From IMG/VR virus record IMGVR_UViG_3300021388_000002: a stretch of 64,000 nt of DNA. One strand, 5' to 3'. Source of the stretch: a virus. Lineage: Duplodnaviria; Heunggongvirae; Uroviricota; Caudoviricetes. The notes beneath the pieces were generated by a model that saw only the letters and a program-made list of their open reading frames with translations, was not told where the DNA came from and did not search any database. Shown piece after piece: positions 1 through 64,000 of the stretch. How positions within the stretch are numbered: the first letter of the stretch is position 1; each line of letters opens with the position of its first letter. Position numbers and translations under genes: made by a program.

Positions 1-216
1 CTGATCAGGGTCGAGGAAGACGATAGTGACGTTCGGGTTCGTGAGCGCGGCCAGCTCCAGATCGGGGTCGATGCCAAGATCCTGGTCATCCGCAGCGGCT
101 GCGGCTGCGGCGGCCTCGTCCTCCAGCCACCGCTGCTCGATAGCGTCCCGGACAGGCAGCATGACGCGCTCGGCATCACGCTCATCCGTGCGCTTGCGCC
201 CGCGCAGGCGGGTCAT
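1..216 (-). CDS. hypothetical protein, partial (start at 216, continues past window start)
   Basis: ATG at 216 preceded by CAGGAGAC SD; ATGA overlap with upstream stop; open to window edge (MTRLRGRKRTDE...). Confidence 0.45.
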   Translation of the reverse strand, partial: MTRLRGRKRTDERDAERVMLPVRDAIEQRWLEDEAAAAAAAADDQDLGIDPDLELAALTNPNVTIVFLDPDQ

Positions 217-638
217 CGCGGCGTCTCCTGGTCGGGAGCGAGCACGGTCACCCAGCTGCGGGCGGTCATGAGGACGCTGATGTAACTGGTGAAGCTCTCC
301 ACGCTGGCCCAGAACAGCCGCACGTCCTCATCCGGGACGCCCGCCGCGGCCAGGGCACTGGCGGTCCGGGTGATCAGCAGCTCGCGGGCGAGATCGCCGT
401 CCGGCTCAGCGACTGTGACGGCAGGGTAAAGGGGCCTCGGCATAGGGATCTCCTGTTCACTGGGCCGGGCATAGCTGACCCGGCCCCGGCTGCTCCCGCT
501 GGAAAAAGCGGCAGTGGCGGGCTCGGCGGGCTGGCCCAGGGTGTTACGGAACCCGGCGGCGCGCTCAGCCCGGACGTACTCGTCCCTGGTGACCTCGTGC
601 TCGGGCTCGCTGCCGCTGGCAAGGAAATAACGGTCCAC
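213..638 (-). CDS. hypothetical protein (GTG start; an internal SD+ATG at 443 could mark a second start/gene)
   Basis: ORF track 213..689; CAGGAGAG SD before GTG at 638; C-terminus ...APDQETPR encodes SD of next gene. Confidence 0.45.
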   Translation of the reverse strand: MDRYFLASGSEPEHEVTRDEYVRAERAAGFRNTLGQPAEPATAAFSSGSSRGRVSYARPSEQEIPMPRPLYPAVTVAEPDGDLARELLITRTASALAAAGVPDEDVRLFWASVESFTSYISVLMTARSWVTVLAPDQETPR

Positions 639-715
639 AGGGCTCTCCTGTTCGTTCACTGGGCCTGGCCTGCCCCGGAGCGAGGTCACGGGGCAGGCCA
701 GGAGTCACCGGCCGG

Positions 716-1717
716 TCAGGCGCCCGCGGCCACGACCTCGCGGACGAGGGTCAGGGCCCTGGCCTTCAGCGGCTCGGGCCGGATCAGCGTCCGGTTCAGC
801 CGGGTCTCCCAGGAGCGGGCAGTGCGGACGTGGTCCAGGTACTCCCCGGCCGCCTGGACCAGGCCGTAGGCGGTGTCGGAGACGCCCTCGGTGGTCTGGC
901 TGGCCAGGATGCCGCGGACAGCGGCGCGGGCCTGCTCGATGTTGCGGGCCACCCGGTCGGTGATCATGGTCTCCGGCGGCTCGGGGATGAACTGGCGCAC
1001 GAACAGCTCACGCTGGCCCTCGGTGACGTGGATGCCCAGCAGCTCGGTGGCCAGCTCGGTGTAGGCGGCCATCTCGCGCCGGGCCCCGGTGACGGCCTCG
1101 CGGGCCTCATCGATCCGGTCGCGCCAGTTGCCGCGGTGGGTGAACGAGAAAGTGGCGCCGGTCCGCTCGCCTTCCAGCTCGGCGGCCCGGAAGGTGTTGG
1201 CGCAGACGATCCGCACCGCGGTGGCACGCAGCGCGCAGGCGGCGGTGCCGTCGTGCCGGTTGGTGATGGCCAGGTAGGGGTACAGGATGCTGACCTCACC
1301 GGGCAGCTCGATCGGCTCGTCCAGCAGGGCCAGGCACCACACGGCCTTACCGCCATCCAGGCAGCCGGCGGTCTCCCACTTCACGTTGTCCTGGGCCAGC
1401 ACCGCCTCCACGATCTCGCCCATGGCGGTGTGGTCGATGACGGTATAGGTCGCGGGCCGGATGGACAGCACGGCGCCGTTGTCGCTGCGCTGGATCTTGT
1501 TCCAGTCCTTCAGGTAGGACAGCTCCAGCGCGGGGCTGCCGTCCTCGCCCGTGCCGATGGCGGCGGTGTCGATGACAGGTGTGGCGACCGGCTCCCACTC
1601 CAGCCCGGCGTCCACCCGCGCCTCGGCCCAGCTGCCGGGATACTCCTGAAGGATGGTGCCCTCGCGGTGCCAGGGCATCTCGCGGACACTGAACATCGAG
1701 TCAACATTGGCTGGCAT
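716..1717 (-). CDS. DUF932 / phage-plasmid-like protein (TIGR03299 family)
   Basis: 333 aa from MPANVDSMFSV...; CAGGAGG SD; family resemblance by eye (ILQEYPGSW..., SILYPYLAITNRHDGT...). Confidence 0.7.
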   Translation of the reverse strand: MPANVDSMFSVREMPWHREGTILQEYPGSWAEARVDAGLEWEPVATPVIDTAAIGTGEDGSPALELSYLKDWNKIQRSDNGAVLSIRPATYTVIDHTAMGEIVEAVLAQDNVKWETAGCLDGGKAVWCLALLDEPIELPGEVSILYPYLAITNRHDGTAACALRATAVRIVCANTFRAAELEGERTGATFSFTHRGNWRDRIDEAREAVTGARREMAAYTELATELLGIHVTEGQRELFVRQFIPEPPETMITDRVARNIEQARAAVRGILASQTTEGVSDTAYGLVQAAGEYLDHVRTARSWETRLNRTLIRPEPLKARALTLVREVVAAGA

Positions 1718-1875
1718 GGAGCCTCCTGGTCTGGGGTCTGTCTGTTGCCGTACCATTACAGTCTACAGGGTCAGTTCTGTTTACGTCAAACAGAAATCCG
1801 TAATGCAACTGCCTGCAGAAATGAAAACGAGCCCGGACGGTGAGTCCAGGCTCGCTTCGTGGTGACGTACCGGGG

Positions 1876-2931
1876 CTAGCAGCGGGGGCAGGAGCTGTGC
1901 GCGTGCCAGCGCCGGGCCGGCTCGCAGTGCTCCAGGTGATCAGCGATCCCGGACCGCACGTACTCCATGCCGCAGAACTCGCAGCAGACGCGCGGCGGCC
2001 AGTAGCCGGGGTCGGGCGGGTAAGCGGCCAGCATAGCGTCCCGGGTCTCGAAAATCCGCACGCCAGGGTACAGCTGGGCCAGCCGGTCGCCCATGACGGC
2101 CATCCACGCCTCCGTGTCAGCTTCCAGCACGGCATCAGGCGGGCCGGGTTCCGCGGTCACGTCCCAGTTCCAGACCGTCCCGCGGAACCCGGCACGCTCC
2201 CAGGCGCTGCGGCCCCGGCGGGGCTCGATCACCAGCGGCAGGTGCAGGGCCACGATCCGGGCCTTCGCGCAGCGGAACCCGTGATCCCCGATCTGGGTCT
2301 TGCCCCAGCCCTCGATCACCCCGCACACCGGCAGCTGATGGGCCCGCTTCAGCCCGTAAGCCTGCAGCTGCCAGTAAGCCCAGTACCCGCATGAGCAGCC
2401 ATCCGCGGGGGTCTCATCCTGCGCGTGGGAGCACACCGCGGCCCGGCAGACCGCGGCATTGACGCCTGCTGTCCAGGTGCCCCACTGCCCGGTCAGCAGG
2501 CCGCCCGCCCAGTGCTGGTCAGCGGTCGCGGCGGACCGGTTCAGGTCGGGTGCGTCAAATGACCACCACCGGTAGCCGCGGACGGTGCCGGCCACGAAAT
2601 CCGGCTCAGCGCCAGCCCCGGCCAGCTCACGCTGGTCCCGGCCGTCGAACCCGCTCAGGCCGCCGGGCCAGCGGCGCGGGGCACTCGCCGAGGAGGTATA
2701 GCCCGTTCCGGAGACACTGGCCGGGCCGCCAGGCGGTACCGGCGGCGAGCTGCTGTGCAGGGTCAGCGTCATGCCGGCGGCCGGACCGGAAGTGGCGGCA
2801 CCGGCACAGGCTGCCCAGAGATAACCCAGCAGCTGGCGGGCCTGCGCGGCAGGCGGCTGGGTGCGGGTCATCCAGGCGGTGCCGGCCGGGGCCTGAGCGG
2901 GGAGCGTGACGGTGACCGGCTGGCCCCGCAT
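1876..2931 (-). CDS. hypothetical protein with Cys/His-rich C-terminus (CCEFCGMEY...HLEHCEP...HAHSSCPRC); start uncertain
   Basis: ORF track 1876..3660; 5' part Arg-rich and overlaps XRE gene, so start trimmed to first plausible Met (MRGQPVTV). Confidence 0.4.
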   Translation of the reverse strand: MRGQPVTVTLPAQAPAGTAWMTRTQPPAAQARQLLGYLWAACAGAATSGPAAGMTLTLHSSSPPVPPGGPASVSGTGYTSSASAPRRWPGGLSGFDGRDQRELAGAGAEPDFVAGTVRGYRWWSFDAPDLNRSAATADQHWAGGLLTGQWGTWTAGVNAAVCRAAVCSHAQDETPADGCSCGYWAYWQLQAYGLKRAHQLPVCGVIEGWGKTQIGDHGFRCAKARIVALHLPLVIEPRRGRSAWERAGFRGTVWNWDVTAEPGPPDAVLEADTEAWMAVMGDRLAQLYPGVRIFETRDAMLAAYPPDPGYWPPRVCCEFCGMEYVRSGIADHLEHCEPARRWHAHSSCPRC

Positions 2932-2993
2932 GCCCTGACCGATGACGAAGCCCTGGCCAGCATGTGCAGAGGTATACAGCAGCGCCTGCGCGG

Positions 2994-3134
2994 TCAGGCG
3001 GGCACGGGCTCGGCGGCCGGGACGGGCTCGGCGTATGGCGCGGCGGATGGCGCGGCCGGCTCGTGCACCGGGTCCTCGCCCGGCTGGCTCAGCGGCTCGA
3101 AAATGACAGTGCGGCGCTCGCGGATGTAGCCCAT
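2994..3134 (-). CDS. small hypothetical protein (46 aa), Pro/Ala-rich
   Basis: MGYIRERRTVIFEPLSQPGEDPV...; very high GC3 in this frame; not in ORF track (<60 aa). Confidence 0.3.
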   Translation of the reverse strand: MGYIRERRTVIFEPLSQPGEDPVHEPAAPSAAPYAEPVPAAEPVPA

Positions 3135-3191
3135 GACAGAACTCCCGGAGGACAGTAGGTGCGGATACGGCCAGCCCCAGCCGGATGCGGG

Positions 3192-3761
3192 TCACGAGGC
3201 CATTTTCTCCAGCTGCTCCCGGGCCAGCTCGGCGAACCCGTGCTGGTCCTTCCCGCCGACCGCCTGGTCCAGCACGTACTGGGCGAACGCGTCCTGCAGG
3301 AACCGGGGATAGTACAGCCGGTTGCTGCCCGCACTGCGGACGCCGATACCGTGCGCGGCGGCAAACTTGCGCAGGGCCTCGTAGTAATCCAAGCGCAGCT
3401 GGCGCTGCTGGGCGGCCAGCGGCAGCGGCAGCGGCTCGCCGTCTGGCATGAGTGCGGCCGGGGTGCAGACCTCCCCGTCGCCGGTCAGCGCGGTGCACAG
3501 CGCGCGCAGGGTCAGGGCCTTGGGCTTGCGGTAGCCGTTCTCCAGCTTGGCGATGGCATCCCGGCCCAGCGTCAGCTTGCTGCCGGACGGGTAGCGCCAC
3601 TTCAGGGCAGCAATGGCGTCGGACAGATCCTGGCGGGACATGGCCCGGCGAGCCCGCCACGCCATCAGCTTGTGGCCGTCGATGACGATACCCGAGGCAG
3701 GCCGTGTCCGCTTAGCGGGCGCGCCGCCGGGCTCAGTGCGCTCCTGGGTCATGGTGGTCAT
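3192..3761 (-). CDS. XRE-family helix-turn-helix DNA-binding protein
   Basis: HTH-like segment MSRQDLSDAIAALKW; ACGGAG SD; lower-GC upstream region. Confidence 0.65.
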   Translation of the reverse strand: MTTMTQERTEPGGAPAKRTRPASGIVIDGHKLMAWRARRAMSRQDLSDAIAALKWRYPSGSKLTLGRDAIAKLENGYRKPKALTLRALCTALTGDGEVCTPAALMPDGEPLPLPLAAQQRQLRLDYYEALRKFAAAHGIGVRSAGSNRLYYPRFLQDAFAQYVLDQAVGGKDQHGFAELAREQLEKMAS

Positions 3762-3881
3762 GGTATCGCTCCGTTTTTCTGTCTGTAAGACTGCGTGCTA
3801 CCCGCATGATACTTCTAACGGCGCCCCGGCCCCTGCTTGTTCCCTGGTCACAGCGGGAGCAGGTGCACCAGGGCTTCCCAG

Positions 3882-4205
3882 TCAGCCAGGCTGAGCTGCA
3901 CCGGGGACCCGGATGCCCCGGCAGGACCCGTGCCCGCACGGGCGTTCAGGGACGTAGCGGTACCAGTCCGGAGAGCACAGCGGGCCTATCACAGGATTGT
4001 GGTCGTAGTAGATGCGGCTCGCATACTGCAGGCTGCCGGCCCCAGCGTGCCTGGTCGGGGTCATCGTGCCCTCGGGCCAGCCGCAGCAGTGGCAGTCCTG
4101 TCGGCCCGCCGCGTAGGTGTCAATGCTGGCCCCGTGCCGCTTCCAGCCGCACCGCTGGCACTGCCAGGTCCCGCAGGCCTGGCAGGGCACCCGCCGGTCA
4201 GTCAT
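3882..4205 (-). CDS. Cys-rich small hypothetical protein (putative zinc ribbon)
   Basis: CQACGTWQCQRCGW, CHCCGW motifs; ATGA overlap with upstream gene. Confidence 0.45.
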   Translation of the reverse strand: MTDRRVPCQACGTWQCQRCGWKRHGASIDTYAAGRQDCHCCGWPEGTMTPTRHAGAGSLQYASRIYYDHNPVIGPLCSPDWYRYVPERPCGHGSCRGIRVPGAAQPG

Positions 4206-4636
4206 GACAGCACGGCGCCTTCCACCTGAGCCCGCAGGTACGCGCGGTAGGCCGCCATCAGCGGGCGGGAATGGTAGAAGCCGCCCCTGGGCAGCGCGTG
4301 ATAGCCCTTCGGCGCCGCGAACTCCTCGGTCGTATCAGCCCAGGCCCGCATCCGCTCGTTGTAGCGCCGGGTGTCCGGGTCGTTGGCGACGTCTTTCTTG
4401 CCGGGCACGGTACCGGGGGTCACAACGTCGCCCGGCTCATGGCCAGCGGTGAAGTACCGGGCCAGCACCGCGCGCAGTTCCTTGGCGTGCTCGTGGGTCA
4501 GGTCCAGGGCGGTGGGCTTGAGGTTGCTCAGGTCGGTGCCCAGCGCGAGGTACAGCGTGACCTCAGCGTCCACCCGGCGCCCGTCCTCCTCGTGAAAGCA
4601 GAGGTCGTCGCTGGAGATGAAGCGCAGTTCCTGCAT
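4202..4636 (-). CDS. lsr2: Lsr2-like nucleoid-associated protein
   Basis: N-terminal dimerisation-like segment (VDAEVTLYLALGTDLSNLKPTALDLTHEHAKELRAVL) and C-terminal AT-hook-like region (LPRGGFYHSRPLMAAY); CAGGAGAC SD. Confidence 0.65.
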   Translation of the reverse strand: MQELRFISSDDLCFHEEDGRRVDAEVTLYLALGTDLSNLKPTALDLTHEHAKELRAVLARYFTAGHEPGDVVTPGTVPGKKDVANDPDTRRYNERMRAWADTTEEFAAPKGYHALPRGGFYHSRPLMAAYRAYLRAQVEGAVLS

Positions 4637-4669
4637 GGGTCTGTCTCCTGATCGTGATGATGCGCGGGG

Positions 4670-4885
4670 TCAGGCGCTGGCAGCGTCCGCGTTCAGCGCC
4701 GGCAGCTGCCAGCCGCACCCGGGAACGTAGATCACCCAGCCGCGCTCCAGCGCCGCGGTCAGGAACGCCCGGACGAAGCGCTCATCCTCCCCGGTGGCGT
4801 CCGCGAGCTGGGCGATAGTGGCGGGCTGGTCGCGGTGCGTGTCCAGGTAGCCCTCGATCGGGCTGAGCCGCGGGCCGGCGGTCAT
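4670..4885 (-). CDS. small winged-helix-like hypothetical protein
   Basis: CAGGAGGCC SD; 71 aa. Confidence 0.45.
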   Translation of the reverse strand: MTAGPRLSPIEGYLDTHRDQPATIAQLADATGEDERFVRAFLTAALERGWVIYVPGCGWQLPALNADAASA

Positions 4886-5283
4886 GAGGTGGCCTCCTGC
4901 ACGGTCTGGGCGGGCTGGGCGGCCAGCGTGGTCAGGCCGGCCGCGGCGGCCAGGTCGCCCAGCGGGGAGCCGTCCCCGGGCCGGGCGCCGCCGGCCATGC
5001 CGAACTCGGCCAGCACCTGGACGAACAGGCGCAGGTGCTCACGGGGCACCAGCACCTCATCGTCGTCCCCGCCAGCGACCAGGGCATCGAGCTGGGTCAG
5101 TGCCTGCCGGGCGTGCTCGTACTTCAGGGCGCTGGGCAGGAAGCTGTCCCCGGGCACCCCGCTGTTCTCCAGCGTGGCCAGGTCAGCGGCTGCCGCCTCA
5201 GCGATGAGCTTCAGGGACCGCTTCGCAGCGGCCAGCTGGCGGGTGCGGGCGGCCTTGACCGCCTTCGGGGTGATCTCGGTCAT
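4882..5283 (-). CDS. hypothetical protein
   Basis: CAGGAGAC SD, ATGA coupling. Confidence 0.5.
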   Translation of the reverse strand: MTEITPKAVKAARTRQLAAAKRSLKLIAEAAAADLATLENSGVPGDSFLPSALKYEHARQALTQLDALVAGGDDDEVLVPREHLRLFVQVLAEFGMAGGARPGDGSPLGDLAAAAGLTTLAAQPAQTVQEATS

Positions 5284-5873
5284 GGTGCTGTCTCCTGGTC
5301 ATCGGGATCGGGTTCCTGGAGGTGGTCAGCGCCGTACAGCTCAGCGAACCGGGCGGTTTTGACTGCGCGGCGTCCCTCCGGTGTCTGCTCGTCATAGCTC
5401 CGGGCGCACGGGCCGGTGCAGTCCGGGCCAGGCATGCCGCAGCAGTCCCCGGGACGGGTGATGACAGGCCGCAGCTCCAGCAGCGCGCGGTCCACCGCGT
5501 CCAGGTTCCCGGGCGGCCTGTCCCCGGGTACCGGGCGGCTGCCGCCCGCGGCGATGGCGCGCTGGAGGATGGCGCGCAGCTCCTGGCGGCCCACGACTAC
5601 CTGCGGGCCGGGCGCCTCCAGGGCGGGAACGGGCACAAGACCCCCCAAGCGGGCCAGCAGCACCCGGAGGCTGCCGGTGTCACTGTAATCCTGCAGGGCC
5701 ATGGCGACCTGCCGGCCCAGGCTCTCGTACCCGAACACGAACGCCTCAGCGACGGTCCCCCGCAGCTCGGGGATCTTCGCCAGGCCCCAGTCCTCAAATC
5801 CGTCGTGCAGGCTGAGCGCGCCCCGCAGCAGCTTCTCGGCGCGGTCCTGCAGTTCGCTGATATCCCGGGTCAC
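5280..5873 (-). CDS. hypothetical protein (GTG start)
   Basis: ORF track; CAGGGGGG SD; C-terminus ...DDQETAP encodes next SD. Confidence 0.45.
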   Translation of the reverse strand: MTRDISELQDRAEKLLRGALSLHDGFEDWGLAKIPELRGTVAEAFVFGYESLGRQVAMALQDYSDTGSLRVLLARLGGLVPVPALEAPGPQVVVGRQELRAILQRAIAAGGSRPVPGDRPPGNLDAVDRALLELRPVITRPGDCCGMPGPDCTGPCARSYDEQTPEGRRAVKTARFAELYGADHLQEPDPDDQETAP

Positions 5874-6442
5874 GAGGTGGCCCCCCTGATCTGCGGCGGG
5901 TTCCAGTCGGGATGAGCGCGGTCGCTGTGCTGGCGGTGACGCTCCGGCAGTGCCCGCAGCCGGGCCCAGATGATGCGCCCCGCTTGCGGTGCGGGCACGT
6001 ACGGCTCGGTGTCCAGCAGGTACAGCAGGGAGTTCCGGCAGGCCCCGCAGGACACGATCAGCTCCCGCATCTCTATCGTGCCGGCCACTGCGGACGAGAG
6101 CAGGAGGGCGATGACCTCGGGCAGCGGCGTGATGACGGCCGGGACCTCATCGTCCAGGCTGCCCTGAAGCGGGGCAGCGAATGCAGCCAGGCGCTCCGCG
6201 GCGTCAGCCTGCACCTCGCTGTCATCGTCGGTCAGGCCCGGGATGCCATCACCGGGGCCGGTGAACGGCGCCGCGCACGCACGCAGGTTGCGCTCGGCCT
6301 GCACGGCGGCAGCCAGGCGGGCGCGCTGGCCGGCGCTGAGCTGGCGGATCGCGGTCACGGTGTCGCCGTGGCTGGTCAGATCCAGGATGGCCCGGAACCG
6401 CACGCCGGCCCAGGCCACGTTCGTGCCCCCCGGCGGATTCAT
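5870..6442 (-). CDS. hypothetical protein
   Basis: ORF track; GAAGG SD. Confidence 0.45.
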   Translation of the reverse strand: MNPPGGTNVAWAGVRFRAILDLTSHGDTVTAIRQLSAGQRARLAAAVQAERNLRACAAPFTGPGDGIPGLTDDDSEVQADAAERLAAFAAPLQGSLDDEVPAVITPLPEVIALLLSSAVAGTIEMRELIVSCGACRNSLLYLLDTEPYVPAPQAGRIIWARLRALPERHRQHSDRAHPDWNPPQIRGATS

Positions 6443-6984
6443 GCGATCGCGCCTTCACCTGGCACGGGCTCGGTGAACAGCTCGGCGCCCATCCGGGACA
6501 TGATGTAGTTGATCACGTCCACGCGGGTGATCCGCGAGCCCTCGGGCCGGATCTGCCAGATGTCCTTGTCCCGCTTGTACTGGCGGGTGGCGCCTTTCTC
6601 CATGAAGATGCCGGACCGGCTGGTGTAGCTGGTGCGGACCGTGCCGCAGGTACTGCCGGTGTCATCCCGGACGCAGTCCTCGCTGACCAGGAACACGCCC
6701 TGCCGCTCCACGCGGTGATCCGGGAACGCGGACCAGCCCTGCGGGCGGCCGAGCCCGGGGATCAGCACCGGCCAGATATGCCCGTAAGCCAGGCAGATGA
6801 GCTGGGCCAGGGTAAGCCGGTCCAGGTACGACTGAACTTCGGCCGCGAAGGACGCGTGCACGAACTGCGGGGCTTTCGCCCTGCGGGCACGGGGCCTGCG
6901 GGGAGGTGCGGGCGGGCGGGTTACTGGTGCGCCCTCGCGGGCCGGCACGAATGCCGTGGCCGGGACCTTCGCGGCTGCTGTCAT
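6439..6984 (-). CDS. hypothetical protein (start trimmed to MTAAAKV with GGAGAA SD)
   Basis: ORF track 6439..7047 begins with TTG; internal ATG at 6984 has proper SD. Confidence 0.45.
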   Translation of the reverse strand: MTAAAKVPATAFVPAREGAPVTRPPAPPRRPRARRAKAPQFVHASFAAEVQSYLDRLTLAQLICLAYGHIWPVLIPGLGRPQGWSAFPDHRVERQGVFLVSEDCVRDDTGSTCGTVRTSYTSRSGIFMEKGATRQYKRDKDIWQIRPEGSRITRVDVINYIMSRMGAELFTEPVPGEGAIA

Positions 6985-7080
6985 CAGCGTTCTCCTGATC
7001 GTGGCGAGCTTCTGTATCTTACGCGCCTTCTGCAGTCTACATGACAACCTGGTGCGCGCAGCTATTCCGCTGGCAGGCTA

Positions 7081-7287
7081 CTACCCGCCGGCCAGCACGT
7101 CCTGGATTTCCATGGTGCTGACCGCATCGGCGGGTGCCCCGTCCCGGCAGCGCCACAGGCGGGCCGCGCGGCTGGCGGCGATCACCGGGTGGTGCTGGAG
7201 CCAGGTGCGCAGCTCGCGCTTGACGGTCCAGGTCATCGGCGGCTGATCGGGCATGAGCAGGACGTAGACATAATCCGAGCGGGCCAT
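7081..7287 (-). CDS. small hypothetical protein
   Basis: MARSDYVYVLLMPDQ...; GGGAG SD. Confidence 0.4.
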   Translation of the reverse strand: MARSDYVYVLLMPDQPPMTWTVKRELRTWLQHHPVIAASRAARLWRCRDGAPADAVSTMEIQDVLAGG

Positions 7288-7871
7288 CACGCTCCCGCCG
7301 TGAGCACGCTGGCGTCCTCGAATGCCGGGTCCACCTCAGCCGCCAGCGCCATCAGCTCCCGCATCGGGGCGGACAGCGCGATACTGCGGGCGCCGGACCC
7401 GCTGTGCCGGGCGGTGGCCAGCTGGACGATAACCGACTGCCAGTCCGGACACTCGAACACCTTGATCTGCGGCGCCTCGGTAATCACCTGGGACGGCCGG
7501 GCGGGCGCGGGACGCTGGGCGCCATCGCTGAACGGGTGCAGCACCCGGGCACCGCCCAGCGGCGGGCAGGACGGGCGGCCGGGCTTGGGCGGGATGTCCC
7601 CGCAGTAGATGGCGTTGCCCGGCAGCTCAGCGGAGCGGGCGCGCACCGGGATGCGGACGTGCCCGGCGCCGCCCGGCTCGTGCCAGACGACGGAGTAGTT
7701 GGCCTGGAGCACGACGTACCCGCCGTGATCCCGGGCGTACAGCGAGACCTCCAGCCAGCGCGGTCGCTGCGTGCCCAGGCGGTCGAATGCGGTGCTCACC
7801 GGGCCGGCGATCAGCTCCCCGCTGAAGACGAATGGCGGGCCGCCACCCAGGTCGATCCGGGTTTCTGCCAT
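7287..7871 (-). CDS. hypothetical protein, first gene of leftward operon
   Basis: MAETRIDLGGGPPFVF...; GGAGGGTGGAGA SD; rest of 398-aa track ORF is antisense noise. Confidence 0.5.
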   Translation of the reverse strand: MAETRIDLGGGPPFVFSGELIAGPVSTAFDRLGTQRPRWLEVSLYARDHGGYVVLQANYSVVWHEPGGAGHVRIPVRARSAELPGNAIYCGDIPPKPGRPSCPPLGGARVLHPFSDGAQRPAPARPSQVITEAPQIKVFECPDWQSVIVQLATARHSGSGARSIALSAPMRELMALAAEVDPAFEDASVLTAGA

Positions 7872-7970
7872 GCGTGATCTCCACCCTCCTGTTCCTGCAC
7901 CACTTCCTGGCAGCATATCCCCGGTCGCCGATATCCTTATGGGCAGGACGACAGGAACAGGAGACACAGC
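7872..7970. promoter_or_regulatory. divergent promoter region between leftward and rightward gene blocks
   Basis: 99-bp gap; strand switch; mirrored SDs CTCCTGTTCC / GGAACAGGAG. Confidence 0.4.
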
Positions 7971-8357
7971 ATGACACAGCCCGCTGGCAGCCTGCCCGCA
8001 GCCGCGCAGGCCCGGCCGCCGAGGCCCGCGCCGTGGCGGATCGATCCGCCGCCCGGCAGCCTGCTGGACCAGCTCATGGACGAACGTGAGGCCGCCGTCG
8101 CGCAGGCGAAGGACGCCACCGCCCGCGCCGAGGCCCTGACCCTGCGGATCAAGAACGAGGTCACCGCCGCGACCGGCGGCTACCCGGCCGTCATCATCGG
8201 CGGCACCACGACCCGGCCGCCCTACCAGCTGGGCCTGGTCACCCGCGGGCACTTCAACCGCAAGCAGCTGGCCGCCGACCGCCCGGATATCCACGACTAT
8301 TACTGGGTGCCCGGCGACCCGGCCAGCGGCCACTGGGAACTGCGGAAGGTGAGCTAG
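7971..8357 (+). CDS. hypothetical protein
   Basis: GAACAGGAGACACAGC ATG. Confidence 0.55.
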   Translation: MTQPAGSLPAAAQARPPRPAPWRIDPPPGSLLDQLMDEREAAVAQAKDATARAEALTLRIKNEVTAATGGYPAVIIGGTTTRPPYQLGLVTRGHFNRKQLAADRPDIHDYYWVPGDPASGHWELRKVS

Positions 8358-8564
8358 ATGGCGCGCATCCCGGCCCGGCCGATCTGCGGCCACCCGGTGA
8401 AGTACTACGAGATCGCGTCCCGGCCGCTGCGCGAGGACACCGAGCCGGTCTGCCACCGGCCGCCGCACGAGGGAGACCGGCACATGAGCCAGGCCTCGTA
8501 CGAGAACGAGCTGGAGCGCAGCCGCGCCAACCGCTGGCGCTATGCCCGCGGGGGCCGCTCATGA
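8358..8564 (+). CDS. small hypothetical protein
   Basis: TAGATG coupling. Confidence 0.4.
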   Translation: MARIPARPICGHPVKYYEIASRPLREDTEPVCHRPPHEGDRHMSQASYENELERSRANRWRYARGGRS

Positions 8565-8794
8565 GCGGGGCACTGGCGCGGGAGCAGCGGCGCAGGCTCA
8601 CCACTCATGTCACCCAGGCACTGGCGGTGCTCATGGTAATCGCCACGCTCATCTCCCTGGCCACCGGGAGCAGCCCGTTCCGGGTATTCGCGTGGGTGGG
8701 CGGCGGCGGGGCAGCGGGCTGGGCGGCGGTCTGGGCCGCGGGCAGACGGCAGCGGGCGGAAATGTCAGACCCCGGTGATAGGCCTGAGTCATGA
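8561..8794 (+). CDS. small membrane protein
   Basis: hydrophobic segment LAVLMVIATLISLATG; ATGA coupling. Confidence 0.4.
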   Translation: MSGALAREQRRRLTTHVTQALAVLMVIATLISLATGSSPFRVFAWVGGGGAAGWAAVWAAGRRQRAEMSDPGDRPES

Positions 8795-11652
8795 CCGTAG
8801 ACATGAGCCCCGACCAGTTCATGCAGGCCGTGCCGACCCTGCCAAACGGGAACACGGCCTGGGCCCAGCGTTATGGCACCGAGCTGCGCGAGATCATCGT
8901 GCGCCAGGCCCACCGCCAGCCCCGGTCGGTGCAGCGGCACCTCGGGCCCTCCGAGCTGGGCCACGAATGCCTGAGCGGAGACACCGAAGTAGTAACCCGC
9001 ACCGGGCTCCGGCGGATTGCGGATCTTGCAGCCGAAGGGTCCGCAGAACTCCTGGTCCCGATGCTTTACAGCGGTAGCGACGTCCGGAAACGCTGGGGAA
9101 AATTCCAGCGCGTGCCAGTCACCTGTTTCGGCGAGCGTGAGCTGTTCAAAGTAACCCTGCGCCGGGGCCTGGACGTAAAGATCGTCCATACAACGGCCGG
9201 GCACGCCTGGTTCAGGTCGTACTGGTCGGGGAAACGCAGAAAACAGGAACGCCTGACAACAACAGCCCTGAAGCCAGGTCACAAACTCACCCAGCTCCGG
9301 CGGGCAATGTCTACCACAGCCACGCTGATGCCGGTTGCTGTTGCCCAGGGCTTCACGTTCGGTGACGGCACGAAAGGCAGCGATGACGGTAAGTACCGAG
9401 CGGCGGTACTGAACCTCTACCACAACGGCAAAGACGAGGCGCTGCTGCCGTTCTTTCCCGGTGAGCACGACCAGTACACAGACCCGCGCTGCGCTTACAC
9501 GTGCACATACATCCGGAACTTGCCCCGGTTCTGGAAAGAGCTACCCCCAGCCAGTGAATCGTGTGGGTTCCTCCTGAGCTGGCTGGCTGGTTACTTTGCG
9601 GCTGATGGCTGCGTCACGGAAGACGGGCACTGCACGATTTCCTCTGCAAATCGGGAACATCTGGAGTTCGTCCGGGGTATCGCGGCCATCTGCGGTATCG
9701 GTTACGGGCAGATCCAGTGTCATATGCGCCGGGGCATAACCGGGAAACAGCTTCAGCCGGAAGCGACAGCGCTATACAAGCTCAGCCTCCGGCGGCGGGA
9801 CTTTCCGGCGTGGTTCTTCCTCATCGAGGAGCACCTACGACGCGTGAAAGCAGCAAACCAGACTGCGGAGCACGATCCGCACTGGGTCGTGGTTTCCATA
9901 GAGCCAACAGGGCGAACCGAACCCGTGTACTGCGCCACCGTCGATGGCATCGGGGCCTTTGCCCTGGCGGATGACCTGATGACAGGCAACTGTGACCGGC
10001 TCATTGTCGGCAAGCTGGCGGGTGAGGCGGTTACCAACCATGTGGTAAGCCCGTGGCCCTCCGTGGTCGGCACGGCGGTGCACGCCTGGCTGGCGGACAA
10101 GTTCGCGCTGGAGAACACCCTGACCGGCACGCTGCGCTGGGTGCCGGAGCAGAAGGTCAGCCCGCACCCGTCCTACCCGGGTACCGCCGACCTCTATGAT
10201 GCCGCTGAGCAGGCAGTGTGCGACTGGAAGATCCTGGCTGAATCCTCCATGCGGAAGGTCAAGTCGCCGTCCGGGCCGCCGCGGCACTACCAGGTCCAGC
10301 TGCTGCTGTACGCGCTCGGCTACCGCAAGCTCGGCCTGCCCGTACGCCGGGTCGCCCTGGTCGCGCTGCCCCGCACCGCGGCCACCCTGGACGGCATGTA
10401 CGTCTGGGCACACGACTGCAGCCCGGCCGATGACGAGCTGCTGAACCAGGTGCTGGCCATCACCGAGACCCGCCGCCAGGTCGCGCAGGAGATCCTGGCC
10501 GGGCGGCTGGACATCCGCCAGGTCCCGATTACCCCAGGACCGGACATTTGTTACTTCTGCTTCGCAGGGGAAACAGAGGTCGTCACCCGGGACGGGATCA
10601 GGCCTATCGCGGAGCTGGCCGGGACCACGCCCGAGCTGCTGGTGCCCCGGCAGGGCAAGAACCCGGGTCTGCAGGCTCAGGGCGACTTCGTCCGGGCACC
10701 GGTCCGGATGCTCGGCACCCAGCGGCTGTGGAAGATCGAGCTGGGCAGCCGCCGGGCGGTCAAGACCGTCTACGCCACCGCGGAGCACCGCTGGCTGCTG
10801 ACCGCCCGCGAAAGCCGGGCCAACCCCGGCAACAAGCACGGGCATCTCATCCAGGGCAGGCAGCGGCCCAGCAGCCAGTTCGAGCGCACGACCCAGCAGC
10901 TCCAGCCGGGTGACCGGCTCCGGTCGCTGCGGGCCATGCGCGCGGCGCTGCCCATGATGCCGTGGGCGGTCGCGCAGGGCTTCGTCTTCGGCGACGGCAC
11001 CCGTGGCCAGGGCAGCCGCCCGGCCTCACTGAAGATCTACGACAACGGCAAGGACGAGGCCCTGCTGCCGTTCTTCCCGTTCACCGAGCCGAATCAGCAC
11101 GCGGATGGCAAGCACATCACCGGCCTGCCCCGGTTCTGGAAAGATCTCCCGCCGATCCGGGAGTCCCGGACCTTCCTGCTGAGCTGGCTGGCCGGGTACT
11201 TCGCAGCCGATGGCAACGTCACCGAGGCAGGCCAGTGCGTACTGGACTCGGCGGACGAGCAGGCCATCCGGTTTGCCCGGGATGTCGCAGCTGTCTGCGG
11301 TGTGGGATACAGCCCCATCCGCAGCAAGTGGCGGCTGGGCCGCGGGCAGGAACCCACCGAGCTGTGGTCGATCGGCCTGCGCCGGCGGGATCTCCCTGAC
11401 TGGTTTTTCCTGATCAAGGAACACGCCATCCGGGCCGCGCGGGCCAATGATGACGACGCACGCGGTACCTACTGGACGGTTAAATCTGTGCAGGTCACAG
11501 ACCGGATCGAACCGGTGTACTGCGCCACGGTTGACGGTGCGGAGATGTTCGGCCTGGCCGATGATCTTCTCACCGGCAACTGTCCGTTTTATAGGCCTCA
11601 ATCGGCCACGGACGGCGGGCCAGGCTGCCCCGGGCATAGCCTGCCCGGCTGA
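8791..11652 (+). CDS. Cas4-like PD-(D/E)XK exonuclease (RecB-family, Fe-S Cys cluster) interrupted by two inteins
   Basis: Extein pieces: ...ELGHE|C..DLYD..CDWK..QLLLYALGY..DICYF|CPFYRPQ..GC (Cys1 + CxxxC..C); two insertions starting CLSGDTEVV / CFAGETEVV and ending ...TGN before Cys. Confidence 0.75.
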   Translation: MTVDMSPDQFMQAVPTLPNGNTAWAQRYGTELREIIVRQAHRQPRSVQRHLGPSELGHECLSGDTEVVTRTGLRRIADLAAEGSAELLVPMLYSGSDVRKRWGKFQRVPVTCFGERELFKVTLRRGLDVKIVHTTAGHAWFRSYWSGKRRKQERLTTTALKPGHKLTQLRRAMSTTATLMPVAVAQGFTFGDGTKGSDDGKYRAAVLNLYHNGKDEALLPFFPGEHDQYTDPRCAYTCTYIRNLPRFWKELPPASESCGFLLSWLAGYFAADGCVTEDGHCTISSANREHLEFVRGIAAICGIGYGQIQCHMRRGITGKQLQPEATALYKLSLRRRDFPAWFFLIEEHLRRVKAANQTAEHDPHWVVVSIEPTGRTEPVYCATVDGIGAFALADDLMTGNCDRLIVGKLAGEAVTNHVVSPWPSVVGTAVHAWLADKFALENTLTGTLRWVPEQKVSPHPSYPGTADLYDAAEQAVCDWKILAESSMRKVKSPSGPPRHYQVQLLLYALGYRKLGLPVRRVALVALPRTAATLDGMYVWAHDCSPADDELLNQVLAITETRRQVAQEILAGRLDIRQVPITPGPDICYFCFAGETEVVTRDGIRPIAELAGTTPELLVPRQGKNPGLQAQGDFVRAPVRMLGTQRLWKIELGSRRAVKTVYATAEHRWLLTARESRANPGNKHGHLIQGRQRPSSQFERTTQQLQPGDRLRSLRAMRAALPMMPWAVAQGFVFGDGTRGQGSRPASLKIYDNGKDEALLPFFPFTEPNQHADGKHITGLPRFWKDLPPIRESRTFLLSWLAGYFAADGNVTEAGQCVLDSADEQAIRFARDVAAVCGVGYSPIRSKWRLGRGQEPTELWSIGLRRRDLPDWFFLIKEHAIRAARANDDDARGTYWTVKSVQVTDRIEPVYCATVDGAEMFGLADDLLTGNCPFYRPQSATDGGPGCPGHSLPG
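8968..9990 (+). mobile_element. intein 1 (341 aa) with LAGLIDADG-like homing endonuclease remnant (LLSWLAGYFAADG)
   Basis: Cys1 after extein Glu; block-A-like CLSGDTEVVTRTG; C-terminal ...DDLMTGN followed by +1 Cys; in frame. Confidence 0.7.
10558..11580 (+). mobile_element. intein 2 (341 aa), paralogue of intein 1 (about half the residues identical by eye)
   Basis: CFAGETEVVTRDG...LLSWLAGYFAADG...DDLLTGN|C; identical length to intein 1. Confidence 0.7.
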
Positions 11653-11787
11653 AGCGTTGCACCCGCCGGAGTATTTAGTAGTACAGTTGCAGTCCCAGGC
11701 ACAGTCCCAGGATCAGGAACAGGTCACAGTGCACGACCCGCAGGAACCGCAGGACACTCCGCACAGCCCAGTGAAAGGAACAGGTCG

Positions 11788-12915
11788 ATGACCTACCCAA
11801 ACCAGCCGCAGGGCTACTACCCCCCGGCCCAGCCCCAGCACCCGGCCCAGCCCGGCCCGTACGCCCAGCCGCAGCCCGGACCCGGCTACCCGCCGGCCCC
11901 GCCGCAGCCCGGCCCGTACGGCCAGCCGCAGCCCGGTTACTACCCGGCCCAGCCCCAGCAGCAGTACACCGCACCGCAGCCCCCGCCGCCCGTCCACGCC
12001 ACTGTGGATGACTACTTCAACCAGCCGGCGGGCGGCAGCGGCAAGTCCCTGTCCAGTTTCTTCGTCACCCCGGGCCAGTCCATCGCCGGCATCGTCGCCC
12101 GTCCCATCACAGGCGCCGACATCCAGCAGCAGACGTCCCAGGGCGACAACCGGCCGCTGTTCCACAAGGACAACCGGCCCAAGCTCGTCATGATCGTCCC
12201 GCTGGAGACCCAGCCGTCCCAGATGTTCCCGGACGGCCGGGTCGCCTGGTACGTCAAGGGCCAGGCCCAGCAGGAGCTGGCCCGGGCCATGGCCGAGGCA
12301 GGTGCCCCGGCTGGCGCGCCCGAGGCGGGAGCCCAGATCACCATCACCTTCACCGGGACCCGTGAGGTCGGCGGCGGGCGCAACCCGCAGAAGCTGTACG
12401 CGGTGATCTACCGCCGCCCGGCCCAGGCCGGCCAGTTCGCTGACCAGCAGCAGGCTCCCGCTCCGGCTCAGGCGCAGTACCAGGCCCCGGCCCAGGTGCA
12501 GTACCAGGCGCAGCCGCAGTATCAGGCCCCGCAGCCCGCCATGGCCCAGCCGCAGTACCAGGCACCGGCCCAGCCGCAGAACCAGCAGCTGCCCGGCCAG
12601 CCAGCTCAGCCCGCATTTGAGGGGCAGGGCTACGGCCAGGGATTCGGGGTCCAGCCCCCGGCTCAGCCACCGGCCCAGCCGCAGCAGCCGTACGGCATGG
12701 CCAGCCCCGGGCAGCAGGTCCAGCAGGCCGCGGACGCGGCTACGGCGGCGGCGCAGAACGCCATGGCCCAGCAGGGCCCGGCATCGCAGGCGCCGCAGCA
12801 GGTCCCCCAGGGCCAGCCGCTCGCCGCGCTGCCGAACGTCAGCGCGGGTAACCAGGAACTGCTGAGCAAGCTGCTCGGCCAGGCTGGTGCCCCGGCCCCG
12901 GCGCAGGCCCAGTAA
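11788..12915 (+). CDS. Pro/Gln-rich low-complexity protein with central globular domain
   Basis: N- and C-terminal PQPG/QAPAQ repeats; GGAACAGG SD. Confidence 0.5.
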   Translation: MTYPNQPQGYYPPAQPQHPAQPGPYAQPQPGPGYPPAPPQPGPYGQPQPGYYPAQPQQQYTAPQPPPPVHATVDDYFNQPAGGSGKSLSSFFVTPGQSIAGIVARPITGADIQQQTSQGDNRPLFHKDNRPKLVMIVPLETQPSQMFPDGRVAWYVKGQAQQELARAMAEAGAPAGAPEAGAQITITFTGTREVGGGRNPQKLYAVIYRRPAQAGQFADQQQAPAPAQAQYQAPAQVQYQAQPQYQAPQPAMAQPQYQAPAQPQNQQLPGQPAQPAFEGQGYGQGFGVQPPAQPPAQPQQPYGMASPGQQVQQAADAATAAAQNAMAQQGPASQAPQQVPQGQPLAALPNVSAGNQELLSKLLGQAGAPAPAQAQ

Positions 12916-13000
12916 CCGCAGTACCTCACCAACCGCACTCCGGCCGGGGTTCAGGGACGACCTGGGCTCCGGCCGGCAGTGTCACTGCCAGGAGGTCCCG

Positions 13001-13216
13001 ATGGGTGACTGCGACCACCAGCTGCCGTGCTGGAACCCGGATATGCGCTGCATGGGCTGCAGCCACCGGGTCGCCACCCTGTTCGGTGATGAGCCCACCG
13101 AGACCCGCCAGCTGAACCCGGTGCTGTGGCCGTTCGAGGTCGCGGGACGGGCCGAGGCCATCGTCCGCGGCTGGCTGATCCGCCACCGCCGGCTGTACCG
13201 CAAGGGGGCATGGTGA
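13001..13216 (+). CDS. small Cys-rich hypothetical protein
   Basis: CAGGAGGTCCCG ATG; MGDCDHQLPCWNPDMRCMGCSH. Confidence 0.45.
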   Translation: MGDCDHQLPCWNPDMRCMGCSHRVATLFGDEPTETRQLNPVLWPFEVAGRAEAIVRGWLIRHRRLYRKGAW

Positions 13217-15048
13217 CCGCGCTGGCCAGCTGGCAGCAGCCGGGCTGGATGCCGCCCCCGCCCGTCGTGGAGGCCACCGTGTTCGGTGAGCTGACCGGCG
13301 ACGGGACCCGGATCGTCCTGATCACCGAGGGCAATGACTGGGGCATCGCGCGGGTCGCGAACAAGCTGCGCGCCCTGACCCCGGCGCTGGAATCCGCGCT
13401 GGTCGATGGCCGCAAGACCGGCGCCATGTACTGCCCGGCCACCTGGCCCGCCGTCGTGCAGCTCGGGTTCACCTTCAGCGCGGACCCCACGATGGACTGG
13501 GTGCCGGGCCCGCGGCTGGCGGACTGGATCGCGGACCAGGCCGCGCGGCGGGTGGAGACCCCGCCGGAGCTGAGCGTGGGCTACCCGCCGGGGCTGAGCC
13601 TGCGTCCCTACCAGGTGGACGGCGCCGAGGCCATCGCGGCGGCGGGCAAGTACCTGCTGCTGGACGAGATGGGCCTGGGCAAGACGATCACGGCCATCTG
13701 CGGGGTGGACTCCCGGCGTATCCGCGGGCACGAGGTCTTCCCCCTGGTCATCGTCGTGCCGTCCTGGGAGGTGGGCGACAACTGGGCCCGCGAGATCCGC
13801 ACGTGGGCGCCGTCCTGGGGCGAGCCGGTGATGTATAAGGGCCCAGGCCGCCAGCACCTGCTGCTGGGCGCCCAGGTGCTGATCACCACCTACGCCACCG
13901 CCCGGCTGGATGCCGCGGACATGCGCGGCCCGCTGGTCCTGCTGAGGCCGCACGCACTGATCGCTGATGAGGCGCACTGGCTGAAAAACAAAGACGCCCG
14001 CCAGACCCGGGCGGTGTGCCGGGTCGCGCACCAGGCTGGCACGGTCGTGTTCGCCACCGGCACGCCCGTCACCCGCAACACCGGGGACGTCTGGGCGGCG
14101 CTGTTCGGCATGGACCCGGCCAGCTGGGGCTCCCGGGAGCGGACCATCGCCCGGTTCTGCGAGCGGGTGGACGATGACTACGGCCCGGAGAAGATCCTGG
14201 GCCTCAAGCCGGCCGCGGCACAGGAGTTCTTCGCCTGCCTGGCCGGGCAGATGCGCCGGGTCGCCAAGGCCGACGTGCTGGACCAGCTGCCGCCGAAAAC
14301 CTACTCAGTGCTGCGCCCGGAGATCCCGCCGGAGTGGCGGCGCGCGTATGACACCATGGCGGCCGACATGCTGGCCCTGCTGCCGGACGGCGGCCAGCTG
14401 CCGGTCATGGACACGCTGTCCAGGCTGACCCGGCTGACCCAGCTCGCGTCATCAGCGGCCGACGTGACCGTCACCCAGGAGTGGGACGACCGCCTGGGCC
14501 TGATGGTCCCGAAGTACACCGTGCGGCTGAAGGCGCCGAGCTGGAAGGCCGAGTCGCTGATGGGCGTCATCGCCAAGCGCGAGCACGCCGGTGTGCCCAC
14601 GGTGGCGTTCATGGCCTCCCGCCAGCTCGCGCTGATCACCGGCCGGGAGTACTGCGAGAAGGCCGGGCTGCGGACCGGCTACATCATCGGGACCGGCGAC
14701 GGCATCACCACGAAGACCCGGATCAGGGCCAAGGACGACTTCCAGGCCGGCAAGCTGGACGTGATCATTTGCACCGCGGGCGCGGGCGGCCTGGGCCTGA
14801 CCCTGACCGCCTCGGACTGCTGCGTGATGCTGCAGCGGCCCTGGCCGTTCGATCAGGCCGTCCAGCCCGAGGACCGGGTGCACCGGATCGGCGCCGAGAT
14901 CCACGACCGGGTGGACATCATCGATATCGTCGCGCAGGGAACCGTGGACGAGCGTGCCCGGGTTCTCATGCGCGAGAAGGCAGGCCAGTTCAGCCAGTTC
15001 GTCCGCGACCCGCGGATACTCAGGGAGCTGCTGGGCGGCCTGGACTAG
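13210..15048 (+). CDS. SNF2/RAD54-family DEAD/H-box helicase
   Basis: LRPYQVDGAEAI, LLLDEMGLGKT (Walker A), LIADEAHWLKN (DEAH), C-terminal helicase domain motifs. Confidence 0.85.
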   Translation: MVTALASWQQPGWMPPPPVVEATVFGELTGDGTRIVLITEGNDWGIARVANKLRALTPALESALVDGRKTGAMYCPATWPAVVQLGFTFSADPTMDWVPGPRLADWIADQAARRVETPPELSVGYPPGLSLRPYQVDGAEAIAAAGKYLLLDEMGLGKTITAICGVDSRRIRGHEVFPLVIVVPSWEVGDNWAREIRTWAPSWGEPVMYKGPGRQHLLLGAQVLITTYATARLDAADMRGPLVLLRPHALIADEAHWLKNKDARQTRAVCRVAHQAGTVVFATGTPVTRNTGDVWAALFGMDPASWGSRERTIARFCERVDDDYGPEKILGLKPAAAQEFFACLAGQMRRVAKADVLDQLPPKTYSVLRPEIPPEWRRAYDTMAADMLALLPDGGQLPVMDTLSRLTRLTQLASSAADVTVTQEWDDRLGLMVPKYTVRLKAPSWKAESLMGVIAKREHAGVPTVAFMASRQLALITGREYCEKAGLRTGYIIGTGDGITTKTRIRAKDDFQAGKLDVIICTAGAGGLGLTLTASDCCVMLQRPWPFDQAVQPEDRVHRIGAEIHDRVDIIDIVAQGTVDERARVLMREKAGQFSQFVRDPRILRELLGGLD

Positions 15049-15075
15049 CACACCCCAGAGAACAGGAGACAGATC

Positions 15076-15582
15076 ATGACCGTACTACCGGTGGCTCAGC
15101 AGGAGCTGCTAGCACAGATCCGCGATATCGCGGCTGACCCTCTGGCGGCAGATGCCCAGGCGGGCGCCCGCATCCGCGCGGTGCTGTTCCCGGCACACAG
15201 CCACGACGATGACGGCACAGTGGAAGGCTGCCCTGGCTGCTTCGCCCCAGGTGAGGCGGCCCTGGAGATGGCCATCACCCGGGATGAGCTGCACGCCGCG
15301 CTGGCCCAGGTGGAGCAGCACAGCCCGGCGGAGACAGCCCACGCGCGCACACCCGCCGGGTTCGCTGAGCTGCTGTTCACCCTCGCCGCGGAGATGCGGC
15401 ACGAGGCCGGGAAATGGATGGCCGGCTCGCTGTACGTGCGCGGGCGGGCGGACTGCCCCCAGGTCTACCTGCGGGAACCCCGCGGCTGGTACAGCTACAG
15501 CTCCAGCTCCCACTTCACTGACGGCGCCATCGACACCACCGGGCTCGTGCGCCTGGTACCCGCGGGCGAGGTGCGGTCATGA
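15076..15582 (+). CDS. hypothetical protein
   Basis: CAGGAGACAGATC ATG. Confidence 0.5.
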   Translation: MTVLPVAQQELLAQIRDIAADPLAADAQAGARIRAVLFPAHSHDDDGTVEGCPGCFAPGEAALEMAITRDELHAALAQVEQHSPAETAHARTPAGFAELLFTLAAEMRHEAGKWMAGSLYVRGRADCPQVYLREPRGWYSYSSSSHFTDGAIDTTGLVRLVPAGEVRS

Positions 15583-16220
15583 GCGCGGCAGCTGCCAATG
15601 GCGGCACCCGCAAGGCGGTGAGCACGCAGTACGTCGCGCGGGCCATCCGGGAGCTGACCAATGCGGGTTACCCCCAGGCGGATGCGGCCGGTGCGGTCGC
15701 CGCTGCGCTGCGCACCGGCCGGGCTGGGCTCGGGCGGCACCACATCGCCTACAGTTCCGCGCAGGGGGCCTACACCATCACCGAGCTGGCCCCGCCCCCG
15801 GAGCCGGGCGGCCAGAGCCTGAACGCGCTGAGCGAGGGCAGTGACGCGGTGCTGGCCCGGCTGGCCGTGCTGCTGACCACGATCACCGCCGCGGACGCGT
15901 GGCTGGACAGCGCGGCCAGCCCGGAATACCGCACGAACCCGCTGGCCCAGCGCTGGCACCGGCTGACCAAGGTCTGCGCGGAGGCCGGCGAGGTCTGGGA
16001 GGCCGTGGAGACCGCGACCGGCGGGAACCCGCGCAAGGCCCGGACCCGGGACGAGAAGATCCTGGAGGAGCTGGCGGATACGGCCATGGCGGCGCTGCTG
16101 GGCATCCAGCACGAGACCAAGGACGTCGCTATCACGTGGAGCATCTTCCTGGCGGCAGCGGCCAAAGTGCACGGCCGGATGCTGGCCGCCCAGCCCGTCA
16201 GCGAGGAGGATAGCCAGTGA
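15579..16220 (+). CDS. MazG-like nucleotide pyrophosphohydrolase domain protein
   Basis: C-terminal EAGEVWEAV...EKILEELADTAMAALL resembles MazG EExxE motifs. Confidence 0.55.
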   Translation: MSAAAANGGTRKAVSTQYVARAIRELTNAGYPQADAAGAVAAALRTGRAGLGRHHIAYSSAQGAYTITELAPPPEPGGQSLNALSEGSDAVLARLAVLLTTITAADAWLDSAASPEYRTNPLAQRWHRLTKVCAEAGEVWEAVETATGGNPRKARTRDEKILEELADTAMAALLGIQHETKDVAITWSIFLAAAAKVHGRMLAAQPVSEEDSQ

Positions 16221-16471
16221 GCGCACCAGCTGTCACCGGGGCGCCGGGCGGGCCGGTGCTGGAGGACCCGGCGGCTGAGCACGAGATCCAGCTGGCCGTG
16301 ACGTCACGGGCCGGCATCGGCGGGTTCATCACGGTGTCCTGCACCTGCCTGCCCCGGGGTACCGGGCGCGGGCGCCCGCGGCAGATCATTGAGGCTCGCA
16401 AGGTGTTCCCGGCCGCCGAGGCGGTCGCCACCTGGCGGGCCTGGCACACCGATAGGGGGATCGGGCTATGA
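16217..16471 (+). CDS. small hypothetical protein (GTG start)
   Basis: GTGA coupling. Confidence 0.35.
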   Translation: MSAPAVTGAPGGPVLEDPAAEHEIQLAVTSRAGIGGFITVSCTCLPRGTGRGRPRQIIEARKVFPAAEAVATWRAWHTDRGIGL

Positions 16472-17247
16472 GCTATCAGTGGGACCCGAATGCGGGCCTG
16501 GATCACGACGGCCGGCCGCTGGACGGGGAGCCGTACACGCACCCGTCCTGGGCGCAGGATGAGGGCCACTGCAGCGGCAGCGTGGCTGACCAGGCAGCCC
16601 AGGAGCTGGCCAGGGCCAGCCAGGTGCTGGAGGAGGCCCTGGCCAGCCACGCAGGCGTGCCGCTGGATCAGCTGCCGCTGACGGCAGCGCAGGAACAGGC
16701 CGTCCGCCAGGGCATCCAGCACGGGTACGCCATGGTCCTGCCAGACGGCCAGGCCATTACCCGGAACTGCGACTGCGGCCCGTGCACCGCCACCCACAGC
16801 CAGGCCAGGAAGGCAGCGGCAGCCGCGGCCAGGGCAGCAGAGCATGCGGGCGATCAGGCCGCGCAGCCTGTCCCGCGGATCGGGGACGCCGAGCGGGATG
16901 AGGTGATCGAGGCGCTGCGCGAGCACTTCGCGGCCGGGCGGCTGCGCCAGCACGAGGTGGATGAGCGGCTGGCCGCGGCGCTGGACGCGCTGACCCAGCC
17001 GGAGCTGGACGCGCTGCTGACCGACCTGCCCGCAGGCAGGCTGCCCGCACCTGCCCCGGCGGCGGCACCTGCCCCCGCACACCAGACCCGGGTGACGGTC
17101 ACCCGCTGCCGGCCCGCCACCTGGGACATCGTGGCCGCGGTGCTCCGGACCGCGCGGGTCATGATCATCGCGTACGTCATCCTGGGCTGCCTGTCCACCA
17201 CGCTGCCGCTGGTGAGCGCAGTCCTGCACACGCTGGTGGGCCCGTGA
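16468..17247 (+). CDS. DUF1707-like membrane protein
   Basis: ERDEVIEALREHFAAGRL...ELDALLTDL repeat; C-terminal TM helix. Confidence 0.5.
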   Translation: MSYQWDPNAGLDHDGRPLDGEPYTHPSWAQDEGHCSGSVADQAAQELARASQVLEEALASHAGVPLDQLPLTAAQEQAVRQGIQHGYAMVLPDGQAITRNCDCGPCTATHSQARKAAAAAARAAEHAGDQAAQPVPRIGDAERDEVIEALREHFAAGRLRQHEVDERLAAALDALTQPELDALLTDLPAGRLPAPAPAAAPAPAHQTRVTVTRCRPATWDIVAAVLRTARVMIIAYVILGCLSTTLPLVSAVLHTLVGP

Positions 17248-17783
17248 TGCCCGCCACGGTGACGTCGCTGGCCCCGCGGCGCCAGGCAGCGGTCACGGGC
17301 GTCATCACCGTGCTGGGCATCGACCCGGGCGACACGGTGGGCCTGTGCCTGGTCACCTGGCGCCGCCCGTGCGTGGTCGCTGAGTCGGTGCGGGCGTTCC
17401 AGTGCGACCGCGGCGCCGCGCCGGGCATGTGCGCCATGCTGCTGAACGCCCACCCGCGGCTGATCACCTGCGCGGGCATGGAGGCGTTCCGCTCCGGTAC
17501 CCGCTCGGCCCGGCTGAAAGGCACCCACGCCGACCACACCCGCGACCTGATCATCCTGCTGGCCGGGCTGCTGCGCCAGCACGGCGTGGTCCCCGTCACC
17601 CGGCCGGCCGCCACCGTCAAGACCTGGGCCACCGATGCCCGGCTGGACGCGGCCGGGCTGCTGGCGGCCACCGCCGGGCAGCGGCACGCCCGGGATGCGG
17701 CCCGGCACGCCGCCTACACAGCCTGCAGAGACGCCGGGCTGCCCGATCCGCTGTCCCGCCCCGGCCAGGCGGGACCGCGATGA
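17247..17783 (+). CDS. RuvC-like Holliday junction resolvase
   Basis: VLGIDPGDTVGLCLV; HARDAARHAAYTA C-terminal motif. Confidence 0.65.
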   Translation: MPATVTSLAPRRQAAVTGVITVLGIDPGDTVGLCLVTWRRPCVVAESVRAFQCDRGAAPGMCAMLLNAHPRLITCAGMEAFRSGTRSARLKGTHADHTRDLIILLAGLLRQHGVVPVTRPAATVKTWATDARLDAAGLLAATAGQRHARDAARHAAYTACRDAGLPDPLSRPGQAGPR

Positions 17784-18007
17784 CCACCAGAAGCGACGAG
17801 ATGGAGGAGTACGCCCATGCCCCGTATTCCAGTGCCGGAGCCGGATAGGCGGCAGCCCGGGACCCCCCACTGCCACGTGATCCAGGGTCCCGGACGCCAG
17901 CCTCGCGCTGCATCTTCCCCTTCCCGGCGGCAAGACGCGGGCACTCGCATGGTACCCCGCGGAACTGTGCGTTACCCGTACGCCTGGGCGTTTTACGGGG
18001 GCGTGGC

Positions 18008-21000
18008 GTGACCGGCGCCCCCGCGGTCTACGCCGCTGCCGTCGATGCCTACCTGGCGGCCGGCTGGACGTGCGTCATCCCGGTGCCGCCGGAGGCCAAG
18101 TTCCCGCCGCCCGCCGGGTTCACCGGGGCCTCTGGCCGGGACACCGGCCCGGCCGACGTCGCCCGCTGGGTGATGGCCACGCCCGGGGCCTCGATCGCGC
18201 TGCGCCTGCCGGACGGCGTCATCGGCATCGACGTCGATGAGTACGCCAAGGGCGAGGCCGTCAAGCACGGCGCGGCCACGCTCGCGGCGAAGGTGGCGGA
18301 CTGGGGAGAGCTGCCGCCGACCTACAGCTCCACCGCGCGCGGCCCGGGCCAGCCCAGCCGGATCATGCTCTACCGGGTCCCGGCCGGGGTGCGGTTCGCC
18401 TCGGTGCTCGGCCCGGACGTGGAGATCATCCAGCGGCACCACCGCTACGCCGTGGTCGCGCCGTCGCCGCACCACGGGGCCGGGGCGCCGTATGCCTGGT
18501 ACGGCCCGGACGGGGTGGCGCTGGAGCACAAGATCCCGCGGCCGGAGGATCTGGCCGAGCTGCCGCCCGCCTGGGTGACCGGGCTGGCTGAGGGCGCCTC
18601 AGCGGCCGGGCCGGCCTCAGCGGGCCGGGAGGCGGCCGAGGCCCTGCTGGCCGTGATCGCGGACCAGGCCGGGGAGAGCGCCACCACATGCGTGTCCATG
18701 GACCGGGCCCGGCTGGCCGCCATCGGCGCGTGCACCGGGGCCGAGCGGGGCTCGCGCCACGACGCGATGACCGAGCACACCTACGAGGTCATCATGCTGG
18801 CCGCCGAGGGCCACCCGGGCTGCACCGCGGTGCTGGGCGAGCTGGCCGGGCTGTGGAATTCGCTCACGGCAGGGGAGGGCCGTGAGCACGAGTTCTGGGA
18901 GATGCTGACCACCGCGGCGGGCAAGGCGGTGACCAAGCTGGGCGGCCGGGCCGAGCCAGCCGGGTGGGACCCGTGCCTGATGATGAACGCGGTGCCGTAC
19001 GCCGCGCCGACGCCGGATGCCGGGGACGGCATGGCCCCGGACCCGGTGGAGCCGGCCCGGGTGTGGTCGCCGTTCGAGGTCATCGGCACCGAGGTGTTCG
19101 ACCCGGGCGCGGACATGGACGGGCTGCTGGCCCGCGCCGTGCTGCACCGGACCCGGCCGCTGATCCGCTACGCGGCCGACGCCGGCACCTGGATCGCGCG
19201 CGGGCCCATCCACTGGGAGGCCCGCAGCGGCGACCTGGGCAAGTGGGCGGTGGACCTGCTGAGCTGGCTGATGCGGCCCGGTGACCCGGCTGCGGACAAG
19301 GGCACCCCGGCCGAGACCGACGCCCGGCGGCGGGCCCGGTTCACCACCAACGCCAGCGCGAACGCGATCGCGGGCAAGATCAGTGCCCAGGTCGCGGCCG
19401 GGTACCACCCATCCACGGTGGAGCTGGGCGAGCTGGACGGCGAGCACGAGATCCTGTGGGCGGGCGGGCAGCCGTACGACATCCGGCTGAGCGCCGCGCA
19501 CCCGGAGCTGTCCCGGGTCCTGGACCTGGGCACGCCGCACCTGCACAGCGCCGGCGTGGTGCCCGAGACGCGCGAGACCCCGCTGTGGGACGCGTTCGTG
19601 GCCGCGGTCTGGCCCCAGCCGGGGCTGCGCGCCTGGGCCCTGCGAGTGCTGAGCGTGGCGTTCACCGGGTACTCGGACAAGGCGCTGCCCATCCTGCTGG
19701 GCGAGTCCAACACCGGCAAGACCCAGCTCCTGGTCCTGCTCATGTCCGTGCTCGGCAGCTACGCGCACGTGGCCGACGCCCGGCTGCTGGCGCCCGCCGA
19801 CCGCAGCCACGCCTCCATCGTGTACGCGCTGAAGGGCCGCCGGCTGAGCTTCATCGATGAGGCGCCCCGGACCGGGCAGCTGGCCACCGAGCGGCTGAAG
19901 CAGATCACGGGCGGCGCGGAGCTGACCGGCAACCAGATGGGCAAGAACCCGATCACGTTCATGCCCACGCACACGCTGATCCTGACCGCCAACCCCGAGC
20001 ACGAGCCGGTCCTGACCGATGCGGCCATCCGGTCCCGGGTGCGGCTGATCCCGTGCGACGGGAACCAGGCCGAGGTGGCGGCGGCGCGGGCCGCGATCGG
20101 CGCGCTGAGCGGGCCGGCCTGGCGGCGCGAGGCTCCCGGGGTGCTGGCAAAGATGCTGTCAGAAGCAGCCCAGTGGCTCGAACAGCCGCAGACCGCCAGC
20201 AACGCTGAGGCACCCGCCGAGGCAGCCATGGCAGCCGAGGAGGTCCGGGCCTCACAGGACCACGTGCTGGGCTGGCTCGCAGAGGAATGCGAGTCTTCCG
20301 AGCGGGGCACCAAGGGCCGCGAGCTTTACGTGGCGTTCACGGAGAGTTGCCGGCGGATGAACGTCCACCCGTCTGCGATCCCGAGTGAAACCCGGTGGGG
20401 CAGACGCCTCACCGAGCTTGGCTACCCTTCACGCCACACCAATCAGGGCAACATCCGGCAGCTCCGAATCCGGCCTCCGGTGCCGTTCACACCTGGCAGC
20501 TACAGCCCAGCCGCGCCGCACGGCGCTGCAGTCGTCCTGCAGCCCGGTCCAGGTGAAGGGTTGAGGCCTGAAAGTGAAGGGTTGGTGCATGGTTCTGAGG
20601 CCAGCTCTCAACCCTTCACTGAGGGGGAAACCGCAGGTCAAACTATTCACCCAACTATTCACGGTGAAGGGTTGAATAGTACACAGCCTTATATAACACA
20701 TGCGCGCACGCACACGCGCACGCACATGAACGGAGGTGCAAACGACCCTTCACCCCCTTCAACCGTTCACCTGACCCCCCCGCAGCCGGAAACCCCCCTG
20801 ATGCCGGAAGCCCCGGAGGCCGGCGCAGCGTCACCACCGGAGCGTGACGAGCCCGAGCCGGCGCAGCCCGCGAAGAAGGCCCGCAAGGCGCCCGCGAAGA
20901 AGCCGGAGCGGGTCCGGCCGGCTCCGGAGCTGGAGGGCCCGGTGCACCCGCTGCCGGTGATCGTGGCGCGGAACCCGGCGGGCGGTGCGCCCATCGTGGC

Positions 21001-23863
21001 GCCGTGCACGGTGGCCGAGGCAGCTCAGCTGGCCGGGGGCTACCTGGACGCGCTGTGCGTGGACGTGGAGCACTCGGGCTTCCCCATCGCCCACGCGGAT
21101 TACCGGCTGCGCCTGGTCCAGCTCGGCGGCGAGCACGTGGCCGCCGTGTTCGACCCGTCCGATGCGGCGCAGGCGGCTGCGATCGCGGACCTGCTCGGCC
21201 GGGCCCGCAAGCTGCACGCGCACTCGGCCGCGGCCGACCTGGTGCCGCTGGCCCATGCCGGGCTCGGTGACGCCGATGAGATGTGGGCGAAGATGGAGGA
21301 CTCGGTGCTGGTGACCAAGCTGGGCGATCCCAGCCTGGCCGGGTCGGACGAGAACGAGCTGAAGCGGCTGGCCGCCGGGCTGCTCGGGGACTACGCCGTC
21401 AGTCCCGCCGCGGAGAAGGCCAAGAACGAGCTGTTCAAAGACGGCCGGTGGCTGATCGAGACCAAGGCCATGACCCCGCGGGAGAAGTCCGGGTGGGCCA
21501 TGGTGAAGCCCGGGTGCGAGACGTTCGCCCGGTACGCCGGGTCCGACGTGCTGGACCTGGCCGCCGTGATCCGCACGCTGCCCCGGCCGGATGAGGCCAT
21601 CCTGGAGCGCGAGCGCACCTTCCAGGCCATGTGCGCCCGGGTCGCGCACACCGGGTTCCGGCTGCGCCCTGATCACATCCGGGCCAAGATCGCCGAGTTC
21701 GCCGGGCTCCGGGACGCCGCCCAGCGCCGGGTGCACGAGCTGTGCCCGGACATCATCAACCCGTCCAGCTCCCGGGAGGTCCCGGCCGCGCTGGCCGCCA
21801 TGGGCGTGCCGCTCGGGCTGACCAGGGAAGGCAACCCCTCGGCGTCCAAGGAAAACCTGGAGCTGCTGGCGAAGCAGAAGGATTACCCCCACGCGGAGCT
21901 GCTGGCCCAGATCCTTCAGTACCGGCACTGCGTGACCACGCTCGGGCTGCTGCTGGAGCCACTGAACGTGCTGTGCGAGCGGGGCGACGGACGGATGCGC
22001 CCGGTGGTCTACACGATCAACGCGGACACCGGGCGGACCAGCTGCGTGCGGCCAAACGGTCAGCAGTTCTCCCGGCAGGGCGGCATCCGGGCCTGCGTCG
22101 GCGCCGATCCCGGCATGATCGGCATCAGCGCCGACTTCTCCGGCGTGGAGATCCGGGTCGGGGCCGCGCTGAGCGGCGACATGGACCTGCTCGCCGCCGA
22201 GCTGTCCACCCGGTGCCAGGCGTGCGGGCAGGACCCGTGCGACATGACCGCCTGCGGGAAGAACCAGAAGGGGCTGCACTGGATGGCGGCCCGGATGGCA
22301 TTCGGCCCGGACGCGACCAAGGAAGGCCGCTACAACTCCAAGCGGATCATCTTCTGCGTGCCCGAGGACGGCACCGAGATCCTGACCCGGCGCGGCTGGC
22401 TGGCTCACGATCAGGTCCGGGCAGGCGATGAGACGCTGGGCCGGAATCCCGGAACCGGCTTGCTGGAGTGGACCCCAGTTACGGGTGTCCAGCACTTTGG
22501 TGAGGCTGAGCTGGTGCGGATCGCGAATAAGGATTCCGGCTGGGAGGCCGTGGTCACGCCTGGGCATCGCTGGGCGACTAGCAAGCGCCGTGATGGGGGC
22601 AGCCGCGGCCGGTATTTCGCTGAGGGGATGACTGAGACTCAGGATCTCAGCTGCGAGCACTCGCTGATCCTGGGTGCGCTCGCGGCAACGCCGGAGCAGC
22701 TGCCCATCACCCCGGCTGAGGCTGCGCTGATCGCCTGGGCCTATACGGACGGGCACGTGTTCCAGTCCCCGCTGACCGGGCGCACAAGCCAGGGCCGGGA
22801 TGGACGGCGCCGTAAGCTGCAGGTCAGTATCGCCCAGGCCAAGCCCGCTGGCGTTCACGCGCTGGAGAAGGTCCTGGCGGACTGCGGCGCTGATTTCGCA
22901 CGAGACGACAAGCCGCTGGATGGCAAGGACAAGCGCACGATGCCATCCTCGGTCTGGCGGCTCCGGACTGAATACGCCCGGGAACTGTGGGGCCGGGCTG
23001 GCCTGCTTGCCGTTGCGGGCAAGAACCTGCCCGGATTCGCGCTGGAGCAGTTTGTCCTGCGGCTGGGCACGGAACAGCGCGGCGCGTTCTTTCAGGCCTG
23101 CATGGATGCCGAAGGTTACCGGGATAGCAGGACAGGAGCCCCGCGCATCTCCCAGAATGCGGGGCCAGTCCTGGACGCTATCAAGCTGGCTGCAACCCTG
23201 GAGGGCTACTACGTCCGGGAACACGTGACGCGGTTTGCGCTCGGGACTGCCCCGCATAGCGTGCTCGTGCTGTCGCGCCCGCGGGTGGGCGGGACCAGGC
23301 TGCGTAAGGAACCGGCTGGGTCAGCGCCGGTCTGGTGCGTGACAACAGGGCACGGCACCTGGCTGATGCGCCAGAACGGCCGGATCATGCTTACCGGCAA
23401 CTCCAAGATGTTCGGCGGCGGCCCGAAGTCCGGTGCCGCCCAGGTCGGCCTGCCGCTGGCGGCGGGCATCGCGGTGCACAACGCGTTCGAGCAGATTGCC
23501 CCGGGCTTCGCCGAGTGGGACCGGCAGATGCGGGCCTACCTGGAGGCAGGCAACCGCGGGTTCACTGCCTACTCGGGCCGGACCATCTGGCTGCCTCGCG
23601 GCCGGAGCCACGCGGCCGGGAACTACGCCATCCAGGGCACCGCCCGGGAGATCCTGGTGGACGGCGTGCTGAAGTGGGGTCAGACCCGCTGGGGCGCCTA
23701 TCCGCTGCTGCCGATCCACGATGAAGTTCTCACGTTCGTGCCCGTGGCCGAGGCCGCCGAGGCGCTGGAGACGCTGAAGGCCTGCATGGCCAACGAGCTG
23801 TACGGCGTGCCGATCGTGGCCGCCGCCGACGAGCCGTTCGAGTTCTGGCCGGACAGCTCATGA
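18008..23863 (+). CDS. giant replication fusion protein: primase-polymerase + P4/D5-type SF3 helicase + 3'-5' exonuclease + family-A DNA polymerase (intein-interrupted)
   Basis: IGIDVDEY prim-pol; LLGESNTGKTQ Walker A; CVDVEHSGF exo I; ADFSGVEIRV motif A; PIHDEVL motif C; continuous 1951-codon frame. Confidence 0.75.
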   Translation: MTGAPAVYAAAVDAYLAAGWTCVIPVPPEAKFPPPAGFTGASGRDTGPADVARWVMATPGASIALRLPDGVIGIDVDEYAKGEAVKHGAATLAAKVADWGELPPTYSSTARGPGQPSRIMLYRVPAGVRFASVLGPDVEIIQRHHRYAVVAPSPHHGAGAPYAWYGPDGVALEHKIPRPEDLAELPPAWVTGLAEGASAAGPASAGREAAEALLAVIADQAGESATTCVSMDRARLAAIGACTGAERGSRHDAMTEHTYEVIMLAAEGHPGCTAVLGELAGLWNSLTAGEGREHEFWEMLTTAAGKAVTKLGGRAEPAGWDPCLMMNAVPYAAPTPDAGDGMAPDPVEPARVWSPFEVIGTEVFDPGADMDGLLARAVLHRTRPLIRYAADAGTWIARGPIHWEARSGDLGKWAVDLLSWLMRPGDPAADKGTPAETDARRRARFTTNASANAIAGKISAQVAAGYHPSTVELGELDGEHEILWAGGQPYDIRLSAAHPELSRVLDLGTPHLHSAGVVPETRETPLWDAFVAAVWPQPGLRAWALRVLSVAFTGYSDKALPILLGESNTGKTQLLVLLMSVLGSYAHVADARLLAPADRSHASIVYALKGRRLSFIDEAPRTGQLATERLKQITGGAELTGNQMGKNPITFMPTHTLILTANPEHEPVLTDAAIRSRVRLIPCDGNQAEVAAARAAIGALSGPAWRREAPGVLAKMLSEAAQWLEQPQTASNAEAPAEAAMAAEEVRASQDHVLGWLAEECESSERGTKGRELYVAFTESCRRMNVHPSAIPSETRWGRRLTELGYPSRHTNQGNIRQLRIRPPVPFTPGSYSPAAPHGAAVVLQPGPGEGLRPESEGLVHGSEASSQPFTEGETAGQTIHPTIHGEGLNSTQPYITHARTHTRTHMNGGANDPSPPSTVHLTPPQPETPLMPEAPEAGAASPPERDEPEPAQPAKKARKAPAKKPERVRPAPELEGPVHPLPVIVARNPAGGAPIVAPCTVAEAAQLAGGYLDALCVDVEHSGFPIAHADYRLRLVQLGGEHVAAVFDPSDAAQAAAIADLLGRARKLHAHSAAADLVPLAHAGLGDADEMWAKMEDSVLVTKLGDPSLAGSDENELKRLAAGLLGDYAVSPAAEKAKNELFKDGRWLIETKAMTPREKSGWAMVKPGCETFARYAGSDVLDLAAVIRTLPRPDEAILERERTFQAMCARVAHTGFRLRPDHIRAKIAEFAGLRDAAQRRVHELCPDIINPSSSREVPAALAAMGVPLGLTREGNPSASKENLELLAKQKDYPHAELLAQILQYRHCVTTLGLLLEPLNVLCERGDGRMRPVVYTINADTGRTSCVRPNGQQFSRQGGIRACVGADPGMIGISADFSGVEIRVGAALSGDMDLLAAELSTRCQACGQDPCDMTACGKNQKGLHWMAARMAFGPDATKEGRYNSKRIIFCVPEDGTEILTRRGWLAHDQVRAGDETLGRNPGTGLLEWTPVTGVQHFGEAELVRIANKDSGWEAVVTPGHRWATSKRRDGGSRGRYFAEGMTETQDLSCEHSLILGALAATPEQLPITPAEAALIAWAYTDGHVFQSPLTGRTSQGRDGRRRKLQVSIAQAKPAGVHALEKVLADCGADFARDDKPLDGKDKRTMPSSVWRLRTEYARELWGRAGLLAVAGKNLPGFALEQFVLRLGTEQRGAFFQACMDAEGYRDSRTGAPRISQNAGPVLDAIKLAATLEGYYVREHVTRFALGTAPHSVLVLSRPRVGGTRLRKEPAGSAPVWCVTTGHGTWLMRQNGRIMLTGNSKMFGGGPKSGAAQVGLPLAAGIAVHNAFEQIAPGFAEWDRQMRAYLEAGNRGFTAYSGRTIWLPRGRSHAAGNYAIQGTAREILVDGVLKWGQTRWGAYPLLPIHDEVLTFVPVAEAAEALETLKACMANELYGVPIVAAADEPFEFWPDSS
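20540..20780. promoter_or_regulatory. candidate replication origin-like island inside the replication gene linker
   Basis: local GC drop; GTGAAGGGTTG x3 direct, CAACCCTTCAC inverted, CAACTATTCAC x2; 32-nt alternating Pu/Py tract 20697-20728; TTATATAAC. Confidence 0.35.
22355..23401 (+). mobile_element. intein (349 aa) inside polymerase domain, with homing endonuclease-like middle
   Basis: CVPEDGTEILTRRG start after ...KRIIF; ends ...IMLTGN followed by Ser; in frame. Confidence 0.65.
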
Positions 23864-24015
23864 CCGCCCCTGCCTGGCCCGCCGACTGGCACCGTGAGGC
23901 GCTGATCCGCCCGGACCGGTACCTGGCCATGCGCCGGCTGGTGTGCCTGATCTGCCGCAAGGATCACGTCACCACAGACTGCCCGCAACTTCACCGCAGG
24001 AAGGACACCACATGA
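23860..24015 (+). CDS. small hypothetical protein (51 aa)
   Basis: ATGA overlaps on both sides, high GC3. Confidence 0.35.
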   Translation: MTAPAWPADWHREALIRPDRYLAMRRLVCLICRKDHVTTDCPQLHRRKDTT

Positions 24016-24512
24016 CACTGAGCACCACACGGGCGATCACCGCGGGTAGCAGGCACCGCCGCTGGGGATTCCTGTCCGGTATCGATATCGGTGCGGACGG
24101 TGACCCGTACCTGGACCGGCTCCGGCTGGTGGAGACGCCCTGGCTCGCGCTGTACGTTCATCACATCCACCGGCCGGATAAGGACCCCGACCCGCATGAC
24201 CGTCCCTGGGCGTTCGCCTCGCTCGTCCTGTACGGCGGGTATGCCGAGCGTGTCTGGCCGGATAAGCACGACGCAAGCCAGAGCTTCAGCCGGGACAGGG
24301 CCCGGTTTTCTGCCGCCCGCACTCCCCGTGGCGCCGCGCATATCATCACCGCGATCAGCAGGCCCCTGTGGACGCTGGTCCTCACCGGGCCGCGCCGTGG
24401 CGAGTGGGGGTTCTGGCCGGGCGGGCGCTTCGTTCACTGGCAGGACTACACCGGCCCGGATAACGGCGTGACAGCTTGCCAGCGTGGCCGGCACGGCAGG
24501 AAGGGTGCATGA
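24012..24512 (+). CDS. hypothetical protein (His-rich motif HHIHRPDKDPDPHD)
   Basis: ORF track frame, start at MTLSTT. Confidence 0.45.
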   Translation: MTLSTTRAITAGSRHRRWGFLSGIDIGADGDPYLDRLRLVETPWLALYVHHIHRPDKDPDPHDRPWAFASLVLYGGYAERVWPDKHDASQSFSRDRARFSAARTPRGAAHIITAISRPLWTLVLTGPRRGEWGFWPGGRFVHWQDYTGPDNGVTACQRGRHGRKGA

Positions 24513-25192
24513 CGATCACACCCGTCCCGCGCCTGGAGCCTGCCGGGGAAGACGGCAGCCTGGCCCGCACGGCGGCGCTTGCTGATGCGGTCCAGGCCCT
24601 GGCCCGGTATGCGCTGCAGTTCGGCCGGATCGACCGGACCGCCTGCCTGCATCCTGATGGCGGCATGCGCGAGTCAGATACTGACCACACGGTGATGCTG
24701 AGGTGGATCGCCCCGGCGCTCGCCGACCGGTGCTGCCCGGACCTGCCCAGCGGCGATGTTGCCGCGTTCGCGCTGGTTCACGATGCGGTTGAGGTATTCG
24801 CTGGCGACACGCAGCCCCTGCGGATCGATGCAGACGGGCTGGCCGCCAAGAAGGCCCGCGAAGCTGCCGCGGCCGGCCGGTGGCGCGCCGAGTTCGGCGG
24901 CAGCCTGCCGTGGCTCCCGGCGATGATCGGCCGGTACGAGGCACAGCACGAGCCCGCGGCCCGGTTCGTCCGCGCCCTGGACAAGATCATGCCCAAGCTG
25001 GTGCATATCCTGAACGGCTGCGCGGACCTGATCGCATTCGGCGTCACCATGGACGAGCTGGACGGCTTGTTCTGCCGCCAGCGTGCCGACATCGCCACGT
25101 ACGCGAGTGAGTTCCGTGCCCTGATGGACCTGTACGACGAGACCACCGTGCGGGTTCTTGAGGCGCTGCGAGCCCGGGAGGGCGCCGCATGA
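24509..25192 (+). CDS. HD-domain phosphohydrolase
   Basis: ESDTDHTVML ... LVHDAVEVFAGD (H..HD..D). Confidence 0.65.
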   Translation: MTITPVPRLEPAGEDGSLARTAALADAVQALARYALQFGRIDRTACLHPDGGMRESDTDHTVMLRWIAPALADRCCPDLPSGDVAAFALVHDAVEVFAGDTQPLRIDADGLAAKKAREAAAAGRWRAEFGGSLPWLPAMIGRYEAQHEPAARFVRALDKIMPKLVHILNGCADLIAFGVTMDELDGLFCRQRADIATYASEFRALMDLYDETTVRVLEALRAREGAA

Positions 25193-25644
25193 TCACACCC
25201 GTCCCGCGCTGGACCCGGGCCGGCGAGGGCGACCCGCCGTCCGCCTGGACGCGTGCCCGGTTCCGGGAGCGCCGCATCCCGCCCGCCCGCCGCCAGCCGC
25301 GCTCCCAGGTGCCCCGGCCGGGGCTGTCCCCGATCGAGCAGAAGTTCTGGGACGCGCACCTGCGGCTGGCGCTGCCCGTGCTGTCCGGGCTGGTGGCCCA
25401 GCACCCGGCAGGCCGCTACCGGCTGGACTTCGCGCTGCCTGCGCACCGGATCGGCATTGAGCTGGACGGCCACGCCACCCATTCCAGTACCGCGGCGATC
25501 GCCCGGGACCGGCAGCGCCAGCGCGCCCTGGAAGCCCGCGGCTGGCACGTCATCCGGTTCGGCGGCGCCGAGGTGCACCGCGATGCGGACGGCTGCGTCC
25601 GCCAGGCCGCCGCGCTGATCCAGCGCCGGATCACCCGTCACTGA
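25189..25644 (+). CDS. DUF559 / Vsr-like endonuclease domain protein
   Basis: RLDFALP..IGIELDGHATHS...RDRQRQRALEARGWHVIRF. Confidence 0.65.
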   Translation: MITPVPRWTRAGEGDPPSAWTRARFRERRIPPARRQPRSQVPRPGLSPIEQKFWDAHLRLALPVLSGLVAQHPAGRYRLDFALPAHRIGIELDGHATHSSTAAIARDRQRQRALEARGWHVIRFGGAEVHRDADGCVRQAAALIQRRITRH

Positions 25645-25674
25645 CCGCAGACAGCAGCAAGCCCAGGAGGGATC

Positions 25675-25848
25675 ATGACCATGATCAGCCCTGAGACCGC
25701 CCCGCCCACCCTGGTCTACGCCGCCACCTGGGCGCAGGTCCCGGACAAGTGCGCGTGCCGGTACCGCGCCCGGTCCGGGGAGGACGGCTGGGAGCGCATC
25801 TCGGCCCACCCCGGCTGCCCCGCCGATCACGGGGAGGCAGCGCGATGA
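25675..25848 (+). CDS. small hypothetical protein (57 aa)
   Basis: CCCAGGAGGGATC ATG. Confidence 0.35.
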   Translation: MTMISPETAPPTLVYAATWAQVPDKCACRYRARSGEDGWERISAHPGCPADHGEAAR

Positions 25849-26093
25849 TGCCCACGCCCCCGAAGCTCACGAACGAGGAGATCCTGGCGCAGGCAGGCGT
25901 GACCCGGGAGAAGCTGGGCGAGTCGGTGCGCCGGGAATGGGCCGCCTGGGCGCGTGAGCAGCCTGACGTGGCTGAGCACCCGCACTGGCTCATGCCCTGG
26001 GCCGAGCTGGCCGAGCGGGACCGCGAGGTGGACCGCCGGATCGGTGAGCGGCTGTTCTGCGCGGGCTGGCGGATGCGGGTGTGGCTGCCATGA
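25845..26093 (+). CDS. hypothetical protein
   Basis: ATGA coupling. Confidence 0.4.
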   Translation: MMPTPPKLTNEEILAQAGVTREKLGESVRREWAAWAREQPDVAEHPHWLMPWAELAERDREVDRRIGERLFCAGWRMRVWLP

Positions 26094-26425
26094 GCATGCA
26101 CTACCTGGTGCCCGGGACGCCCGTGCTGGACCGCTCCGCGGTCACGCCCCGGGTGATGGCCGCGTGCGCCGACTGCGGGCAGGTCCGTCCGATCATCGCC
26201 CGGCGCCTGTGCCGCACCTGGTGCTACGACCGCAACCGCCGGGCCGGCACGCTGGGACGGTACCCGACCGGGCTGGCCGTCCGGCTGGAGGAGTACGCCG
26301 GGCTGCGCGCGGCTCACTGGGGCGTCCTGGAGATCTGCGCGGCGCTGGGCATCAGCCTGCGCACCGCCCGGCGGTACGACGCCCGGCTCCGGGAATCAGG
26401 TACACTGGCATTATGGCGAACGTAG
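26090..26425 (+). CDS. hypothetical HTH-like protein
   Basis: C-terminal GISLRTARRYDARL. Confidence 0.4.
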   Translation: MSMHYLVPGTPVLDRSAVTPRVMAACADCGQVRPIIARRLCRTWCYDRNRRAGTLGRYPTGLAVRLEEYAGLRAAHWGVLEICAALGISLRTARRYDARLRESGTLALWRT

Positions 26426-26658
26426 CACTTCCCAAGGGAGAGATCGTGGTGGACGCCCGCGGCCGGACATCACTGGCCCGGGTCCGCGACCAGGAGTTCA
26501 CCCGGTACCTGGTGGACGAGCACGCGGACGGCACGCTCGTGCTCACCCCGGCGATCGTTGTGACTCCGGCCGAGCTGGACCGGCTGCGGGCGGGGGAGCC
26601 GCTGGCTGGGGGCATGCTGACCGAGCGCACGCTGGCTGAGCTGAAGGACCCGGAATGA
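26413..26658 (+). CDS. AbrB/SpoVT-like swapped-hairpin domain protein
   Basis: VVDARGRTSLARVRD. Confidence 0.45.
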   Translation: MANVALPKGEIVVDARGRTSLARVRDQEFTRYLVDEHADGTLVLTPAIVVTPAELDRLRAGEPLAGGMLTERTLAELKDPE

Positions 26659-26789
26659 CCTGGCTGCAGTGGCTGGAGGGCATGCCCTGGTGGGTCACCG
26701 CGGTGCCCTGGGTCATCCTGGCGCTGCTCATCGCGTTCTGCTGGGACGGCTGGTCCTGGTGGCATTTCCACGGGGAGGACCCGGGATGA
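26655..26789 (+). CDS. small single-TM protein (44 aa), Trp-rich
   Basis: ATGA coupling, high GC3. Confidence 0.35.
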   Translation: MTWLQWLEGMPWWVTAVPWVILALLIAFCWDGWSWWHFHGEDPG

Positions 26790-27334
26790 GAACCCAGAGC
26801 GCCATCCCCCGCAACTACGATGACTTCCCGGTCAGCGAGGCGGTGCTGAGCGATGACCTCGTGTACCGGTACACGCTGGACCGCCGCTGGGCCTGGGATG
26901 GCCCGGTCATGGTGTGGATCGGGCTGAACCCGAGCACGGCTGATCATCAGGCCGACGACCCGACCATCCGGCGGATGTGCGGGTTTGCCCGCCGGGAGGG
27001 CTGCCGCGGGATCTGCGTGCTCAACCTGTACGCGCTGCGCGCCACCGACCCGCGTGAGCTGGCCCGGCACCCGGACCCGGTGGGGCCGGAGAACGATGAC
27101 TGGCTAGCCGGGGTGGGCATCGCCGCGGACGGCCCGGTGGTCGCCGCGTGGGGCGCGCACCCGTTCGCAGCCCGGCGCGAGCAGGCCGTGACCCAGCTGC
27201 TGGCGCTGGCTGGCGTGACTCAGCTGATGTGCCTGGGCATGACCGGCCAGGGCTACCCGAATCACCCGCTGTATCTGCGCGCCGATGCGCCGCTGGTGCC
27301 CTGGGAGCCAGCCGAAGCGGACCGGTGGCCATGA
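26786..27334 (+). CDS. DUF1643 family protein
   Basis: WIGLNPSTADHQADDPTIRRMCGFAR...CVLNLYALRATDP. Confidence 0.6.
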   Translation: MRTQSAIPRNYDDFPVSEAVLSDDLVYRYTLDRRWAWDGPVMVWIGLNPSTADHQADDPTIRRMCGFARREGCRGICVLNLYALRATDPRELARHPDPVGPENDDWLAGVGIAADGPVVAAWGAHPFAARREQAVTQLLALAGVTQLMCLGMTGQGYPNHPLYLRADAPLVPWEPAEADRWP

Positions 27335-27492
27335 GCGGCGTACTGGCATGGCTGCGGGCCTGGCGGGCGTCCCGGCCAGCTCCGCAGGAACGGTGCATCT
27401 GCTGGTATGACGGGGACGGCGGCCCATACGGCCTGCCGCACTGGGTGATCTCGCCCAGCTGCCCGCAGCACGGGCGGGAGGTGCTGCGATGA
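27331..27492 (+). CDS. small hypothetical protein
   Basis: ATGA coupling. Confidence 0.3.
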   Translation: MSGVLAWLRAWRASRPAPQERCICWYDGDGGPYGLPHWVISPSCPQHGREVLR

Positions 27493-27698
27493 GCAGGCCG
27501 CTGCAGTTCCGGTACCTGACCCCGGCGGAACTAGCCGAGCAGGCTAAACCGCGATGCCCGTCCCGGCCCTCGCCGCGCTCACAGGCCCAGTGCGAGTTCC
27601 CGGAGGGCCACACCGGCACGGTGGCGGACGGGGGCGGGATCTTTCATGCCGGCCGGACCCGGGCCGGCTACTGGAGATTCTGGGAGACCCGGTCGTGA
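27489..27698 (+). CDS. small hypothetical protein
   Basis: ORF track. Confidence 0.3.
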   Translation: MSRPLQFRYLTPAELAEQAKPRCPSRPSPRSQAQCEFPEGHTGTVADGGGIFHAGRTRAGYWRFWETRS

Positions 27699-28195
27699 GC
27701 GGCCTGCTGCCCCCGCCCCCGCCGGGCTGCCCGGAGCTGCGCTGTACCGCCTACTGGTACACCTGGAATGAGATCGGGCCGCCCGTGGACATGGAGTTCC
27801 TGCGTGAGCTGGGCCTGCGCGCTTACCGGATCGCCCGCTGGTACGGCCTGGTGCCCGCCCAGGTGCCCGAAGGACCGTACTGGGTTCACACCTGGCCGGA
27901 GTGGGCCTGGGACGCCGCGCTGGCCGACATGGTGCACATGTACGGTGCGCCGTCCGGTGAGCAGGCCGCGCTTGATCTTGCCCAGGCCGCGTCCGCCCCC
28001 CTGAGCGCGGATTACCCGGTGCGGTGCGCCGTGGCGACCGCCGCCAGCCTGGATGAGCCCGGCCATGGCTACTGGGAGAAGGGCGGCTACGGCCACCTGG
28101 TGCACGGCGCGGGCTGGCCGCTGCGGACCGGGGACCTCGTGCACGATGACGAGCCCACTCCCGGCTGGCCGCCGATGGACAGCGACGATATGTAG
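27695..28195 (+). CDS. hypothetical protein (GTG start)
   Basis: GTGA coupling; start uncertain. Confidence 0.4.
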   Translation: MSGLLPPPPPGCPELRCTAYWYTWNEIGPPVDMEFLRELGLRAYRIARWYGLVPAQVPEGPYWVHTWPEWAWDAALADMVHMYGAPSGEQAALDLAQAASAPLSADYPVRCAVATAASLDEPGHGYWEKGGYGHLVHGAGWPLRTGDLVHDDEPTPGWPPMDSDDM

Positions 28196-28274
28196 CCCTA
28201 CGCTGGGCCGTACGTGCCCGCGGCCGGTTCCGGAGCCGGGTTCCCGATAAGCCACCGCCATTGGGGAGCCGTGC

Positions 28275-29204
28275 ATGACCGGAGCCGACGTCCCGGTGAT
28301 GTTCCGGGCCGGCCGCGGGCCTTCCGGCGCTGAGCCGGGCCAGCCCGATGTGCCCGCTGAGGCCGCGGGTGCCGCCACCTACCTGGCGGACATCAGCGAA
28401 TTCCAGCCTGACCTGGCCGATGCCGCTTACCTGAACTGGTCGAAGGCCATTGTCATCCGGGCCGCCTACGGCGACGCGCACGACGACGGCGCCTGGTACG
28501 GCGGCGCGCGCCGGGCTGACCTGCATGCCGGTGGCGTGAGGTTCCTGGGCATCTACCAGTACATCGTGGCGGGCCAGGACGCTGCCGCGCAGGCCCGTGC
28601 GCTGACCCGGCTGGTCGGCAGGCTGGAGGCCGGCGAGGTCATCATCGGGGACCTGGAGGAGGGCGCGGGGGATCAGGCCGGCCGGCGCGCCGCCTGGGAA
28701 GCCGTGATCACCGATGCGTACGGGGACCGGCCCTGGATCTATTCCGGGCTCGATTTCGCCGCCAGCCATGGCCTGGCCCCGGTGGACTGGGTGGCGGCCT
28801 ACCAGGCCAGCGAGCCGTCCGTGCCGCACCGGCTGTGGCAGTTCACCGATGGCTACGGCGTGCCCGGGGTGGGCCGGGCTGACTGCTCGGTGTTCCGCGG
28901 CAGTATCGCGGAGCTGGCCGCGCTCGCCCACGGCGGCACGCCCGTTCCCGCGCCAGCTCCCGCCCCCGCAACCGGATGGATGGCGACCGTCATGCCGAAC
29001 CCGCCCGTACTCGCCAGTGGCGCCAGCGGCGAGGACGTCCGCTCGGTGCAGGGCCTGCTGACCGCCCGTGGCTACGGGGTGGCCATAGACGGCAGTTACG
29101 GGCCCACGACCCGGGCCGCGGTGACCGCGCTCCAGCATGCCCGGGGCCTGGCCGCAGACGGCGTGGTGGGTCCCGACACCTGGGGCAAGCTGCTGAACCA
29201 GTAG
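28275..29204 (+). CDS. endolysin: GH25 muramidase + peptidoglycan-binding domain
   Basis: YLADISEFQ...GIYQY (GH25-like); C-terminal GEDVRSVQGLLTARGYGVAIDGSYGPTTRAAVTALQ (PG_binding_1). Confidence 0.8.
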   Translation: MTGADVPVMFRAGRGPSGAEPGQPDVPAEAAGAATYLADISEFQPDLADAAYLNWSKAIVIRAAYGDAHDDGAWYGGARRADLHAGGVRFLGIYQYIVAGQDAAAQARALTRLVGRLEAGEVIIGDLEEGAGDQAGRRAAWEAVITDAYGDRPWIYSGLDFAASHGLAPVDWVAAYQASEPSVPHRLWQFTDGYGVPGVGRADCSVFRGSIAELAALAHGGTPVPAPAPAPATGWMATVMPNPPVLASGASGEDVRSVQGLLTARGYGVAIDGSYGPTTRAAVTALQHARGLAADGVVGPDTWGKLLNQ

Positions 29205-29223
29205 CGCGCGCCGCTGCCCCGGG

Positions 29224-29239
29224 TACCGGGCGCCCGGAA
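29224..29239. repeat. degenerate copy of 16-bp palindrome (TACCGGGCGCCCGGAA) after endolysin gene
   Basis: 15/16 match. Confidence 0.4.
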
Positions 29240-29277
29240 CTTCTGGCCGCCGCATACCCCCCACGCGGGAAATACCC

Positions 29278-30048
29278 GTGCTGCGGGCGATTACGCAGCG
29301 CTTATCGACTTTGCGTAGTTATCCGGCTACGGTCGGTGCTATGCAGCGTTCCGCACAGCATGGCAGGGCCTACGGAACCGGGCTGGCCCTGCCGCCGGAC
29401 CTGGTCCTGCTCAGTGCCCTGTGGGGCGTGGTGCTGGACATCGGGGCCGTGCTCGACTCAGCCAGCCCGGACGTGGCCAAGGTCAGCGCCATCCGGTCCT
29501 ATATGCGGGACCAGCTGCCCGCGGCCCGGCCGCAGGTCCGCCGGGGGGACACCGCTCAGGACGTAGCGGCCATGATCGGCTCCCGGCTGATGTCCGGGAT
29601 GCTCGCCACCGACCTGTTCACCGCGCTGACCGGCCAGCCCGTGCATGTCGCGGTCCGCGAGCAGGAGGGCCGGCCGGCCACCGATGACGAGCGCGCCGAG
29701 CTGCGCTGGCCGGCGGGCACAGAGCTGTATGAGCGTTCCGGCCTGCTCATGGCCGGGTCCATCATCTGCGCCCGGGTCACGCTGCGGATCGTGTCCGACC
29801 CGGCCTGGCTGCCCGCGGGCGCGCTCGGCAAGATCCGCTCGGGCCAGCCGTGCGGCGGGGTGCTCGCCCCGTACGGGCTGCACCGGCCGTTCCGTGAGGT
29901 GAAGGTGTCCGCGGGCACCGGGCCGGCCGATCCCGGGCCGGGCGTGCTCGCGCGGGCCGTGCTGGCCCTGAACACTTCCCGGATCGGGATCGCCACCGAG
30001 GACGTGGGCGATGACATCTGCTACCGGCTGGCGGCGTATGGGCGCTAG
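29278..30048 (+). CDS. hypothetical protein (alternative start at 29341)
   Basis: ORF track. Confidence 0.4.
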   Translation: MLRAITQRLSTLRSYPATVGAMQRSAQHGRAYGTGLALPPDLVLLSALWGVVLDIGAVLDSASPDVAKVSAIRSYMRDQLPAARPQVRRGDTAQDVAAMIGSRLMSGMLATDLFTALTGQPVHVAVREQEGRPATDDERAELRWPAGTELYERSGLLMAGSIICARVTLRIVSDPAWLPAGALGKIRSGQPCGGVLAPYGLHRPFREVKVSAGTGPADPGPGVLARAVLALNTSRIGIATEDVGDDICYRLAAYGR

Positions 30049-30096
30049 CGGGGCCGCCGTGCGTATCCTGGGCCATGATGAGAGGGAGGGTGCCTG

Positions 30097-30231
30097 ATGC
30101 GCGCCTGGCACGCCGATGGCAGCGAATGCCACCACCGGGCCCACGCCTGCGGGCACACGATGTCCCTGGCGGGCCGGCTCCGGATGCGGTGGGCCCTGCG
30201 GCTGATGCGGCGCTCGCTCCGCCGTCTGTGA
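30097..30231 (+). CDS. small Cys/His-rich protein (44 aa)
   Basis: GAGGGAGGGTGCCTG ATG; ECHHRAHACGH. Confidence 0.4.
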   Translation: MRAWHADGSECHHRAHACGHTMSLAGRLRMRWALRLMRRSLRRL

Positions 30232-30456
30232 CCGCCCGGCCGGTTATGAGGATCTGCATATTGATCACGATCATGCCTGCTGTGATTATGTGGCTATGGG
30301 CTATCACCGGGCCCGGAGCTGTGCCGGTTGCGTTCGCGGGGCTTTGTGTGACAGGCACAACACCATCGCGGCTGGGCTGGAAAGCCCGGACGCGATGCAG
30401 GTGCTCGACTATCTGCTTTGCACCAGGTCGTCGGCGCCATTGCCGCTATCCTGGTC

Positions 30457-31115
30457 GCGTGGTCTCACCACGGGGGCATAGATGGGAGCAGTACGCACGG
30501 GGGGTAATCGCCTATTACGGCGGTCTCTGCCACCTGTGCGGTTTAGGCCATGGCGGCGCCCGCCAGGTAGACCACCTGGAAGTGGTGGCCGAGCATCCTG
30601 AGCTGGCCTGGAAGCTGTCCAACTGCCGCCCGGCGCACGGTGCGCCTGGCAACCGCTGCCCGCAGTGCTCGGCCGCCGCGGGCCGGTCCATCTTCTGCAA
30701 CCAGATCCGCGGCGCCCTGTCGGCCGGGAGAGCCCGCAAGATCATCGCGGAGCTGACCGCGGGTGGCGCTGCCCGCCCCGCGGCCCGGCCGGGGCCAGAC
30801 CGCGAGGCGGGCCGCCCGTGGTTACGCGCAGCAGCAGAAGTGGCGGCACCGGCCGCTGTCGCATTTGCGGGCGCTGCAGCCAGGCCGGTGATTGCCCATG
30901 ACGCCGCCGCACTTGGTGCAGACCAGGTCGCGGGCGCGGGCATAGATCCTGCGCATGGTGCTGTCTCCTGTTCTCTGGGTGGTGCTGGCCGGGTCAGCCG
31001 TGCCGCTGGCTCCCGGTGTTCACCTTCACGATCCGGGGCATGGCAGCGACTGCCAGTTCCTGCGCCTGGGCTGGGAACAGCCCGCTGTCGCGCAGGGCGT
31101 CCAGCAGGTTTGTGA
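30457..31115 (+). pseudogene. HNH endonuclease (core near 30520-30730); no ATG start, no stop before 31115; 3' part antisense to two minus-strand genes
   Basis: YYGGLCHLCG..VDHLEVV..HPELA..N..PAHGAPGNRCPQC..CN (two CxxC + HNH His/Asn). Confidence 0.35.
30824..30956 (-). CDS. small Cys-rich protein (44 aa)
   Basis: GAACAGGAGACAGCACC ATG; CTKCGG..C..C..CCC. Confidence 0.4.
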
Positions 31116-31158
31116 TGTCGGCGACGATGTCTCCGATCTCAGCCTCGGTCAGGGCCAT
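30994..31158 (-). CDS. small hypothetical protein (54 aa)
   Basis: GAGAGGAGGTGATCCC ATG. Confidence 0.4.
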   Translation of the reverse strand: MALTEAEIGDIVADITNLLDALRDSGLFPAQAQELAVAAMPRIVKVNTGSQRHG

Positions 31159-31217
31159 GGGATCACCTCCTCTCGTGTGCGGGGGCGGGGCGCGGCCTCC
31201 TGGCCGTGTTCCGTGGG

Positions 31218-31475
31218 TCAGCCGCTGCTGTCCTGGCCGTTGCCCGGGACGCCGCCGAGAGGCCGCCGTACGCCGCCGTGCGGGGTGTAATGCGCAGGCA
31301 GCCCCTCGCGGCCATGCCGTGTCCGTGCCACCTCGGCGGCCAGCGCGGGCGGCAGCCCGTCCGGGATTGTGCCAGCCTGCTCCAGCGCCGCCCAGAGCCG
31401 GCCCGCGTAGCTGGGCGGCGCGCCTGGCGTGCACCGGGACACGGCTGCCCGCAGCTGATCGATCGTGATGTCCAT
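31218..31475 (-). CDS. hypothetical protein
   Basis: AGCAGGAAACAGCAC ATG. Confidence 0.45.
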   Translation of the reverse strand: MDITIDQLRAAVSRCTPGAPPSYAGRLWAALEQAGTIPDGLPPALAAEVARTRHGREGLPAHYTPHGGVRRPLGGVPGNGQDSSG

Positions 31476-31501
31476 GTGCTGTTTCCTGCTCTCTGGGCGG
31501 G

Positions 31502-32494
31502 TTATTTGCCGGAGCTGACAATCACCCCGTTGCCTGTGCCGCTGAAGTTGCACATCCCGATGGTCGGGGTCTGGCCGGCCTTGATCATGTCCTGCATCAG
31601 GTCCAGGCAGCGCGAGATCAGGACGTCGGGATTGTTGCTGACCGAGGCCGCGATGGCCCGGTTGGCCGCCGCCTGGGCGTCAGCAGTCTGCTCGGCCAGG
31701 ATTGCCGCCTGGGTGGCGGACTTCTGCTGGAGGATGGAGTTGATCCGCTGCTGCACCGAGTCGGGGTAGACGATGTTCGGGATGTTCACCAGGTCCAGGG
31801 TGACTTCTGACCCGATCATGCGGTTGAGCAGGGTCTGGACCTGCGCGGCCAGCTGGGGCACGGACGGGTTGCCCGTCTGGCCGACCGGGATCTTGCTCGA
31901 CAGCAGTGCTACCGGGTCGTAGTCCCCGAAAACCGTGTTGGCTGCGGTCTGGAGGGCCGGGATCACGACCCCGTTCTCGACTCCGGACGTGGAGCCCTTG
32001 TACCGCTTGAACAGGCTGGTGGCGTCGTGCGGGTTGAGCTGCCAGCGGACCCCGACTTTGGCGCATGCGGTCTGGCCGTCCGCCAGCCGGAGCTGGACAT
32101 CACAGCTGGCTGCGGTGAAGTCAGTTACCTGCACCGAGTAGTCCATCTCGGACAGGTTCTCCCAGGGCGCCGTCCACTGCGGGCCGTTGCTGACCTCGCC
32201 GATTGGCCGGCCGAAGCTGGTGATGATGCCGACGTTGCTGGTGCCGACGACCCAGAAGCTGGAGGCGAGCAGGCATAGTGCCGTCAGGCCCCCGGCGGTC
32301 AGCGTGGCGGCCTTAGCCCAGGGCCGGATGGCGGCTGGGGTGTCTTCCGCCATGGCGTACCGGTCGCGTGCGGCGTTGCGGGACTGGGCCGCTGCCGCCC
32401 GGTGCTGATCGGTTTTGATGGTGATGCGCCAGGTGATTGCTGCCGCGAGGGTGATGATCCCGAGGAAGATCGCGAGGTAGAAGGTCAGTTGCAT
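31502..32494 (-). CDS. SPFH/band-7 (stomatin/prohibitin/HflC-like) membrane protein
   Basis: N-terminal TM then IITSFGRPIGEV...DVQLRLADGQ; long C-terminal coiled-coil-like region. Confidence 0.7.
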   Translation of the reverse strand: MQLTFYLAIFLGIITLAAAITWRITIKTDQHRAAAAQSRNAARDRYAMAEDTPAAIRPWAKAATLTAGGLTALCLLASSFWVVGTSNVGIITSFGRPIGEVSNGPQWTAPWENLSEMDYSVQVTDFTAASCDVQLRLADGQTACAKVGVRWQLNPHDATSLFKRYKGSTSGVENGVVIPALQTAANTVFGDYDPVALLSSKIPVGQTGNPSVPQLAAQVQTLLNRMIGSEVTLDLVNIPNIVYPDSVQQRINSILQQKSATQAAILAEQTADAQAAANRAIAASVSNNPDVLISRCLDLMQDMIKAGQTPTIGMCNFSGTGNGVIVSSGK

Positions 32495-32547
32495 GGGTCA
32501 CTCCGTTTCGTTCCAGGTGCGGATGGGTGCGTGAGGCTGGGAGTTTG

Positions 32548-32826
32548 TTACAGCAGCGCGCCCAGGATCTTGCTGAGCGCGCCCACGATGGCGCCCATCA
32601 GCATCAGGAGCGAGACCAGCAGGAACGCGGTGCCGCCGCCGATGGGAGGCATCGCGCGCCACCAGTCCCGGTGCGCGATCCCCACGACGTTGGTCGCCAG
32701 GATGCTGAGCGTCACGTTGGCCGCGATGATCAGGGCCAGGATTCTGATGGCGCTGCCAGCGCCGCTGGTCCGGCGGTAGCGGCGGCGGGCCAGGGCGATC
32801 CGCTCGCGGCCGGTGATGTTGCTCAT
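32548..32826 (-). CDS. small two-TM membrane protein immediately upstream of SPFH gene (NfeD-like partner position)
   Basis: CAGGAGAG SD; hydrophobic helices ILALIIAANVTLSILATNVV / FLLVSLLMLMGAIVGAL. Confidence 0.5.
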   Translation of the reverse strand: MSNITGRERIALARRRYRRTSGAGSAIRILALIIAANVTLSILATNVVGIAHRDWWRAMPPIGGGTAFLLVSLLMLMGAIVGALSKILGALL

Positions 32827-32846
32827 GATGGGCTCTCCTGTTCTGG

Positions 32847-33164
32847 TCAGGCTCCGGGCAGCAGCTCGTGCGGGCGGCTGCCTTCGGCCAGGTGATTGAG
32901 AAGGATCTTCACAGCCAGGGCGCTGGCCTCGGCCGGGGTGTACTGGGCGCCCTCCGTCTGCTCCAGGCAGGCGCACAGCACCTCCAGCACGGCAGGCGCT
33001 TGCGGGGCCGCGTCCAGCTCAGCTGCGACCCGGGCGAACTCAGCGTGCAGGGGTTTCAGCTGCGGGTTCACGTCCGCCCAGCGTTTCAGCTCGCTGACCA
33101 GGTAGCGCAGCTGGGATTGCGGCGGCTGGCGGGCAGCCAGCTCAGCGGCGTGGCTGTAGCTCAT
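32847..33164 (-). CDS. hypothetical protein
   Basis: CAGGAAAACCAGAC ATG. Confidence 0.45.
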   Translation of the reverse strand: MSYSHAAELAARQPPQSQLRYLVSELKRWADVNPQLKPLHAEFARVAAELDAAPQAPAVLEVLCACLEQTEGAQYTPAEASALAVKILLNHLAEGSRPHELLPGA

Positions 33165-33192
33165 GTCTGGTTTTCCTGTTCTGAAGTAGTGG

Positions 33193-34038
33193 TCAGGCCC
33201 AGAAGTCATCTGCTGCCCGGGCGGGCTGAACCCGGACGTCGATCGTGCCGATGCCGGACTGGTGACTGCGCAGGGTGCGCGTGACCGTATCGACCCGGAT
33301 GCTCCCGATGCCAGAGACGTCCAGGTCAGCGTCAGCGGCTGTACCGCCGAACCTGATCGATCCCGTGCCGGACACGGATGCGCGCAGGTCTTCCACCATG
33401 CCTTTCCGCACGGTGACTGAGCCGGTGCCGGAGATGTCCGCGCGCAGCTGCTCGGCTACCCAGGCAGCCTCCAGGTCAGCCGCGCCGCTGATGTCCACAT
33501 TCAGCGCCGCCAGCGTCCCGGCTGTGACTGAGCCTGCGCCTTTCAGCCGCGCGTTCAGTGTGCCGCCGATGTTGCCCAGCCGGTAGATGCCATCGCTGTG
33601 ATCCGTGATGCCGATGGACGCCCTGGCAGGCACGTGCACGGTCAGGCGTACCGGTTCCGCAGCCTCGCCGCTGGCGCTGCTGGGGCTGACAACCTGGCCG
33701 TCCACGACCACCCGGCGGCGCCCGCCGCCCGTGCTGATATCGCTGCCGGAGATATAAGTCCCGCCGCCGCGCCCGAAGACGTTGATCCCGGACACCATGT
33801 CGCCGATGACGACCTGGCCGCCACCGCCACGGATCATGATGCCGCCGCCGTTGCGCGGGCCCCTGATGTGCAGGACGCCGGCGTCAGTGCTGTGGCTGAT
33901 GTCCTTCAGGGCATCCTCGGGGCCGGTCAGCTCGAAACTGATGCCGGGTTCGTTCCAGGTGTCTACCTGGACTGTGCCCGGGATGCTGGTCAGCAGCAGG
34001 TTCCGGGCTGCCCGGATGGTTTTGCTGCGTTCCGTCAT
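33193..34038 (-). CDS. DUF2807/DUF4097-like beta-helix (GIN-domain, putative adhesin-head-like) protein
   Basis: repeated ..SGxGSV/I.. strands (ISGTGSVTV, VSGTGSIRF, VSGIGSIRV); CAGGAGAC SD. Confidence 0.6.
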   Translation of the reverse strand: MTERSKTIRAARNLLLTSIPGTVQVDTWNEPGISFELTGPEDALKDISHSTDAGVLHIRGPRNGGGIMIRGGGGQVVIGDMVSGINVFGRGGGTYISGSDISTGGGRRRVVVDGQVVSPSSASGEAAEPVRLTVHVPARASIGITDHSDGIYRLGNIGGTLNARLKGAGSVTAGTLAALNVDISGAADLEAAWVAEQLRADISGTGSVTVRKGMVEDLRASVSGTGSIRFGGTAADADLDVSGIGSIRVDTVTRTLRSHQSGIGTIDVRVQPARAADDFWA

Positions 34039-34370
34039 GACGAGGTCTCCTGTTCTGTGCTGGCGGCCGGCGGGATCTCGGTGAACCCGCCCAGCCGCTC
34101 CATGATGCGGATGAAGTTGTTCCGGTAGCCGAAGCTGTCGTAGTACCCGCGGCAGATCGCGCCGCCGGTCTCCGGGTGCGGCCCGTAGCTGAGCGTCTGG
34201 TGGCAGATGATGCCCTGGCAGCCTTCCCGGGTGGCGTCCCGCACTAGGGACCGGAGCGCGCCTGGCCGCAGGTCCATTGGGTTGCCAGGCCGGAAGATGC
34301 AGGTGCTGCACTGCTCAGCCATCAGCTGCGGGCGCCGGGTGACTGGATTGAAGCAGTTTTCCCCGCTCAT
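34035..34370 (-). CDS. Cys-containing hypothetical protein
   Basis: ATGA coupling. Confidence 0.4.
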   Translation of the reverse strand: MSGENCFNPVTRRPQLMAEQCSTCIFRPGNPMDLRPGALRSLVRDATREGCQGIICHQTLSYGPHPETGGAICRGYYDSFGYRNNFIRIMERLGGFTEIPPAASTEQETSS

Positions 34371-34699
34371 GACGGCAGCTCGTTGCTGTCCCGGGTGCGG
34401 CCTTCCGCTGCCCGGCCGTACGTGCGGGAGCCGTCCCGCTCGCGCAGCTCTGTGCAGTCTTCGGGCAGCACGCCGTACCTGGCCCGGTACAGCCGGAACC
34501 AGTCCACGATGGCCTCGCTCTCGCTGGCGCCGAAGCCGTAGAGGGGGCTGATGCCTGATGTGACCTCGGTCCGGCGTACCGCGAAGATCTGGCCGGGGCT
34601 GGGCGGCAGGGTGAACGCCCCGTCACGCTCGTGGGCCTGCCCGGTTAGCACGGTGACCAGGAACGTGGTGCCGCCGTAGCTGACGGTCGTGGTGGTCAT
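34367..34699 (-). CDS. hypothetical protein
   Basis: GAACAGGAGACCCCTTC ATG. Confidence 0.45.
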   Translation of the reverse strand: MTTTTVSYGGTTFLVTVLTGQAHERDGAFTLPPSPGQIFAVRRTEVTSGISPLYGFGASESEAIVDWFRLYRARYGVLPEDCTELRERDGSRTYGRAAEGRTRDSNELPS

Positions 34700-34962
34700 G
34701 AAGGGGTCTCCTGTTCTGTGGTGGTGTTTAGCCAGGCGTTAGCTGGGGGCGTGCCGTCTGGCTCGTGGATGACAACCTGGATGCGCTCTGGCACCTGGCC
34801 GAATTCCGCAACCAGCTCATCGCTGCTCAGGGCAGCCCGGATGGTGATGCCCAGCTCGGTGTGGCCATAGACCGCCTCGCCCCGGGAGTGGCCGAGAGGC
34901 GGCAGGCCGTAGACGTCCCGGGAGTAGCCGATGAGAGGCAGGTTGTAGACGAGGCTGGCCAT
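34696..34962 (-). CDS. hypothetical protein with internal repeat (IGYSRDVYGLPPLGHSRGEAVYG)
   Basis: TGATG coupling. Confidence 0.4.
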   Translation of the reverse strand: MASLVYNLPLIGYSRDVYGLPPLGHSRGEAVYGHTELGITIRAALSSDELVAEFGQVPERIQVVIHEPDGTPPANAWLNTTTEQETPS

Positions 34963-35207
34963 CAGATCGCCAGCTCGATGTACGGTTCGTCCGTCATCAC
35001 GAACTTGCTGCGGTCGCCGCTGCGGTCGTGGGTCCGCCAGGTGACCGTCTTCACGCAGCCCGCGATGTTTGCCGGGTCGCCCGGCCCGTACGGCGGGTGG
35101 AAGATGTAGTCGCCCACGCGCGGGACCGGGTACGGCCATTCCGGCATGTCCACGATCAGCTCGTGGCCCTGGATGATGCGCAGGTGCACGGTGGTGGTCT
35201 CATTCAT
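34962..35207 (-). CDS. hypothetical protein
   Basis: CAGGAGACAGAAGATC ATG. Confidence 0.45.
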   Translation of the reverse strand: MNETTTVHLRIIQGHELIVDMPEWPYPVPRVGDYIFHPPYGPGDPANIAGCVKTVTWRTHDRSGDRSKFVMTDEPYIELAI

Positions 35208-35424
35208 GATCTTCTGTCTCCTGATCGCTGGCCGCAGATTCCTCCCTGGTGCCGATCCGGGCGAGCCGGTCCAGCCGTGCGGTCAGCGCCGCCAGCGCCG
35301 CCGTGCTTTCGCGGTAGTCCAGGTGCAGGATCACCGTGTCGGGTGTGGCAGCCATGGCGCTGGTGATGCCCGCTTCGCGGAACTGGCGGGTCAGCTTCAG
35401 GGCGGGGGTGTCGTTACGGGGCAT
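35200..35424 (-). CDS. hypothetical protein
   Basis: palindrome + GAACAGGAGATC...ATG upstream. Confidence 0.45.
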   Translation of the reverse strand: MPRNDTPALKLTRQFREAGITSAMAATPDTVILHLDYRESTAALAALTARLDRLARIGTREESAASDQETEDHE

Positions 35425-35447
35425 GAGTGATGATCTCCTGTTCTTCC

Positions 35448-35463
35448 GGGCGCCCGGAATTTT
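35448..35463. promoter_or_regulatory. 16-bp palindrome TTCCGGGCGCCCGGAA, copy 1
   Basis: intergenic, directly 5' of SD of gene 35200..35424. Confidence 0.6.
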
Positions 35464-35469
35464 CAGTTC

Positions 35470-35865
35470 TCAGCCTGCGCTGTCGCTGCCACAGGGCGGC
35501 CGGTTGATGCTGGTGACCGGGCGCTGCCGCCAGAACCCGGCCGGCTTGCGGGTGCGCCGGGCCGCGAAGTCCACGTGCGTGACCTGATCGGGAGCCGGCT
35601 CGGGCGGCCCGGCGGCGGGGATGAGCACGACGCCGTTGTCTGTGATGTCCTTGCCGTGCTCGTAGACCCGGATGACCCGGGTGACCCGGCCGCGCGTGAC
35701 CGTGACGACCTGGCGGGCCGCATAGCCCGGGTCGCCCGACAGGTGCAGGGCCTCTGACAGGGCCTCGCCCATCCCGCCGAGGTTGTCGTTGTAGTAGCAG
35801 GGCTTTCCCGGCTCAAGGCCGGGCTCAACCGCGTAGTAGCTGCCCACCCGGGCCGTCGCCGTCAT
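35470..35865 (-). CDS. hypothetical protein
   Basis: GAACAGGAGACACC ATG. Confidence 0.45.
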   Translation of the reverse strand: MTATARVGSYYAVEPGLEPGKPCYYNDNLGGMGEALSEALHLSGDPGYAARQVVTVTRGRVTRVIRVYEHGKDITDNGVVLIPAAGPPEPAPDQVTHVDFAARRTRKPAGFWRQRPVTSINRPPCGSDSAG

Positions 35866-36266
35866 GGTGTCTCCTGTTCGTGAGTATGCGGCTGGAGGTC
35901 GTTGCAGTCGGGGCAGAGCCCGTACAGGGCCCGGATCAGCCGCAGGTCCAGGTTGCCGGGCTCGGCCGGCGGCACGCATGCGGCGGTGTGCTCGCCGTGC
36001 CCGTGCCAGGGGTTCGTGCAGTAGACCCGGCTCCCGGGTCCTGGTGCGCTCACCGGGCTCGCACCTGCGCGGGCTGCGGCCAGGCCGTGAGCGCGGCCAT
36101 CACCATGCAGCCTTCCCGGTGCCCGCGCAGGTACGTGAAGGTGGCGTCCAGGGAGGGCGTCACCATGGGCCGGGGTGGCAGCCCTGCGATGCCCGTGGTG
36201 AACCCGAGCCGGTATTCCGAAGCCGTCTCGCCTGGGCTGCCGTGCCGGCGCGTGCTCATGTGACAT
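35862..36266 (-). CDS. hypothetical protein; two overlapping minus frames (35862..36266 and 36050..36259) suggest frameshift or two genes
   Basis: ORF track; C-terminal part CTNPWHGHGEH...CPDCNDL plausible. Confidence 0.3.
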   Translation of the reverse strand: MSHEHAPARQPRRDGFGIPARVHHGHRRAATPAHGDALPGRHLHVPARAPGRLHGDGRAHGLAAARAGASPVSAPGPGSRVYCTNPWHGHGEHTAACVPPAEPGNLDLRLIRALYGLCPDCNDLQPHTHEQETP

Positions 36267-36504
36267 CCACCCAGTGCATGATGACGCTCAGCGCCTCGTC
36301 GTAGGACTCTGACGCGAAGACCTGGCGGCGCAGGTGGTCCGCGGCCTCGCGGTAGCCCGCGCGGGTCAGCGCCTGGGCCGCCTTGCCCATGACGGCGCCG
36401 ATGCTGGATGAGCAGCCGGTGCTCAGGTGCACCGTGACGTCCGGGTGCAGCGGCTGCTCCGGGTCGGCGTCCTCGTAGCCGGGCGGCAGCGTGAATGCCG
36501 TCAT
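36256..36504 (-). CDS. hypothetical protein
   Basis: GAAGGGAGCCTGACC ATG. Confidence 0.4.
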   Translation of the reverse strand: MTAFTLPPGYEDADPEQPLHPDVTVHLSTGCSSSIGAVMGKAAQALTRAGYREAADHLRRQVFASESYDEALSVIMHWVDVT

Positions 36505-36506
36505 GG

Positions 36507-37088
36507 TCAGGCTCCCTTCATGGTCAGGTACCAGCGGATGGTGCCGGGCGGGTCCCACTCGCTGGTTTCATCGCACGCCAGCCCCGCGGCCTTCATCCGG
36601 TCCAGCTCGGCTTGCACGGTGCCCGGGTGGTGGCGGGCCCGGTTCGCGAGCTGTGTGCTGGTCATCCGCGGGCTGGCTGGCCCGCCCGATGGTCCCATCA
36701 GGTGGGCGGTGATCTGGCGGCGCAGCGTGGCGCTGAAATCTGCCTCGTGCGCCCAGTCCGCGCCGCCGCCCAGGGTGATCACCGGCTCGCCGCAGGTCTC
36801 GCAGGTGCCGCGCAGCGGGTACTCGCCTGGCTGCGCGCCCGCCGTGATCAGCCTGCCGTTCTTCGTGCGCAGGTTGCCGCTCATCGGGTGCGGGCTGTGC
36901 GCCGGGACCTCCGGCGGGGCGATCCGCAGCTGGTAGACGCTCTCGATGTGCGCCGTGTCCTCGCGGTACCGGCGCAGCTCGGATTCGATGTTGCTCAGGT
37001 GATTCCTGGTCGCCTGGGCCAGCAGATCGTGCCGCTCAGCCTCGGCGGCCAGGATGATCTCCTCGCGGGTGGGATTGCTGGTGCTCAT
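36507..37088 (-). CDS. hypothetical protein with C-terminal winged-helix-like segment
   Basis: GAACAGGAGACACAGCG ATG. Confidence 0.5.
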   Translation of the reverse strand: MSTSNPTREEIILAAEAERHDLLAQATRNHLSNIESELRRYREDTAHIESVYQLRIAPPEVPAHSPHPMSGNLRTKNGRLITAGAQPGEYPLRGTCETCGEPVITLGGGADWAHEADFSATLRRQITAHLMGPSGGPASPRMTSTQLANRARHHPGTVQAELDRMKAAGLACDETSEWDPPGTIRWYLTMKGA

Positions 37089-37363
37089 CGCTGTGTCTCC
37101 TGTTCTGGTGTGATGGTGCCCATCTCGGCGGCTGTCCAGCGCTGGAACAGCCGGCCGCCGCTGGGCTCGCCGCGCAGTACCCGGACGCCCGGGATACGGG
37201 CAGCCTGCTCAGCCAGCCGGGCAGGGATCTGGTAGTAGCAGCCGTGCGGCCAGCCGTGCTCCGGCCAGATGCCGTACTCGCGGCCGGGGTCGCGCACGAC
37301 GCGGCGCAGGCGGTCCCGGCTGCGGTGGCTGGTGGTGGATACCCAGACCGCGGGCTCCGTCAT
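37085..37363 (-). CDS. hypothetical protein
   Basis: CAGGAGACCTC ATG. Confidence 0.45.
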   Translation of the reverse strand: MTEPAVWVSTTSHRSRDRLRRVVRDPGREYGIWPEHGWPHGCYYQIPARLAEQAARIPGVRVLRGEPSGGRLFQRWTAAEMGTITPEQETQR

Positions 37364-37536
37364 GAGGTCTCCTGTCCTGGCGGGCGCCGCTCGCCGTAGG
37401 GGCGCTGTGGCTCCCAGCGGTTCTGGCGCTCGGGGTGGCTTTCCTCGTAGCGCTGGTTGCGGGCCTGGCCCTTCCGGCTGGTGTTGTACCGGCGGTGCCG
37501 GGCCAGGTACTTCTCCCGTGCGGGGTCCGCGGTCAC
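37360..37536 (-). CDS. small basic protein (58 aa, GTG start)
   Basis: CAGGAGAGCCC GTG; high GC3; not in ORF track. Confidence 0.35.
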   Translation of the reverse strand: MTADPAREKYLARHRRYNTSRKGQARNQRYEESHPERQNRWEPQRPYGERRPPGQETS

Positions 37537-37847
37537 GGGCTCTCCTGATCCGGGCGGTCAGCGGATGCGCCCAGCCGTGCGGCCTGCGTGCGGGCCCAGG
37601 CTGTGATCGCGCCTGCCTGGCCGTCATAGTCATGTTCCTGCCAGTACGGCCAGGTACCCGTGCCGTGTCGGGCCAGCGTCGTGCGGATCGCGTGCTCCAG
37701 GTACGCGGTGCTGTAATGCCCGCTCAGATCCCAGCTTTCAGAGAAGGCGCAGTAGCTCAGGATCTCGGCCAGATCCGTGGCGCTCAGCCGGTGCTCAGCC
37801 CGGACGGTGACCCGCCGCCTGCCGTCCCGGCTCAGCGTCCACTTCAC
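37533..37847 (-). CDS. hypothetical protein (GTG start)
   Basis: GATCAGGAGACGCA GTG. Confidence 0.45.
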   Translation of the reverse strand: MKWTLSRDGRRRVTVRAEHRLSATDLAEILSYCAFSESWDLSGHYSTAYLEHAIRTTLARHGTGTWPYWQEHDYDGQAGAITAWARTQAARLGASADRPDQESP

Positions 37848-38071
37848 TGCGTCTCCTGATCGTGATCGTCGCGGAACTGCTCCGGTACCAGACTCGTCAG
37901 CGCGATGACGTCAGCCGCGGCGCAGGCCGCTTCGTCCAGGTGCGCGTCCATGTCGGCCTGGCGCCGGATGATCTGCCGCCGGGCGCGCCAGGAGGTGAGG
38001 GGCTCGCCGGGCTTGCGGGCCGGGCCGGGAAAGCGGAATTGCTGCCCGGTGGCGTGATGGATCATGGTCAT
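37844..38071 (-). CDS. hypothetical protein
   Basis: GATCAGGAGAATCCCACC ATG. Confidence 0.45.
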   Translation of the reverse strand: MTMIHHATGQQFRFPGPARKPGEPLTSWRARRQIIRRQADMDAHLDEAACAAADVIALTSLVPEQFRDDHDQETQ

Positions 38072-38123
38072 GGTGGGATTCTCCTGATCGTGGTAGCGCG
38101 GGCGCAGGTGATCGTGTCAGATG

Positions 38124-38139
38124 TTCCCGGCGCCCGGAA
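38124..38139. promoter_or_regulatory. palindrome variant TTCCCGGCGCCCGGAA, copy 2
   Basis: flanks GATG...GATT; 3' of 38146 stop, about 50 nt upstream of the 38071 start. Confidence 0.6.
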
Positions 38140-38145
38140 GATTGC

Positions 38146-38628
38146 TCAGCCGGTGTACGGCGGCTCGCTCGTGCACTCGCCCGCGTGGTGGGTGCCGCAG
38201 CCGCGCGGCGGGATGCTGGCCGGGTCGGTTGTGCGGACGGTGCGCAGTGCCCGCTGGCGGTCATCCTCGTCAGCGAACGCATCTGACAGGGCGACCGCGA
38301 GCACAGCCTGGGCCAGTGCGCGGCGGGTTGGCCCGTACTCGGCTACGGCGGCCAGCACGATGCCCAGCGCGAGGTCATCCGCTGCCTGGAGGTCGGCCGC
38401 GTACTGGGTCACCGCGCGCCAGGCGTCTTCCCGGCTGGGCTCGGTGCCGCCATCCAGGACCGTGCCGTCCTCGCGGCGGCGGATAACCCACTTTGTCTGG
38501 CCGTCCAGCCCGGCGGCGGTGAATGTGCTGGCGTAGCCCTGCGTCCGCAGCCACGCCTGAGCCGCGATGGCCGCCTCGCTGAGCTGGCGGTCCGGGTCTG
38601 GTGGCGCGGCGGTTACCGGGGTGCTCAT
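38146..38628 (-). CDS. hypothetical protein
   Basis: GAGGAGGCGGCCCG ATG. Confidence 0.5.
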   Translation of the reverse strand: MSTPVTAAPPDPDRQLSEAAIAAQAWLRTQGYASTFTAAGLDGQTKWVIRRREDGTVLDGGTEPSREDAWRAVTQYAADLQAADDLALGIVLAAVAEYGPTRRALAQAVLAVALSDAFADEDDRQRALRTVRTTDPASIPPRGCGTHHAGECTSEPPYTG

Positions 38629-38954
38629 CGGGCCGCCTCCTCGCGCAGCTCCCGGGCCAGGTCGCGCAGATTGGCGGTGGTGCGGGTTACCCGGCGCACG
38701 ATCGGGTCGCTGTCGTTCAGGCATTCCTCGATCGCCGTTATCCGGTCCGCCAGGGCCAGCAGGGAGCAGTCCCGGCTGAGTTCTGGCCGGGAGCCGTACC
38801 GCAGCCAGTTCTCCATGTGCTGCTCCAGCGTGACGCCCTCGGGCTTGGGGCCGATGCCTGCCTGGTTCATCCAGCGCAGCCCGAGCGTGCCCTCGCGCAG
38901 CATCGTGCTGAACGCCAGCGCCAGCCGTGTGGTCATGTCCTGCTGTGCGGTCAT
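38625..38954 (-). CDS. hypothetical protein
   Basis: GAACAGGAGGAACCCCG ATG. Confidence 0.5.
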   Translation of the reverse strand: MTAQQDMTTRLALAFSTMLREGTLGLRWMNQAGIGPKPEGVTLEQHMENWLRYGSRPELSRDCSLLALADRITAIEECLNDSDPIVRRVTRTTANLRDLARELREEAAR

Positions 38955-39041
38955 CGGGGTTCCTCCTGTTCGTTAGGACGCGCTGGCCCGCACCGCGTGA
39001 TGCGGGCCAGCGCGAATGTGATCAGACGGTGACGGGCTCGG

Positions 39042-40451
39042 CTAGCGCGGTGCCGTGGCCGCCATCATCGCGACCGTGGGCAGGCTGGACCCGTGCGCCA
39101 GGGGCGCTGCCGGGAGGGTGACCGGCTCGGCCGTGGCCGGTGCCAGGCTGTCCAGCTCGGCCGGCACGGTGCCCGGCTTGAACTGGGCCAGCACGTCCTC
39201 GCCCGTGACCGCGCCGCTGGCGACGGCAGCGCTCATCCGGGCGGCGTGCACCACGACCAGCGGGTGCTTGCCGATCAGGACCGGCGGGCTGGCGTTCTCA
39301 GCCATCGGGTCGCAGCTGCTGCCCGGGGTGGCTGGGCAGTCCGGGCAGGGCGCTGCCAGCAGCGTGCCGGTCAGCTCTGCCCGCTCGGCCGCGTCCTGCT
39401 CCTGCTCCGTCCCGGTGGTGAACTGGCCGTGCCGCGGGCGCTGGCGGATGCCGTTCCGCTTGCGCGGGCGCTGCGGGATGGGCTCCGCGGCCGGCAGCGC
39501 TGGCGGTGCCGCGTCCGTCTCGCCCGGCAGCCGCAGGCCACCCGTGGACGCCTGGTCATCGGCGCGCAGCCGCACCGTAGCCGAGGTCACCCAGATGGGC
39601 GGCGCGTCCGGCAGCGGCTCGCCGGTCTCCGGGTCGGTGTCCGGCTGGTGCCACCCGATCGGCTCGATGGTGTACGCGAACGAGTCCGGCAGCGGCCCGC
39701 ACTTGACCTTCTCCGCGATCACCGTGGCCGACCGGCTGCCGTCCGTGCTCTCCAGGTCTGGCTCGATCCCGAACACGAAGTCCGAGGAAGCGAACAGCCG
39801 GGAGCCGGGCAGGCGCTGCGGCTCGTTGCCGCGCCCGCCGTTCGGGTGCGCGATCGCGATTACCAGGCAGTCCAGCTGGGCCGACAGCCACTTCATCCCG
39901 AGCATGAACCGGTTGGCGCTGGTGTCGTTAGCCAGCGACAGGCCGCCGAAGTCCGCCGCGCTGTCCAGGATGACCAGCTCCAGGTCCGGCAGCTGGCCCA
40001 TCTCGGTCGCCGCCCGGCGCAGCGCCCGCGTCGGCTCCATCTGCGGGCTGACCGGCACCGCGAACGCCTCCGTCATGAACTTCAGCCGCACGTCGGTGTA
40101 GGGCGGCTGGGCCGCCAGCCACGCATCGGCCGCCGCCTGGCCGTCCCGGCGGGCGATCTCGGCCGCCCGCGCCATCCGGTCATGCTGCTCGCGGATCAGC
40201 CGGGCCTGCTTGCGGACTCCCGCGTCGTACAGGCCCTCACCGAGGCAGTACGCGACCATGCCCCGGATGGTCGCCCGGCCGAGGAACGGGGTGCCGTTGG
40301 CGACCGCCAGGCCCAGTTCCTGGCCGATCACCAGGGACTTGCCGTAGTACGACGGCCCGTAGACGAACCCCACGCCCACCCGGGGGAACAGCCCCTCGAC
40401 CAGGAAGTCCGGCGGGGTGATGTCCAGGTCGTCAGCGTTGATCAGAGGCAT
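39042..40451 (-). CDS. AAA_25-type RecA-like ATPase (RepA/DnaB-like fold)
   Basis: GFVYGPSYYGKS Walker A; VILDSAADF Walker B-like. Confidence 0.65.
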   Translation of the reverse strand: MPLINADDLDITPPDFLVEGLFPRVGVGFVYGPSYYGKSLVIGQELGLAVANGTPFLGRATIRGMVAYCLGEGLYDAGVRKQARLIREQHDRMARAAEIARRDGQAAADAWLAAQPPYTDVRLKFMTEAFAVPVSPQMEPTRALRRAATEMGQLPDLELVILDSAADFGGLSLANDTSANRFMLGMKWLSAQLDCLVIAIAHPNGGRGNEPQRLPGSRLFASSDFVFGIEPDLESTDGSRSATVIAEKVKCGPLPDSFAYTIEPIGWHQPDTDPETGEPLPDAPPIWVTSATVRLRADDQASTGGLRLPGETDAAPPALPAAEPIPQRPRKRNGIRQRPRHGQFTTGTEQEQDAAERAELTGTLLAAPCPDCPATPGSSCDPMAENASPPVLIGKHPLVVVHAARMSAAVASGAVTGEDVLAQFKPGTVPAELDSLAPATAEPVTLPAAPLAHGSSLPTVAMMAATAPR

Positions 40452-40584
40452 GTCCTGTCTCCTGTTCTGTGAAATCGTGCGGCGGGGTCCGTGCGTACAC
40501 GATGACCGCCGCGAGTGCGGTGCCGAACGCGCCCGCGCCCAGCAGGGCGCAGCCCGCGATGAGCAGGGCGTGGATCACGCGCGC

Positions 40585-40974
40585 CTACCAGTCCACCCAG
40601 TCCGGCAGTACCCAGACCGGGTCGTGGTCGCCGCTCTTGCGGAGCTGGCGCGCTTCCTCCGGGGTGGCCGGGCAGTCCGGCAGCGCGTGCCACACCGTCT
40701 CGCCGCTGGCCGTGACGACCGTGGGGATGGCGTTTTGCTCGCCATAGGGCCGGAACGGGGTGCTCGGTGTGGTGTCGGCGGTGTCATAGTCCAGCGAGAC
40801 GACCAGGATGCCGTCCCGGATGTAGACGTAGACCTGGACCCCGCCGACCTCTACGCACGGCGGGCAGTAGGTGGCGCTGTCCTCGCCGTCCGGGTCCAGC
40901 CGGGACGGGTAGTAGATAGCCGCCTCATTGGCCTGGCGCTCGCTGGCGGGCATGCTGCCCTCGAAGTAGCTCAT
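40585..40974 (-). CDS. hypothetical protein
   Basis: palindrome then GATCAGGAGACACAGGCA ATG. Confidence 0.5.
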   Translation of the reverse strand: MSYFEGSMPASERQANEAAIYYPSRLDPDGEDSATYCPPCVEVGGVQVYVYIRDGILVVSLDYDTADTTPSTPFRPYGEQNAIPTVVTASGETVWHALPDCPATPEEARQLRKSGDHDPVWVLPDWVDW

Positions 40975-41002
40975 TGCCTGTGTCTCCTGATCGTGGTGAA
41001 TG

Positions 41003-41018
41003 TTCCGGACGCCGGGAA
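41003..41018. promoter_or_regulatory. palindrome variant TTCCGGACGCCGGGAA, copy 3
   Basis: flanks AATG...GATC; 28 nt upstream of ATG at 40974. Confidence 0.55.
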
Positions 41019-41020
41019 GA

Positions 41021-41449
41021 TCACGGTTCGCGCAGCTCGCGGAGCGTGTCCGGCGGTTCCGGGTCATCGTCTAGCTCGCCCGCTTCATCGGCGGCCAGGA
41101 CCCGTGCGATGTGCGGTGCGGCGGCGTTCAGCTCCCGGCCGAGCTGGGCCAGTGCTCGCTCACCCGCCGCCCGCCGCTCGGCCGGGGTCATCTCGCTCAG
41201 CGGGCGAGACCTGGCCAGCCGCTGGGCGCGCTCTTGCAGTTCCGCCGCCGTCTTCGGTGCGGGCGCGTGCCCGGTCCTGATGGCCCACAGTCCTGACTGG
41301 CCGATCCGGCTGACGCCGCCTGGGCCGTCTGCGATGCCCGCTTCCGGCAGCGCGGCGCTGAGCACGTCCCGGACCGCCTGGCGGGCGGCTGAGCGGGCAG
41401 GCGCGTCAACCTCGATGAGGACTGTGGTGGATACGTGCCAGATGGTCAT
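41021..41449 (-). CDS. hypothetical protein
   Basis: AATAGGAGACCGC ATG. Confidence 0.5.
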   Translation of the reverse strand: MTIWHVSTTVLIEVDAPARSAARQAVRDVLSAALPEAGIADGPGGVSRIGQSGLWAIRTGHAPAPKTAAELQERAQRLARSRPLSEMTPAERRAAGERALAQLGRELNAAAPHIARVLAADEAGELDDDPEPPDTLRELREP

Positions 41450-41457
41450 GCGGTCTC

Positions 41458-41610
41458 CTATTCGCCGCGCAGCTGCCAGCGCAGCCGCGACATGGTGTTG
41501 CTGTAGGTGATGGCGGTCTGGACTTCGTCCGCGCTCAGCGTGCCGCAGGTCCGGAAGAACGCCAGGTACTCGGATAGCGACCAGGGGTAGGTCGCGTGTG
41601 GCCGGGTCAT
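41458..41610 (-). CDS. small hypothetical protein (50 aa)
   Basis: TGATG coupling; high GC3. Confidence 0.3.
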   Translation of the reverse strand: MTRPHATYPWSLSEYLAFFRTCGTLSADEVQTAITYSNTMSRLRWQLRGE

Positions 41611-42023
41611 CAGGCACGCACCCGCTGGTGGCTGGGCGGCTGGAGCAGGTCCAGGAAGTCCTTTGGCTCCTGGCGGTGCGCGCTGTGCACCCGGGCGATG
41701 AAGTCCGCCCGGCTGCGGTACCAGCCGATGCGCGCGTCCGGGTCCTGGGCGTACAGGATCGCGATGACCCAGCCCCAGGCGTCCCAGGCGGCGGCCCGGT
41801 TCTCGCTGGACGTGTCGTAGCTGCCGATGGGCCGGTGCCCGCTGACGCGCCAGCCGTGCAGGCTGTAGGCGAAAACCCCGGTGCCGTGCCGGTACCCGCT
41901 GCGCTTGCGCGGCTCGAATGACCGGGGGTCCTCGGCCCAGATGTCCGCGCCGTGCTCGCGCCGGGCGGTGGCGAATGCCGCTTCCACGTCGCTGACGGTC
42001 AGCGTGCTGCTGTAGATCCTCAT
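41610..42023 (-). CDS. hypothetical protein
   Basis: GAGGATCGG ATG. Confidence 0.5.
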   Translation of the reverse strand: MRIYSSTLTVSDVEAAFATARREHGADIWAEDPRSFEPRKRSGYRHGTGVFAYSLHGWRVSGHRPIGSYDTSSENRAAAWDAWGWVIAILYAQDPDARIGWYRSRADFIARVHSAHRQEPKDFLDLLQPPSHQRVRA

Positions 42024-42241
42024 CCGATCCTCACATCCAGCTCAGCCAGCACGACGTCGTAGGTGTCGCCGTCGTCTGCCTGGGCGGACGTGTCTTTCCA
42101 CGAGAGCTGCGTGCCGCCACCCTCGTCCTCGTCCTCTATCTCCTGGGCGGCGGCCCTGGCCTTCTCCTTGGTGCTGAACGCGCCGATGACCTGGGAGATG
42201 CCGCGCCCGGCCGGGTCGCAGACTGTGATGTAGACGTTCAT
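42020..42241 (-). CDS. small acidic hypothetical protein
   Basis: CAGGAAGGAAG SD. Confidence 0.45.
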   Translation of the reverse strand: MNVYITVCDPAGRGISQVIGAFSTKEKARAAAQEIEDEDEGGGTQLSWKDTSAQADDGDTYDVVLAELDVRIG

Positions 42242-42693
42242 GCGGCAGCTTCCTTCCTGAGCGTGTAGACCTGGCCGTGCACGGGCTTGCTGCGGTCGCC
42301 GTCGATGACCAGCAGCCCGGCCTGGCCGCGCGCGACCGCTGGGCCGGGGCCATCGGACTTGTGCCGGCGGATTCGCCAGGCTGTGCTGCCGAGGCCGTTA
42401 TCCGCCACGATCCGGGCCAGCCACTCGCGGGTGGCCAGGTGGCCATCATCGGCTTGGCCGAACGAGACCGCATTCGGGGTGAGCCGGGCGATGCGCAGCC
42501 TGTACAGGTACACGTCGTAGACCTCGTGCCCGGGACCGCCTGGCCGCCGCTCGTGGATGGTGACCGTCCGGCCGACCGGGGCGTAGCGCCAGCCTTCTGG
42601 GTGCAGGCGCCAGTGCTTGCGGACGTACGCGGCCAGGCCGTCATAGGTCAGTTCTGGTGTGTCCGCGGGGAAGCGGAAGTAGTACTGAGGCAT
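42238..42693 (-). CDS. hypothetical protein
   Basis: GAACAGGAGAGCTGACCC ATG. Confidence 0.5.
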   Translation of the reverse strand: MPQYYFRFPADTPELTYDGLAAYVRKHWRLHPEGWRYAPVGRTVTIHERRPGGPGHEVYDVYLYRLRIARLTPNAVSFGQADDGHLATREWLARIVADNGLGSTAWRIRRHKSDGPGPAVARGQAGLLVIDGDRSKPVHGQVYTLRKEAAA

Positions 42694-42709
42694 GGGTCAG
42701 CTCTCCTGT

Positions 42710-43102
42710 TCAGCCTGCCGTCAGGCCGCCGCGCTCGGATTCGGTGATGGTGCGGCCGGTGGCATCGATCTCGTTGGGCGTGTGCTCGCCGTCCGGGCTG
42801 CCCTCGCACTCGGTGATCCGCCCGGCCGATTCCCAGCGGGCTTGCGGGTCTGCCGTATTGAGCGTGACCTTGCGCTCGCAGTAGAAGCACTCGCTTTCGA
42901 GGAGCTGGCCCCAGCTGGCCTGCGTTTCCTGCTCCGCGACCAGGTAGCTGGCCGCAGCCCGGTCTAGCAGCTGGCGCTGGCGCTCGCTGAGCACGTCGTA
43001 GGGGTCGTCCCGGCCCGTGCTGGCCCACAGCTCGCCTGCTGCGCGGGCCAGTATCAGCAGATCCTCAGCGGGCCAGCTGCGCAGGTCAGAGGGGTCGTTC
43101 AT
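42710..43102 (-). CDS. hypothetical protein
   Basis: palindrome then GGACAGGAGAGCTGATC ATG. Confidence 0.5.
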   Translation of the reverse strand: MNDPSDLRSWPAEDLLILARAAGELWASTGRDDPYDVLSERQRQLLDRAAASYLVAEQETQASWGQLLESECFYCERKVTLNTADPQARWESAGRITECEGSPDGEHTPNEIDATGRTITESERGGLTAG

Positions 43103-43104
43103 GA

Positions 43105-43482
43105 TCAGCTCTCCTGTCCGTGAAGTTCCGGGCGCCCGGAAGATTGCGCTGTGACGGTGGCCAGCAGGTCGGGCAGGATCTCCCAGGCCCGCCCGGTCCA
43201 TTCGGCAGGGTCGCCCCAGGACAGCGTCCATTCATCCAGCCGCACGTGCCGGGTGGTGACGCGCCGTCGCCCGCGCCCGCGCCGGGCCAGGATCTCAGCG
43301 CGGGTCTGCGGGCCGTCGATGTCCAGGTACCGGCCGTCTGGCATCAGGTTGAAGGCGTGGCCGCCTGGGCCGAAGCCATCCCGGAACGCTGCCACTGGCC
43401 AGCTCGTGGCTTCCTGGACTACGGCAGCCAGCAGGAAGCACGCGCCCCGGGTGAAGCCGTCCCGGTCCTGCTCCGTGATCAT
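43105..43482 (-). CDS. hypothetical protein (C-terminal codons SSGRPEL encode the palindrome)
   Basis: GGAAAAGGACAGCCA ATG. Confidence 0.45.
   Translation of the reverse strand: MITEQDRDGFTRGACFLLAAVVQEATSWPVAAFRDGFGPGGHAFNLMPDGRYLDIDGPQTRAEILARRGRGRRRVTTRHVRLDEWTLSWGDPAEWTGRAWEILPDLLATVTAQSSGRPELHGQES
43126..43141. promoter_or_regulatory. palindrome TTCCGGGCGCCCGGAA, copy 4
   Basis: GAAG...GATT; overlaps C-terminal codons of 43105..43482. Confidence 0.6.
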
Positions 43483-43988
43483 TGGCTGTCCTTTTCCAGG
43501 TGCAGCCTGGCCAGGATCTCTGTGGCGCGTGCTTCCTGCGCCGCCTCGGCTGCCTGTCGCTCGGCCAGCGCCGTTTCTTTCCGCGCCAGCCAGGTGCTGA
43601 TTATCTGCACGCCGACTCCGGCTGAGTCCGATAGCGTCAGCAGGTCGCGCAGCTCAGCGAGGAATTCCTCCCCGCCGCGCTTCTGGCCGTCTTCCAGCCC
43701 GGCCTGATAGCCGTAGCGGTCCCGCCGATTATCAGGCTCCACGTTGATGCGGACAGTCTGGTACCGGCCTTCGCTGGTGCGGTAGTCACCGCGCGCCCAG
43801 TAAGCCGCGTTCTCCGGGCCGTCCACCCACCACATGATGTTGGTGACGTAGTAGGAATTGCCGCTGTTGAGGATGATCACGTCTCCGCGCTTAGGCAGTT
43901 CCTCCAGCTCCAGCTCAATGTGCATCCATCCCATGTTCGGGTCATCAGCGGTGATGCGCGATCGTGGCCCGGCGATGATAGCTCTCAT
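43479..43988 (-). CDS. hypothetical protein with C-terminal coiled coil
   Basis: start trimmed to MRAIIAG; TGATG coupling. Confidence 0.4.
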   Translation of the reverse strand: MRAIIAGPRSRITADDPNMGWMHIELELEELPKRGDVIILNSGNSYYVTNIMWWVDGPENAAYWARGDYRTSEGRYQTVRINVEPDNRRDRYGYQAGLEDGQKRGGEEFLAELRDLLTLSDSAGVGVQIISTWLARKETALAERQAAEAAQEARATEILARLHLEKDSQ

Positions 43989-44260
43989 GATGTGTGCACC
44001 GCCGTAGCCTGGTCCCGGGTCCGCGGACGCCGGGCGGTCACCGCGATCTCGCCGCGCGCGGCCTGGCCGAACAGCACCGGGTCGAAGACGCGGCGGGTTC
44101 CGGTGCCCGCGGCCGGCCGGCTGTCCTCCGCGAACAGCTCCGTGAACGCCGTCACCAGCCGGCTCAGCGCCGGGCTCGCGCCGTGGGCCTCGCGCTCGGC
44201 CGCCAGCAGGCCGGCGACGTCGCGGAAGTGCCGCTGGGTGTACTTGCGTGATGCGGGCAT
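43985..44260 (-). CDS. hypothetical protein
   Basis: CCCAGGAGACTGACC ATG. Confidence 0.45.
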   Translation of the reverse strand: MPASRKYTQRHFRDVAGLLAAEREAHGASPALSRLVTAFTELFAEDSRPAAGTGTRRVFDPVLFGQAARGEIAVTARRPRTRDQATAVHTS

Positions 44261-44262
44261 GG

Positions 44263-44424
44263 TCAGTCTCCTGGGTCTCTGCGCCAGCCGAATGCCATGT
44301 AGCAGCGGATGGCGATGATGTGCTCGGGTGCTTCGGCTTCCATGGCTGTGGCGCTGGCTGCCCGGCCGTCCAGGCCGGCGTTGACCAGGTTCTCGTCCAG
44401 CCGCTCGATTTCCTCAAGCGTCAT
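44263..44424 (-). CDS. small hypothetical protein (53 aa)
   Basis: ATGA coupling. Confidence 0.3.
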   Translation of the reverse strand: MTLEEIERLDENLVNAGLDGRAASATAMEAEAPEHIIAIRCYMAFGWRRDPGD

Positions 44425-44426
44425 GA

Positions 44427-45320
44427 TTAGTGCCTGGTGAGCGTGAACGTGCCCGTTGCGTCGTCGTAGGTGGCGGTGTACGACTCGCCGGCCCGCTCGT
44501 GGGTGTGGGTCGGCCCCATCACGACCGCGCTCAGCAGCAGCTTGAGCGCCGCTTCGCGCGACAGGCCGTGCTGCCGCAGTGCGCTGGCCGTCTCGTCCCG
44601 GCTGGCGCGGAAGGCGGCGCGGCGGCTGTCCTGGTCCTGCTCGTGCCGGGCGGGGGCGATCCCGGCTCGCTCTGCCAGGTTGGCCAGGGCCTGGTGCCGG
44701 TTGCTGGCCGGGCTGTTCATGTCGTAGTAGTGCCCGGCGTTGTAGGCCAGCTTGCCGGCCTGGCTGCCGTCCAGCTCGTATGCTTCCCAGGTGACCCAGC
44801 CGCCGTCTTGCTCGGCCGCGACCCACCAGGAGCGCAGCAGGCCGGGGCTGGCGTCGTGACCGGGCAGCACCGCGCGCACGGTCCAGCCCGCGTTCTGGGT
44901 GATGCCTGGCACGGGCGGGGCCATCGTGCGGGCCTCGCGCGCGGCCTCGGCCGCCAGCTCGCGCGCGGCCTCAATGTTCCCGGCGCCCGGAAGATCCCGC
45001 TGCCACCACGGCGCCACCCGGCGCGGCCCGGCCAGCAGGTCCACTGCCTCAGCCAGCAGCTCGGCGGCGTCCCGCAGGTACGGTTCCCGCCCGGGCGCGC
45101 CGTCCTCATGGTCAGCTAGCCTGGCCAGTGTGGTGCGGGCGTCAGCCAGGAAGCCGTCCAGGCCGCTGGTGCGGGCCGTGGGGCCGGCAGGTGCGTGCGT
45201 GGCCTGGAGCACTTCCAGGATGCTGACGTAGAGCGTGTCACCGGGGGTGAACCGGCGTGCGAGCGCATCTACGATGGCCTGCTCCTGGCGCGCGGTGAAG
45301 GTCGGTGTGATGGTGGTCAT
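44427..45320 (-). CDS. hypothetical protein (palindrome encoded internally as DLPGAGNI)
   Basis: GATCAGGAGACCTC ATG. Confidence 0.5.
   Translation of the reverse strand: MTTITPTFTARQEQAIVDALARRFTPGDTLYVSILEVLQATHAPAGPTARTSGLDGFLADARTTLARLADHEDGAPGREPYLRDAAELLAEAVDLLAGPRRVAPWWQRDLPGAGNIEAARELAAEAAREARTMAPPVPGITQNAGWTVRAVLPGHDASPGLLRSWWVAAEQDGGWVTWEAYELDGSQAGKLAYNAGHYYDMNSPASNRHQALANLAERAGIAPARHEQDQDSRRAAFRASRDETASALRQHGLSREAALKLLLSAVVMGPTHTHERAGESYTATYDDATGTFTLTRH
44977..44992. promoter_or_regulatory. palindrome variant TTCCCGGCGCCCGGAA, copy 5 (intragenic)
   Basis: AATG...GATC; inside 44427..45320 coding region. Confidence 0.5.
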
Positions 45321-45421
45321 GAGGTCTCCTGATCAGGGAAGACGGCCCGGGGTGGCCGCTGGGCGCGGTTCCGGGCCGTATATCTAGAGTATCATAGGGT
45401 ATACACGACAGTCCAGTGCGG

Positions 45422-45766
45422 CTAGGTGCCGGGCTGCCGGCCAGGACGCCCGTCGCGTGTGCTGCGGCGCAGCAGCACGATGGGATCGGTCTGGTGAACC
45501 GAGAACAGCTTCCCGGTCACGCCGTCGCGGAACCGCGGGTGCGGGGTGTTCCACCGGTCCTCGTGGCCCGGGACGCGCTCGTGGACCAGGAACTCATCCG
45601 GCGGGTCGCCTGCTGCGGTGGGCACCAGGACCAGGTCGCCGGGCTCGATGTCCGCCGGGGCCGCACCCAGAACGATGCGGTAGCCCACGTCGTCTTTCCC
45701 GCGCAGCCCACCTGCCTCGTTCTGGGCGGCGATCATGGCGATGGCCGGGCCATATGCAGGGGTCAC
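45422..45766 (-). CDS. hypothetical protein (GTG start)
   Basis: CAGGAGAGCAC GTG. Confidence 0.45.
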   Translation of the reverse strand: MTPAYGPAIAMIAAQNEAGGLRGKDDVGYRIVLGAAPADIEPGDLVLVPTAAGDPPDEFLVHERVPGHEDRWNTPHPRFRDGVTGKLFSVHQTDPIVLLRRSTRDGRPGRQPGT

Positions 45767-46023
45767 GTGCTCTCCTGGCGGCCAGTGGCCGGGCGGGCGT
45801 GGCGCCCAGCCGGGGCGGGTGGCGCGGCCTGGCTGGCTTCGCGCACGCGGAATTCGCTGACTGCCTCGTGCGCGGTCGCCGCCAGCTCGGCCAGCCGGCG
45901 GCGCAGCAGGGTCACGTCCGCGGGCTGGTCATAGACCCGTGCCGCGATGTCCGCGTGATCGGCCAGCGTGGTGAGCATGACGCTCATCCGGCCTGCCTCG
46001 TAGGCGTAGCTGAAAACTGCCAT
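45763..46023 (-). CDS. hypothetical protein
   Basis: GAACAGGAGACACCC ATG. Confidence 0.45.
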   Translation of the reverse strand: MAVFSYAYEAGRMSVMLTTLADHADIAARVYDQPADVTLLRRRLAELAATAHEAVSEFRVREASQAAPPAPAGRHARPATGRQEST

Positions 46024-46103
46024 GGGTGTCTCCTGTTCGCTTGCTGGGGTGGCTGGCCGGGCCGGGGCACCGCGCGGCACTCCGGCCCGGCTGGTGGGAT
46101 GGG

Positions 46104-46742
46104 TCAGGACGTGTAAGCCCGGACCCCGGTGCCGTTCCTGACGTACACCACCGATGTGTCACCCAGGACCAGCACGGCCGGGGCGCTGGCGCTGATGCCG
46201 AGGTCCCGCCGGGTGGCCGTGCTCACCGGCAGGCAGTTGCCGCTGTGCTGGCACCCGGCTAGCACCGACGCCCAGGTCAGCGCCGGCGTGATCCGCCGCC
46301 AGCCGGTTACCGCGAGCTGGCTGCCGTAGACCTGCTCGCTGAACGGGACGAAGAACCCGTCCACGTCCAGCCAGCCGGACTGGACCGCGCCGTACGTGCC
46401 GTCGCTGAACCAGGACAGCTCCGTGCCCGCGCTGCCGTCCGGCGGCAGCAGCACCGCGCTCGCGCGGCCGGTGCGGCTCAGGTGCGTGGGCAGCGGCTCC
46501 TGCCGGTAATTCAGCAGCGTGACCGCCGGCCAGCCGGCCAGTTTGCATTCCGCCCCGGTGTTGCGGACAGTCAGCGCCGCCCGGTACTGCCCGGCAGCCG
46601 GGCGCGGGCCGGCCGACGTGACATGCAGCTGGCCTGGCGTGCAGTCGCGCGGCGTGGTGCTGGCCAGCGCCGGCATGATGCTGGCGGCCAGGGCAGCCGC
46701 AGTGATGATCGTGCCGGCGGTGATAGCGGTGATGGTGCGCAT
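46104..46742 (-). CDS. DUF4232-like secreted protein (signal peptide)
   Basis: N-terminal AITAGTIITAAALAASIMPALA; CTPGQLHV...ALTVRNTGAECKLAGWP. Confidence 0.55.
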   Translation of the reverse strand: MRTITAITAGTIITAAALAASIMPALASTTPRDCTPGQLHVTSAGPRPAAGQYRAALTVRNTGAECKLAGWPAVTLLNYRQEPLPTHLSRTGRASAVLLPPDGSAGTELSWFSDGTYGAVQSGWLDVDGFFVPFSEQVYGSQLAVTGWRRITPALTWASVLAGCQHSGNCLPVSTATRRDLGISASAPAVLVLGDTSVVYVRNGTGVRAYTS

Positions 46743-46777
46743 TGCGTGTGTCCCCCTGCGTGGTCTGGCTGGTGAGT

Positions 46778-46793
46778 TTCCCGGCGGCCGGAA
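46778..46793. promoter_or_regulatory. palindrome variant TTCCCGGCGGCCGGAA, copy 6
   Basis: upstream of DUF4232 gene. Confidence 0.55.
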
Positions 46794-46800
46794 GATCCGG

Positions 46801-47091
46801 CTAGCTGGTGTAGCGGAAGGCGAAAGCCGTGCCCGGCTCGAAAAGCCCGGCGTCCTCGCCCTCGAAGTAGCGCGCTAGCCTGCCGTACTGGCGCAGGCTG
46901 CCGGACAGCGTGTCGCAGTCGCCGCCCGTGGTCGCGTGCCAGGTCTGGGTCTCGCCTGTGCTCCCGTACGGGTTCGCGTAGCTGGTGACTTTGGTGATCT
47001 GGACGACGCGCAGGTTGCTGTCCCAGAATCGCGCGCCTACGGTCACCGGCTGGCTGTCCGCGCTGTAGTGGCTGGATGTGGTGTCAGGCAT
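46801..47091 (-). CDS. hypothetical protein
   Basis: GAACAGGAGGCAGCC ATG. Confidence 0.45.
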   Translation of the reverse strand: MPDTTSSHYSADSQPVTVGARFWDSNLRVVQITKVTSYANPYGSTGETQTWHATTGGDCDTLSGSLRQYGRLARYFEGEDAGLFEPGTAFAFRYTS

Positions 47092-47100
47092 GGCTGCCTC

Positions 47101-47235
47101 CTGTTCTCTCACTGGCCGCGGGCCTGGCTGAGCACTTCCTGGCGTGCGGCCAGGATGAGCAGGACGCCGCCGATGGCCAGCTCCAGCGCGTCCAGCGTGC
47201 GGGTGATGTGGCGGCGCGTGGCCGCGATCGGTGCG
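47101..47235 (-). CDS. small single-TM ORF with no canonical start (possible ATC start)
   Basis: palindrome + CACGATCAGGAGACGC then ATCATC...; very high GC3; stop TGA sits in the SD of the next gene. Confidence 0.25.
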
Positions 47236-47262
47236 ATGATGCGTCTCCTGATCGTGTGAATG

Positions 47263-47278
47263 TTCCGGGCGCCCGGAA
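47263..47278. promoter_or_regulatory. palindrome TTCCGGGCGCCCGGAA, copy 7
   Basis: GAATG...GGTC; upstream of ATC-start small ORF. Confidence 0.6.
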
Positions 47279-47285
47279 GGTCTGG

Positions 47286-47510
47286 TCAGCGTGGGCCAGG
47301 CTGGTAGGTCCCGTTATCGAGGGCGCCGGGCTCGTTGAGGAACATGCCGGGTGTGCAGGGCAGTACCTCGAAAGAGCCGAACCCGGACGCTCGCGCTTTC
47401 TGCTGGAATTCTGCTGCCTCCCGGCTGTCCGGGCCGGGGAACGGGCCGAATGTGAACCGGTCGTGCCAGCCCAGGTTGACGGGCCTGCACCGGATCGCGT
47501 ATCTGGGCAT
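47286..47510 (-). CDS. hypothetical protein
   Basis: palindrome then CAGGAACAGGAAGGCAAGC ATG. Confidence 0.45.
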   Translation of the reverse strand: MPRYAIRCRPVNLGWHDRFTFGPFPGPDSREAAEFQQKARASGFGSFEVLPCTPGMFLNEPGALDNGTYQPGPR

Positions 47511-47537
47511 GCTTGCCTTCCTGTTCCTGTGTGAATG

Positions 47538-47553
47538 TTCCGGGCGCCCGGAA
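47538..47553. promoter_or_regulatory. palindrome TTCCGGGCGCCCGGAA, copy 8
   Basis: GAATG...AGTC; 27 nt upstream of ATG at 47510. Confidence 0.6.
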
Positions 47554-47555
47554 AG

Positions 47556-47876
47556 TCAGGTCGTTTGCGCGCCCTGGGTTGTGATCCGGGCGAACAGCCG
47601 CGCGGCTTGCGCCCAGGCCAGGCCGCTGCTGACCTCGTAATCGGTGTCGATGGACCAGCGGCTGAGCAGCGGTGCCCAGCGAGCCCGGAACACGCTGTAG
47701 CGCGGGGCAGCGTCAGGCAGCCGGGCTGCGCGTCCGGTGCTCTCCGTCCGGGTGATCACGGTGAACGTGAAGTCCACCCGGCCGGAACTGGGCAGGTGCC
47801 GGAACGCTGAGACGACTTCCTCGCCGTGGATAGCGGCAGGCATGGTGTAGGGGCTGGGTGTGGTGCTGTTGCTCAT
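47556..47876 (-). CDS. hypothetical protein
   Basis: GGACAGGAGACATCATC ATG. Confidence 0.45.
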   Translation of the reverse strand: MSNSTTPSPYTMPAAIHGEEVVSAFRHLPSSGRVDFTFTVITRTESTGRAARLPDAAPRYSVFRARWAPLLSRWSIDTDYEVSSGLAWAQAARLFARITTQGAQTT

Positions 47877-48133
47877 GATGATGTCTCCTGTCCGGTGTCT
47901 GGTGTCCGCTCAGCGCCGAGCGCCCAGCGGGTGCTGGTGAAGGGCCGGATTGTGGTGAGGTCTGTTACCCGGATGATCCGGCCGAGGCTGGCCCGGCCTG
48001 CGATCCAGCGCCGGTTTATCTCCGTGTCCGCGTCAGCCTGCGTCATCCGGGGCAGGTTCCTGATCAGCTCATGGGTGGGGTGCCGGCAGCCGTCCAGGAT
48101 CACGTACTCCTGTACGGGCTCGATCCGGTTCAT
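47873..48133 (-). CDS. hypothetical protein
   Basis: GATCAGGAGACATC ATG. Confidence 0.45.
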   Translation of the reverse strand: MNRIEPVQEYVILDGCRHPTHELIRNLPRMTQADADTEINRRWIAGRASLGRIIRVTDLTTIRPFTSTRWALGAERTPDTGQETSS

Positions 48134-48405
48134 GATGTCTCCTGATCTGCTTGCTTGATGGCGTCAACGACTGCGAGATACGCGGCGTAAATGGACTCGG
48201 CCGCAGCCGTGGCTGCTTCCTGGCCGGTGTGCTGGGTGACGTGCGGCTCAAAGCCGGGGATGCGCGCGGTCAGCGTCACGCCGTGCTCGCCGTCCGCGCG
48301 CTCGATCCGGAACCAGCCCATGCGCAGGATCATGACCCGGACGGGCCGGCCTGTCTCCGGGTGCGTGACCCGTGAGTCCAGGACAGCCCGCAGGGTGGCG
48401 GTCAT
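48130..48405 (-). CDS. hypothetical protein
   Basis: ATGA coupling. Confidence 0.45.
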   Translation of the reverse strand: MTATLRAVLDSRVTHPETGRPVRVMILRMGWFRIERADGEHGVTLTARIPGFEPHVTQHTGQEAATAAAESIYAAYLAVVDAIKQADQETS

Positions 48406-48710
48406 GACACCAGCGCGGTCAGCCAGCTCAGCGCATCGCGGTAGCCGAGCCCGTGCCGCCCGCCGCTGGCCGGGCTGGTGACCGCCGCGCTGTCCGGAAC
48501 CTCCTGCCAGGTTCTGCCGTCGTGCATGATCCGGTGCACGGTGAACGTCTGGTGCCCGGCCGGGCTGGTGCGCTTGACCACGATGACGTGCTGCCAGCGG
48601 GGCGAGTCCAGGTGCACCGGGCAGCGTGCGGCGGCGACTACCGGGTTACCCCTGAACTCGTCCGGCGGCGCCAGCGTGGGGATGCTGGCCTGGCTCATGG
48701 TGTCGGGCAT
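48402..48710 (-). CDS. hypothetical protein
   Basis: CAGGAGACAGGAGACATCACT ATG. Confidence 0.45.
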   Translation of the reverse strand: MPDTMSQASIPTLAPPDEFRGNPVVAAARCPVHLDSPRWQHVIVVKRTSPAGHQTFTVHRIMHDGRTWQEVPDSAAVTSPASGGRHGLGYRDALSWLTALVS

Positions 48711-48737
48711 AGTGATGTCTCCTGTCTCCTGGTCAGT

Positions 48738-48897
48738 GGCTGCCCAGCGGCCCGGCCGGGCCGATGTCCTCGCCCTTAGCCAGCCGGATGGCCAGCGGGG
48801 ACCAGCCCAGCGCGACCAGCGTCTGCTCGGCGTCAAAACGCGCGCTCGGCCCGGACAGCGGGCTGTGCAGGGTCTGCGCAGCTTCCAGCTCGGTCAT
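48738..48897 (-). CDS. small hypothetical protein (53 aa)
   Basis: doubled SD GAACAGGAGACAGGAGACAC ATC ATG. Confidence 0.3.
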
Positions 48898-48924
48898 GAT
48901 GTGTCTCCTGTCTCCTGTTCGTTG

Positions 48925-48940
48925 TTCCGGGCGGCCGGAA
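48925..48940. promoter_or_regulatory. palindrome variant TTCCGGGCGGCCGGAA, copy 9
   Basis: upstream of 48738..48897. Confidence 0.55.
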
Positions 48941-48943
48941 AAT

Positions 48944-50458
48944 TCACTCTGCTGTGGTCAGTTCCAGCTGCGGCCATCGCGCTGCGCACCGGGTGCACAC
49001 GCCTGCCCATGCCCGGCTGGCGCGGTGCCGGACAACGGGCGGCGTGCCCGGGATGAGGGAAGCGGCTGGCTCATGCAAGTTCACCGGCTCGCCCTCATAC
49101 GGCTGGCCGTCCTCGCCGCACTGGATGCAGCCCACCACGGGCTCGTCCGCGTAGTGAGCGGTGATGATGTGCTGGCCGAACGTCCATTCACCGCACCGGA
49201 TGCAGCCCTGGCAGCCCTGCTCGGCGTGCCAGTGCTCCGGGTCACCGGGGGCATCGGTTAGCTGTGCGCTTTTCTCGCGGGCCTTCTTCCGGCCGTTTTC
49301 CTTGGCCTGGCCGACATCAAACACGATCTGGCCGGATATCGTGCCCGGCCCGGTGCTGCTGTCCGGGTAGCGCTTTGCGAGGTACTGGCCCCAGCTGACC
49401 TGATCAGGCGTGCCCGGGAACGGTGGCCGGCTGCCATTTTCCCGGCGCCCGGAAGATCCCCCGTCCTCCGCGCGGGCCGCCTCGTCCTCCGCGCGCCGTG
49501 CCAGCCCGGCCGGCGTGTAGCACTGGCAGCTGTCTTCCAGCTCGTAGCAGTCATCGCATGCCCCGCACACACGGCAGTACCGCGTGACGGGGTCCACCGC
49601 GCCCGGCTCGTTGCAGATCCAGCAGTCCTCACCCGGGGCGCCGTCGTAGGCCCAGCTGGCGCTGTACCGGCCATAGCTGGCACTGTAGCGGTCGCTGGCC
49701 TCCCACACATCCGGGTCGTGCGGCATGGGCGTGCCGGCGTTCTGTTCGTGGAACCGCAGGTACTTGCCCACCATCGCGAACGTGTCGTTGAGGTAGGCGT
49801 AGCCGCGCTCGGAGTGATAATCGCCCCGGTACCCGACGCCCCAGTTGAACGCCTTGGCGTTCAGGTGCTCCAGGGAGGCGATGTCGGAGAAACTGCCGCT
49901 GCCCATTGCTGCGCCGCTGGCTTCCACGAGCCCGCGGCTGGCCCGGTCTTCGTACTGGTACATCACGACATCCGTGCCGCCGCGATCGAATTCGATGATC
50001 CAGTCATACTCCTTTTCCGGCTTGAAGAACTCGGCCGTGGACAGCCCGGATTCCTCGCCCACGGTGAGCAGCCAGTCGCAGGTAAGGCCCAGCTTCGGTA
50101 GCAGGTCCAGGATGACGTACGCGCCGAGGCGGTCATCCAGCGCGCCCGAGACGATCAGCGGCCCGTTTTCCGTGGTCCGGAAGCGCGGCACGCGGCGCTT
50201 GCCCGCCACGACCGTGTCCAGGTGCGCGACCGCCAGCACGCGCGCGCCGTTGTCCTTGAAGTGGTAGTAATCTTCCGGGCGCCCGGAATCTCCCGGGTAC
50301 CGCAGGTACGGTGCTGGCTGGCTCACGTGGACGGTCTGCATCCCGAAGGCCCGGCCGAACCGGTCTTCCCGCAGGGTGCAGATACGGGCCAGTGCGTCCT
50401 GGCTGTACGCCTGCCGGATCTTGCGGATATCCCGGCTGCGCGCACGGTTCTTGCGCAT
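48944..50458 (-). CDS. M20/M42-like metallopeptidase domain fused to C-terminal zinc-ribbon modules
   Basis: AVAHLDTV, GALDDRLG, TVGEESG motifs; C-terminal CWICNE..CRVCGACDDC..CQC and CQGCIRCGEW..GCIQCGEDG. Confidence 0.55.
   Translation of the reverse strand: MRKNRARSRDIRKIRQAYSQDALARICTLREDRFGRAFGMQTVHVSQPAPYLRYPGDSGRPEDYYHFKDNGARVLAVAHLDTVVAGKRRVPRFRTTENGPLIVSGALDDRLGAYVILDLLPKLGLTCDWLLTVGEESGLSTAEFFKPEKEYDWIIEFDRGGTDVVMYQYEDRASRGLVEASGAAMGSGSFSDIASLEHLNAKAFNWGVGYRGDYHSERGYAYLNDTFAMVGKYLRFHEQNAGTPMPHDPDVWEASDRYSASYGRYSASWAYDGAPGEDCWICNEPGAVDPVTRYCRVCGACDDCYELEDSCQCYTPAGLARRAEDEAARAEDGGSSGRRENGSRPPFPGTPDQVSWGQYLAKRYPDSSTGPGTISGQIVFDVGQAKENGRKKAREKSAQLTDAPGDPEHWHAEQGCQGCIRCGEWTFGQHIITAHYADEPVVGCIQCGEDGQPYEGEPVNLHEPAASLIPGTPPVVRHRASRAWAGVCTRCAARWPQLELTTAE
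49439..49454. promoter_or_regulatory. palindrome variant TTCCCGGCGCCCGGAA, copy 10 (intragenic in peptidase gene)
   Basis: encodes GGSSGRRENG. Confidence 0.5.
50273..50288. promoter_or_regulatory. palindrome TTCCGGGCGCCCGGAA, copy 11 (intragenic in peptidase gene)
   Basis: encodes DSGRPED. Confidence 0.5.
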
Positions 50459-50649
50459 CGGATCAGTCCTTTCTCAGCCAGCACCTCAGACAGCCGGCGG
50501 TGGATGACAGGCCCCGGATCGGCGGGGCAGTGCCCGCAGCTACAGCCGGGGTAGTGGATGAGGTTCAGCCGGCATGCCTCGCACGGCTCGCCGGGGCGGG
50601 TGTGGAATACCCAGGTGATCTCGCTGCCGGGGCCGTACAGCCTGCGCAT
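50323..50649 (-). CDS. small Cys-rich ORF (MRRLYGPGSEITWVFHTRPGEPCEACR...) with no stop before overlapping the next gene; 3' end uncertain
   Basis: palindrome 13 nt upstream of ATG at 50649; high GC3 for the first ~70 codons. Confidence 0.3.
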   Translation of the reverse strand: MRRLYGPGSEITWVFHTRPGEPCEACRLNLIHYPGCSCGHCPADPGPVIHRRLSEVLAEKGLIRCARTVRAAGISARSGRRTARTHWPVSAPCGKTGSAGPSGCRPST

Positions 50650-50662
50650 GGTGCGCCGGGTC

Positions 50663-50678
50663 TTCCGGGCGCCGGGAA
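50663..50678. promoter_or_regulatory. palindrome variant TTCCGGGCGCCGGGAA, copy 12
   Basis: after stop of 50684..52345; 13 nt upstream of ATG at 50649. Confidence 0.55.
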
Positions 50679-50683
50679 TTTTC

Positions 50684-52345
50684 CTAGGCATAAGCCGGCT
50701 CCCGCCCCTGCTCGGCGGCATACAGGCTGGCGTGCCGGTCGACGTACAGGTTCAGGTCGCGGTCGGCGTACTGCGCCGTGATGTCCTCGGGCGCAATGAG
50801 GTAGCCGCCTGAATTGACGTACATCGGCGAGCAGGAGAAACCGATCTTGCGGTAGGTCCAGCCCGTCATCTGCGCCATGACCCGGGCCGGCGCGTAGCCG
50901 CTCAGGTCGCCGTAGCCGTTGAACACTACGAACGCGTCCGGGGTCCCGGTGCTGAACGTCGGGGTCAGGTTCCCCTGCTCGGTCTTCCGCAGCGGCATGA
51001 CCCAGGCCCGGCCAGTCACGTGGCCGTAGCTGTCGCTGCTGAAGGACCGCAGGCCGAGGCCGCCGTTGGTCTTCAGTGCGCAGCGGCTCTCGCGGTAGTC
51101 GGCCCACCAGCACGAATCCTCGTGATAGAAGTCCGCCGCGCTCATGTTCAGGTCCCGGGTGACCTCGATCGCCACGTCGGCGCCCGTGCTGTGCTCGCGC
51201 GCGAGCTGGCCGACGTGTGACATGGCCTCTGCCGGCAGCTTGAGCTGGAACCGCTGGTAGGCAAGGCGGCTCAGCCGCTTGGCGTAGTTCCCTTCCCTGG
51301 TCTGCCACTGGTCGCCCAGCGCGTCCAGGTAGTAGCTCAGCGCGCGGTACTCGCCGGCGCCGCCGTAATAGCGCAGGTACCGGCTGATTTCCGCCAGGCC
51401 GTCCGTTGAGATGGTGCCCGCGGGCAGCTCGATCGTGACCCGCGTGTCGTTCGCCAGCCAGCCGTCGCCGTTGCGGATCGTGAATTCCTGCTGCGGCGAT
51501 TCACAGCAGCCGTCGTCGCTCTCGTCGTGGTCGTGGTAATCGGCGTCTTCGTCTTCGTAATACCCGTCGCAGTCCTCGCACCATGAGTAGTAGCGGTCGC
51601 GGCAGCGGTCGCAGACGGTGTTCCCGTTCAGCATCCCGTTGACGCCATCGGACGGGAACCGGCCGTCGCAGCTGTCGCAGCTGTACCAGTCATCCCAGCA
51701 CGCCTCGCAGATGTCGCTGCTGCCGTTCTCGGCCGAGCGCAGGCCTGATTCCCATTCCGGATGGGCGCAGTTATCGCACCAGCCGAGGTCATCGATCTCA
51801 TCCGGGTCCCGGACCAGCGTCCGCAGGTGCTCCGCGAAATCATCCTGCGCCGTGGAGTAGCGGGGGGGCTGGAACGCGCCCCATAGCTCGGCCAGGTCCA
51901 GGTCGCTCGCGTCCGGGGTGCGGTTGCGGCCATACCGGTCGTCGCCGTCCTCGTCGTAGCCCTCGCGGTCGTAGCCATCGCGGTCGTAGCCAGCCGCGCT
52001 GTAGCCATCGCGGTTGTAGCCGTCCGCGTCATAGCCGAACGTGTCGTAGCCGTCCGTGCCGTAGCCGGCGTTCAGCGTGAGCTGGCCGTCAATGTTCCCG
52101 GCGCCCGGAACTTCTCCCGGCTGGCTGCGCGGGCAGTCCGCCGGGACGTGGAACGCGGTTGCGGTGACGCCAGTCAGGAACCATGTCTCCAGGTACCCTT
52201 CGGCGTTGCGCCGCTCGATCGGGGCGTAGAACCCGTCCGCGCTGACCGGCAACGTCTCGCCAAGCCGGCGCCAGATGAGGCACGGCAGCCCGTCCTGGTG
52301 CTCATGGAACTCATTGGCCGTCATGGCCTGGTTACGCGTGATCAT
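50684..52345 (-). CDS. large hypothetical protein with GYD(x)DGY repeats and Cys-rich treble-clef-like modules
   Basis: GYGTDGYDTFGYDADGYNRDGYSAAGYDRDGYDREGYDEDGDD; CDNCAHPEW, CEACWDDWYSCDSCDG, CDRCRDRYYSWCEDCDG; GACCAGGAGACATC ATG. Confidence 0.55.
   Translation of the reverse strand: MITRNQAMTANEFHEHQDGLPCLIWRRLGETLPVSADGFYAPIERRNAEGYLETWFLTGVTATAFHVPADCPRSQPGEVPGAGNIDGQLTLNAGYGTDGYDTFGYDADGYNRDGYSAAGYDRDGYDREGYDEDGDDRYGRNRTPDASDLDLAELWGAFQPPRYSTAQDDFAEHLRTLVRDPDEIDDLGWCDNCAHPEWESGLRSAENGSSDICEACWDDWYSCDSCDGRFPSDGVNGMLNGNTVCDRCRDRYYSWCEDCDGYYEDEDADYHDHDESDDGCCESPQQEFTIRNGDGWLANDTRVTIELPAGTISTDGLAEISRYLRYYGGAGEYRALSYYLDALGDQWQTREGNYAKRLSRLAYQRFQLKLPAEAMSHVGQLAREHSTGADVAIEVTRDLNMSAADFYHEDSCWWADYRESRCALKTNGGLGLRSFSSDSYGHVTGRAWVMPLRKTEQGNLTPTFSTGTPDAFVVFNGYGDLSGYAPARVMAQMTGWTYRKIGFSCSPMYVNSGGYLIAPEDITAQYADRDLNLYVDRHASLYAAEQGREPAYA
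52095..52110. promoter_or_regulatory. palindrome variant TTCCCGGCGCCCGGAA, copy 13 (intragenic)
   Basis: encodes VPGAGNI in 50684..52345. Confidence 0.5.
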
Positions 52346-52387
52346 GATGTCTCCTGGTCATCGGGTAGTGCTGGATTGAGTGAATGT

Positions 52388-52403
52388 TCCGGGTGCCCGG
52401 AAG
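52388..52403. promoter_or_regulatory. palindrome variant TTCCGGGTGCCCGGAA, copy 14
   Basis: GAATG...GATC; intergenic. Confidence 0.55.
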
Positions 52404-52408
52404 ATCGG

Positions 52409-52660
52409 TTATGAGGCCATCTGGCGGCCGGGCAGGGGCTGCCACGCGAACCCGTGGCCAGCCGGCTGGCAGATCTGCCAGTGCCCGCGGTATTCCCGCG
52501 TGTTGCCCCAGTCGTCCACCGTGCACCGCATGATCCGGTGATGCGTGGCCGCCGCGTGGTGATGCGGCGCGCGGTGATGCGTGACCGCCGCGTGCGCGAT
52601 GCTGGCGGGAACCAGCGCGGCCAGGGCCAGCGCGAGGATAACGGGCAGCCTGGTCAGCAT
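52409..52660 (-). CDS. small secreted His-rich protein (signal peptide + THHRAPHHHAAATHHR)
   Basis: GAACAGGAGACACAC ATG; N-terminal LPVILALALAALVPASIAHA. Confidence 0.5.
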   Translation of the reverse strand: MLTRLPVILALALAALVPASIAHAAVTHHRAPHHHAAATHHRIMRCTVDDWGNTREYRGHWQICQPAGHGFAWQPLPGRQMAS

Positions 52661-52691
52661 GTGTGTCTCCTGTTCTGCTGTGGCCGGGAAG

Positions 52692-52707
52692 TTCCGGCCG
52701 CCGGGAA
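52692..52707. promoter_or_regulatory. palindrome variant TTCCGGCCGCCGGGAA, copy 15
   Basis: intergenic. Confidence 0.55.
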
Positions 52708-52786
52708 AATTCAGCCTGGCTCATCAGCGCGCGGCGGCAAACCCGCGCGGACGGGCACGTGGCCCGTTTCGCCTGGTCCGGGGACG

Positions 52787-53005
52787 CTAGCCGATGTGGT
52801 GCGTGACCCAATCGGGCGCCGTGCCGCCGACGACCGTGATGCGGTAACCCAGCCTGCGGATTGCTGCCAGGTCGGCATCGGTGAACGTCTTGCGCCCGGT
52901 CAGTGCGAGCAGCGCGTGCGCCGTGTCGCATACCGGGTAGACCGCGTCCTTGCCGTACACGCTGCGTACCGTGACCTTGATTTCGACGTTGGCTTGCGTG
53001 ATCAT
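52787..53005 (-). CDS. small hypothetical protein (72 aa)
   Basis: CTCAGGAGACATCAGC ATG. Confidence 0.4.
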   Translation of the reverse strand: MITQANVEIKVTVRSVYGKDAVYPVCDTAHALLALTGRKTFTDADLAAIRRLGYRITVVGGTAPDWVTHHIG

Positions 53006-53031
53006 GCTGATGTCTCCTGAGTCTGTAAGGT

Positions 53032-53060
53032 GGCCGGCCCTAGTGCCGATCGGGCCGGCC
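53032..53060 (-). terminator. 9-bp stem hairpin GGCCGGCCC-(11 nt)-GGGCCGGCC between genes (no U-tract)
   Basis: inverted repeat read directly from sequence. Confidence 0.3.
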
Positions 53061-53104
53061 GGCTGATGCCACGTCGCTAAGGGCACCGTGGCAGGCGGTC
53101 AATG

Positions 53105-53120
53105 TTCCGGCCGCCGGGAA
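53105..53120. promoter_or_regulatory. palindrome variant TTCCGGCCGCCGGGAA, copy 16
   Basis: CAATG...GATT; intergenic next to hairpin. Confidence 0.55.
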
Positions 53121-53138
53121 GATTGCCGCGTGGGCCGG

Positions 53139-53399
53139 CTAGTGGCTGTCACACAGCCAGTTGCCGCCCCATAGGTACGTCTGCGCTCCGCAGACCGGGC
53201 AGTCCGGCGCGACGGCTGAGAAGATCGCATCGGCCACGTCGCCGGCATGCCCGTGCGGCGGCCGGCCGCCCAGCACGATGTGCTTGCGGAGGGAATCGGC
53301 CAGTTCCCGCGCGGCAGCGCGCTGGTCATCGCGCATCGCGGCGCGCATGTCCGCGTACGCCTGGTCAGGATCGAATGCGGGTGCGAGCGTTGCGGTCAT
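53139..53399 (-). CDS. hypothetical protein with C-terminal CPVCG...C..H
   Basis: GATCAGGAGACACCCATC ATG. Confidence 0.45.
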   Translation of the reverse strand: MTATLAPAFDPDQAYADMRAAMRDDQRAAARELADSLRKHIVLGGRPPHGHAGDVADAIFSAVAPDCPVCGAQTYLWGGNWLCDSH

Positions 53400-53434
53400 G
53401 ATGGGTGTCTCCTGATCACTGAGCGCGGCCAGTG

Positions 53435-53450
53435 TTCCGGCCGCCGGGAA
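53435..53450. promoter_or_regulatory. palindrome variant TTCCGGCCGCCGGGAA, copy 17
   Basis: CAGTG...GATC; intergenic. Confidence 0.55.
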
Positions 53451-53456
53451 GATCGG

Positions 53457-53636
53457 TCAGTATGTGCATCCGGCGCCGCTAGGCGGCAAATGGTCCTCTT
53501 GCCGGAGGTCTTTCGCGAATGTGCACGCGTAGTAGTGGTGAAGGCGTGGCGTATGGTCGGCCTTGGCTAGCAGTGCCGTGGCGCCTATGGCCAGGCCAGC
53601 GATGACCAGGCCGGCCGCAATCCAGAAGATTCGCAT
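53457..53636 (-). CDS. small membrane/secreted protein (59 aa)
   Basis: MRIFWIAAGLVIAGLAIGATALLA...; high GC3. Confidence 0.3.
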   Translation of the reverse strand: MRIFWIAAGLVIAGLAIGATALLAKADHTPRLHHYYACTFAKDLRQEDHLPPSGAGCTY

Positions 53637-53752
53637 GGTGCCGGCCGCCTACGCGGGCAGGGAATGCAGGCTGCGGGTACCGTCCGCGTGCGCGACCACG
53701 AACCAGTGCGTAGTGCCGGCGACCCAGCTCTTGACAATGGTGTAGCGCATGG

Positions 53753-53962
53753 TTACCTCACCACCTTGACCAGCGCACCCGTGTTCAGGCATGCCCACGT
53801 AGTGCCGTCCGTGGTTGTGGCCGTCTGGCCGGCCGTGATCGTCCCGCCACCGTCAAACGTGCACGTGACGGGCGTGCTGTGCGCGACGGCCAGCGCGATA
53901 AGAAGCACAATCAGGCCGCCCCATCCTGATAGCGCCATGCTGGTAAGGGATCGCTTGCTCAT
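53753..53962 (-). CDS. small secreted protein (signal peptide)
   Basis: GATCAGGAGACATCACC ATG; ALSGWGGLIVLLIALAVAHS. Confidence 0.45.
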   Translation of the reverse strand: MSKRSLTSMALSGWGGLIVLLIALAVAHSTPVTCTFDGGGTITAGQTATTTDGTTWACLNTGALVKVVR

Positions 53963-54006
53963 GGTGATGTCTCCTGATCTTTAGGGGTCCGGCGGCCGGG
54001 GCAATG

Positions 54007-54022
54007 TTCCGGCCGCCGGGAA
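54007..54022. promoter_or_regulatory. palindrome variant TTCCGGCCGCCGGGAA, copy 18
   Basis: CAATG...GTTC; intergenic. Confidence 0.55.
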
Positions 54023-54028
54023 GTTCGG

Positions 54029-54361
54029 CTAGTGAAGGTCGATCCAGCGGGCGCGCTCGGCCACGTCGCCGGCGTTGCCGGCCGGCAGGACAGTTGGCGC
54101 GCGGTGCGTCTGCATCGTGGCCGGCTTGACCCATGTCCGCATATCGGCGAACCCGTCGCACGGCGCGTACGCCGTGTCGGACATGGGGGGTAGCGGCGAA
54201 CCGGAGGACAGGCCGGCGTAGTTCACGGGTGCGCCCGTGCGGCGTGCTGGCCGGGCCGGCCGCGCGCGATGTACCGGGCCGGCAGTAACGGGCACAGTTG
54301 CCGTCCGCCATTCACGGGCTACCGGGTCCCACGTGCGGACAGTCTCAGTCTGGCCGGGCAT
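54029..54361 (-). CDS. hypothetical protein
   Basis: GAGAGGCGGCATC ATG. Confidence 0.45.
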   Translation of the reverse strand: MPGQTETVRTWDPVAREWRTATVPVTAGPVHRARPARPARRTGAPVNYAGLSSGSPLPPMSDTAYAPCDGFADMRTWVKPATMQTHRAPTVLPAGNAGDVAERARWIDLH

Positions 54362-54387
54362 GATGCCGCCTCTCACTCTTACAGCGG

Positions 54388-54423
54388 GCCGGCCGCACGG
54401 GTAGCGGGTACCGTGCGGCCGGC
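54388..54423 (-). terminator. 13-bp perfect-stem hairpin downstream of gene 54441..55244 (no U-tract)
   Basis: GCCGGCCGCACGG-(10 nt)-CCGTGCGGCCGGC. Confidence 0.35.
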
Positions 54424-54440
54424 GGGTAGCGGGCAGGTGG

Positions 54441-55244
54441 TTACGCGGGCACCGCGATGCGGGCCGGCTTGCGCGCGTGACGCGGGCCGTTGCTGGGCTT
54501 GGCGGTGCTGGGCTTGGCGGTGCTGGGCTTGACGGCGCGCGCCGGCATCGGCGAAACACCGTTCTTACGGCAGTCGGGGCAGTCGGTGCGCGGCTCACTG
54601 GCCGGGTGCGCAGGCACGCCGCGAACCGCGTGCGTGGTGACCTTGACCGGTTCCGGTGAGGCGGCCGGCGTGGCGGACTCCAGTTTGGCTAGCCGAGCGC
54701 GGGCCGCCTTCAGCTCGCCCTCTAGGCGCAGCACGTCCGCGCGTGCCTGGTCAACTTCGGACAGGGCCGGCGCGCTGGCCTGGCCGTCCGTGTCCGTGTC
54801 CGTGCCGGCGCCGGCAGCGTCGCTCTTGCGCGACTGGACAAGCTTCTGGGCTTCCCGGACCGTCCACACCTGAGAGGTAAGCAGGCTGGCCCGGTCATCC
54901 TGCTTAACGAAAACCTGGTGAATGGTGTAACTGTTGTCCGCCGACCGCTCGTCTTCGGCGTACGCGGCGGCGATCGTGCGGTAGTTGATCAGCGTCTTGT
55001 ATGCGATGCCGATGTCGCCGGCGTAGCGCTGCATTGTCTTGTCCCCGTAGCCGACCGTCACGGCGCCGGCGAGGTCGCCTAGCGTCCACGCGGCTTTTCC
55101 GGCGTTCAGCGCGGCGCGCTTGCCGGCCGTCACTGCCTTGGCGTACTCACGGTCGGTCGCGAGGTCTGGCGTGGCCGGCTTGCTGGGCTTGGCGTTGCTG
55201 GGCTTGGCGTTGCTGGGCTTGGCGTTGCTGGGCTTGCTGGTCAT
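54441..55244 (-). CDS. first gene of leftward small-gene block; KPSNA / KPSTA terminal repeats
   Basis: N-terminal SNAKPSNAKPSNAKPSK and C-terminal KPSTAKPSTAKPSN; followed by strong hairpin. Confidence 0.55.
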   Translation of the reverse strand: MTSKPSNAKPSNAKPSNAKPSKPATPDLATDREYAKAVTAGKRAALNAGKAAWTLGDLAGAVTVGYGDKTMQRYAGDIGIAYKTLINYRTIAAAYAEDERSADNSYTIHQVFVKQDDRASLLTSQVWTVREAQKLVQSRKSDAAGAGTDTDTDGQASAPALSEVDQARADVLRLEGELKAARARLAKLESATPAASPEPVKVTTHAVRGVPAHPASEPRTDCPDCRKNGVSPMPARAVKPSTAKPSTAKPSNGPRHARKPARIAVPA

Positions 55245-56212
55245 GATGACTCCCGGTTGGCTCGGTTCGGTTGCTGTCCCTGTCTGGCCGTACGGCCAAG
55301 GCCGGCCAAGGTGCGTTGTGCGGTGCGTACGTAAGCGAACCGCCGGCAACCCTTACGGGCGCCCGTTCGCGGAAGTAGCGCGGTGCGCGTGGCACCTTGG
55401 CCGACCCAAGGTGTACGGATGCGGATTGAATGGCGGACCAGGTCGGCGGACCGATGATCTAGGCGGCCGGCGCATGACGTGCGCGAGATGTGGCCGTTAC
55501 GCCGATGCCTGGTCTAGGTGGCAGTGATCCGCGCGGATAGTTGCTAGGCATCCCGCGAATCGTGGGGAACCGTGTTCGCTAAGCGTCCCGGTTCCGCTAG
55601 GGCAGACTCACCCCAAAGTTGCCGCGTAGTTCGGTGCGTAGGGTCGCCGGACCGTATCCCCGGTTTACCGGAGCCTGCTGTCCGATTCTGGCGACGTATG
55701 CGCGGCGCGTTGCCTCCCGGCTATGCGCGGCGCGTCCTCTAATCGCTCGCCTACCCGCTTGCGCGGCGTGTCCTCAGCTATGGAGTTCTCAAGGTGCCCG
55801 CCGGCCGTGTCCCGTGCCATTCGGTGGGGGCCGGCGTCCCGTTCGGTATTTGGTTGAGACGCCAGTATGCGCAGAGTCCGTAAGAGTATGCAAGCTCAAT
55901 ATTCCCGACGGCCGGACTATTGCATGATCATCAGGCTCTGACTTGCGACGATAACAAAAAATGTGACGTGCATCACATTGTGGCGCGTCCGTCTGTCACG
56001 GTGCCCCGTGGCCGGGCCGGCCAGTGCTGGCCAGGCATGCCCTGGGGACCGCTCTTGACCAGCCAAAACGCCTAGCGCGGCTAGGGTGGCCTTATTGCCT
56101 AGGGTTGGGGGGTAAACCCGTTAGCGTGGCTCTCAGAGCCGTTTAGGGCCATGTCCGGTTTGCCCGTTTCTCTGGTCTGGGCCTGGGCTGGCCCGACGCG
56201 ATATATCGCGCT
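55245..56212. promoter_or_regulatory. non-coding, lower-GC, CTAG-rich region upstream of leftward gene block; contains 7-bp inverted repeat AATGTGA-(6 nt)-TCACATT at 55960-55979
   Basis: stops in all frames; many CTAG tetramers; A-tract GATAACAAAAAATGTGAC. Confidence 0.4.
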
Positions 56213-56522
56213 ACCTGGTGAGCCGTGCCGTGCCCGTGGCCACCTGGTGAGCCGTGCCCGTGGCCACCTGGTGAGCCGTGCCCGTGGCCACCTGGTGAGC
56301 CGTGCCCGTGGCCACCTGGTGAGCCGTGCCCGTGGTCGCCCGGCTGGCCGTGCCCGTGGTCGCCCGGCTGGCCGTGGCCGTGGTCGCCCGGCTGGCCGTG
56401 GCCGTGGTCGCCCGGCTGGCCGTGGCCGTGCCCGGTATGCGGGAACACACGCGGCGTGCCCGTGGTTGTCACCTGGTGAGCCGCGCTCGGTGGCTACCTG
56501 GTCAGCCGGCCGCCTGGTGAGC
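56213..56522. repeat. tandem 24-bp repeat array (ACCTGGTGAGCCGTGCCCGTGGCC x5 then TCGCCCGGCTGGCCGTGGCCGTGG x4, degenerate copies to 56522)
   Basis: direct tandem copies read from sequence; all six frames open (His/Gly- or Pro-rich translations). Confidence 0.7.
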
Positions 56523-56527
56523 ATGGG

Positions 56528-56730
56528 TCGTTAGCAAGGGCAACTGTTAGCCGTGCTAAGGATTGTCGTTAGCAAGGGCAACTGTTAGCCGCGCTAAGGA
56601 CTGTCGTTAGCAAGGGCAACGGTTAGCCGGGCTAAGGATTGTCGTTAGCAAGGGCAACGGTTAGCCGGGCTAAGGATTGTCGTTAGCAAGGGCAACGGTT
56701 AGCCGGGCTAAGGATTGTCGTTAGCAAGAC
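56528..56730. repeat. tandem 38-bp iteron-like array x5.3 (TCGTTAGCAAGGGCAACGGTTAGCCGGGCTAAGGATTG), each with internal palindrome TTAGCCGGGCTAA
   Basis: unit starts at 56528, 56566, 56604, 56642, 56680, 56718. Confidence 0.75.
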
Positions 56731-57075
56731 TAATGACCTGTTGCAGAAATTCGAATGCCTGTTCGTCGTACAGGTGTTCGATTTTTTTGTGCGCATTAGG
56801 GGGGATGCCTGCCACACGCGATTCTCCCCGCGCGAAAAATACCCGCGCACGTGAAGCTCGAACAAAATCGCGAAATCTGTTCTGGTGTGATGGTGACCGG
56901 ACGTGTGACCCAGATCGCCGCCCGTCCCGCGATCGCAACGCGCTGACCTGCAAGGATCACGCGGGTGGTCATACCGTCGCGCCCCGCGGGTCACACCAGG
57001 ATCACAGCCAGGATCACGCCCGCCGATCACACCGATCACACCCTGGACCCTGTGTCCTAGCCCTACAATGGGTGG
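56731..57075. promoter_or_regulatory. AT-richer region with clustered GGATCAC/GGTCAC repeats and TACAAT -10-like box 6 nt before GTG of PadR gene (leaderless-type promoter)
   Basis: GATCACGC, GGTCACACC, GGATCACAGCC, GGATCACGCCC, GATCACACC x2 between 56940 and 57045; CCCTACAATGGGTGG GTG. Confidence 0.35.
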
Positions 57076-57363
57076 GTGCGGAAAACCCTGAACCTGGCTG
57101 TGCTCCTGGGCGCTTTGCTGGCCGAGCCCGCAGCGCAGTATGGTCTGCAGCTGATGGCGGTAACGGGCCTGTGCTCCGGCACGCTGTACCCGCTCCTGGC
57201 CCGGCTGGAAGCCGCGGGACTGGTGGCCGCCGAGCAGGAGCGGGGAGCCCCGCGGGAACTGGGCCGCCCGCTCCGGCGCTACTACCTGCTCACGCCCGCC
57301 GGGGCGCGGTTTGCCTGCGAGATGCTGGCCGCGCTGCCTGAGCTGCCCGTGCGGCCGGGCTGA
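57076..57363 (+). CDS. PadR-family transcriptional regulator (GTG start)
   Basis: GTLYPLLARLEAAGLV winged-helix signature. Confidence 0.6.
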   Translation: MRKTLNLAVLLGALLAEPAAQYGLQLMAVTGLCSGTLYPLLARLEAAGLVAAEQERGAPRELGRPLRRYYLLTPAGARFACEMLAALPELPVRPG

Positions 57364-57557
57364 GCACCCGGGGAGGGCCAGCGATGGTGCCCATCCCGGG
57401 CTCTGGCGGGCCTGATTTTGTGTGAACGGGGCATGTGCGAAGCGCGAATCCTGGCCGGTTCGGCGCACCTGCCGTCTCAGGCGCCCCGTGAGCCGTATGA
57501 TCTCGGGCTGGGAGCAGCGCTCAGCAAGTCATCACCGAGCAGGGAGACGACGGGGAC

Positions 57558-57929
57558 ATGAAGGTGCTCAGCATGCACAGGTACACCGATATGCAGGTGG
57601 CCGAGACCTGCCACGGCGCGTTTACCGGCCTGCAGTCCGCGACCCAGGATGACTTCCCGTCGCCGCCGTTCCTGTACCTGCACCGGGACCTGAAGGAAGC
57701 CGCGGCCGAGGGGGTGCGCCGGGCGCGGGCGGGTGGCGTGCTGTCCGCCCGTGAGCACCATCAGCAGTGGAAGGGGTTCATGGAGGCCCGCGGGTGGACG
57801 CTGGGCCCGCGCGACCCGGAGGAGCGGACACACCCGGATCTGGTGGACTGGGAGGCGCTGCCGCACGAGGAGCAGGTCAAGGACCGGCTGTTCATCGCCA
57901 TCGTGATCGCGCTGACCGTGGACACGTGA
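57558..57929 (+). CDS. RyR (ryanodine-receptor-like) domain protein
   Basis: EHHQQWKGFMEARGWTLGPRDPEERTHPDLVDWEALPHEEQVKDR. Confidence 0.6.
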   Translation: MKVLSMHRYTDMQVAETCHGAFTGLQSATQDDFPSPPFLYLHRDLKEAAAEGVRRARAGGVLSAREHHQQWKGFMEARGWTLGPRDPEERTHPDLVDWEALPHEEQVKDRLFIAIVIALTVDT

Positions 57930-58279
57930 CCGCGGGCATGCGCCGGTCATCAGTCCGCCAGCATGTCCGCGCTGTGGTCGCGTGCCCGTCGTGCACGGCC
58001 ACTGCCGGGGAGCCCTGCCGGTCCTACCGGGACAGCTGGCATGGCCCGGCGCGGGGCACGACGCTGAGCGAGATGCACGCCGCCCGGTGGGCCGCGTTCC
58101 GGGCCTGGCTGGCTGAGCAGGCCCGGCGCCGGTATCTGGAGTCGCTGCCCGTGGCCGGCCCGGTGTGCGCGGACTGGGCAGATGAGGTCTGGGCGGACTG
58201 CGCGCACGGCTCGTGCCAGATGGCCGCCGCCGGCCTGCTGCAGGGCTGGGAACGCGAGCTGAGGGAGGCGCTGGCATGA
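57926..58279 (+). CDS. Cys-rich hypothetical protein (GTG start; ATG at 57938)
   Basis: GTGA coupling; CPSCTATAGEPC. Confidence 0.4.
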   Translation: MTAGMRRSSVRQHVRAVVACPSCTATAGEPCRSYRDSWHGPARGTTLSEMHAARWAAFRAWLAEQARRRYLESLPVAGPVCADWADEVWADCAHGSCQMAAAGLLQGWERELREALA

Positions 58280-58485
58280 CCGAGAAGGCCCTGCAGCTGC
58301 TGGATGAGGACCCGGACGCCGCCCTGGAGGTCATCATGGGCCGCCACCGCGGCAGCAAGGCCTGGGCGGCGATCTGCCTGGCCGATGCGATCCGGCACGG
58401 CGACTACCCGCAGGGCTGGCGGAAGCTGGACGGGACCCGGCAGGCCGCAGATGTTCCGGGCGCCCGGAAAATGACTCCGGAATGA
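58276..58485 (+). CDS. small hypothetical protein
   Basis: ATGA coupling. Confidence 0.4.
   Translation: MTEKALQLLDEDPDAALEVIMGRHRGSKAWAAICLADAIRHGDYPQGWRKLDGTRQAADVPGARKMTPE
58454..58469. promoter_or_regulatory. palindrome TTCCGGGCGCCCGGAA, copy 19 (in 3' end of plus-strand gene 58276..58485)
   Basis: GATG...AATG; encodes VPGARK. Confidence 0.45.
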
Positions 58486-59012
58486 TCCAGCACTGATGCG
58501 CATCTGATGTTAGGCTCGGGCCGTTACCCCTTCCAGCAGGACGCACAGGAGGCACCGCATGGAGTACGGTTCAAGCGCCGCGTCGGTGGAGAGCCGCGAG
58601 ATCGAGCCGGGCGGCAGCAGCTCGCTCTGGTTCAACCCGCGGCCGGTCATCAGCGTGCACCAGACCGAGTCCATCTAGCCGGCTCGCGCGGGACAGCCCG
58701 CGGCCTCGCGGAACAGGCCGCGGGCTGTCCCGGTAACCGGGACGGCCGGTGGCGGGCCGGGGAATGGGGCTGCTCGCTCGGCCTGTCCCGCTACTGGGAC
58801 CGGCACCGCTGCTCATCACACGACCGGGGAAGGAACCCGTGAACCTCAGCTTCAACCCCAACGGGGCCAGCGACGCCAGCGCCAGCCACCAGGCGGCCGA
58901 CCGGCACTACCCGGGCGCGAACCTGCTGGCCCGGCTGCTGACCGCCAGCGGCGAGGAGACCAGCCCGCTCTGACCCTGGCCGGCTGGCCGTTTAATTAGG
59001 TAGGCTAAGCAG

Positions 59013-59495
59013 ATGGACTCTCACGAGCTGGCCGCCGCGCTGACGCTGGCCATCACCCGGCTGGACCGTGATATCCACATCCGCCAGGCCCCGGGCGTGA
59101 CCGTGGGCGAGCTGGCGATCCTGACCCACCTGGACATGCTCGGCCCGTCCACCCCGGCCGACCTGACCCGGCTGGAGCGGATCGCCAGCCCGTCCATGAC
59201 CCGGTATCTCAAGCGGCTGCTGTACCGCCAGCTGATCGATATCGTGCCCAACCCGGCCGACAGGCGCAGCGCACTGGCCACGATCACCGATGCCGGGCGG
59301 GTGCAGGCCGCGCAGGCGCGGGCCGGGGCGTGGCTTCCTCCTCAGCTCGCTGCGCTGCTGCCGCAGGACCAGGCTGTGCTGGAAGCGGCGCTGCCTATCC
59401 TGCAGCGGCTGTGCGCCGAGCCCGACTGCACCGACGATGGCGCTGGCCCGGCTCCGGGGCCATCACCGGAACCGGGCCAGCCAGAAGCACCGTAA
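59013..59495 (+). CDS. MarR-family transcriptional regulator
   Basis: VTVGELAILTHLDMLGPSTPADLTRLERIASPSMTRYLKRL. Confidence 0.6.
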   Translation: MDSHELAAALTLAITRLDRDIHIRQAPGVTVGELAILTHLDMLGPSTPADLTRLERIASPSMTRYLKRLLYRQLIDIVPNPADRRSALATITDAGRVQAAQARAGAWLPPQLAALLPQDQAVLEAALPILQRLCAEPDCTDDGAGPAPGPSPEPGQPEAP

Positions 59496-59522
59496 CAGCT
59501 CACCAGGCCGCTAACCGCAGGT

Positions 59523-60248
59523 TCAGTCCAGCGCGAGGTCCCATTCCTCAACCGTCGCGGCGTCCACCGCGCGTGTCACCCGGCTCAGCGACCACGGGCC
59601 GGTGTTGATCTCACCGTTCTTGCCGAACCCGACCCACTTGCCGCGGTAACCCGTGCCGGCCTCGTGCTCCAGCATCTGGAACGCCCCGGTGTAGGTGGCG
59701 CTGCGGTAGTAGCCATCGGCCTTGGTCCGCTCGGTCCAGGTCCCGGTGAGCACCTGGCCGTTGAGCGAGGCGTCCATGGAGACCGCGCTGGTGCTGGCGG
59801 GCACCGACCGGATCATCAGCCGGCCGCCGTCGTGCAGGACCAGCACGTAATGCCGGGAGGTGAACTCCGCACCGTCACGGCCCGAGGAGGCGTAGGTGTA
59901 CTGGCTCAGCCAGATCCCGGTCAGCGGGCCGTGCCCGAGATCAGCCGGGACCGGCAGCACCGGGGCATCCAGCCCGGCCTCGGCCGCGGCCTGGGCCCGG
60001 CTCATCCCGTAGTTCAGGTCGGCGTCGAAGCCCAGGTTCCCGATCGGCTGGCCGAGCACGTCTTCCAGCAGGAGCTGGTACCGCGGCTGCGGGCGGCGCA
60101 CCCGGCCGTCTTCCCAGCGCTGGACCATAGCGCGGTTGCACCCGTTCAGGTCGCCTGAGCGCCAGCCGGCCCGCTGGATCTCCCGGGCCAGGCCGTCCTG
60201 GCTCAGCCCGGCGCGGCGGCGGGCCTCTTTCAGCGCGATGTTGGCCAT
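59523..60248 (-). CDS. XRE-family HTH regulator with C-terminal domain (repressor-like)
   Basis: IALKEARRRAGLSQDGLAREI HTH; divergent from 60454 gene. Confidence 0.6.
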   Translation of the reverse strand: MANIALKEARRRAGLSQDGLAREIQRAGWRSGDLNGCNRAMVQRWEDGRVRRPQPRYQLLLEDVLGQPIGNLGFDADLNYGMSRAQAAAEAGLDAPVLPVPADLGHGPLTGIWLSQYTYASSGRDGAEFTSRHYVLVLHDGGRLMIRSVPASTSAVSMDASLNGQVLTGTWTERTKADGYYRSATYTGAFQMLEHEAGTGYRGKWVGFGKNGEINTGPWSLSRVTRAVDAATVEEWDLALD

Positions 60249-60453
60249 GATTCCACGCTAGCACTGGAATGATGCCTAAATGATTCAGCGTTCTAGCTAG
60301 TTGACAGTGCGTCGCGGAGGTTACGCTATCGATCCGGCTATGTCTTTAGCGACGCTAACGGACTGCGGTGGTACTCTAACCGCAGACGGGGGTAGGGCCC
60401 GCTGACACGAGCCGTACCCCCTGACCGACCCCGTTGCGAGGAACGAGGACCGG
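60249..60453. promoter_or_regulatory. divergent low-GC intergenic region with CTAGCTAG and ATTCCA-(9 nt)-TGGAAT inverted repeat
   Basis: read from sequence; candidate operator for adjacent XRE gene. Confidence 0.35.
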
Positions 60454-61602
60454 ATGAACCAGAACTCTAGCCGGGAAGTGCCCTGGCGGGCAGGCCCCGC
60501 CCAGGATGACGGCGAGCGCGCGGTAGCTACCCTGCGGTCGTTCAGCGCGACCGTGCGCGGCGCCCGGGACAGCGCGGCTGCCGTGGCGCACTCGGCTGGG
60601 GAAGCCGCCTCGGCGGGCGTGCGCACGATGCAGCACCGCCGGGCCTGGCTGACCGCCGTGCCGATCGCGGGGGTTAACTCGATCGCGTTCCTGGGCCAGC
60701 TCGGCTGGCTGCGGGACAACCTGCGGTGGTTCCTCGGCGGCCAGATCCTGTTCGCCGCGGTGCTGGAGTCCATCGCGGTCTACCTGGCCTGGCAGGCGCA
60801 CCTGGCGCAGAAGGCCGACGACTCCGCGCTGCGGCTGCGGCTGGCCGCCTACCTGGTGGCCGGCGCAATCGGCGCCATGAATTACAGCCACTACTGCGGC
60901 CGGGCCGGGCGGCCCACGGTGCTGGCGGTCGCGTTCGCGCTGTGCTCGGTCATCTCGCCCTGGCTGTGGTCCATCCACTCGCGCCGGGAGTCCCGGGACG
61001 AGCTGAAGGACCGCGGCCTGATCGAGCCGCATGCCGTCCGCCTCGGCGGCACTCGCTGGGCCCTGCACCCGTACCGGTCGTTCCGGGTCATGTTCCACGC
61101 CACCTGGGCGGGCGAGACCGACCCGGCGCGTGCCATCGCCCTGATCGGCGTGCCGCGCACCTGGCCCGAGCGCCGCGAGACCGCCAGGGCCGTGCGCGCG
61201 TTCACTGACACCGCCCAGGCCATGCACGCGGCGGGCACGTTCCCCGCTGAGCCGGCCGCGGAGAGCGCCGTGCCCGCGGTCACGCCCGTGGTGCCCGCGG
61301 TGCCCGCCCGGGTGCGCGTGCCCGTGCCGCCGCGCCCGCCGAAGCCTGCTGTGACCGCGAGGAACGTGACCCCGCTGCCCGCGCGCACGGAGCCGTTCCC
61401 GCTGCGCGGTGAGCACGAGCACGCGCTGGTGGACGAGCTGGTCGTCAAGGCGAAGGCCGGCGTCCCGCTGCCGGAGCAGTGGGACCTGGCCAAGGGCCGG
61501 CTGAACCGCAACCGGCGCGCCGCGGCCCGGGTGCTCGCGCACGTGGCCGCGCGGCTGGAAGGTGGCGATGGCAATGACGATGACCGAGCCTCCCGCGACT
61601 GA
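60454..61602 (+). CDS. DUF2637-like polytopic membrane protein
   Basis: four N-terminal TM helices then Pro/Ala-rich linker and C-terminal domain. Confidence 0.5.
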   Translation: MNQNSSREVPWRAGPAQDDGERAVATLRSFSATVRGARDSAAAVAHSAGEAASAGVRTMQHRRAWLTAVPIAGVNSIAFLGQLGWLRDNLRWFLGGQILFAAVLESIAVYLAWQAHLAQKADDSALRLRLAAYLVAGAIGAMNYSHYCGRAGRPTVLAVAFALCSVISPWLWSIHSRRESRDELKDRGLIEPHAVRLGGTRWALHPYRSFRVMFHATWAGETDPARAIALIGVPRTWPERRETARAVRAFTDTAQAMHAAGTFPAEPAAESAVPAVTPVVPAVPARVRVPVPPRPPKPAVTARNVTPLPARTEPFPLRGEHEHALVDELVVKAKAGVPLPEQWDLAKGRLNRNRRAAARVLAHVAARLEGGDGNDDDRASRD

Positions 61603-63571
61603 GACCGCTCCCGCGCGCACGGGCCGGGTGGGCTGGCGGCGCCTGCTGCTGCTGATCGCCGTGCCCGTCGTGCTCGCGATCGTGCTGCTGCATGGGCTCG
61701 GCGGCCGGACGATGCTGCTCGTGGGCCTCATCGGGGCCGCCGTGCTCGTCTTCGGGTTCATCATCTGGCGGCTTCCGCACCTGCGCCGGCATTTCGCCCG
61801 GCCCGGCGGCCCGAGGCAGCCCCGGCAGCCGCGGGTGCGCTCGCAGATGTGGCACCGCCGGGTGCGCTCGCAGATGTGGCACCGCCGGGTGCGCTCGCCC
61901 GGCCGCCCGCCTGGCGCTGGCTGGAAGCCCGGTGCGGGCCGCCGTCACTTCGGTGGCGGGTCCCGGCGCGCGGGCGGGTTTGCGCACCGTTCTCCCGGTT
62001 CCCTGCTTCACCGCCGCCGGGCCTCCGGCGGGCAGGGAGCGGGGGCTGGCAGCCGGCGCCGCTCCGGATCGGTCCCCGGGGGCCGGCGCCGGGGCGGTTC
62101 CGGCACATCTGGTTCCTTCCGGCGCGCCTCTGGGCATGGACGGCGCTCTGGCGGGAGCTTGCGCGGTTCCCGGCGGTCTGGGCACAGTTCCGGGTCCTCC
62201 CGCCGCGGTTCCGGGCATTTCGGGGGGACCCGGCGCCACCGCGGTCTGGCCACCGCGGGCCGCCGCCGGCCCTCCACCAGCACGGCGCGGCGACCCGGGG
62301 GCCGTACGTCCGGGTCGCCGCGCCGCCGCAGCCTGTTCCACCCGTTCGGCGGGGGGCACCGCAGCAGGATCGCCTCCGGCCGGCGCACCGGCACGGGCAG
62401 TACCGCTCGCCGGCGCAGCCTGCTGCACCCGTTCGGCGGGGGCCGGCGCAGCGGGTCCGGCGGGCCGGGCCGCCGCAGTGGCACGGGCAGCACGCCGCGC
62501 CGCCGCAGCTTGTTCCACCCGTTCGGCGGCGGGCGCCGTCGCAGTGGCACCGGCACGGGCAGCACGCCGCGCCGCCGCAGCTTGTTTCACCCGTTCGGCG
62601 GGGCCCGCCGCCGTGGCAGTGGCGGTACCTCCACCGGGACCGGTTCTGGCACGGCCCCGCGGCGCTGGCGTCACCCGGTGCGCGCCATCACCGGCCGCCA
62701 TCGGCCGTTCCGGGCCCTGGCCGGGCACCGGGCATTCCGGCCGTGGACGTGGGGCAACCCGGCCGCCCGCAAGAACAGCCGGGCCGCGCGCAAGGCCAGC
62801 CGGATGCGGCGGCGGAACTGGGCCCGGCGGGTAGCTGGCAACCCGTACCGCAAGCGCAGCCACGGCTGGGCCTTCTGGCGGAACTGGACCCGGCCGCTGC
62901 ACCCGGGCCGGGCCGGCCGCCGGGCCGCGGTACGCAGGCTGAGCTTTGCCCAGCAGATGAAGCGGCGCTGGCGGGCCCGGCACGGTGGCCTGCCCGGCCT
63001 GGGCGGGCGGCGCAAGCCGCTGGGCGTCCGGTTCGCCGAGTGGCGCCGCCGTGCGCCCCGCCCGCTGTACGGCCGGTTTGGCCGCCTGAGCCGCAACGGG
63101 CTGGCCCGCAAGCTGGACCGGCAGCGGATGCGGCGGCATCTGCGCCGTGGCGGGGGACCGGCACCGCTGAGCCCCAACCAGCGCCCGTCCCGGACGCAGC
63201 GCCAGCCGGGCCGCAGTACCCCAGTCAGCCCGAACCCCGCCACCACCGGGCCCGTGTCAGGAAGCGGGCCCGGGACGTACCGAACAGGAGATGGGAAGAT
63301 GGATGTAGGCGCGATTTCCGATGAGATCGAGGCCGCCGGCAATCAGGAGTTCCGCGACCCCGATCACGTGCACGAGACGATGCGGGACCTGCACCTGGTC
63401 CTGGAAGCGACTCAGGGCGCGCTGCAGCGTATGAGCGAGCGGGTTCGTGAGACCGGCCTGCGGGAATCTTACGCAGACCAGATCGCCGAGACCTCGGGCA
63501 AGCTCGGCGGCCTGGCCGAGGAGCTGTCCTCGATCATCGGCGGCGGCGTGATGGACAACCACGGCAGCTGA
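61562..63571 (+). CDS. membrane-anchored Arg/Ser/Gly-rich tandem-repeat protein (RRRSLFHPFGGG x5) with globular C-terminus; frame assignment tentative
   Basis: N-terminal TM LLLLIAVPVVLAIVLL; five near-identical ~38-aa repeats; all six frames open in repeat zone. Confidence 0.4.
   Translation: MAMAMTMTEPPATETAPARTGRVGWRRLLLLIAVPVVLAIVLLHGLGGRTMLLVGLIGAAVLVFGFIIWRLPHLRRHFARPGGPRQPRQPRVRSQMWHRRVRSQMWHRRVRSPGRPPGAGWKPGAGRRHFGGGSRRAGGFAHRSPGSLLHRRRASGGQGAGAGSRRRSGSVPGGRRRGGSGTSGSFRRASGHGRRSGGSLRGSRRSGHSSGSSRRGSGHFGGTRRHRGLATAGRRRPSTSTARRPGGRTSGSPRRRSLFHPFGGGHRSRIASGRRTGTGSTARRRSLLHPFGGGRRSGSGGPGRRSGTGSTPRRRSLFHPFGGGRRRSGTGTGSTPRRRSLFHPFGGARRRGSGGTSTGTGSGTAPRRWRHPVRAITGRHRPFRALAGHRAFRPWTWGNPAARKNSRAARKASRMRRRNWARRVAGNPYRKRSHGWAFWRNWTRPLHPGRAGRRAAVRRLSFAQQMKRRWRARHGGLPGLGGRRKPLGVRFAEWRRRAPRPLYGRFGRLSRNGLARKLDRQRMRRHLRRGGGPAPLSPNQRPSRTQRQPGRSTPVSPNPATTGPVSGSGPGTYRTGDGKMDVGAISDEIEAAGNQEFRDPDHVHETMRDLHLVLEATQGALQRMSERVRETGLRESYADQIAETSGKLGGLAEELSSIIGGGVMDNHGS
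62290..62640. repeat. ~114-bp tandem DNA repeats x4 inside the repeat-protein gene
   Basis: GCCGCCGCAGC(C/T)TGTTCCACCCGTTCGGCGG... recurring. Confidence 0.6.
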
Positions 63572-63572
63572 C

Positions 63573-63620
63573 CAGGAGCAGGACCAGGAGCAGGACCAGG
63601 AGCAGGACCAGGAGCAGGAG
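63573..63620. repeat. 12-bp tandem repeat ACCAGGAGCAGG x4 (SD-like) in intergenic region upstream of GTG at 63631
   Basis: read directly from sequence. Confidence 0.7.
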
Positions 63621-63630
63621 AGGTGAGCAG

Positions 63631-63930
63631 GTGAAAGGCCCCGCCGGCTACGGCCGGTACGACGATGACCCCGGGCACGTGGGCTGCCCGTGGGCCCGGT
63701 CGGACATGACCCCGTGCGTGGCCCGGGACGGCAGGACCGCCCTGTCCAGCGGGCTCGCGCAGGTCTGTGCGGGCTGCGGCAACACCGTGCCGTTCCTGAT
63801 CTCAGACCTGGCCGGGGAGTACGCGCCGGCCAGGTCCCTGGTCCCGCTGGAAGACCAGGAAGCCCTGGCGGATGAGTTCGCCGACGTGGTCCGCGAGGCC
63901 ACTGAGCCATCAGGAGGTGGGCAGCGATGA
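63631..63930 (+). CDS. hypothetical protein with CAGCGN zinc-ribbon-like motif (GTG start)
   Basis: GGAGAGGTGAGCAG GTG. Confidence 0.45.
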   Translation: MKGPAGYGRYDDDPGHVGCPWARSDMTPCVARDGRTALSSGLAQVCAGCGNTVPFLISDLAGEYAPARSLVPLEDQEALADEFADVVREATEPSGGGQR

Positions 63931-64000
63931 GCAGGCCCGAGGTATTCGTGTCGGTCGATATCGAGGCAGACGGCCCTGCGCCCGGCCTGAACTCCATGCT
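63927..64000 (+). CDS. partial; N-terminus resembles DEDD 3'-5' exonuclease (VFVSVDIEADGP)
   Basis: ATGA coupling; truncated by window end. Confidence 0.35.
   Translation, partial: MSRPEVFVSVDIEADGPAPGLNSM

What the first reader, a model, noticed from the sequence alone, without database searches (positions are those of the whole stretch)
18008..23863. Single 1951-aa fusion of primase-polymerase, SF3 helicase, 3'-5' exonuclease and family-A polymerase, with an intein in the polymerase
No stop separates the Prim-Pol (IGIDVDEY), P4/D5-type helicase (GESNTGKTQ), exonuclease (CVDVEHSGF) and PolA (ADFSGVEIRV, PIHDEVL) modules. A 349-aa intein starts CVPEDGTEIL after ...KRIIF, ends ...LTGN before Ser, and splits the polymerase between motifs A and C. 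A complete replisome-in-one-polypeptide is unusual. It may be processed, or the two halves may be expressed from an internal start (the first in-frame ATG after the island is around 20800).
Basis: partly seen in the sequence, partly recalled or inferred. Interest (0 to 1): 0.6.

Follow-up and report, generated by a model that had tools for sequence, protein, structure and literature searches.

The report
One-gene phage replicase containing its origin
A single 1951-codon phage gene really does join a primase, helicase, proofreading nuclease and DNA polymerase (the polymerase split by a self-splicing intein), it belongs to a large uncharacterised family from Actinobacteria phages, and the DNA for its flexible linker looks like the element's own replication origin.

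Summary
ORF 18008-23863 (+) is uninterrupted. It encodes a Prim-Pol primase, an SF3 (P4/D5-type) helicase with a C-terminal winged-helix domain, a 3'-5' exonuclease and a family-A polymerase, with catalytic residues invariant across 120 homologues.

The 349-aa insert (22355-23401) is a genuine intein with a HINT fold and a LAGLIDADG endonuclease. It sits inside polymerase motif B, and 118 of 120 homologues lack it at exactly these boundaries.

The fusion is not an error or a one-off. More than 100 protein clusters and about 70 fetched loci from Actinobacteria prophages and viral contigs share it. No cultured phage or plasmid record does.

The new result concerns the linker (about 20424-20770). 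It carries 7-9 element-specific iterons, an AT-rich dip and a 33-nt alternating purine-pyrimidine tract, and this layout is conserved family-wide. Across 46 loci the gene frame has 2 stops in this segment, against 147 and 241 in the other frames, although GC3 bias collapses. Two residues in the winged-helix wing (H810, N815) co-vary with two iteron bases.

I read this as an initiator-helicase-primase-polymerase that reads through its own origin. Origin activity, splicing and the size of the mature protein are untested.

The parts
18008..23863 (+). Complete replicase ORF. The precursor is 1951 aa. The predicted spliced product is 1602 aa.
   Evidence: Identical protein P0001 is on a 164,629-bp JGI contig.
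18047..18568 (+). Archaeo-eukaryotic Prim-Pol primase domain (aa 14-187). D75xD77, E139 and the H144-H145 dyad are conserved.
   Evidence: Pfam PF09250, E 5.8e-20. Motif conservation.
19565..20107 (+). SF3 (P4/D5-type) helicase core (about aa 520-700). Walker A is G565..G570-K571-T572, Walker B is D617-E618, sensor is N662, arginine residues are R677 and R679.
   Evidence: Pfam DUF5906 and PHROG 1156. TIGR01613. These residues are invariant in 120 homologues.
20216..20476 (+). C-terminal winged-helix domain (about aa 737-823), the putative origin-binding domain. The wing hairpin carries H810 and N815.
   Evidence: AF2 model pLDDT 89.9. Foldseek finds RFX1 DBD, RFX5 and the phage P4 origin-binding domain 1ka8. 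Residue-iteron covariation.
20424..20770 (.). Putative replication origin inside the ORF. GTGAAGGGTTG iterons lie at 20553, 20574 and 20664 (+). Minus-strand copies lie at 20424, 20609 and 20745, with a 1-mismatch copy at 20760. Degenerate copies are at 20641 and 20653. A conserved box GCAGGTCAAAC is at 20633.
   Evidence: All six exact GTGAAGGGT copies in the 64-kb window lie here. The same layout occurs in 46 or more relatives.
20640..20728 (.). Candidate DNA-unwinding element. It comprises an AT-rich stretch (GC 30-50% against a 70% background) followed by a 33-nt perfectly alternating purine-pyrimidine, near-palindromic tract (20696-20728).
20477..20962 (+). Low-complexity interdomain linker (aa 824-985), translated from the origin DNA plus a Pro/Ala/Lys-rich tail. 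It contains in-frame M907 and M932, and a GGAGG-N5-GTG (V979) at 20932-20944.
21005..21577 (+). 3'-5' proofreading exonuclease domain (about aa 1000-1190). Exo I is D1019/E1021, Exo II is D1077, Exo III is Y1176/D1180.
   Evidence: sub-threshold Pfam hit; invariant residues.
21605..22354 (+). Family-A polymerase, N-extein part. It holds the TGRxS motif, motif A (D1376, E1381, R1383), a clade-specific Cys4 insert (aa 1403-1416), and the first half of motif B (R1441, K1445, F1449).
22355..23401 (+). Intein (349 aa). HINT splicing domain with C1, T68-x-x-H71, W73, C328, T347 and N349. LAGLIDADG homing endonuclease with D132 and E253.
23402..23863 (+). Family-A polymerase, C-extein part. It starts with the Ser+1 nucleophile (S1799) and holds the second half of motif B (F1802-G1803), the QGTAR motif, motif C (H1904-D1905-E1906) and the TGA stop.

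Best explanation
This is the replication gene of a large temperate-phage-like element of an actinobacterium.

Shown:
- One ORF encodes Prim-Pol primase, SF3 helicase, a winged-helix domain, a linker, a 3'-5' exonuclease and a family-A polymerase, with all catalytic motifs intact.
- The polymerase O-helix (motif B) is interrupted by a mobile HINT/LAGLIDADG intein.
- The linker DNA carries a conserved array of element-specific iterons in both orientations around an AT-rich, alternating purine-pyrimidine core.
- In 45 of 46 relatives analysed this array is kept free of stop codons in the gene frame only.

Inferred mechanism:
1. The 1951-aa precursor is translated through the origin.
2. The intein splices out and restores motif B, giving a 1602-aa enzyme.
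3. The helicase module hexamerises.
4. Its winged-helix wing (H810, N815) reads the GTGAAGGGTTG iterons that lie in the very next 100 codons of its own gene.
5. The AT-rich / alternating purine-pyrimidine core melts and helicase rings load on either side, as proposed for SaPI Rep and phage P4 alpha.
6. The Prim-Pol domain primes.
7. The covalently tethered proofreading PolA extends.

The origin probably began as an intergenic site just 3' of a primase-helicase gene, as it still is in the unfused relative L019. It was then engulfed when that gene fused with the downstream polymerase gene.
For: Architecture and residues.

Family-wide fusion: more than 120 full-length homologues, mostly 1550-1620 aa; 17 actinobacterial genomes; 205 IMG/VR relatives. 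In 52 of 53 non-redundant loci the helicase and exonuclease are in one frame with no stop between them.

Prophage context: portal, protease, capsid and tape-measure genes lie next to the Nocardioides sp. 503 copy. The window has an endolysin and a conserved upstream SNF2 helicase.

Intein:
- Exact presence/absence.
- An empty site in P0006/L002 identical in DNA over 54 nt.
- Homologous inteins in other PolA genes and in SLT-domain proteins.
- AF2 pLDDT 87. Foldseek hits to the TliVMA intein (E 6e-16), PI-SceI, PI-PfuI and I-DmoI.

Origin:
- Iteron clustering and the GC dip.
- The same arrangement with different iteron sequences in relatives.
- Stops in the origin span by frame are 2 / 147 / 241. 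Codon-position GC is 0.64/0.60/0.60 there, against 0.72/0.54/0.92 in the helicase.
- L019 has the same origin starting 6 nt after its stop codon.

Winged helix: fold. Covariation: His810 goes with iteron nt4 = A in 26/30 loci, Lys815 with nt5 = C in 23/33, and Asn with nt5 = A or G in 11/21. At least three switches occur between close relatives.

Precedent: SaPI Rep, an SF3 helicase whose C-terminal winged helix binds 6-12 iterons immediately 3' of rep around an AT-rich centre (PMC9371898).
Against: - No experiment exists. Origin firing, iteron binding, splicing and the size of the mature protein are all inferred.
- Foldseek support for the winged helix is weak in E-value (0.012-0.13) although coherent.
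- The covariation is not corrected for phylogeny and has exceptions.
- The canonical AEP motif II histidine is absent at its usual place, so primase activity is plausible but not assured.
- The intein matches no Pfam, NCBIfam or PDB sequence profile. It has Gly instead of the usual penultimate His, so splicing efficiency is unknown.
- The set of relatives was gathered by homology to the fused protein, which enriches for fused genes.
- The linker peptide is unconserved, so post-translational cleavage into two proteins, as in PfPREX, cannot be excluded.
Confidence: 0.72

Rival explanations
1. The gene is fused but the proteins are not. The continuous ORF yields two working proteins, primase-helicase and exonuclease-polymerase. 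This could happen by proteolysis in the disordered linker, by internal initiation downstream of the origin, or by frameshifting to a nearby out-of-frame stop.
For: The linker peptide is unconserved and has no coding-type GC3 bias. In-frame M907 and M932 and a GGAGG-N5-GTG (V979) precede the exonuclease domain. The other two frames are full of stops, and C7 and C6 runs precede a +1-frame TGA at 20799. The analogous PfPREX is described as a polyprotein (PMC10201439). In cultured phages the two modules are separate neighbouring genes.
Against: If the second half were translated independently, nothing would select against stops in the linker. Yet 45 of 46 loci keep the frame open through a low-GC segment where the other frames accumulate 147 and 241 stops. 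No internal Met is conserved across the family. Proteolysis after read-through remains compatible with the data.
Confidence: 0.3
2. The repeat cluster in the linker is not a replication origin. It is another cis-acting site, such as an operator array for autoregulation, a partition or packaging site, or simply a repetitive peptide linker.
For: No functional data exist. Iteron-like arrays also occur in partition sites and operators. No sigma-70-like promoter was found there.
Against: The position immediately after the winged-helix domain of an SF3 initiator-helicase, the opposed iteron sets, the AT-rich centre and the numbers (7-11 copies) match the SaPI ori description (PMC9371898). The iteron DNA sequence changes between elements while the arrangement is fixed, and the same 10-mer appears in all three reading frames and on both strands. 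That rules out selection on a peptide repeat. Wing residues co-vary with iteron bases.
Confidence: 0.12
3. The intein is degenerate and does not splice. The polymerase half would then be dead in this element, which would rely on host polymerases.
For: No match to intein sequence profiles. The penultimate residue is Gly rather than His. Some relatives are frameshifted pseudogenes (L020, L023), so decay does occur in this family.
Against: All splicing residues are present: C1, T68, H71, W73, C328, T347, N349 and S+1. Both LAGLIDADG acidic residues are also present and are conserved among seven homologues. The model is confident. Penultimate Gly is documented in a mycobacteriophage intein used in splicing assays (PMC5050341). 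Extein catalytic residues are intact. GC3 of the whole ORF is 0.89.
Confidence: 0.1
4. Artefact: an assembly or sequencing error removed a stop codon or frameshift between two genes.
For: The sequence is metagenome-derived. High G+C makes long accidental ORFs common, for example the 808-aa antisense ORF at 20831-23257.
Against: The same uninterrupted architecture is found in more than 100 independent clusters, including isolate genomes.
Confidence: 0.02

Closest known systems
SaPI (Staphylococcus aureus pathogenicity island) Pri-Rep / ori module, including the fused PriRep5 (PMC9371898)
   Same: Primase plus a self-loading SF3 helicase whose C-terminal winged helix recognises 6-12 short iterons. 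The iterons flank an AT-rich centre in opposite orientations and lie directly after the helicase coding sequence. Specificity is element-specific.
   Different: In SaPIs the ori is intergenic and no polymerase is attached. Here the ori is translated as an interdomain linker and a proofreading PolA is fused downstream. The iterons are 10-11 bp rather than 5-6 bp. The host phylum differs.
Phage P4 alpha protein (primase-helicase with C-terminal origin-binding domain, PDB 1ka8)
   Same: D5/P4-type SF3 helicase (TIGR01613 region matched) followed by a winged-helix origin-binding domain. The model of aa 700-835 hits 1ka8 (prob 0.94).
   Different: P4 uses a DnaG-type primase (PMC4889955). Here the primase is AEP Prim-Pol and a polymerase is fused. 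TIGR01613 scores below its curated cut-off (98.3 against 108.7).
Actinoplanes phage phiAsp2 Pas55 and Lactococcus phage 1706 gp55, the two helicase-primase-polymerase fusions listed by Kazlauskas et al. 2016 (PMC4889955)
   Same: Primase, SF3 helicase and replicative polymerase in one polypeptide of a phage. Pas55 is from an actinophage, ends in a PolA and is preceded by an SF2 helicase gene.
   Different: Pas55 has a DUF3854/Toprim-type N-terminus and no Prim-Pol. It resembles this protein only over about 120-aa stretches of PolA (31-34% identity). gp55 carries PolB. Neither is reported with an embedded origin or an intein.
Plasmodium PfPREX (apicoplast primase-helicase-exonuclease-PolA polyprotein; PDB 5dku)
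   Same: The same order of activities on one precursor. The spliced exo-pol region of this ORF matches the Prex polymerase at E 3e-7.
   Different: PREX uses a TOPRIM primase and helicase (T7 gp4-like) and is eukaryotic and organellar. It has no origin in the gene and no intein.
Origins located inside initiator genes (phage lambda ori in gene O, SPP1 oriL in gene 38; from my own knowledge)
   Same: Iterons plus an AT-rich region embedded in the coding sequence of the protein that binds them.
   Different: Those initiators are small loader-recruiting proteins. Here the origin separates the helicase-primase and polymerase halves of a complete replicase, and the segment has lost coding-type base composition.
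Class 3 (WCT) inteins of actinobacteria and their phages (PMC5222942, PMC5050341, PMC7664689)
   Same: Trp at B:12, Cys at F:4, Thr at G:5 and Ser+1 are all present (W73, C328, T347, S1799). The host range is phage and actinobacterial.
   Different: Class 3 inteins are defined as lacking a position-1 nucleophile. This one and its homologues keep Cys1. The penultimate residue is Gly.

Membership tests
AEP Prim-Pol (Pfam PF09250) | Profile match above the curated cut-off over the whole domain | tested here: met
   72.8 bits against 22.8, profile positions 3-157 of 158.
AEP Prim-Pol (Pfam PF09250) | Catalytic motifs I (DxD), II (His) and III (acidic) | tested here: inconclusive
   D75xD77 is invariant and E139 nearly so. 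D137 is present in 100/120. No His at the expected motif II position (aa 120 is M/L/Y/R). An invariant H144-H145 dyad follows.
SF3 helicase, P4/D5 family | Walker A, Walker B, motif C Asn and arginine finger | tested here: met
   G565, G570-K571-T572, D617-E618, N662, R677 and R679 are invariant in 120 sequences. DUF5906 scores 33.8 bits against 27.6.
SF3 helicase, P4/D5 family | NCBIfam TIGR01613 (phage/plasmid primase, P4 family C-terminal) above its cut-off | tested here: not met
   98.3 bits against a cut-off of 108.7. This is a clear relative but below the curated threshold.
SF3 helicase, P4/D5 family | C-terminal winged-helix origin-binding domain | tested here: inconclusive
   The AF2 model is a winged helix (pLDDT 89.9). 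Best PDB matches are RFX1 DBD (E 0.012), RFX5 and the P4 OBD 1ka8 (E 0.13, prob 0.94). None reaches E <= 0.001.
Family-A DNA polymerase with 3'-5' exonuclease | PF00476 above cut-off, with motif A Asp, motif B Arg/Lys/aromatic and motif C HDE | tested here: met
   81.6 bits against 34.3. D1376, R1441, K1445, F1449, F1802 and H1904-D1905-E1906 are conserved. The spliced sequence aligns to Klenow across motifs A-C, E 2.6e-14.
Family-A DNA polymerase with 3'-5' exonuclease | Exo I (DxE), Exo II (D) and Exo III (YxxxD) | tested here: met
   D1019, E1021, D1077, Y1176 and D1180 are invariant. The Pfam exo1 profile itself is below threshold (15.1 against 23.6).
Intein (HINT) with LAGLIDADG homing endonuclease | In-frame insertion, absent from orthologues with exact boundaries, at a conserved catalytic site | tested here: met
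   Present in 2 of 120 at this site. The empty site in L002 is identical over 54 nt. The site is the motif B O-helix.
Intein (HINT) with LAGLIDADG homing endonuclease | Splice-junction residues: Cys/Ser1, block B TxxH, C-terminal Asn, and +1 Cys/Ser/Thr | tested here: met
   C1450, T68-P-G-H71, N1798 and S1799. Penultimate His is replaced by Gly.
Intein (HINT) with LAGLIDADG homing endonuclease | HINT fold plus a two-motif LAGLIDADG domain | tested here: met
   AF2 pLDDT 87.3. Foldseek hits 7qsu (E 6e-16), PI-SceI (6e-13), PI-PfuI and I-DmoI. D132-G133 and E253-G254 are invariant.
Intein (HINT) with LAGLIDADG homing endonuclease | Match to curated intein sequence profiles | tested here: not met
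   No Pfam, NCBIfam or PDB-sequence hit for the 349 aa. One homologue (P0124) carries PF14528.
Intein (HINT) with LAGLIDADG homing endonuclease | Protein splicing and homing activity | not testable with these tools
   Needs expression and a splicing assay.
Class 3 inteins | WCT triplet (Trp B:12, Cys F:4, Thr G:5), usually with Ser/Thr +1 | tested here: met
   W73, C328, T347 and S1799. These are conserved in 6-7 of 7 homologues. Definitions from PMC5222942 and PMC5050341.
Class 3 inteins | No nucleophile at intein position 1 | tested here: not met
   Position 1 is Cys here and in P0121, P0123 and P0124. I therefore do not file it as class 3.
Iteron-type replication origin bound by its own initiator-helicase (SaPI/P4 type) | Cluster of short repeats in both orientations around an AT-rich segment, next to the initiator gene | tested here: met
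   in the window. in about 60 relatives.
Iteron-type replication origin bound by its own initiator-helicase (SaPI/P4 type) | Specific binding of the initiator to the repeats | tested here: inconclusive
   Only indirect evidence: wing residues 810 and 815 co-vary with iteron bases 4 and 5.
Iteron-type replication origin bound by its own initiator-helicase (SaPI/P4 type) | Replication initiates there | not testable with these tools
   Needs origin mapping or a replication assay.

The most novel reading that the evidence does not exclude
The gene is a self-contained one-gene replicon. A single ORF would supply origin recognition, helicase, primase, proofreading polymerase and, in its own linker codons, the origin. 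Transcription and translation of the replicase would necessarily pass through the site where it acts, giving a cis-acting, expression-coupled origin. A simple two-residue / two-base recognition code in the winged-helix wing (H810/N815 against iteron bases 4 and 5) would define mutually orthogonal replication specificities among co-resident actinobacterial prophages. If so, the family would be the most compact dsDNA replication cassette known in bacteria and a ready source of orthogonal replication systems for high-G+C hosts.
Probability: 0.35. Interest if true: 0.8.

Novelty: new variant of a known kind. Interest (0 to 1): 0.62.

Why it matters
Fusions of primase, helicase and polymerase in one polypeptide have been singled out as the strongest sign of how tightly these activities are coupled. 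Only two phage examples are listed (PMC4889955). This work adds a third type, Prim-Pol + SF3 + exonuclease + PolA, that turns out to be common in Actinobacteria prophages yet absent from cultured phage and plasmid records.

It also shows an unusual genetic compromise. A replication-origin-like DNA element is kept translatable for the length of the family's history, which gives a clean natural example of overlapping DNA-level and protein-level constraints.

The family offers testable hypotheses:
- an initiator-iteron recognition code;
- whether covalent tethering of polymerase to helicase matters;
- how splicing of a motif-B intein gates replication.

It also offers practical parts: compact, mutually orthogonal replicons for Streptomyces-like hosts, and a new intein with a mixed class 1 / class 3 signature. 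Several copies sit in cultured strains (Nocardioides sp. 503, Micromonospora zingiberis, Labedaea rhizosphaerae, Kribbella sp.), so experiments are feasible.

Tried and rejected
- Megablast of the gene against 50,697 phage records gave no match.
- tblastn against phages and plasmids found no record with the fused gene. The best case has separate primase/helicase and PolI genes at about 27% identity.
- An exact-sequence look-up of the window protein's contig found nothing on record.
- Pfam, NCBIfam and PDB-sequence searches of the intein gave no hit. The question was settled instead by an intein-only homologue search, structure prediction and a fold search.
- phiAsp2 Pas55 was considered as the known family. 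I rejected it as a homologue because its N-terminus is DUF3854 and only short PolA stretches align.
- The shorter 'split' relatives (P0021/L023, L020) were considered as evidence for a natural exo|pol split. I rejected this because they are +1 frameshifts at two different places, one of them inside the exonuclease domain.
- I looked for mini-circular one-gene replicons among 13 whole short contigs. None has terminal overlaps.
- I looked for a similar iteron cluster after the primase/helicase gene of Gordonia phage Fury. None was found.
- Rfam on the linker gave only a spurious lncRNA hit at E 0.088.
- The promoter scan of the linker found none. The 'terminator-like' hits are the palindromic alternating purine-pyrimidine tract.
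- PHROG and Pfam scans of 20 neighbouring ORFs found no capsid, portal or terminase inside the window itself. The phage assignment therefore rests on the endolysin, on synteny and on relatives.
Full report
**1. The observation**

The window has 70% G+C. ORF 18008-23863 on the + strand starts with GTG and overlaps the stop of the preceding small ORF (GTGA). It runs 1951 codons to a TGA with no in-frame stop. GC3 is 0.89, like the other genes called in the window.

- Pfam finds Prim-Pol at aa 14-187 (72.8 bits), the P4/D5 helicase core DUF5906 at aa 563-666, and DNA_pol_A in two stretches. DNA_pol_A_exo1 is sub-threshold.
- PHROG 1156 'DNA primase' covers aa 5-810 and PHROG 17 'DNA polymerase' covers the C-terminal half.
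- NCBIfam adds the P4-family primase C-terminal region, slightly below its cut-off.
- In a MAFFT alignment of the 120 best homologues, every catalytic residue I checked is invariant or nearly so. AEP: D75xD77 and E139. Helicase: Walker A GKT, Walker B DE, N662, R677, R679. Exonuclease: D1019, E1021, D1077, Y1176, D1180. Polymerase: D1376, R1441, K1445, F1449, H1904-D1905-E1906.
- The one irregularity is the canonical AEP motif II histidine. It is not at its usual place, and an invariant His-His dyad (144-145) follows.

**2. The fusion is real and is a family**

A search of 5.8 billion proteins returned more than 120 full-length relatives at 46-66% identity. Most are 1550-1620 aa with the same Prim-Pol + DUF5906 + PolA architecture. 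Named sources include Nocardioides, Micromonospora, Kribbella, Prauserella, Jatrophihabitans and a Mycobacterium MAG.

- Scans of public DNA found 17 species-representative genomes, all but one attributed to Actinomycetota.
- IMG/VR holds 205 relatives and metagenomes gave 44 loci.
- Among 53 non-redundant loci where a helicase Walker B motif is followed within 0.8-2.2 kb by an Exo I motif in any frame, 52 have both in one frame with no stop between them.
- In Nocardioides sp. 503 the gene sits in a prophage. HTH and WhiB regulators and an SNF2 helicase lie upstream. Portal, ClpP-type protease, major capsid and tape-measure genes lie downstream.
- The window and its closest relative (P0006, a 139.6-kb viral contig) share this order: SNF2 helicase, replicase, DUF1643, then a peptidoglycan-binding lysin. 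Both carry a DUF559 endonuclease gene, but it lies upstream of the replicase in P0006 and downstream in the window.
- The window's clade comes from 140-210-kb contigs. Most other members come from contigs of roughly 20-55 kb, many near 40 kb.
- No cultured phage (50,697 records) or plasmid (72,556 records) has the fused gene. The nearest phages (Arthrobacter JuneStar, Streptomyces Rowa) carry primase/helicase and PolI as separate neighbours at about 27% identity.

**3. The intein**

Residues 1450-1798 are absent from 118 of 120 homologues, with exact boundaries. The junctions are KRIIF|C...TGN|SKMFGGG. When the insert is removed, the sequence aligns with Klenow through motif B (query RYNSKRIIF-SKMFGGG against Klenow RRSAKAINF-GLIYGMS). 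The intein therefore sits between the equivalents of F762 and G763 in the O-helix, and an unspliced polymerase cannot be active.

- The intein-free relative P0006/L002 has the same DNA over 54 nt around the site, so it is an empty homing site. The whole clade P0001-P0015 has Ser at +1, where the other 101 sequences have Gly.
- Sequence profiles (Pfam, NCBIfam, PDB sequences) do not recognise the insert.
- An intein-only search found six homologues. Two are in other PolA genes, and P0121 is at the same motif-B site. Two are in SLT (lytic transglycosylase) domain proteins, which shows mobility between unrelated exteins. One of these carries Pfam LAGLIDADG_3.
- An AlphaFold model built on these sequences is confident (pLDDT 87.3). 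It matches endonuclease-containing inteins: TliVMA E 6e-16, PI-SceI 6e-13, PI-PfuI, and also I-DmoI.
- Splicing residues C1, T68, H71 and N349 and the LAGLIDADG acidic residues D132 and E253 are present and conserved.
- The intein also has the class 3 'WCT' signature (W73 = B:12, C328 = F:4, T347 = G:5) and Ser+1, as defined in PMC5222942 and PMC5050341. Yet it keeps Cys1, which class 3 inteins lack by definition. Penultimate Gly is documented for mycobacteriophage inteins (PMC5050341).
- The family is an intein hotspot. Other members carry inteins after TGR(T/M), after TGRxS, after PNGQQF and before IQGTAR.

**4. The linker is a replication-origin-like element**

Between the helicase module and the exonuclease lie about 160 unconserved, low-complexity codons.

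In the window:
- All six exact copies of GTGAAGGGT in the 64-kb window lie in 20424-20753, three on each strand. A one-mismatch copy lies at 20760 and two degenerate copies at 20641 and 20653.
- GC falls to 48% in 100-nt windows, and to 30-35% locally, against 70%.
- A 33-nt perfectly alternating purine-pyrimidine, near-palindromic tract occupies 20696-20728.

In relatives:
- The same layout recurs with different iteron sequences, for example ATGGAGGGT in L002, GTGACGGGTT in Nocardioides sp. 503, GTGCAGGG in L007 and GTGACCAGTT in L016. There are typically 8-11 copies within 200-330 bp, and almost every copy in a 25-kb locus lies there.
- The orientation pattern is conserved, roughly +++-++--. 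A conserved CAGGTCAA box is shared by the three loci whose sequence I inspected (window, L002, L003), and most loci carry a (CA/CG)n tract.
- In 32 of 46 loci the longest alternating purine-pyrimidine run of the whole locus lies in this segment.
- The same 10-mer appears in different reading frames and on both strands, so selection is on the DNA and not on a peptide repeat.

Translation is still required. Over the iteron spans of 46 loci there are 2 stops in the gene frame, both in one frameshifted locus, against 147 and 241 in the other two frames. Meanwhile codon-position GC flattens to 0.64/0.60/0.60, from 0.72/0.54/0.92 in the helicase domain.

A more distant, unfused primase-helicase (L019, Pseudonocardia MAG, 39% identity) has the same kind of origin, with GTGGCGGATC iterons flanking an AT-rich core that contains stops. 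It starts 6 nt after its stop codon. This suggests the origin was intergenic before the fusion.

**5. Who reads the iterons**

- Residues 700-835 fold, with pLDDT 89.9, into a winged helix. Its beta-hairpin wing is aa 808-821.
- The best PDB matches are the RFX1 and RFX5 DNA-binding domains, the origin-binding domain of phage P4 alpha (1ka8, prob 0.94) and the C-terminal domain of ASFV PrimPol. E-values are weak (0.012 and above).
- Across 55 loci, residue 810 is His when iteron base 4 is A (26/30), and Lys or Arg when it is G (11/17).
- Residue 815 is Lys when base 5 is C (23/33), and Asn when it is A or G (11/21).
- Switches occur between close relatives: L025 against L011/L024, L029 against L012/L013, and in the window clade. 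Numbering is two too low.
- This test is not phylogenetically corrected, but it points to the wing as the specificity element.
- The arrangement matches what is described for SaPI Rep proteins: SF3 self-loading helicases whose C-terminal winged helix binds 6-12 iterons immediately downstream of rep, half on each side of an AT-rich region and in opposite orientation (PMC9371898).

**6. Mechanism proposed**

Shown: the architecture, the intact catalytic motifs, the intein, the conserved iteron / AT-rich element, stop avoidance and the covariation.

Inferred: translation of the precursor through the origin; intein splicing that restores motif B; hexamerisation; iteron recognition by the wing; melting of the AT-rich / alternating purine-pyrimidine core; helicase self-loading; priming by Prim-Pol; and extension by the tethered proofreading PolA.

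Whether the mature enzyme stays in one piece is open. Stop avoidance says ribosomes must read through. Later cleavage in the disordered linker, as in the PfPREX polyprotein (PMC10201439), or additional internal starts (M907, M932, GGAGG-N5-GTG at V979) cannot be excluded.

**7. Comparison with what is known, and novelty**

- Kazlauskas et al. 2016 list only two helicase-primase-polymerase fusions in dsDNA viruses (PMC4889955): phage 1706 gp55 (AEP+SF3+PolB) and phiAsp2 Pas55 (DnaG-type+SF3+PolA).
- Pas55 is not homologous in its N-terminal half and is barely alignable in PolA.
- The 2023 reclassification of PolA mentions AEP-PolA fusions only in a different cluster and in other phyla. It lists 'no known partners' for its D29-like cluster of Actinomycetia phage and prophage PolAs (PMC10201439).
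- I found no paper describing this family or its embedded origin. The library does not cover subscription journals.
- Origins inside initiator genes are classical (lambda O, SPP1 gene 38; my own knowledge), and iteron/winged-helix SF3 initiators are known.
- I therefore rate this a new variant of known kinds rather than something categorically new.

**8. Verdict**

The finding is more interesting than stated, because the fusion is a widespread, conserved design and because its linker appears to be the origin the enzyme acts on. Interest is 0.62.

Noticed in passing
window 22355-23401; P0121, P0123, P0124: The intein combines the class 3 signature (Trp B:12, Cys F:4, Thr G:5, Ser+1) with a retained Cys1 and a penultimate Gly. 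Its homologues in PolA and SLT-domain proteins share this mixed pattern.
   Followed up: partly
relatives P0002, P0008, P0015, P0017, P0019, P0032, P0050, P0076, P0082, P0100: The PolA domain of this family carries inteins at four or more further sites: after TGR(T/M), after TGRxS (these have an HNH_3 domain), after PNGQQF, and before IQGTAR. P0002 has two inteins.
   Followed up: partly
window 22214-22255 (aa 1403-1416): A Cys4 insert (C-x2-C-x4-C-x2-5-C-G) lies between polymerase motifs A and B. It is conserved in the window's clade (P0001-P0014) and absent from the rest of the family. It may be a zinc knuckle in the fingers.
   Followed up: partly
window 20696-20728: This 33-nt perfectly alternating purine-pyrimidine tract is also a near-palindrome able to form a 13-bp hairpin. 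Similar (CA/CG)n tracts of 15-47 nt lie in the linker of most relatives. It could form Z-DNA or a cruciform.
   Followed up: partly
window 20775-20801: Runs of C7 and C6 are followed by a TGA in the +1 frame (20799-20801). A +1 slip in the linker would end translation just after the origin and give a stand-alone primase-helicase. The close relative L002 has similar C runs.
   Followed up: no
L023:6563-6567; L020:13329-13339: Two relatives carry +1 frameshifts that split the gene: an IMG/VR 210-kb contig and Actinophytocola sp. The positions differ (about aa 1192, and about aa 1090 inside the exonuclease). These are decaying copies or sequencing errors.
   Followed up: yes
window 25189-25644; L001:9510-10004: A DUF559/MTES_1575 (Vsr-like) endonuclease gene lies downstream of the replicase in the window, but immediately upstream of it in the closest relative. 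This suggests a small mobile endonuclease gene.
   Followed up: no
window 13126-15048; L001:4361-6199; L003:5261-7045; L004:40778-42481: An SF2 helicase gene lies a few genes upstream of the fused replicase in every context examined. It is SNF2-type in the window, L001 and L003. In phiAsp2, which has an unrelated fusion, it is a ResIII/DEAD-type helicase.
   Followed up: partly
window 39163-39255 (-): ARAGORN calls a 93-nt tRNA-Gly(GCC) inside the AAA_25 / zinc-finger ORF 39042-40451. It is probably a false positive.
   Followed up: no
L122, L141 (also L118, L144): Some fused relatives match the query only from about aa 340 onward. L122 and L141 have a weak Pfam Prim-Pol hit at the N-terminus. 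L118 and L144 have no Pfam hit there, so their N-terminal domain is unidentified.
   Followed up: partly

Follow-up and report, generated by a model that had tools for sequence, protein, structure and literature searches.

Within the 64,000-nucleotide stretch of viral DNA analysed here (the window), a run of minus-strand genes places an SPFH/Band-7 membrane protein and a beta-helix protein next to several small proteins, raising the question of whether these genes form one phage system acting on the host envelope, as the first-pass annotation had suggested, or neighbours that came together separately. We consider it likely that the block consists of evolutionarily independent accessory genes in an actinobacterial phage, brought side by side by mosaic gene flux, rather than a dedicated system of several proteins. 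The idea of a new phage membrane system does not stand, since this arrangement of the genes was seen only here, in a mosaic region, and SPFH genes of this family already carry annotations in hundreds of actinophages.

All four minus-strand open reading frames reported initially (330, 92, 105 and 281 aa) were found in the ORF check exactly where they had been placed (Table 1), together with a fifth gene inside 31502-34370 that was absent from the first list. This gene encodes a 111-aa protein, and its stop overlaps the start of the 281-aa gene by 4 bp; the remaining block genes are separated by gaps of 20-53 bp, and no terminator-like site was found between them on the minus strand. From the chosen starts, the block genes have GC3 values of 0.83-0.96 (0.96 for the 92-aa gene, 0.88 for the 111-aa gene), against 0.47-0.56 in the upstream ORF extensions, and a Shine-Dalgarno-containing motif, CAGAACAGGAGA, lies 8-9 nt 5' of the 92-, 105- and 281-aa genes. 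The chosen starts are thus supported both by the fall in GC3 upstream and by the motif that precedes them. Judging from the tight packing and the common strong ribosome-binding site (RBS) motif, the block genes are almost certainly co-expressed, and the minus-strand small-gene block is probably polycistronic.

Table 1. Genes of the block and its convergent neighbours, with positions in the window.
Feature	Coordinates	Strand	Evidence
330-aa SPFH/Band-7 membrane protein	31502..32494	-	ORF, Pfam Band_7, PHROG 200
92-aa membrane protein, two helices, basic N-terminus, ORFan	32548..32826	-	ORF, hydropathy
105-aa soluble protein	32847..33164	-	ORF
281-aa Toastrack (DUF2807/GIN-type) single-stranded beta-helix protein	33193..34038	-	ORF, Pfam, fold
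111-aa Cys-rich protein	34035..34370	-	ORF; weak PHROG 5443 match
GH25 + PG_binding_1 endolysin	28275..29204	+	Pfam
HNH endonuclease segment, gene boundaries uncertain	30468..30830	+	PHROG 144

The SPFH assignment of the 330-aa protein is borne out by the Pfam Band_7 profile (PF01145, residues 82-269; E=2.8e-16, 60.5 bits against a cut-off of 23.6) and by the predicted fold, and the PHROG 200 profile matches residues 2-314 (E=5.4e-41). The N-terminal membrane helix proposed earlier is present, but it is not a single one: hydropathy reveals TM1 at ~3-21 and TM2 at ~62-83, joined by a basic loop, after which come the SPFH domain (82-243), a long helix (245-285), a further helix (289-305) and a Cys-containing tail. 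Both C-terminal helices appear in the AlphaFold2 model (pLDDT 78.2), in which long coiled-coil helices extend from an SPFH alpha/beta domain, the arrangement of members that form cages. Foldseek places HflK first among the structural matches of this model (7vhq_E, E=4e-10), followed by prohibitin, HflC, erlin, stomatin and QmcA, while phmmer against PDB sequences returned nothing and the family profile reaches HflK only at an insignificant E=0.13; the protein is tied to HflK by fold comparison only. Its N-terminus is uncharged and its inter-helix loop carries 8 K/R against 4 D/E. Across homologues, Cys131 and Cys144 are either both present or both absent, and Cys296 is invariant, with a second Cys near residue 315. 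From these patterns of hydropathy, charge and cysteines, the SPFH domain is predicted to be extracytoplasmic.

The best structural matches come from the E. coli HflK/HflC-FtsH complex and from prohibitin and erlin cages (7vhq, 9cz2, 8rrh, 9vvg). HflK/C and the window protein share a layout of membrane anchor, SPFH domain and long wall-forming helix. The SPFH domains of HflK/C are periplasmic, and the predicted non-cytoplasmic orientation of the window domain would agree with this topology. HflK and HflC are, however, a paralogous pair, whereas the family profile finds a single SPFH ORF and no K/C pair in the 64 kb, and the window protein has two N-terminal helices in place of the one in HflK/C-type proteins. 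A second comparison is offered by SPFH-NfeD operons such as E. coli QmcA-YbbJ (PDB 8z5g), in which a small membrane-protein gene directly precedes the SPFH gene, as it does in the window; QmcA itself is among the structural matches (Foldseek rank 21). Unlike in those operons, the 92-aa protein of the window has no NfeD/OB-fold and the pairing is not kept in relatives.

That the 92-aa protein has two membrane helices, as first read, is confirmed by hydropathy peaks at 26-44 and 59-84, and because these helices take up its 92 residues there is no space for an OB fold. Its proposed role as an NfeD-like partner found no support, as it has no homologues and does not match NfeD (PF01957) even at E<=1; the sole Pfam match is to DUF3701, below threshold (15.6 bits against 26.9). 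No Pfam, PHROG, NCBIfam or PADLOC family claims it, and a search of 5.8 billion proteins recovered only the protein itself, making it an ORFan. Among ~20 distinct SPFH loci, only 3 have a small two-helix neighbour; its position varies, and these neighbours show no homology to one another. The N-terminal ~55 residues of the 105-aa protein form a domain common to small proteins with differing C-termini: an exhaustive phmmer search gave 26 other cluster representatives, all aligning only to residues 1 to ~60; the SPFH and Toastrack loci contain none of them, one unrelated C-terminal match aside. For the 111-aa protein we obtained only the weak PHROG 5443 match (E=5.8e-5), and it was not found beside Toastrack relatives. 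An NCBIfam search of the block proteins gave no meaningful match.

The remark that no phage system of this kind had been described has to be withdrawn for the SPFH protein, which matches PHROG 200 and has homologues, already annotated, in 356 deposited actinophage genomes (tblastn; phages of Mycobacterium, Streptomyces, Gordonia and Rhodococcus), most often as 'band-7-like membrane protein'. The 330-aa protein belongs to this widespread family of actinophage membrane proteins as an ordinary member. PHROG 200 phage members are 23-40% identical to it over the SPFH domain and coiled-coil region, no deposited phage exceeding ~40%, and Astraea gp30, Moab gp136 and prophiGD17-1 gp28 likewise have two N-terminal helices, an SPFH domain, a long helix and a C-terminal Cys pair. 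Family members also resemble it in sitting among small non-structural genes of large actinophages. What sets the window protein apart from deposited phage members, together with metagenomic relatives that align to it at 35-63% identity, is a longer basic inter-helix loop; most of this group also carry the extra Cys131/Cys144 pair. The family is large and conserved, and the literature searched on phage band-7/SPFH function yielded only annotations and one overexpression-toxicity entry, with no functional study turning up.

The DUF2807 assignment of the 281-aa protein holds as well. Pfam DUF2807 (PF10988) matches it at E=2.2e-10 (41 bits against a cut-off of 24.2), and the profile of its Toastrack family matches the PDB entries 3lyc, 3jx8, 3pet and 4opw at E=1e-14 to 1e-8 (1.4e-14 for 3lyc, 1.1e-8 for 4opw). 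The AlphaFold2 model is a beta-helix (pLDDT 78.8) whose best Foldseek matches are 3PET, 3LYC, 4OPW and 4QRK, with a Gly-rich low-confidence insert at 65-125. Among known Toastrack proteins (LiaG, the LiaF C-terminus and PspC-Toastrack fusions; structures 4OPW, 4QRK and 3PET) it finds its counterparts through the DUF2807 match, through 4opw by profile and through 4opw and 4qrk by Foldseek. Unlike Toastracks of the LiaF/PspC type it stands alone, without a fused PspC, LiaI-LiaF-TM or SHOCT domain, and unlike those linked to Psp/Lia modules it has no PspA, PspC, two-component or PadR partner among the scanned neighbours. It also differs in its Gly-rich ~60-residue insert and in a conserved C-terminal D-x-F-W motif, which were seen in no more than a handful of phage-like actinobacterial contigs from metagenomes.

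Hydropathy detected no hydrophobic segment in the 281-aa protein; a signal peptide and TM helix are absent from it and from five relatives, and the protein is predicted to be cytoplasmic. The missing signal peptide and TM helix agree with the published argument that the Toastrack domain is intracellular (PMC11237479). The link to Psp/Lia envelope-stress modules proposed for this gene was not sustained: the scanned neighbours contain no PspA, PspC or LiaF domain, and the predicted compartments of the Toastrack and SPFH proteins differ. Pfam families for PspA, PspC, LiaI-LiaF-TM, two-component or PadR proteins were missing from all seven block proteins and from the 30 other window proteins scanned. 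Tblastn of the Toastrack protein against 50,697 phage genomes gave no match, and a single-sequence pattern scan and an alignment-profile scan of viral contigs confirmed no relative. Matches to the Toastrack alignment in genome contigs (Caulobacter, Flavobacteriaceae and similar MAGs) were only partial, to the C-terminal beta-helix, and do not belong to this subfamily. A DUF1707/SHOCT-like membrane protein (16468-17247) was considered as a Toastrack partner, as DUF1707/SHOCT-type and Toastrack domains are fused in Actinobacteria (PMC11237479), and was rejected: it is encoded 16 kb from the Toastrack gene on the opposite strand, and no homologue of it occurs in any fetched locus. We regard the Toastrack gene as the mildly unusual element of the block. 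The rarity of Toastrack proteins in phages makes this subfamily a candidate means by which phages might interfere with envelope-stress signalling in the host.

The phage setting itself was read correctly. The window encodes a PrimPol-helicase-PolA fusion, an intein-bearing exonuclease, a GH25 lysin, an HNH endonuclease and many small genes, and proteins identical to those of the window are on record from a 164.6-kb contig; the phage is large (~165 kb contig), high-GC and actinobacterial, and the block lies within a long minus-strand run of small genes. Blastn of positions 30000-36000 against the 50,697 phage genomes returned no match, and exact-sequence look-ups among contigs gave no record for the SPFH and Toastrack proteins or for the identical protein P0001. 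Converging on the SPFH operon is the endolysin (Pfam PG_binding_1 E=2.4e-16, Glyco_hydro_25 E=7.8e-7), and between the two lies the HNH segment (PHROG 144 HNH, E=1.5e-5), whose open-frame GC3 is only ~0.68. Lysins 51-52% identical converge on the SPFH gene in the SPFH loci L003 and L013, which also hold HNH copies 54-55% identical at the same position, so that lysin, HNH endonuclease and the oppositely oriented SPFH gene follow one another in the same order in all three. Tblastn with all window genes from 24-45 kb showed that L003, L013 and L001 share with the window only the SPFH, lysin and HNH genes and several genes further upstream, and that the genes from 32548 to ~35860 are missing from all three; the run from the 92-aa to the 111-aa gene falls in a variable stretch.

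We then asked how often the components of the block are found together. Co-occurrence was scanned with profiles in 39 sequences (38 fetched loci and the window, 639 kb). The Toastrack profile (A1) matched the window and two Toastrack loci only, both without an SPFH gene; the SPFH profile (A2) identified 36 SPFH loci, none of which has a Toastrack gene, and gave no match in 107 further Toastrack-matching loci (1.35 Mb), among which only L066-L068 hold full-length relatives. Over ~25 distinct loci with SPFH relatives, none had a Toastrack, 92-aa or 105-aa gene nearby, and the five loci with full-length Toastrack relatives, like the SPFH loci often short metagenomic contigs, had no SPFH gene and no common neighbour. 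Within +/-4 kb, six Toastrack loci share no neighbour, and tblastn of L001-L013 and five Toastrack loci gave no match to the 92-, 105- or 111-aa protein. A single-sequence pattern scan of genome contigs confirmed no SPFH relative. One apparent co-occurrence of SPFH and DUF2807 (P0029 and P0047, each listed with a 4606-bp contig) proved a coincidence of length, as the contig of P0029 has no DUF2807 gene. The genes proposed as a functional module are thus not co-conserved in the relatives examined, an outcome that the first-pass annotation had itself named as refuting its proposal. A rare sub-lineage with the same gene arrangement could exist, and a lineage-specific functional interaction is still conceivable because the genes are tightly packed, share an RBS motif and are nearly certain to be co-expressed.

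Against this background, we find very improbable a single phage membrane machine in which the SPFH protein is joined by the hairpin in an NfeD-like role, by the Toastrack protein as a sub-membrane platform and perhaps by the 105-aa protein, and which would act in superinfection exclusion, lysis timing or membrane remodelling. Its genes are consecutive on one strand, with short gaps and a common RBS motif, bacterial Band-7 and Toastrack domains both partner the PSP envelope-stress network (PMC11237479), and the hairpin protein could in principle link an outside SPFH domain to an inside Toastrack; yet no relative examined conserves the combination, the hairpin has neither an NfeD domain nor homologues, two-helix neighbours of SPFH genes are infrequent, inconstant in place and unrelated, and the opposite sides of the membrane predicted for the SPFH and Toastrack proteins argue against one complex. 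Searching six proteins against PADLOC-DB v2 (E<=0.1) also gave no defence-system match. This last result bears equally on the suggestion that these are moron-type genes whose expression protects the host through defence or superinfection exclusion, to which we give still less credence: SPFH homologues are common in Mycobacterium abscessus prophages and the SPFH gene of phage PhiSH19 adjoins an annotated superinfection exclusion gene, but large lytic actinophages, the ~155-kb Bixzunavirus group among them, carry the family just as commonly, the window genes lie in a long same-strand block with replication-type genes and not beside an integrase or repressor, and the literature searched gave no experimental support.

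A role in lysis control, in which the SPFH protein, alone or with the hairpin as a class II-like holin or antiholin, would act with the convergent GH25 endolysin to tune when lysis occurs, is unlikely. The gene order kept in the window, L003 and L013 is in its favour, as are the scarcity of membrane proteins in the window by hydropathy, with no evident holin-like one beside the lysin, and the size and N-in/C-in hairpin layout of the 92-aa protein, which resemble small holins. The SPFH and lysin genes are nevertheless on opposite strands in separate transcription units, the lysin lies ~9 kb from the SPFH gene in L001, and the surroundings of the SPFH gene in Moab, Astraea and prophiGD17-1 are tRNAs, RNA ligase or replication genes, without a lysin close by and without fixed partners. 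Moreover, the 92-aa protein is missing where relatives have retained the SPFH gene and the lysin together, and its charged region is N-terminal and not C-terminal.

Under the favoured reading of independent accessory genes, the SPFH protein would have its N-terminus outside, its basic loop in the cytoplasm and a disulfide-stabilised SPFH domain toward the cell-wall side. By analogy with HflK/C and prohibitin, we infer that it oligomerises during infection into a cage on the outer side of the host membrane; such a cage may fence in proteins of the membrane, its likeliest clients being a host FtsH-type protease or envelope/lysis proteins. This outward-facing, disulfide-stabilised, HflK/prohibitin-like topology, together with a recurrent place beside the lysin in one lineage, makes for a concrete hypothesis. 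The Toastrack protein would be a cytoplasmic beta-helix scaffold acquired singly by the phage in a variable genome stretch, probably offering a flat protein-docking surface beneath the membrane as bacterial Toastracks do. The 92-aa hairpin would be a lineage-specific ORFan and the 105-aa protein one of many small proteins with a common N-terminal domain. Least probable of all the readings considered is one in which the stand-alone Toastrack of phage-like actinobacterial contigs mimics a host LiaF/PspC-type platform, blunting or hijacking envelope-stress signalling, and works with the co-transcribed hairpin and the outward SPFH cage as a lineage-specific trans-membrane assembly.

Some further observations concern the window and the wider family. 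The sole ARAGORN call in the window, a tRNA-Gly at 39163-39255, was disregarded as it lies inside a protein-coding gene. Named members of PHROG 200 are Mycobacterium phage Astraea gp30 and LeBron gp49, Streptomyces phage Moab gp136 and prophiGD17-1 gp28. SPFH genes are also on record for Vi01-like and Stenotrophomonas phages. The only experimental note that we found on phage band-7-like proteins concerns LeBron gp49, which was mildly cytotoxic when overexpressed.

Almost every credible gene between 30.9 and 55.3 kb of the window, whose G+C content is about 70%, lies on the minus strand, in a run of small, tightly packed genes with high third-position GC. The four minus-strand ORFs that the first-pass annotation had grouped here, encoding a 330-aa SPFH (Band_7) protein, 92- and 105-aa proteins and a 281-aa beta-helix protein of DUF2807/GIN type (the Toastrack protein), are all present where it had placed them; a fifth gene, of 111 aa, was absent from its list. 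Its start codons also proved well chosen, with GC3 of 0.83-0.96 within the genes vs 0.47-0.56 in the upstream ORF extensions. Since the intergenic gaps among the SPFH, 92-, 105- and 281-aa genes measure 20-53 bp, the 111-aa and 281-aa genes overlap by 4 bp, and no minus-strand terminator-like site was found among the block's genes, the block is likely to be co-transcribed. The sequence CAGAACAGGAGA, or a one-mismatch variant, stands 8-9 nt 5' of the 92-, 105- and 281-aa genes; allowing up to two mismatches, the window has 30 copies where 3.0 +/- 1.6 would be expected, and most of them fall within 30.9-54 kb on the minus strand. It has the look of a strong, phage-specific ribosome-binding site (RBS) for the minus-strand small-gene block; as genes abut, many proteins encoded upstream end in a C-terminal tail in which the motif is read as the peptide '...EQET..'.

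Features of the minus-strand block and of the genes preceding it in the window
Feature	Position	Strand	Remark
Exonuclease, 953 aa	8791-11652	+	PHROG 1674, E=2e-47
DUF1707/SHOCT-like protein, 259 aa	16468-17247	+	
Prim-Pol + DUF5906 helicase-like region + family A DNA polymerase, 1951 aa	18008-23863	+	single polypeptide
GH25 + PG_binding_1 lysin, then HNH endonuclease	within 28275-31115	+	converge on SPFH gene
Extra 256-aa gene	29278-30048		between lysin and HNH gene
Cys-rich ORF, 44 aa	30822-30956		
54-aa ORF	30994-31158	-	downstream of SPFH gene
CAGAACAGGAGA, putative extended translation-initiation motif	within 30964-53981	-	8-9 nt 5' of ATG starts
CAGAACAGGAGA, example sites	32834-32845, 34046-34057, 34707-34718	-	
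CAGAACAGGAGA, further example sites	37096-37107, 40458-40469, 52666-52677	-	
SPFH gene	31502-32494	-	330 aa
92-aa gene	32548-32826	-	92 aa
105-aa gene	32847-33164	-	105 aa
Toastrack gene	33193-34038	-	281 aa
111-aa gene	34035-34370	-	fifth gene

The plus-strand genes upstream of the block are replication-type phage genes and include an SNF2 helicase as well as HD, Vsr-like and DUF1643 proteins. A LAGLIDADG homing-endonuclease/intein-like insert (Pfam LAGLIDADG_3, E=8e-11; the Intein_splicing match is weak) splits the exonuclease, and the place of the 1951-aa fusion is taken in two related loci, L003 and L013, by DUF3854 + PolA proteins of 1489-1500 aa. Proteins identical to those of the window are recorded from a single 164.6-kb contig; the source element is a large actinobacterial phage, and its 30-36 kb segment has no nucleotide-level relative in 50,697 deposited phages. 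A 93-nt tRNA-Gly(GCC) called by ARAGORN at 39163-39255 (-) lies inside the AAA_25/zinc-finger gene at 39042-40451 and is probably a false positive.

The SPFH assignment held in Pfam (Band_7, E=2.8e-16), in PHROG (the actinophage band-7-like family PHROG 200, E=5.4e-41) and in the predicted fold. An AlphaFold2 model built from 20 homologues (pLDDT 78.2) begins with two N-terminal helices, after which come an alpha/beta SPFH domain, a helix of 40 residues and one more helix. In the PDB the model is matched best by HflK, prohibitin, HflC and erlin, and next by stomatin, QmcA and flotillin. The first-pass annotation knew of no described phage system of this kind, yet its SPFH part has tblastn homologues in 356 phage records (257 from Mycobacterium, 78 from Streptomyces, 15 from Gordonia and 5 from Rhodococcus hosts), mostly annotated as "band-7-like membrane protein" and sometimes as "lipoprotein". 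The neighbours of these homologues vary: in Moab they are tRNAs and an RNA ligase, in Astraea small genes of hypothetical products, and in prophiGD17-1 an exonuclease and RtcB. The literature on phage band-7/SPFH proteins yielded annotations only (PhiSH19, DLP5), plus a single functional result, a cytotoxicity score of 1 on overexpression for LeBron gp49, which is catalogued as "NKF; TMD, Band-7-like" (PMC13148394). The SPFH gene joins a known actinophage family, itself functionally uncharacterised, as a new and divergent member.

Of the two, the Toastrack gene is the rarer, and it is an unusual solitary acquisition. The proposed DUF2807 beta-helix was borne out by Pfam (E=2.2e-10), by a family profile that matches the structural-genomics DUF2807 proteins 3LYC, 3JX8, 3PET, 3LJY and 4OPW, and by a beta-helical model (pLDDT 78.8; confidence is low for the Gly-rich insert at 65-125) that has among its best structural matches 4OPW and 4QRK, which were used to define "Toastrack", uniting DUF2807, DUF4097 and DUF2154 (PMC11237479). 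No match to the gene was found by tblastn in the 50,697-genome phage collection and no relative by pattern scan in IMG/VR, and among 5.8 billion proteins only six are close relatives (45-49% identity), all from metagenomic assemblies and all with the same signal-peptide-free N-terminus, Gly-rich insert and C-terminal D-x-F-W motif. One Toastrack locus, L007, resembles a prophage and carries Phage_L5_gp82 and DNA methyltransferases, and the literature mentions a functionally uncharacterised DUF2807-like protein in megaphage G. In Actinobacteria, fusions of SHOCT-like domains to Toastrack are frequent (PMC11237479). The window encodes its DUF1707/SHOCT-like domain (E=1e-16) apart from Toastrack, in a 259-aa protein that ends in a C-terminal hydrophobic helix and whose gene lies 16 kb away; this protein has no homologue in any fetched locus.

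The SPFH, 92-aa and Toastrack genes had been proposed to form a novel membrane module, and we therefore compared gene content across loci carrying either family, drawing on 30 metagenome relatives of the SPFH protein (36-66% identity), with +/-10 kb taken around the SPFH gene on the contigs of P0010, P0013, P0020, P0029 and P0008, and on 22 further IMG/VR loci. The complete contigs of three of these loci measure 149.7 kb (L003), 38 kb (L013) and 77 kb (L001). When every window gene between 24 and 45 kb was searched by tblastn against loci L001-L013, the SPFH, lysin and HNH genes recurred in L003, L013 and L001, as did those at 35862-36266, 36507-37088, 39042-40451 and 42238-42693; the 92-aa, 105-aa, Toastrack, 111-aa and 110-aa genes did not recur in these three SPFH-carrying relatives. 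The conserved order is PolA, then, further on, lysin and HNH genes converging on an SPFH gene of opposite orientation, and 32548 to about 35860 is a variable segment. This convergence is kept in three divergent phage lineages, namely the window, L003 (11118-12746) and L013 (11187-12594).

Profiles of the two families, searched against every ORF in the 38 loci and the window (39 sequences, 639 kb), gave the same picture: Toastrack was matched in the window, L007 and L012 only, SPFH was matched in 36 loci, and the two sets overlap in the window alone. Full-length Toastrack relatives (27-48% identity) occur in L007, L012, L066, L067 and L068, in none of which was an SPFH-family gene found, and in the +/-4 kb around them no neighbouring gene is common to any two of these loci or to one of them and the window. 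A further 102, more distant Toastrack-matching loci include none with the phage SPFH family, as judged by a profile that is specific to that family and does not cover generic bacterial Band-7 proteins. A conserved module is accordingly not supported, since the SPFH, Toastrack and small genes are not co-conserved in the relatives examined, and the synteny check that the first-pass annotation had itself put forward came out against it. Two residual readings, a lineage-specific trans-membrane assembly of the block's gene products and a phage-encoded Toastrack decoy directed at the host's envelope-stress signalling, are unlikely and have no positive support, although the block genes are probably co-expressed.

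Predicted topology bears on the first of these. A single N-terminal TM had been assigned to the SPFH protein; a hydrophobic helix is indeed there, but there are two helices rather than one. In the family alignment the first helix is conserved and the N-terminus uncharged, the inter-helix loop is variable and Arg/Lys-rich (8 K/R vs 4 D/E in the window protein), and the second helix runs directly into the SPFH domain. Cys131 and Cys144 are both present in 14 of 20 sequences (counting P0022, whose first Cys is one alignment column off) and both absent in the other six, while Cys296 is invariant and always accompanied by a second Cys near position 315, a C-terminal pair also seen in distant deposited phage homologues. 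The positive-inside rule, together with Cys covariation of a disulfide-like kind, leads us to infer a cytoplasmic loop and an SPFH domain outside the membrane, on the same side as in HflK/C. The SPFH domains of HflK, prohibitin and erlin are all non-cytosolic, and the fact that the fold search ranks these proteins ahead of stomatin and flotillin agrees weakly with this topology. The Toastrack protein sequence carries no export signal and the protein would be cytoplasmic, the location generally proposed for Toastrack domains (PMC11237479). With the two domains predicted on opposite sides, direct SPFH-Toastrack contact is unlikely without a bridging membrane protein. Most likely, the SPFH protein would oligomerise into a cage at the host membrane's outer face and corral membrane proteins within it. 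By analogy with HflK/C, a host FtsH-type protease is a candidate client; envelope and lysis proteins are also candidates, because the SPFH gene recurs opposite the lysin. No obvious holin-like membrane protein adjoins the lysin.

We regard the 92- and 105-aa genes as lineage-specific filler, and neither product has a credible family match in Pfam, PHROG, NCBIfam or PADLOC. The 92-aa protein, with two hydrophobic helices and a basic N-terminus, has itself as sole homologue among 5.8 billion proteins. Small two-helix genes adjoin the SPFH gene in only 3 of about 20 distinct loci, at differing positions, and no sequence similarity was seen among their products. The 105-aa protein has no hydrophobic helix; its N-terminal domain (residues 1 to ~55), defined by the motif 'MSYxHAxEL...LxYLVxELxxWAxLNPxLxxLHxEF' and covered by no Pfam or PHROG family, is all that it has in common with 26 other small proteins (cluster representatives), whose C-termini are diverse, some ending in Cys-rich zinc-ribbon-like tails, and none of which lies in an SPFH or Toastrack locus.

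The 54-aa ORF is preceded by a strong RBS, and its product shows weak similarity (43% over 44 aa, E=0.01) to that of a 67-aa gene at 9760-9963 of L003, directly upstream of the SPFH gene there; the ORF is possibly a conserved small neighbour that changed sides of the SPFH gene. The 44-aa Cys-rich ORF also has the CAGAACAGGAGA motif. The 185-kb phage-like contig L009 carries two IS200/IS605-type Y1 transposase + OrfB/TnpB pairs (11097-12740 and 18776-20419), one of them directly downstream of its SPFH gene.
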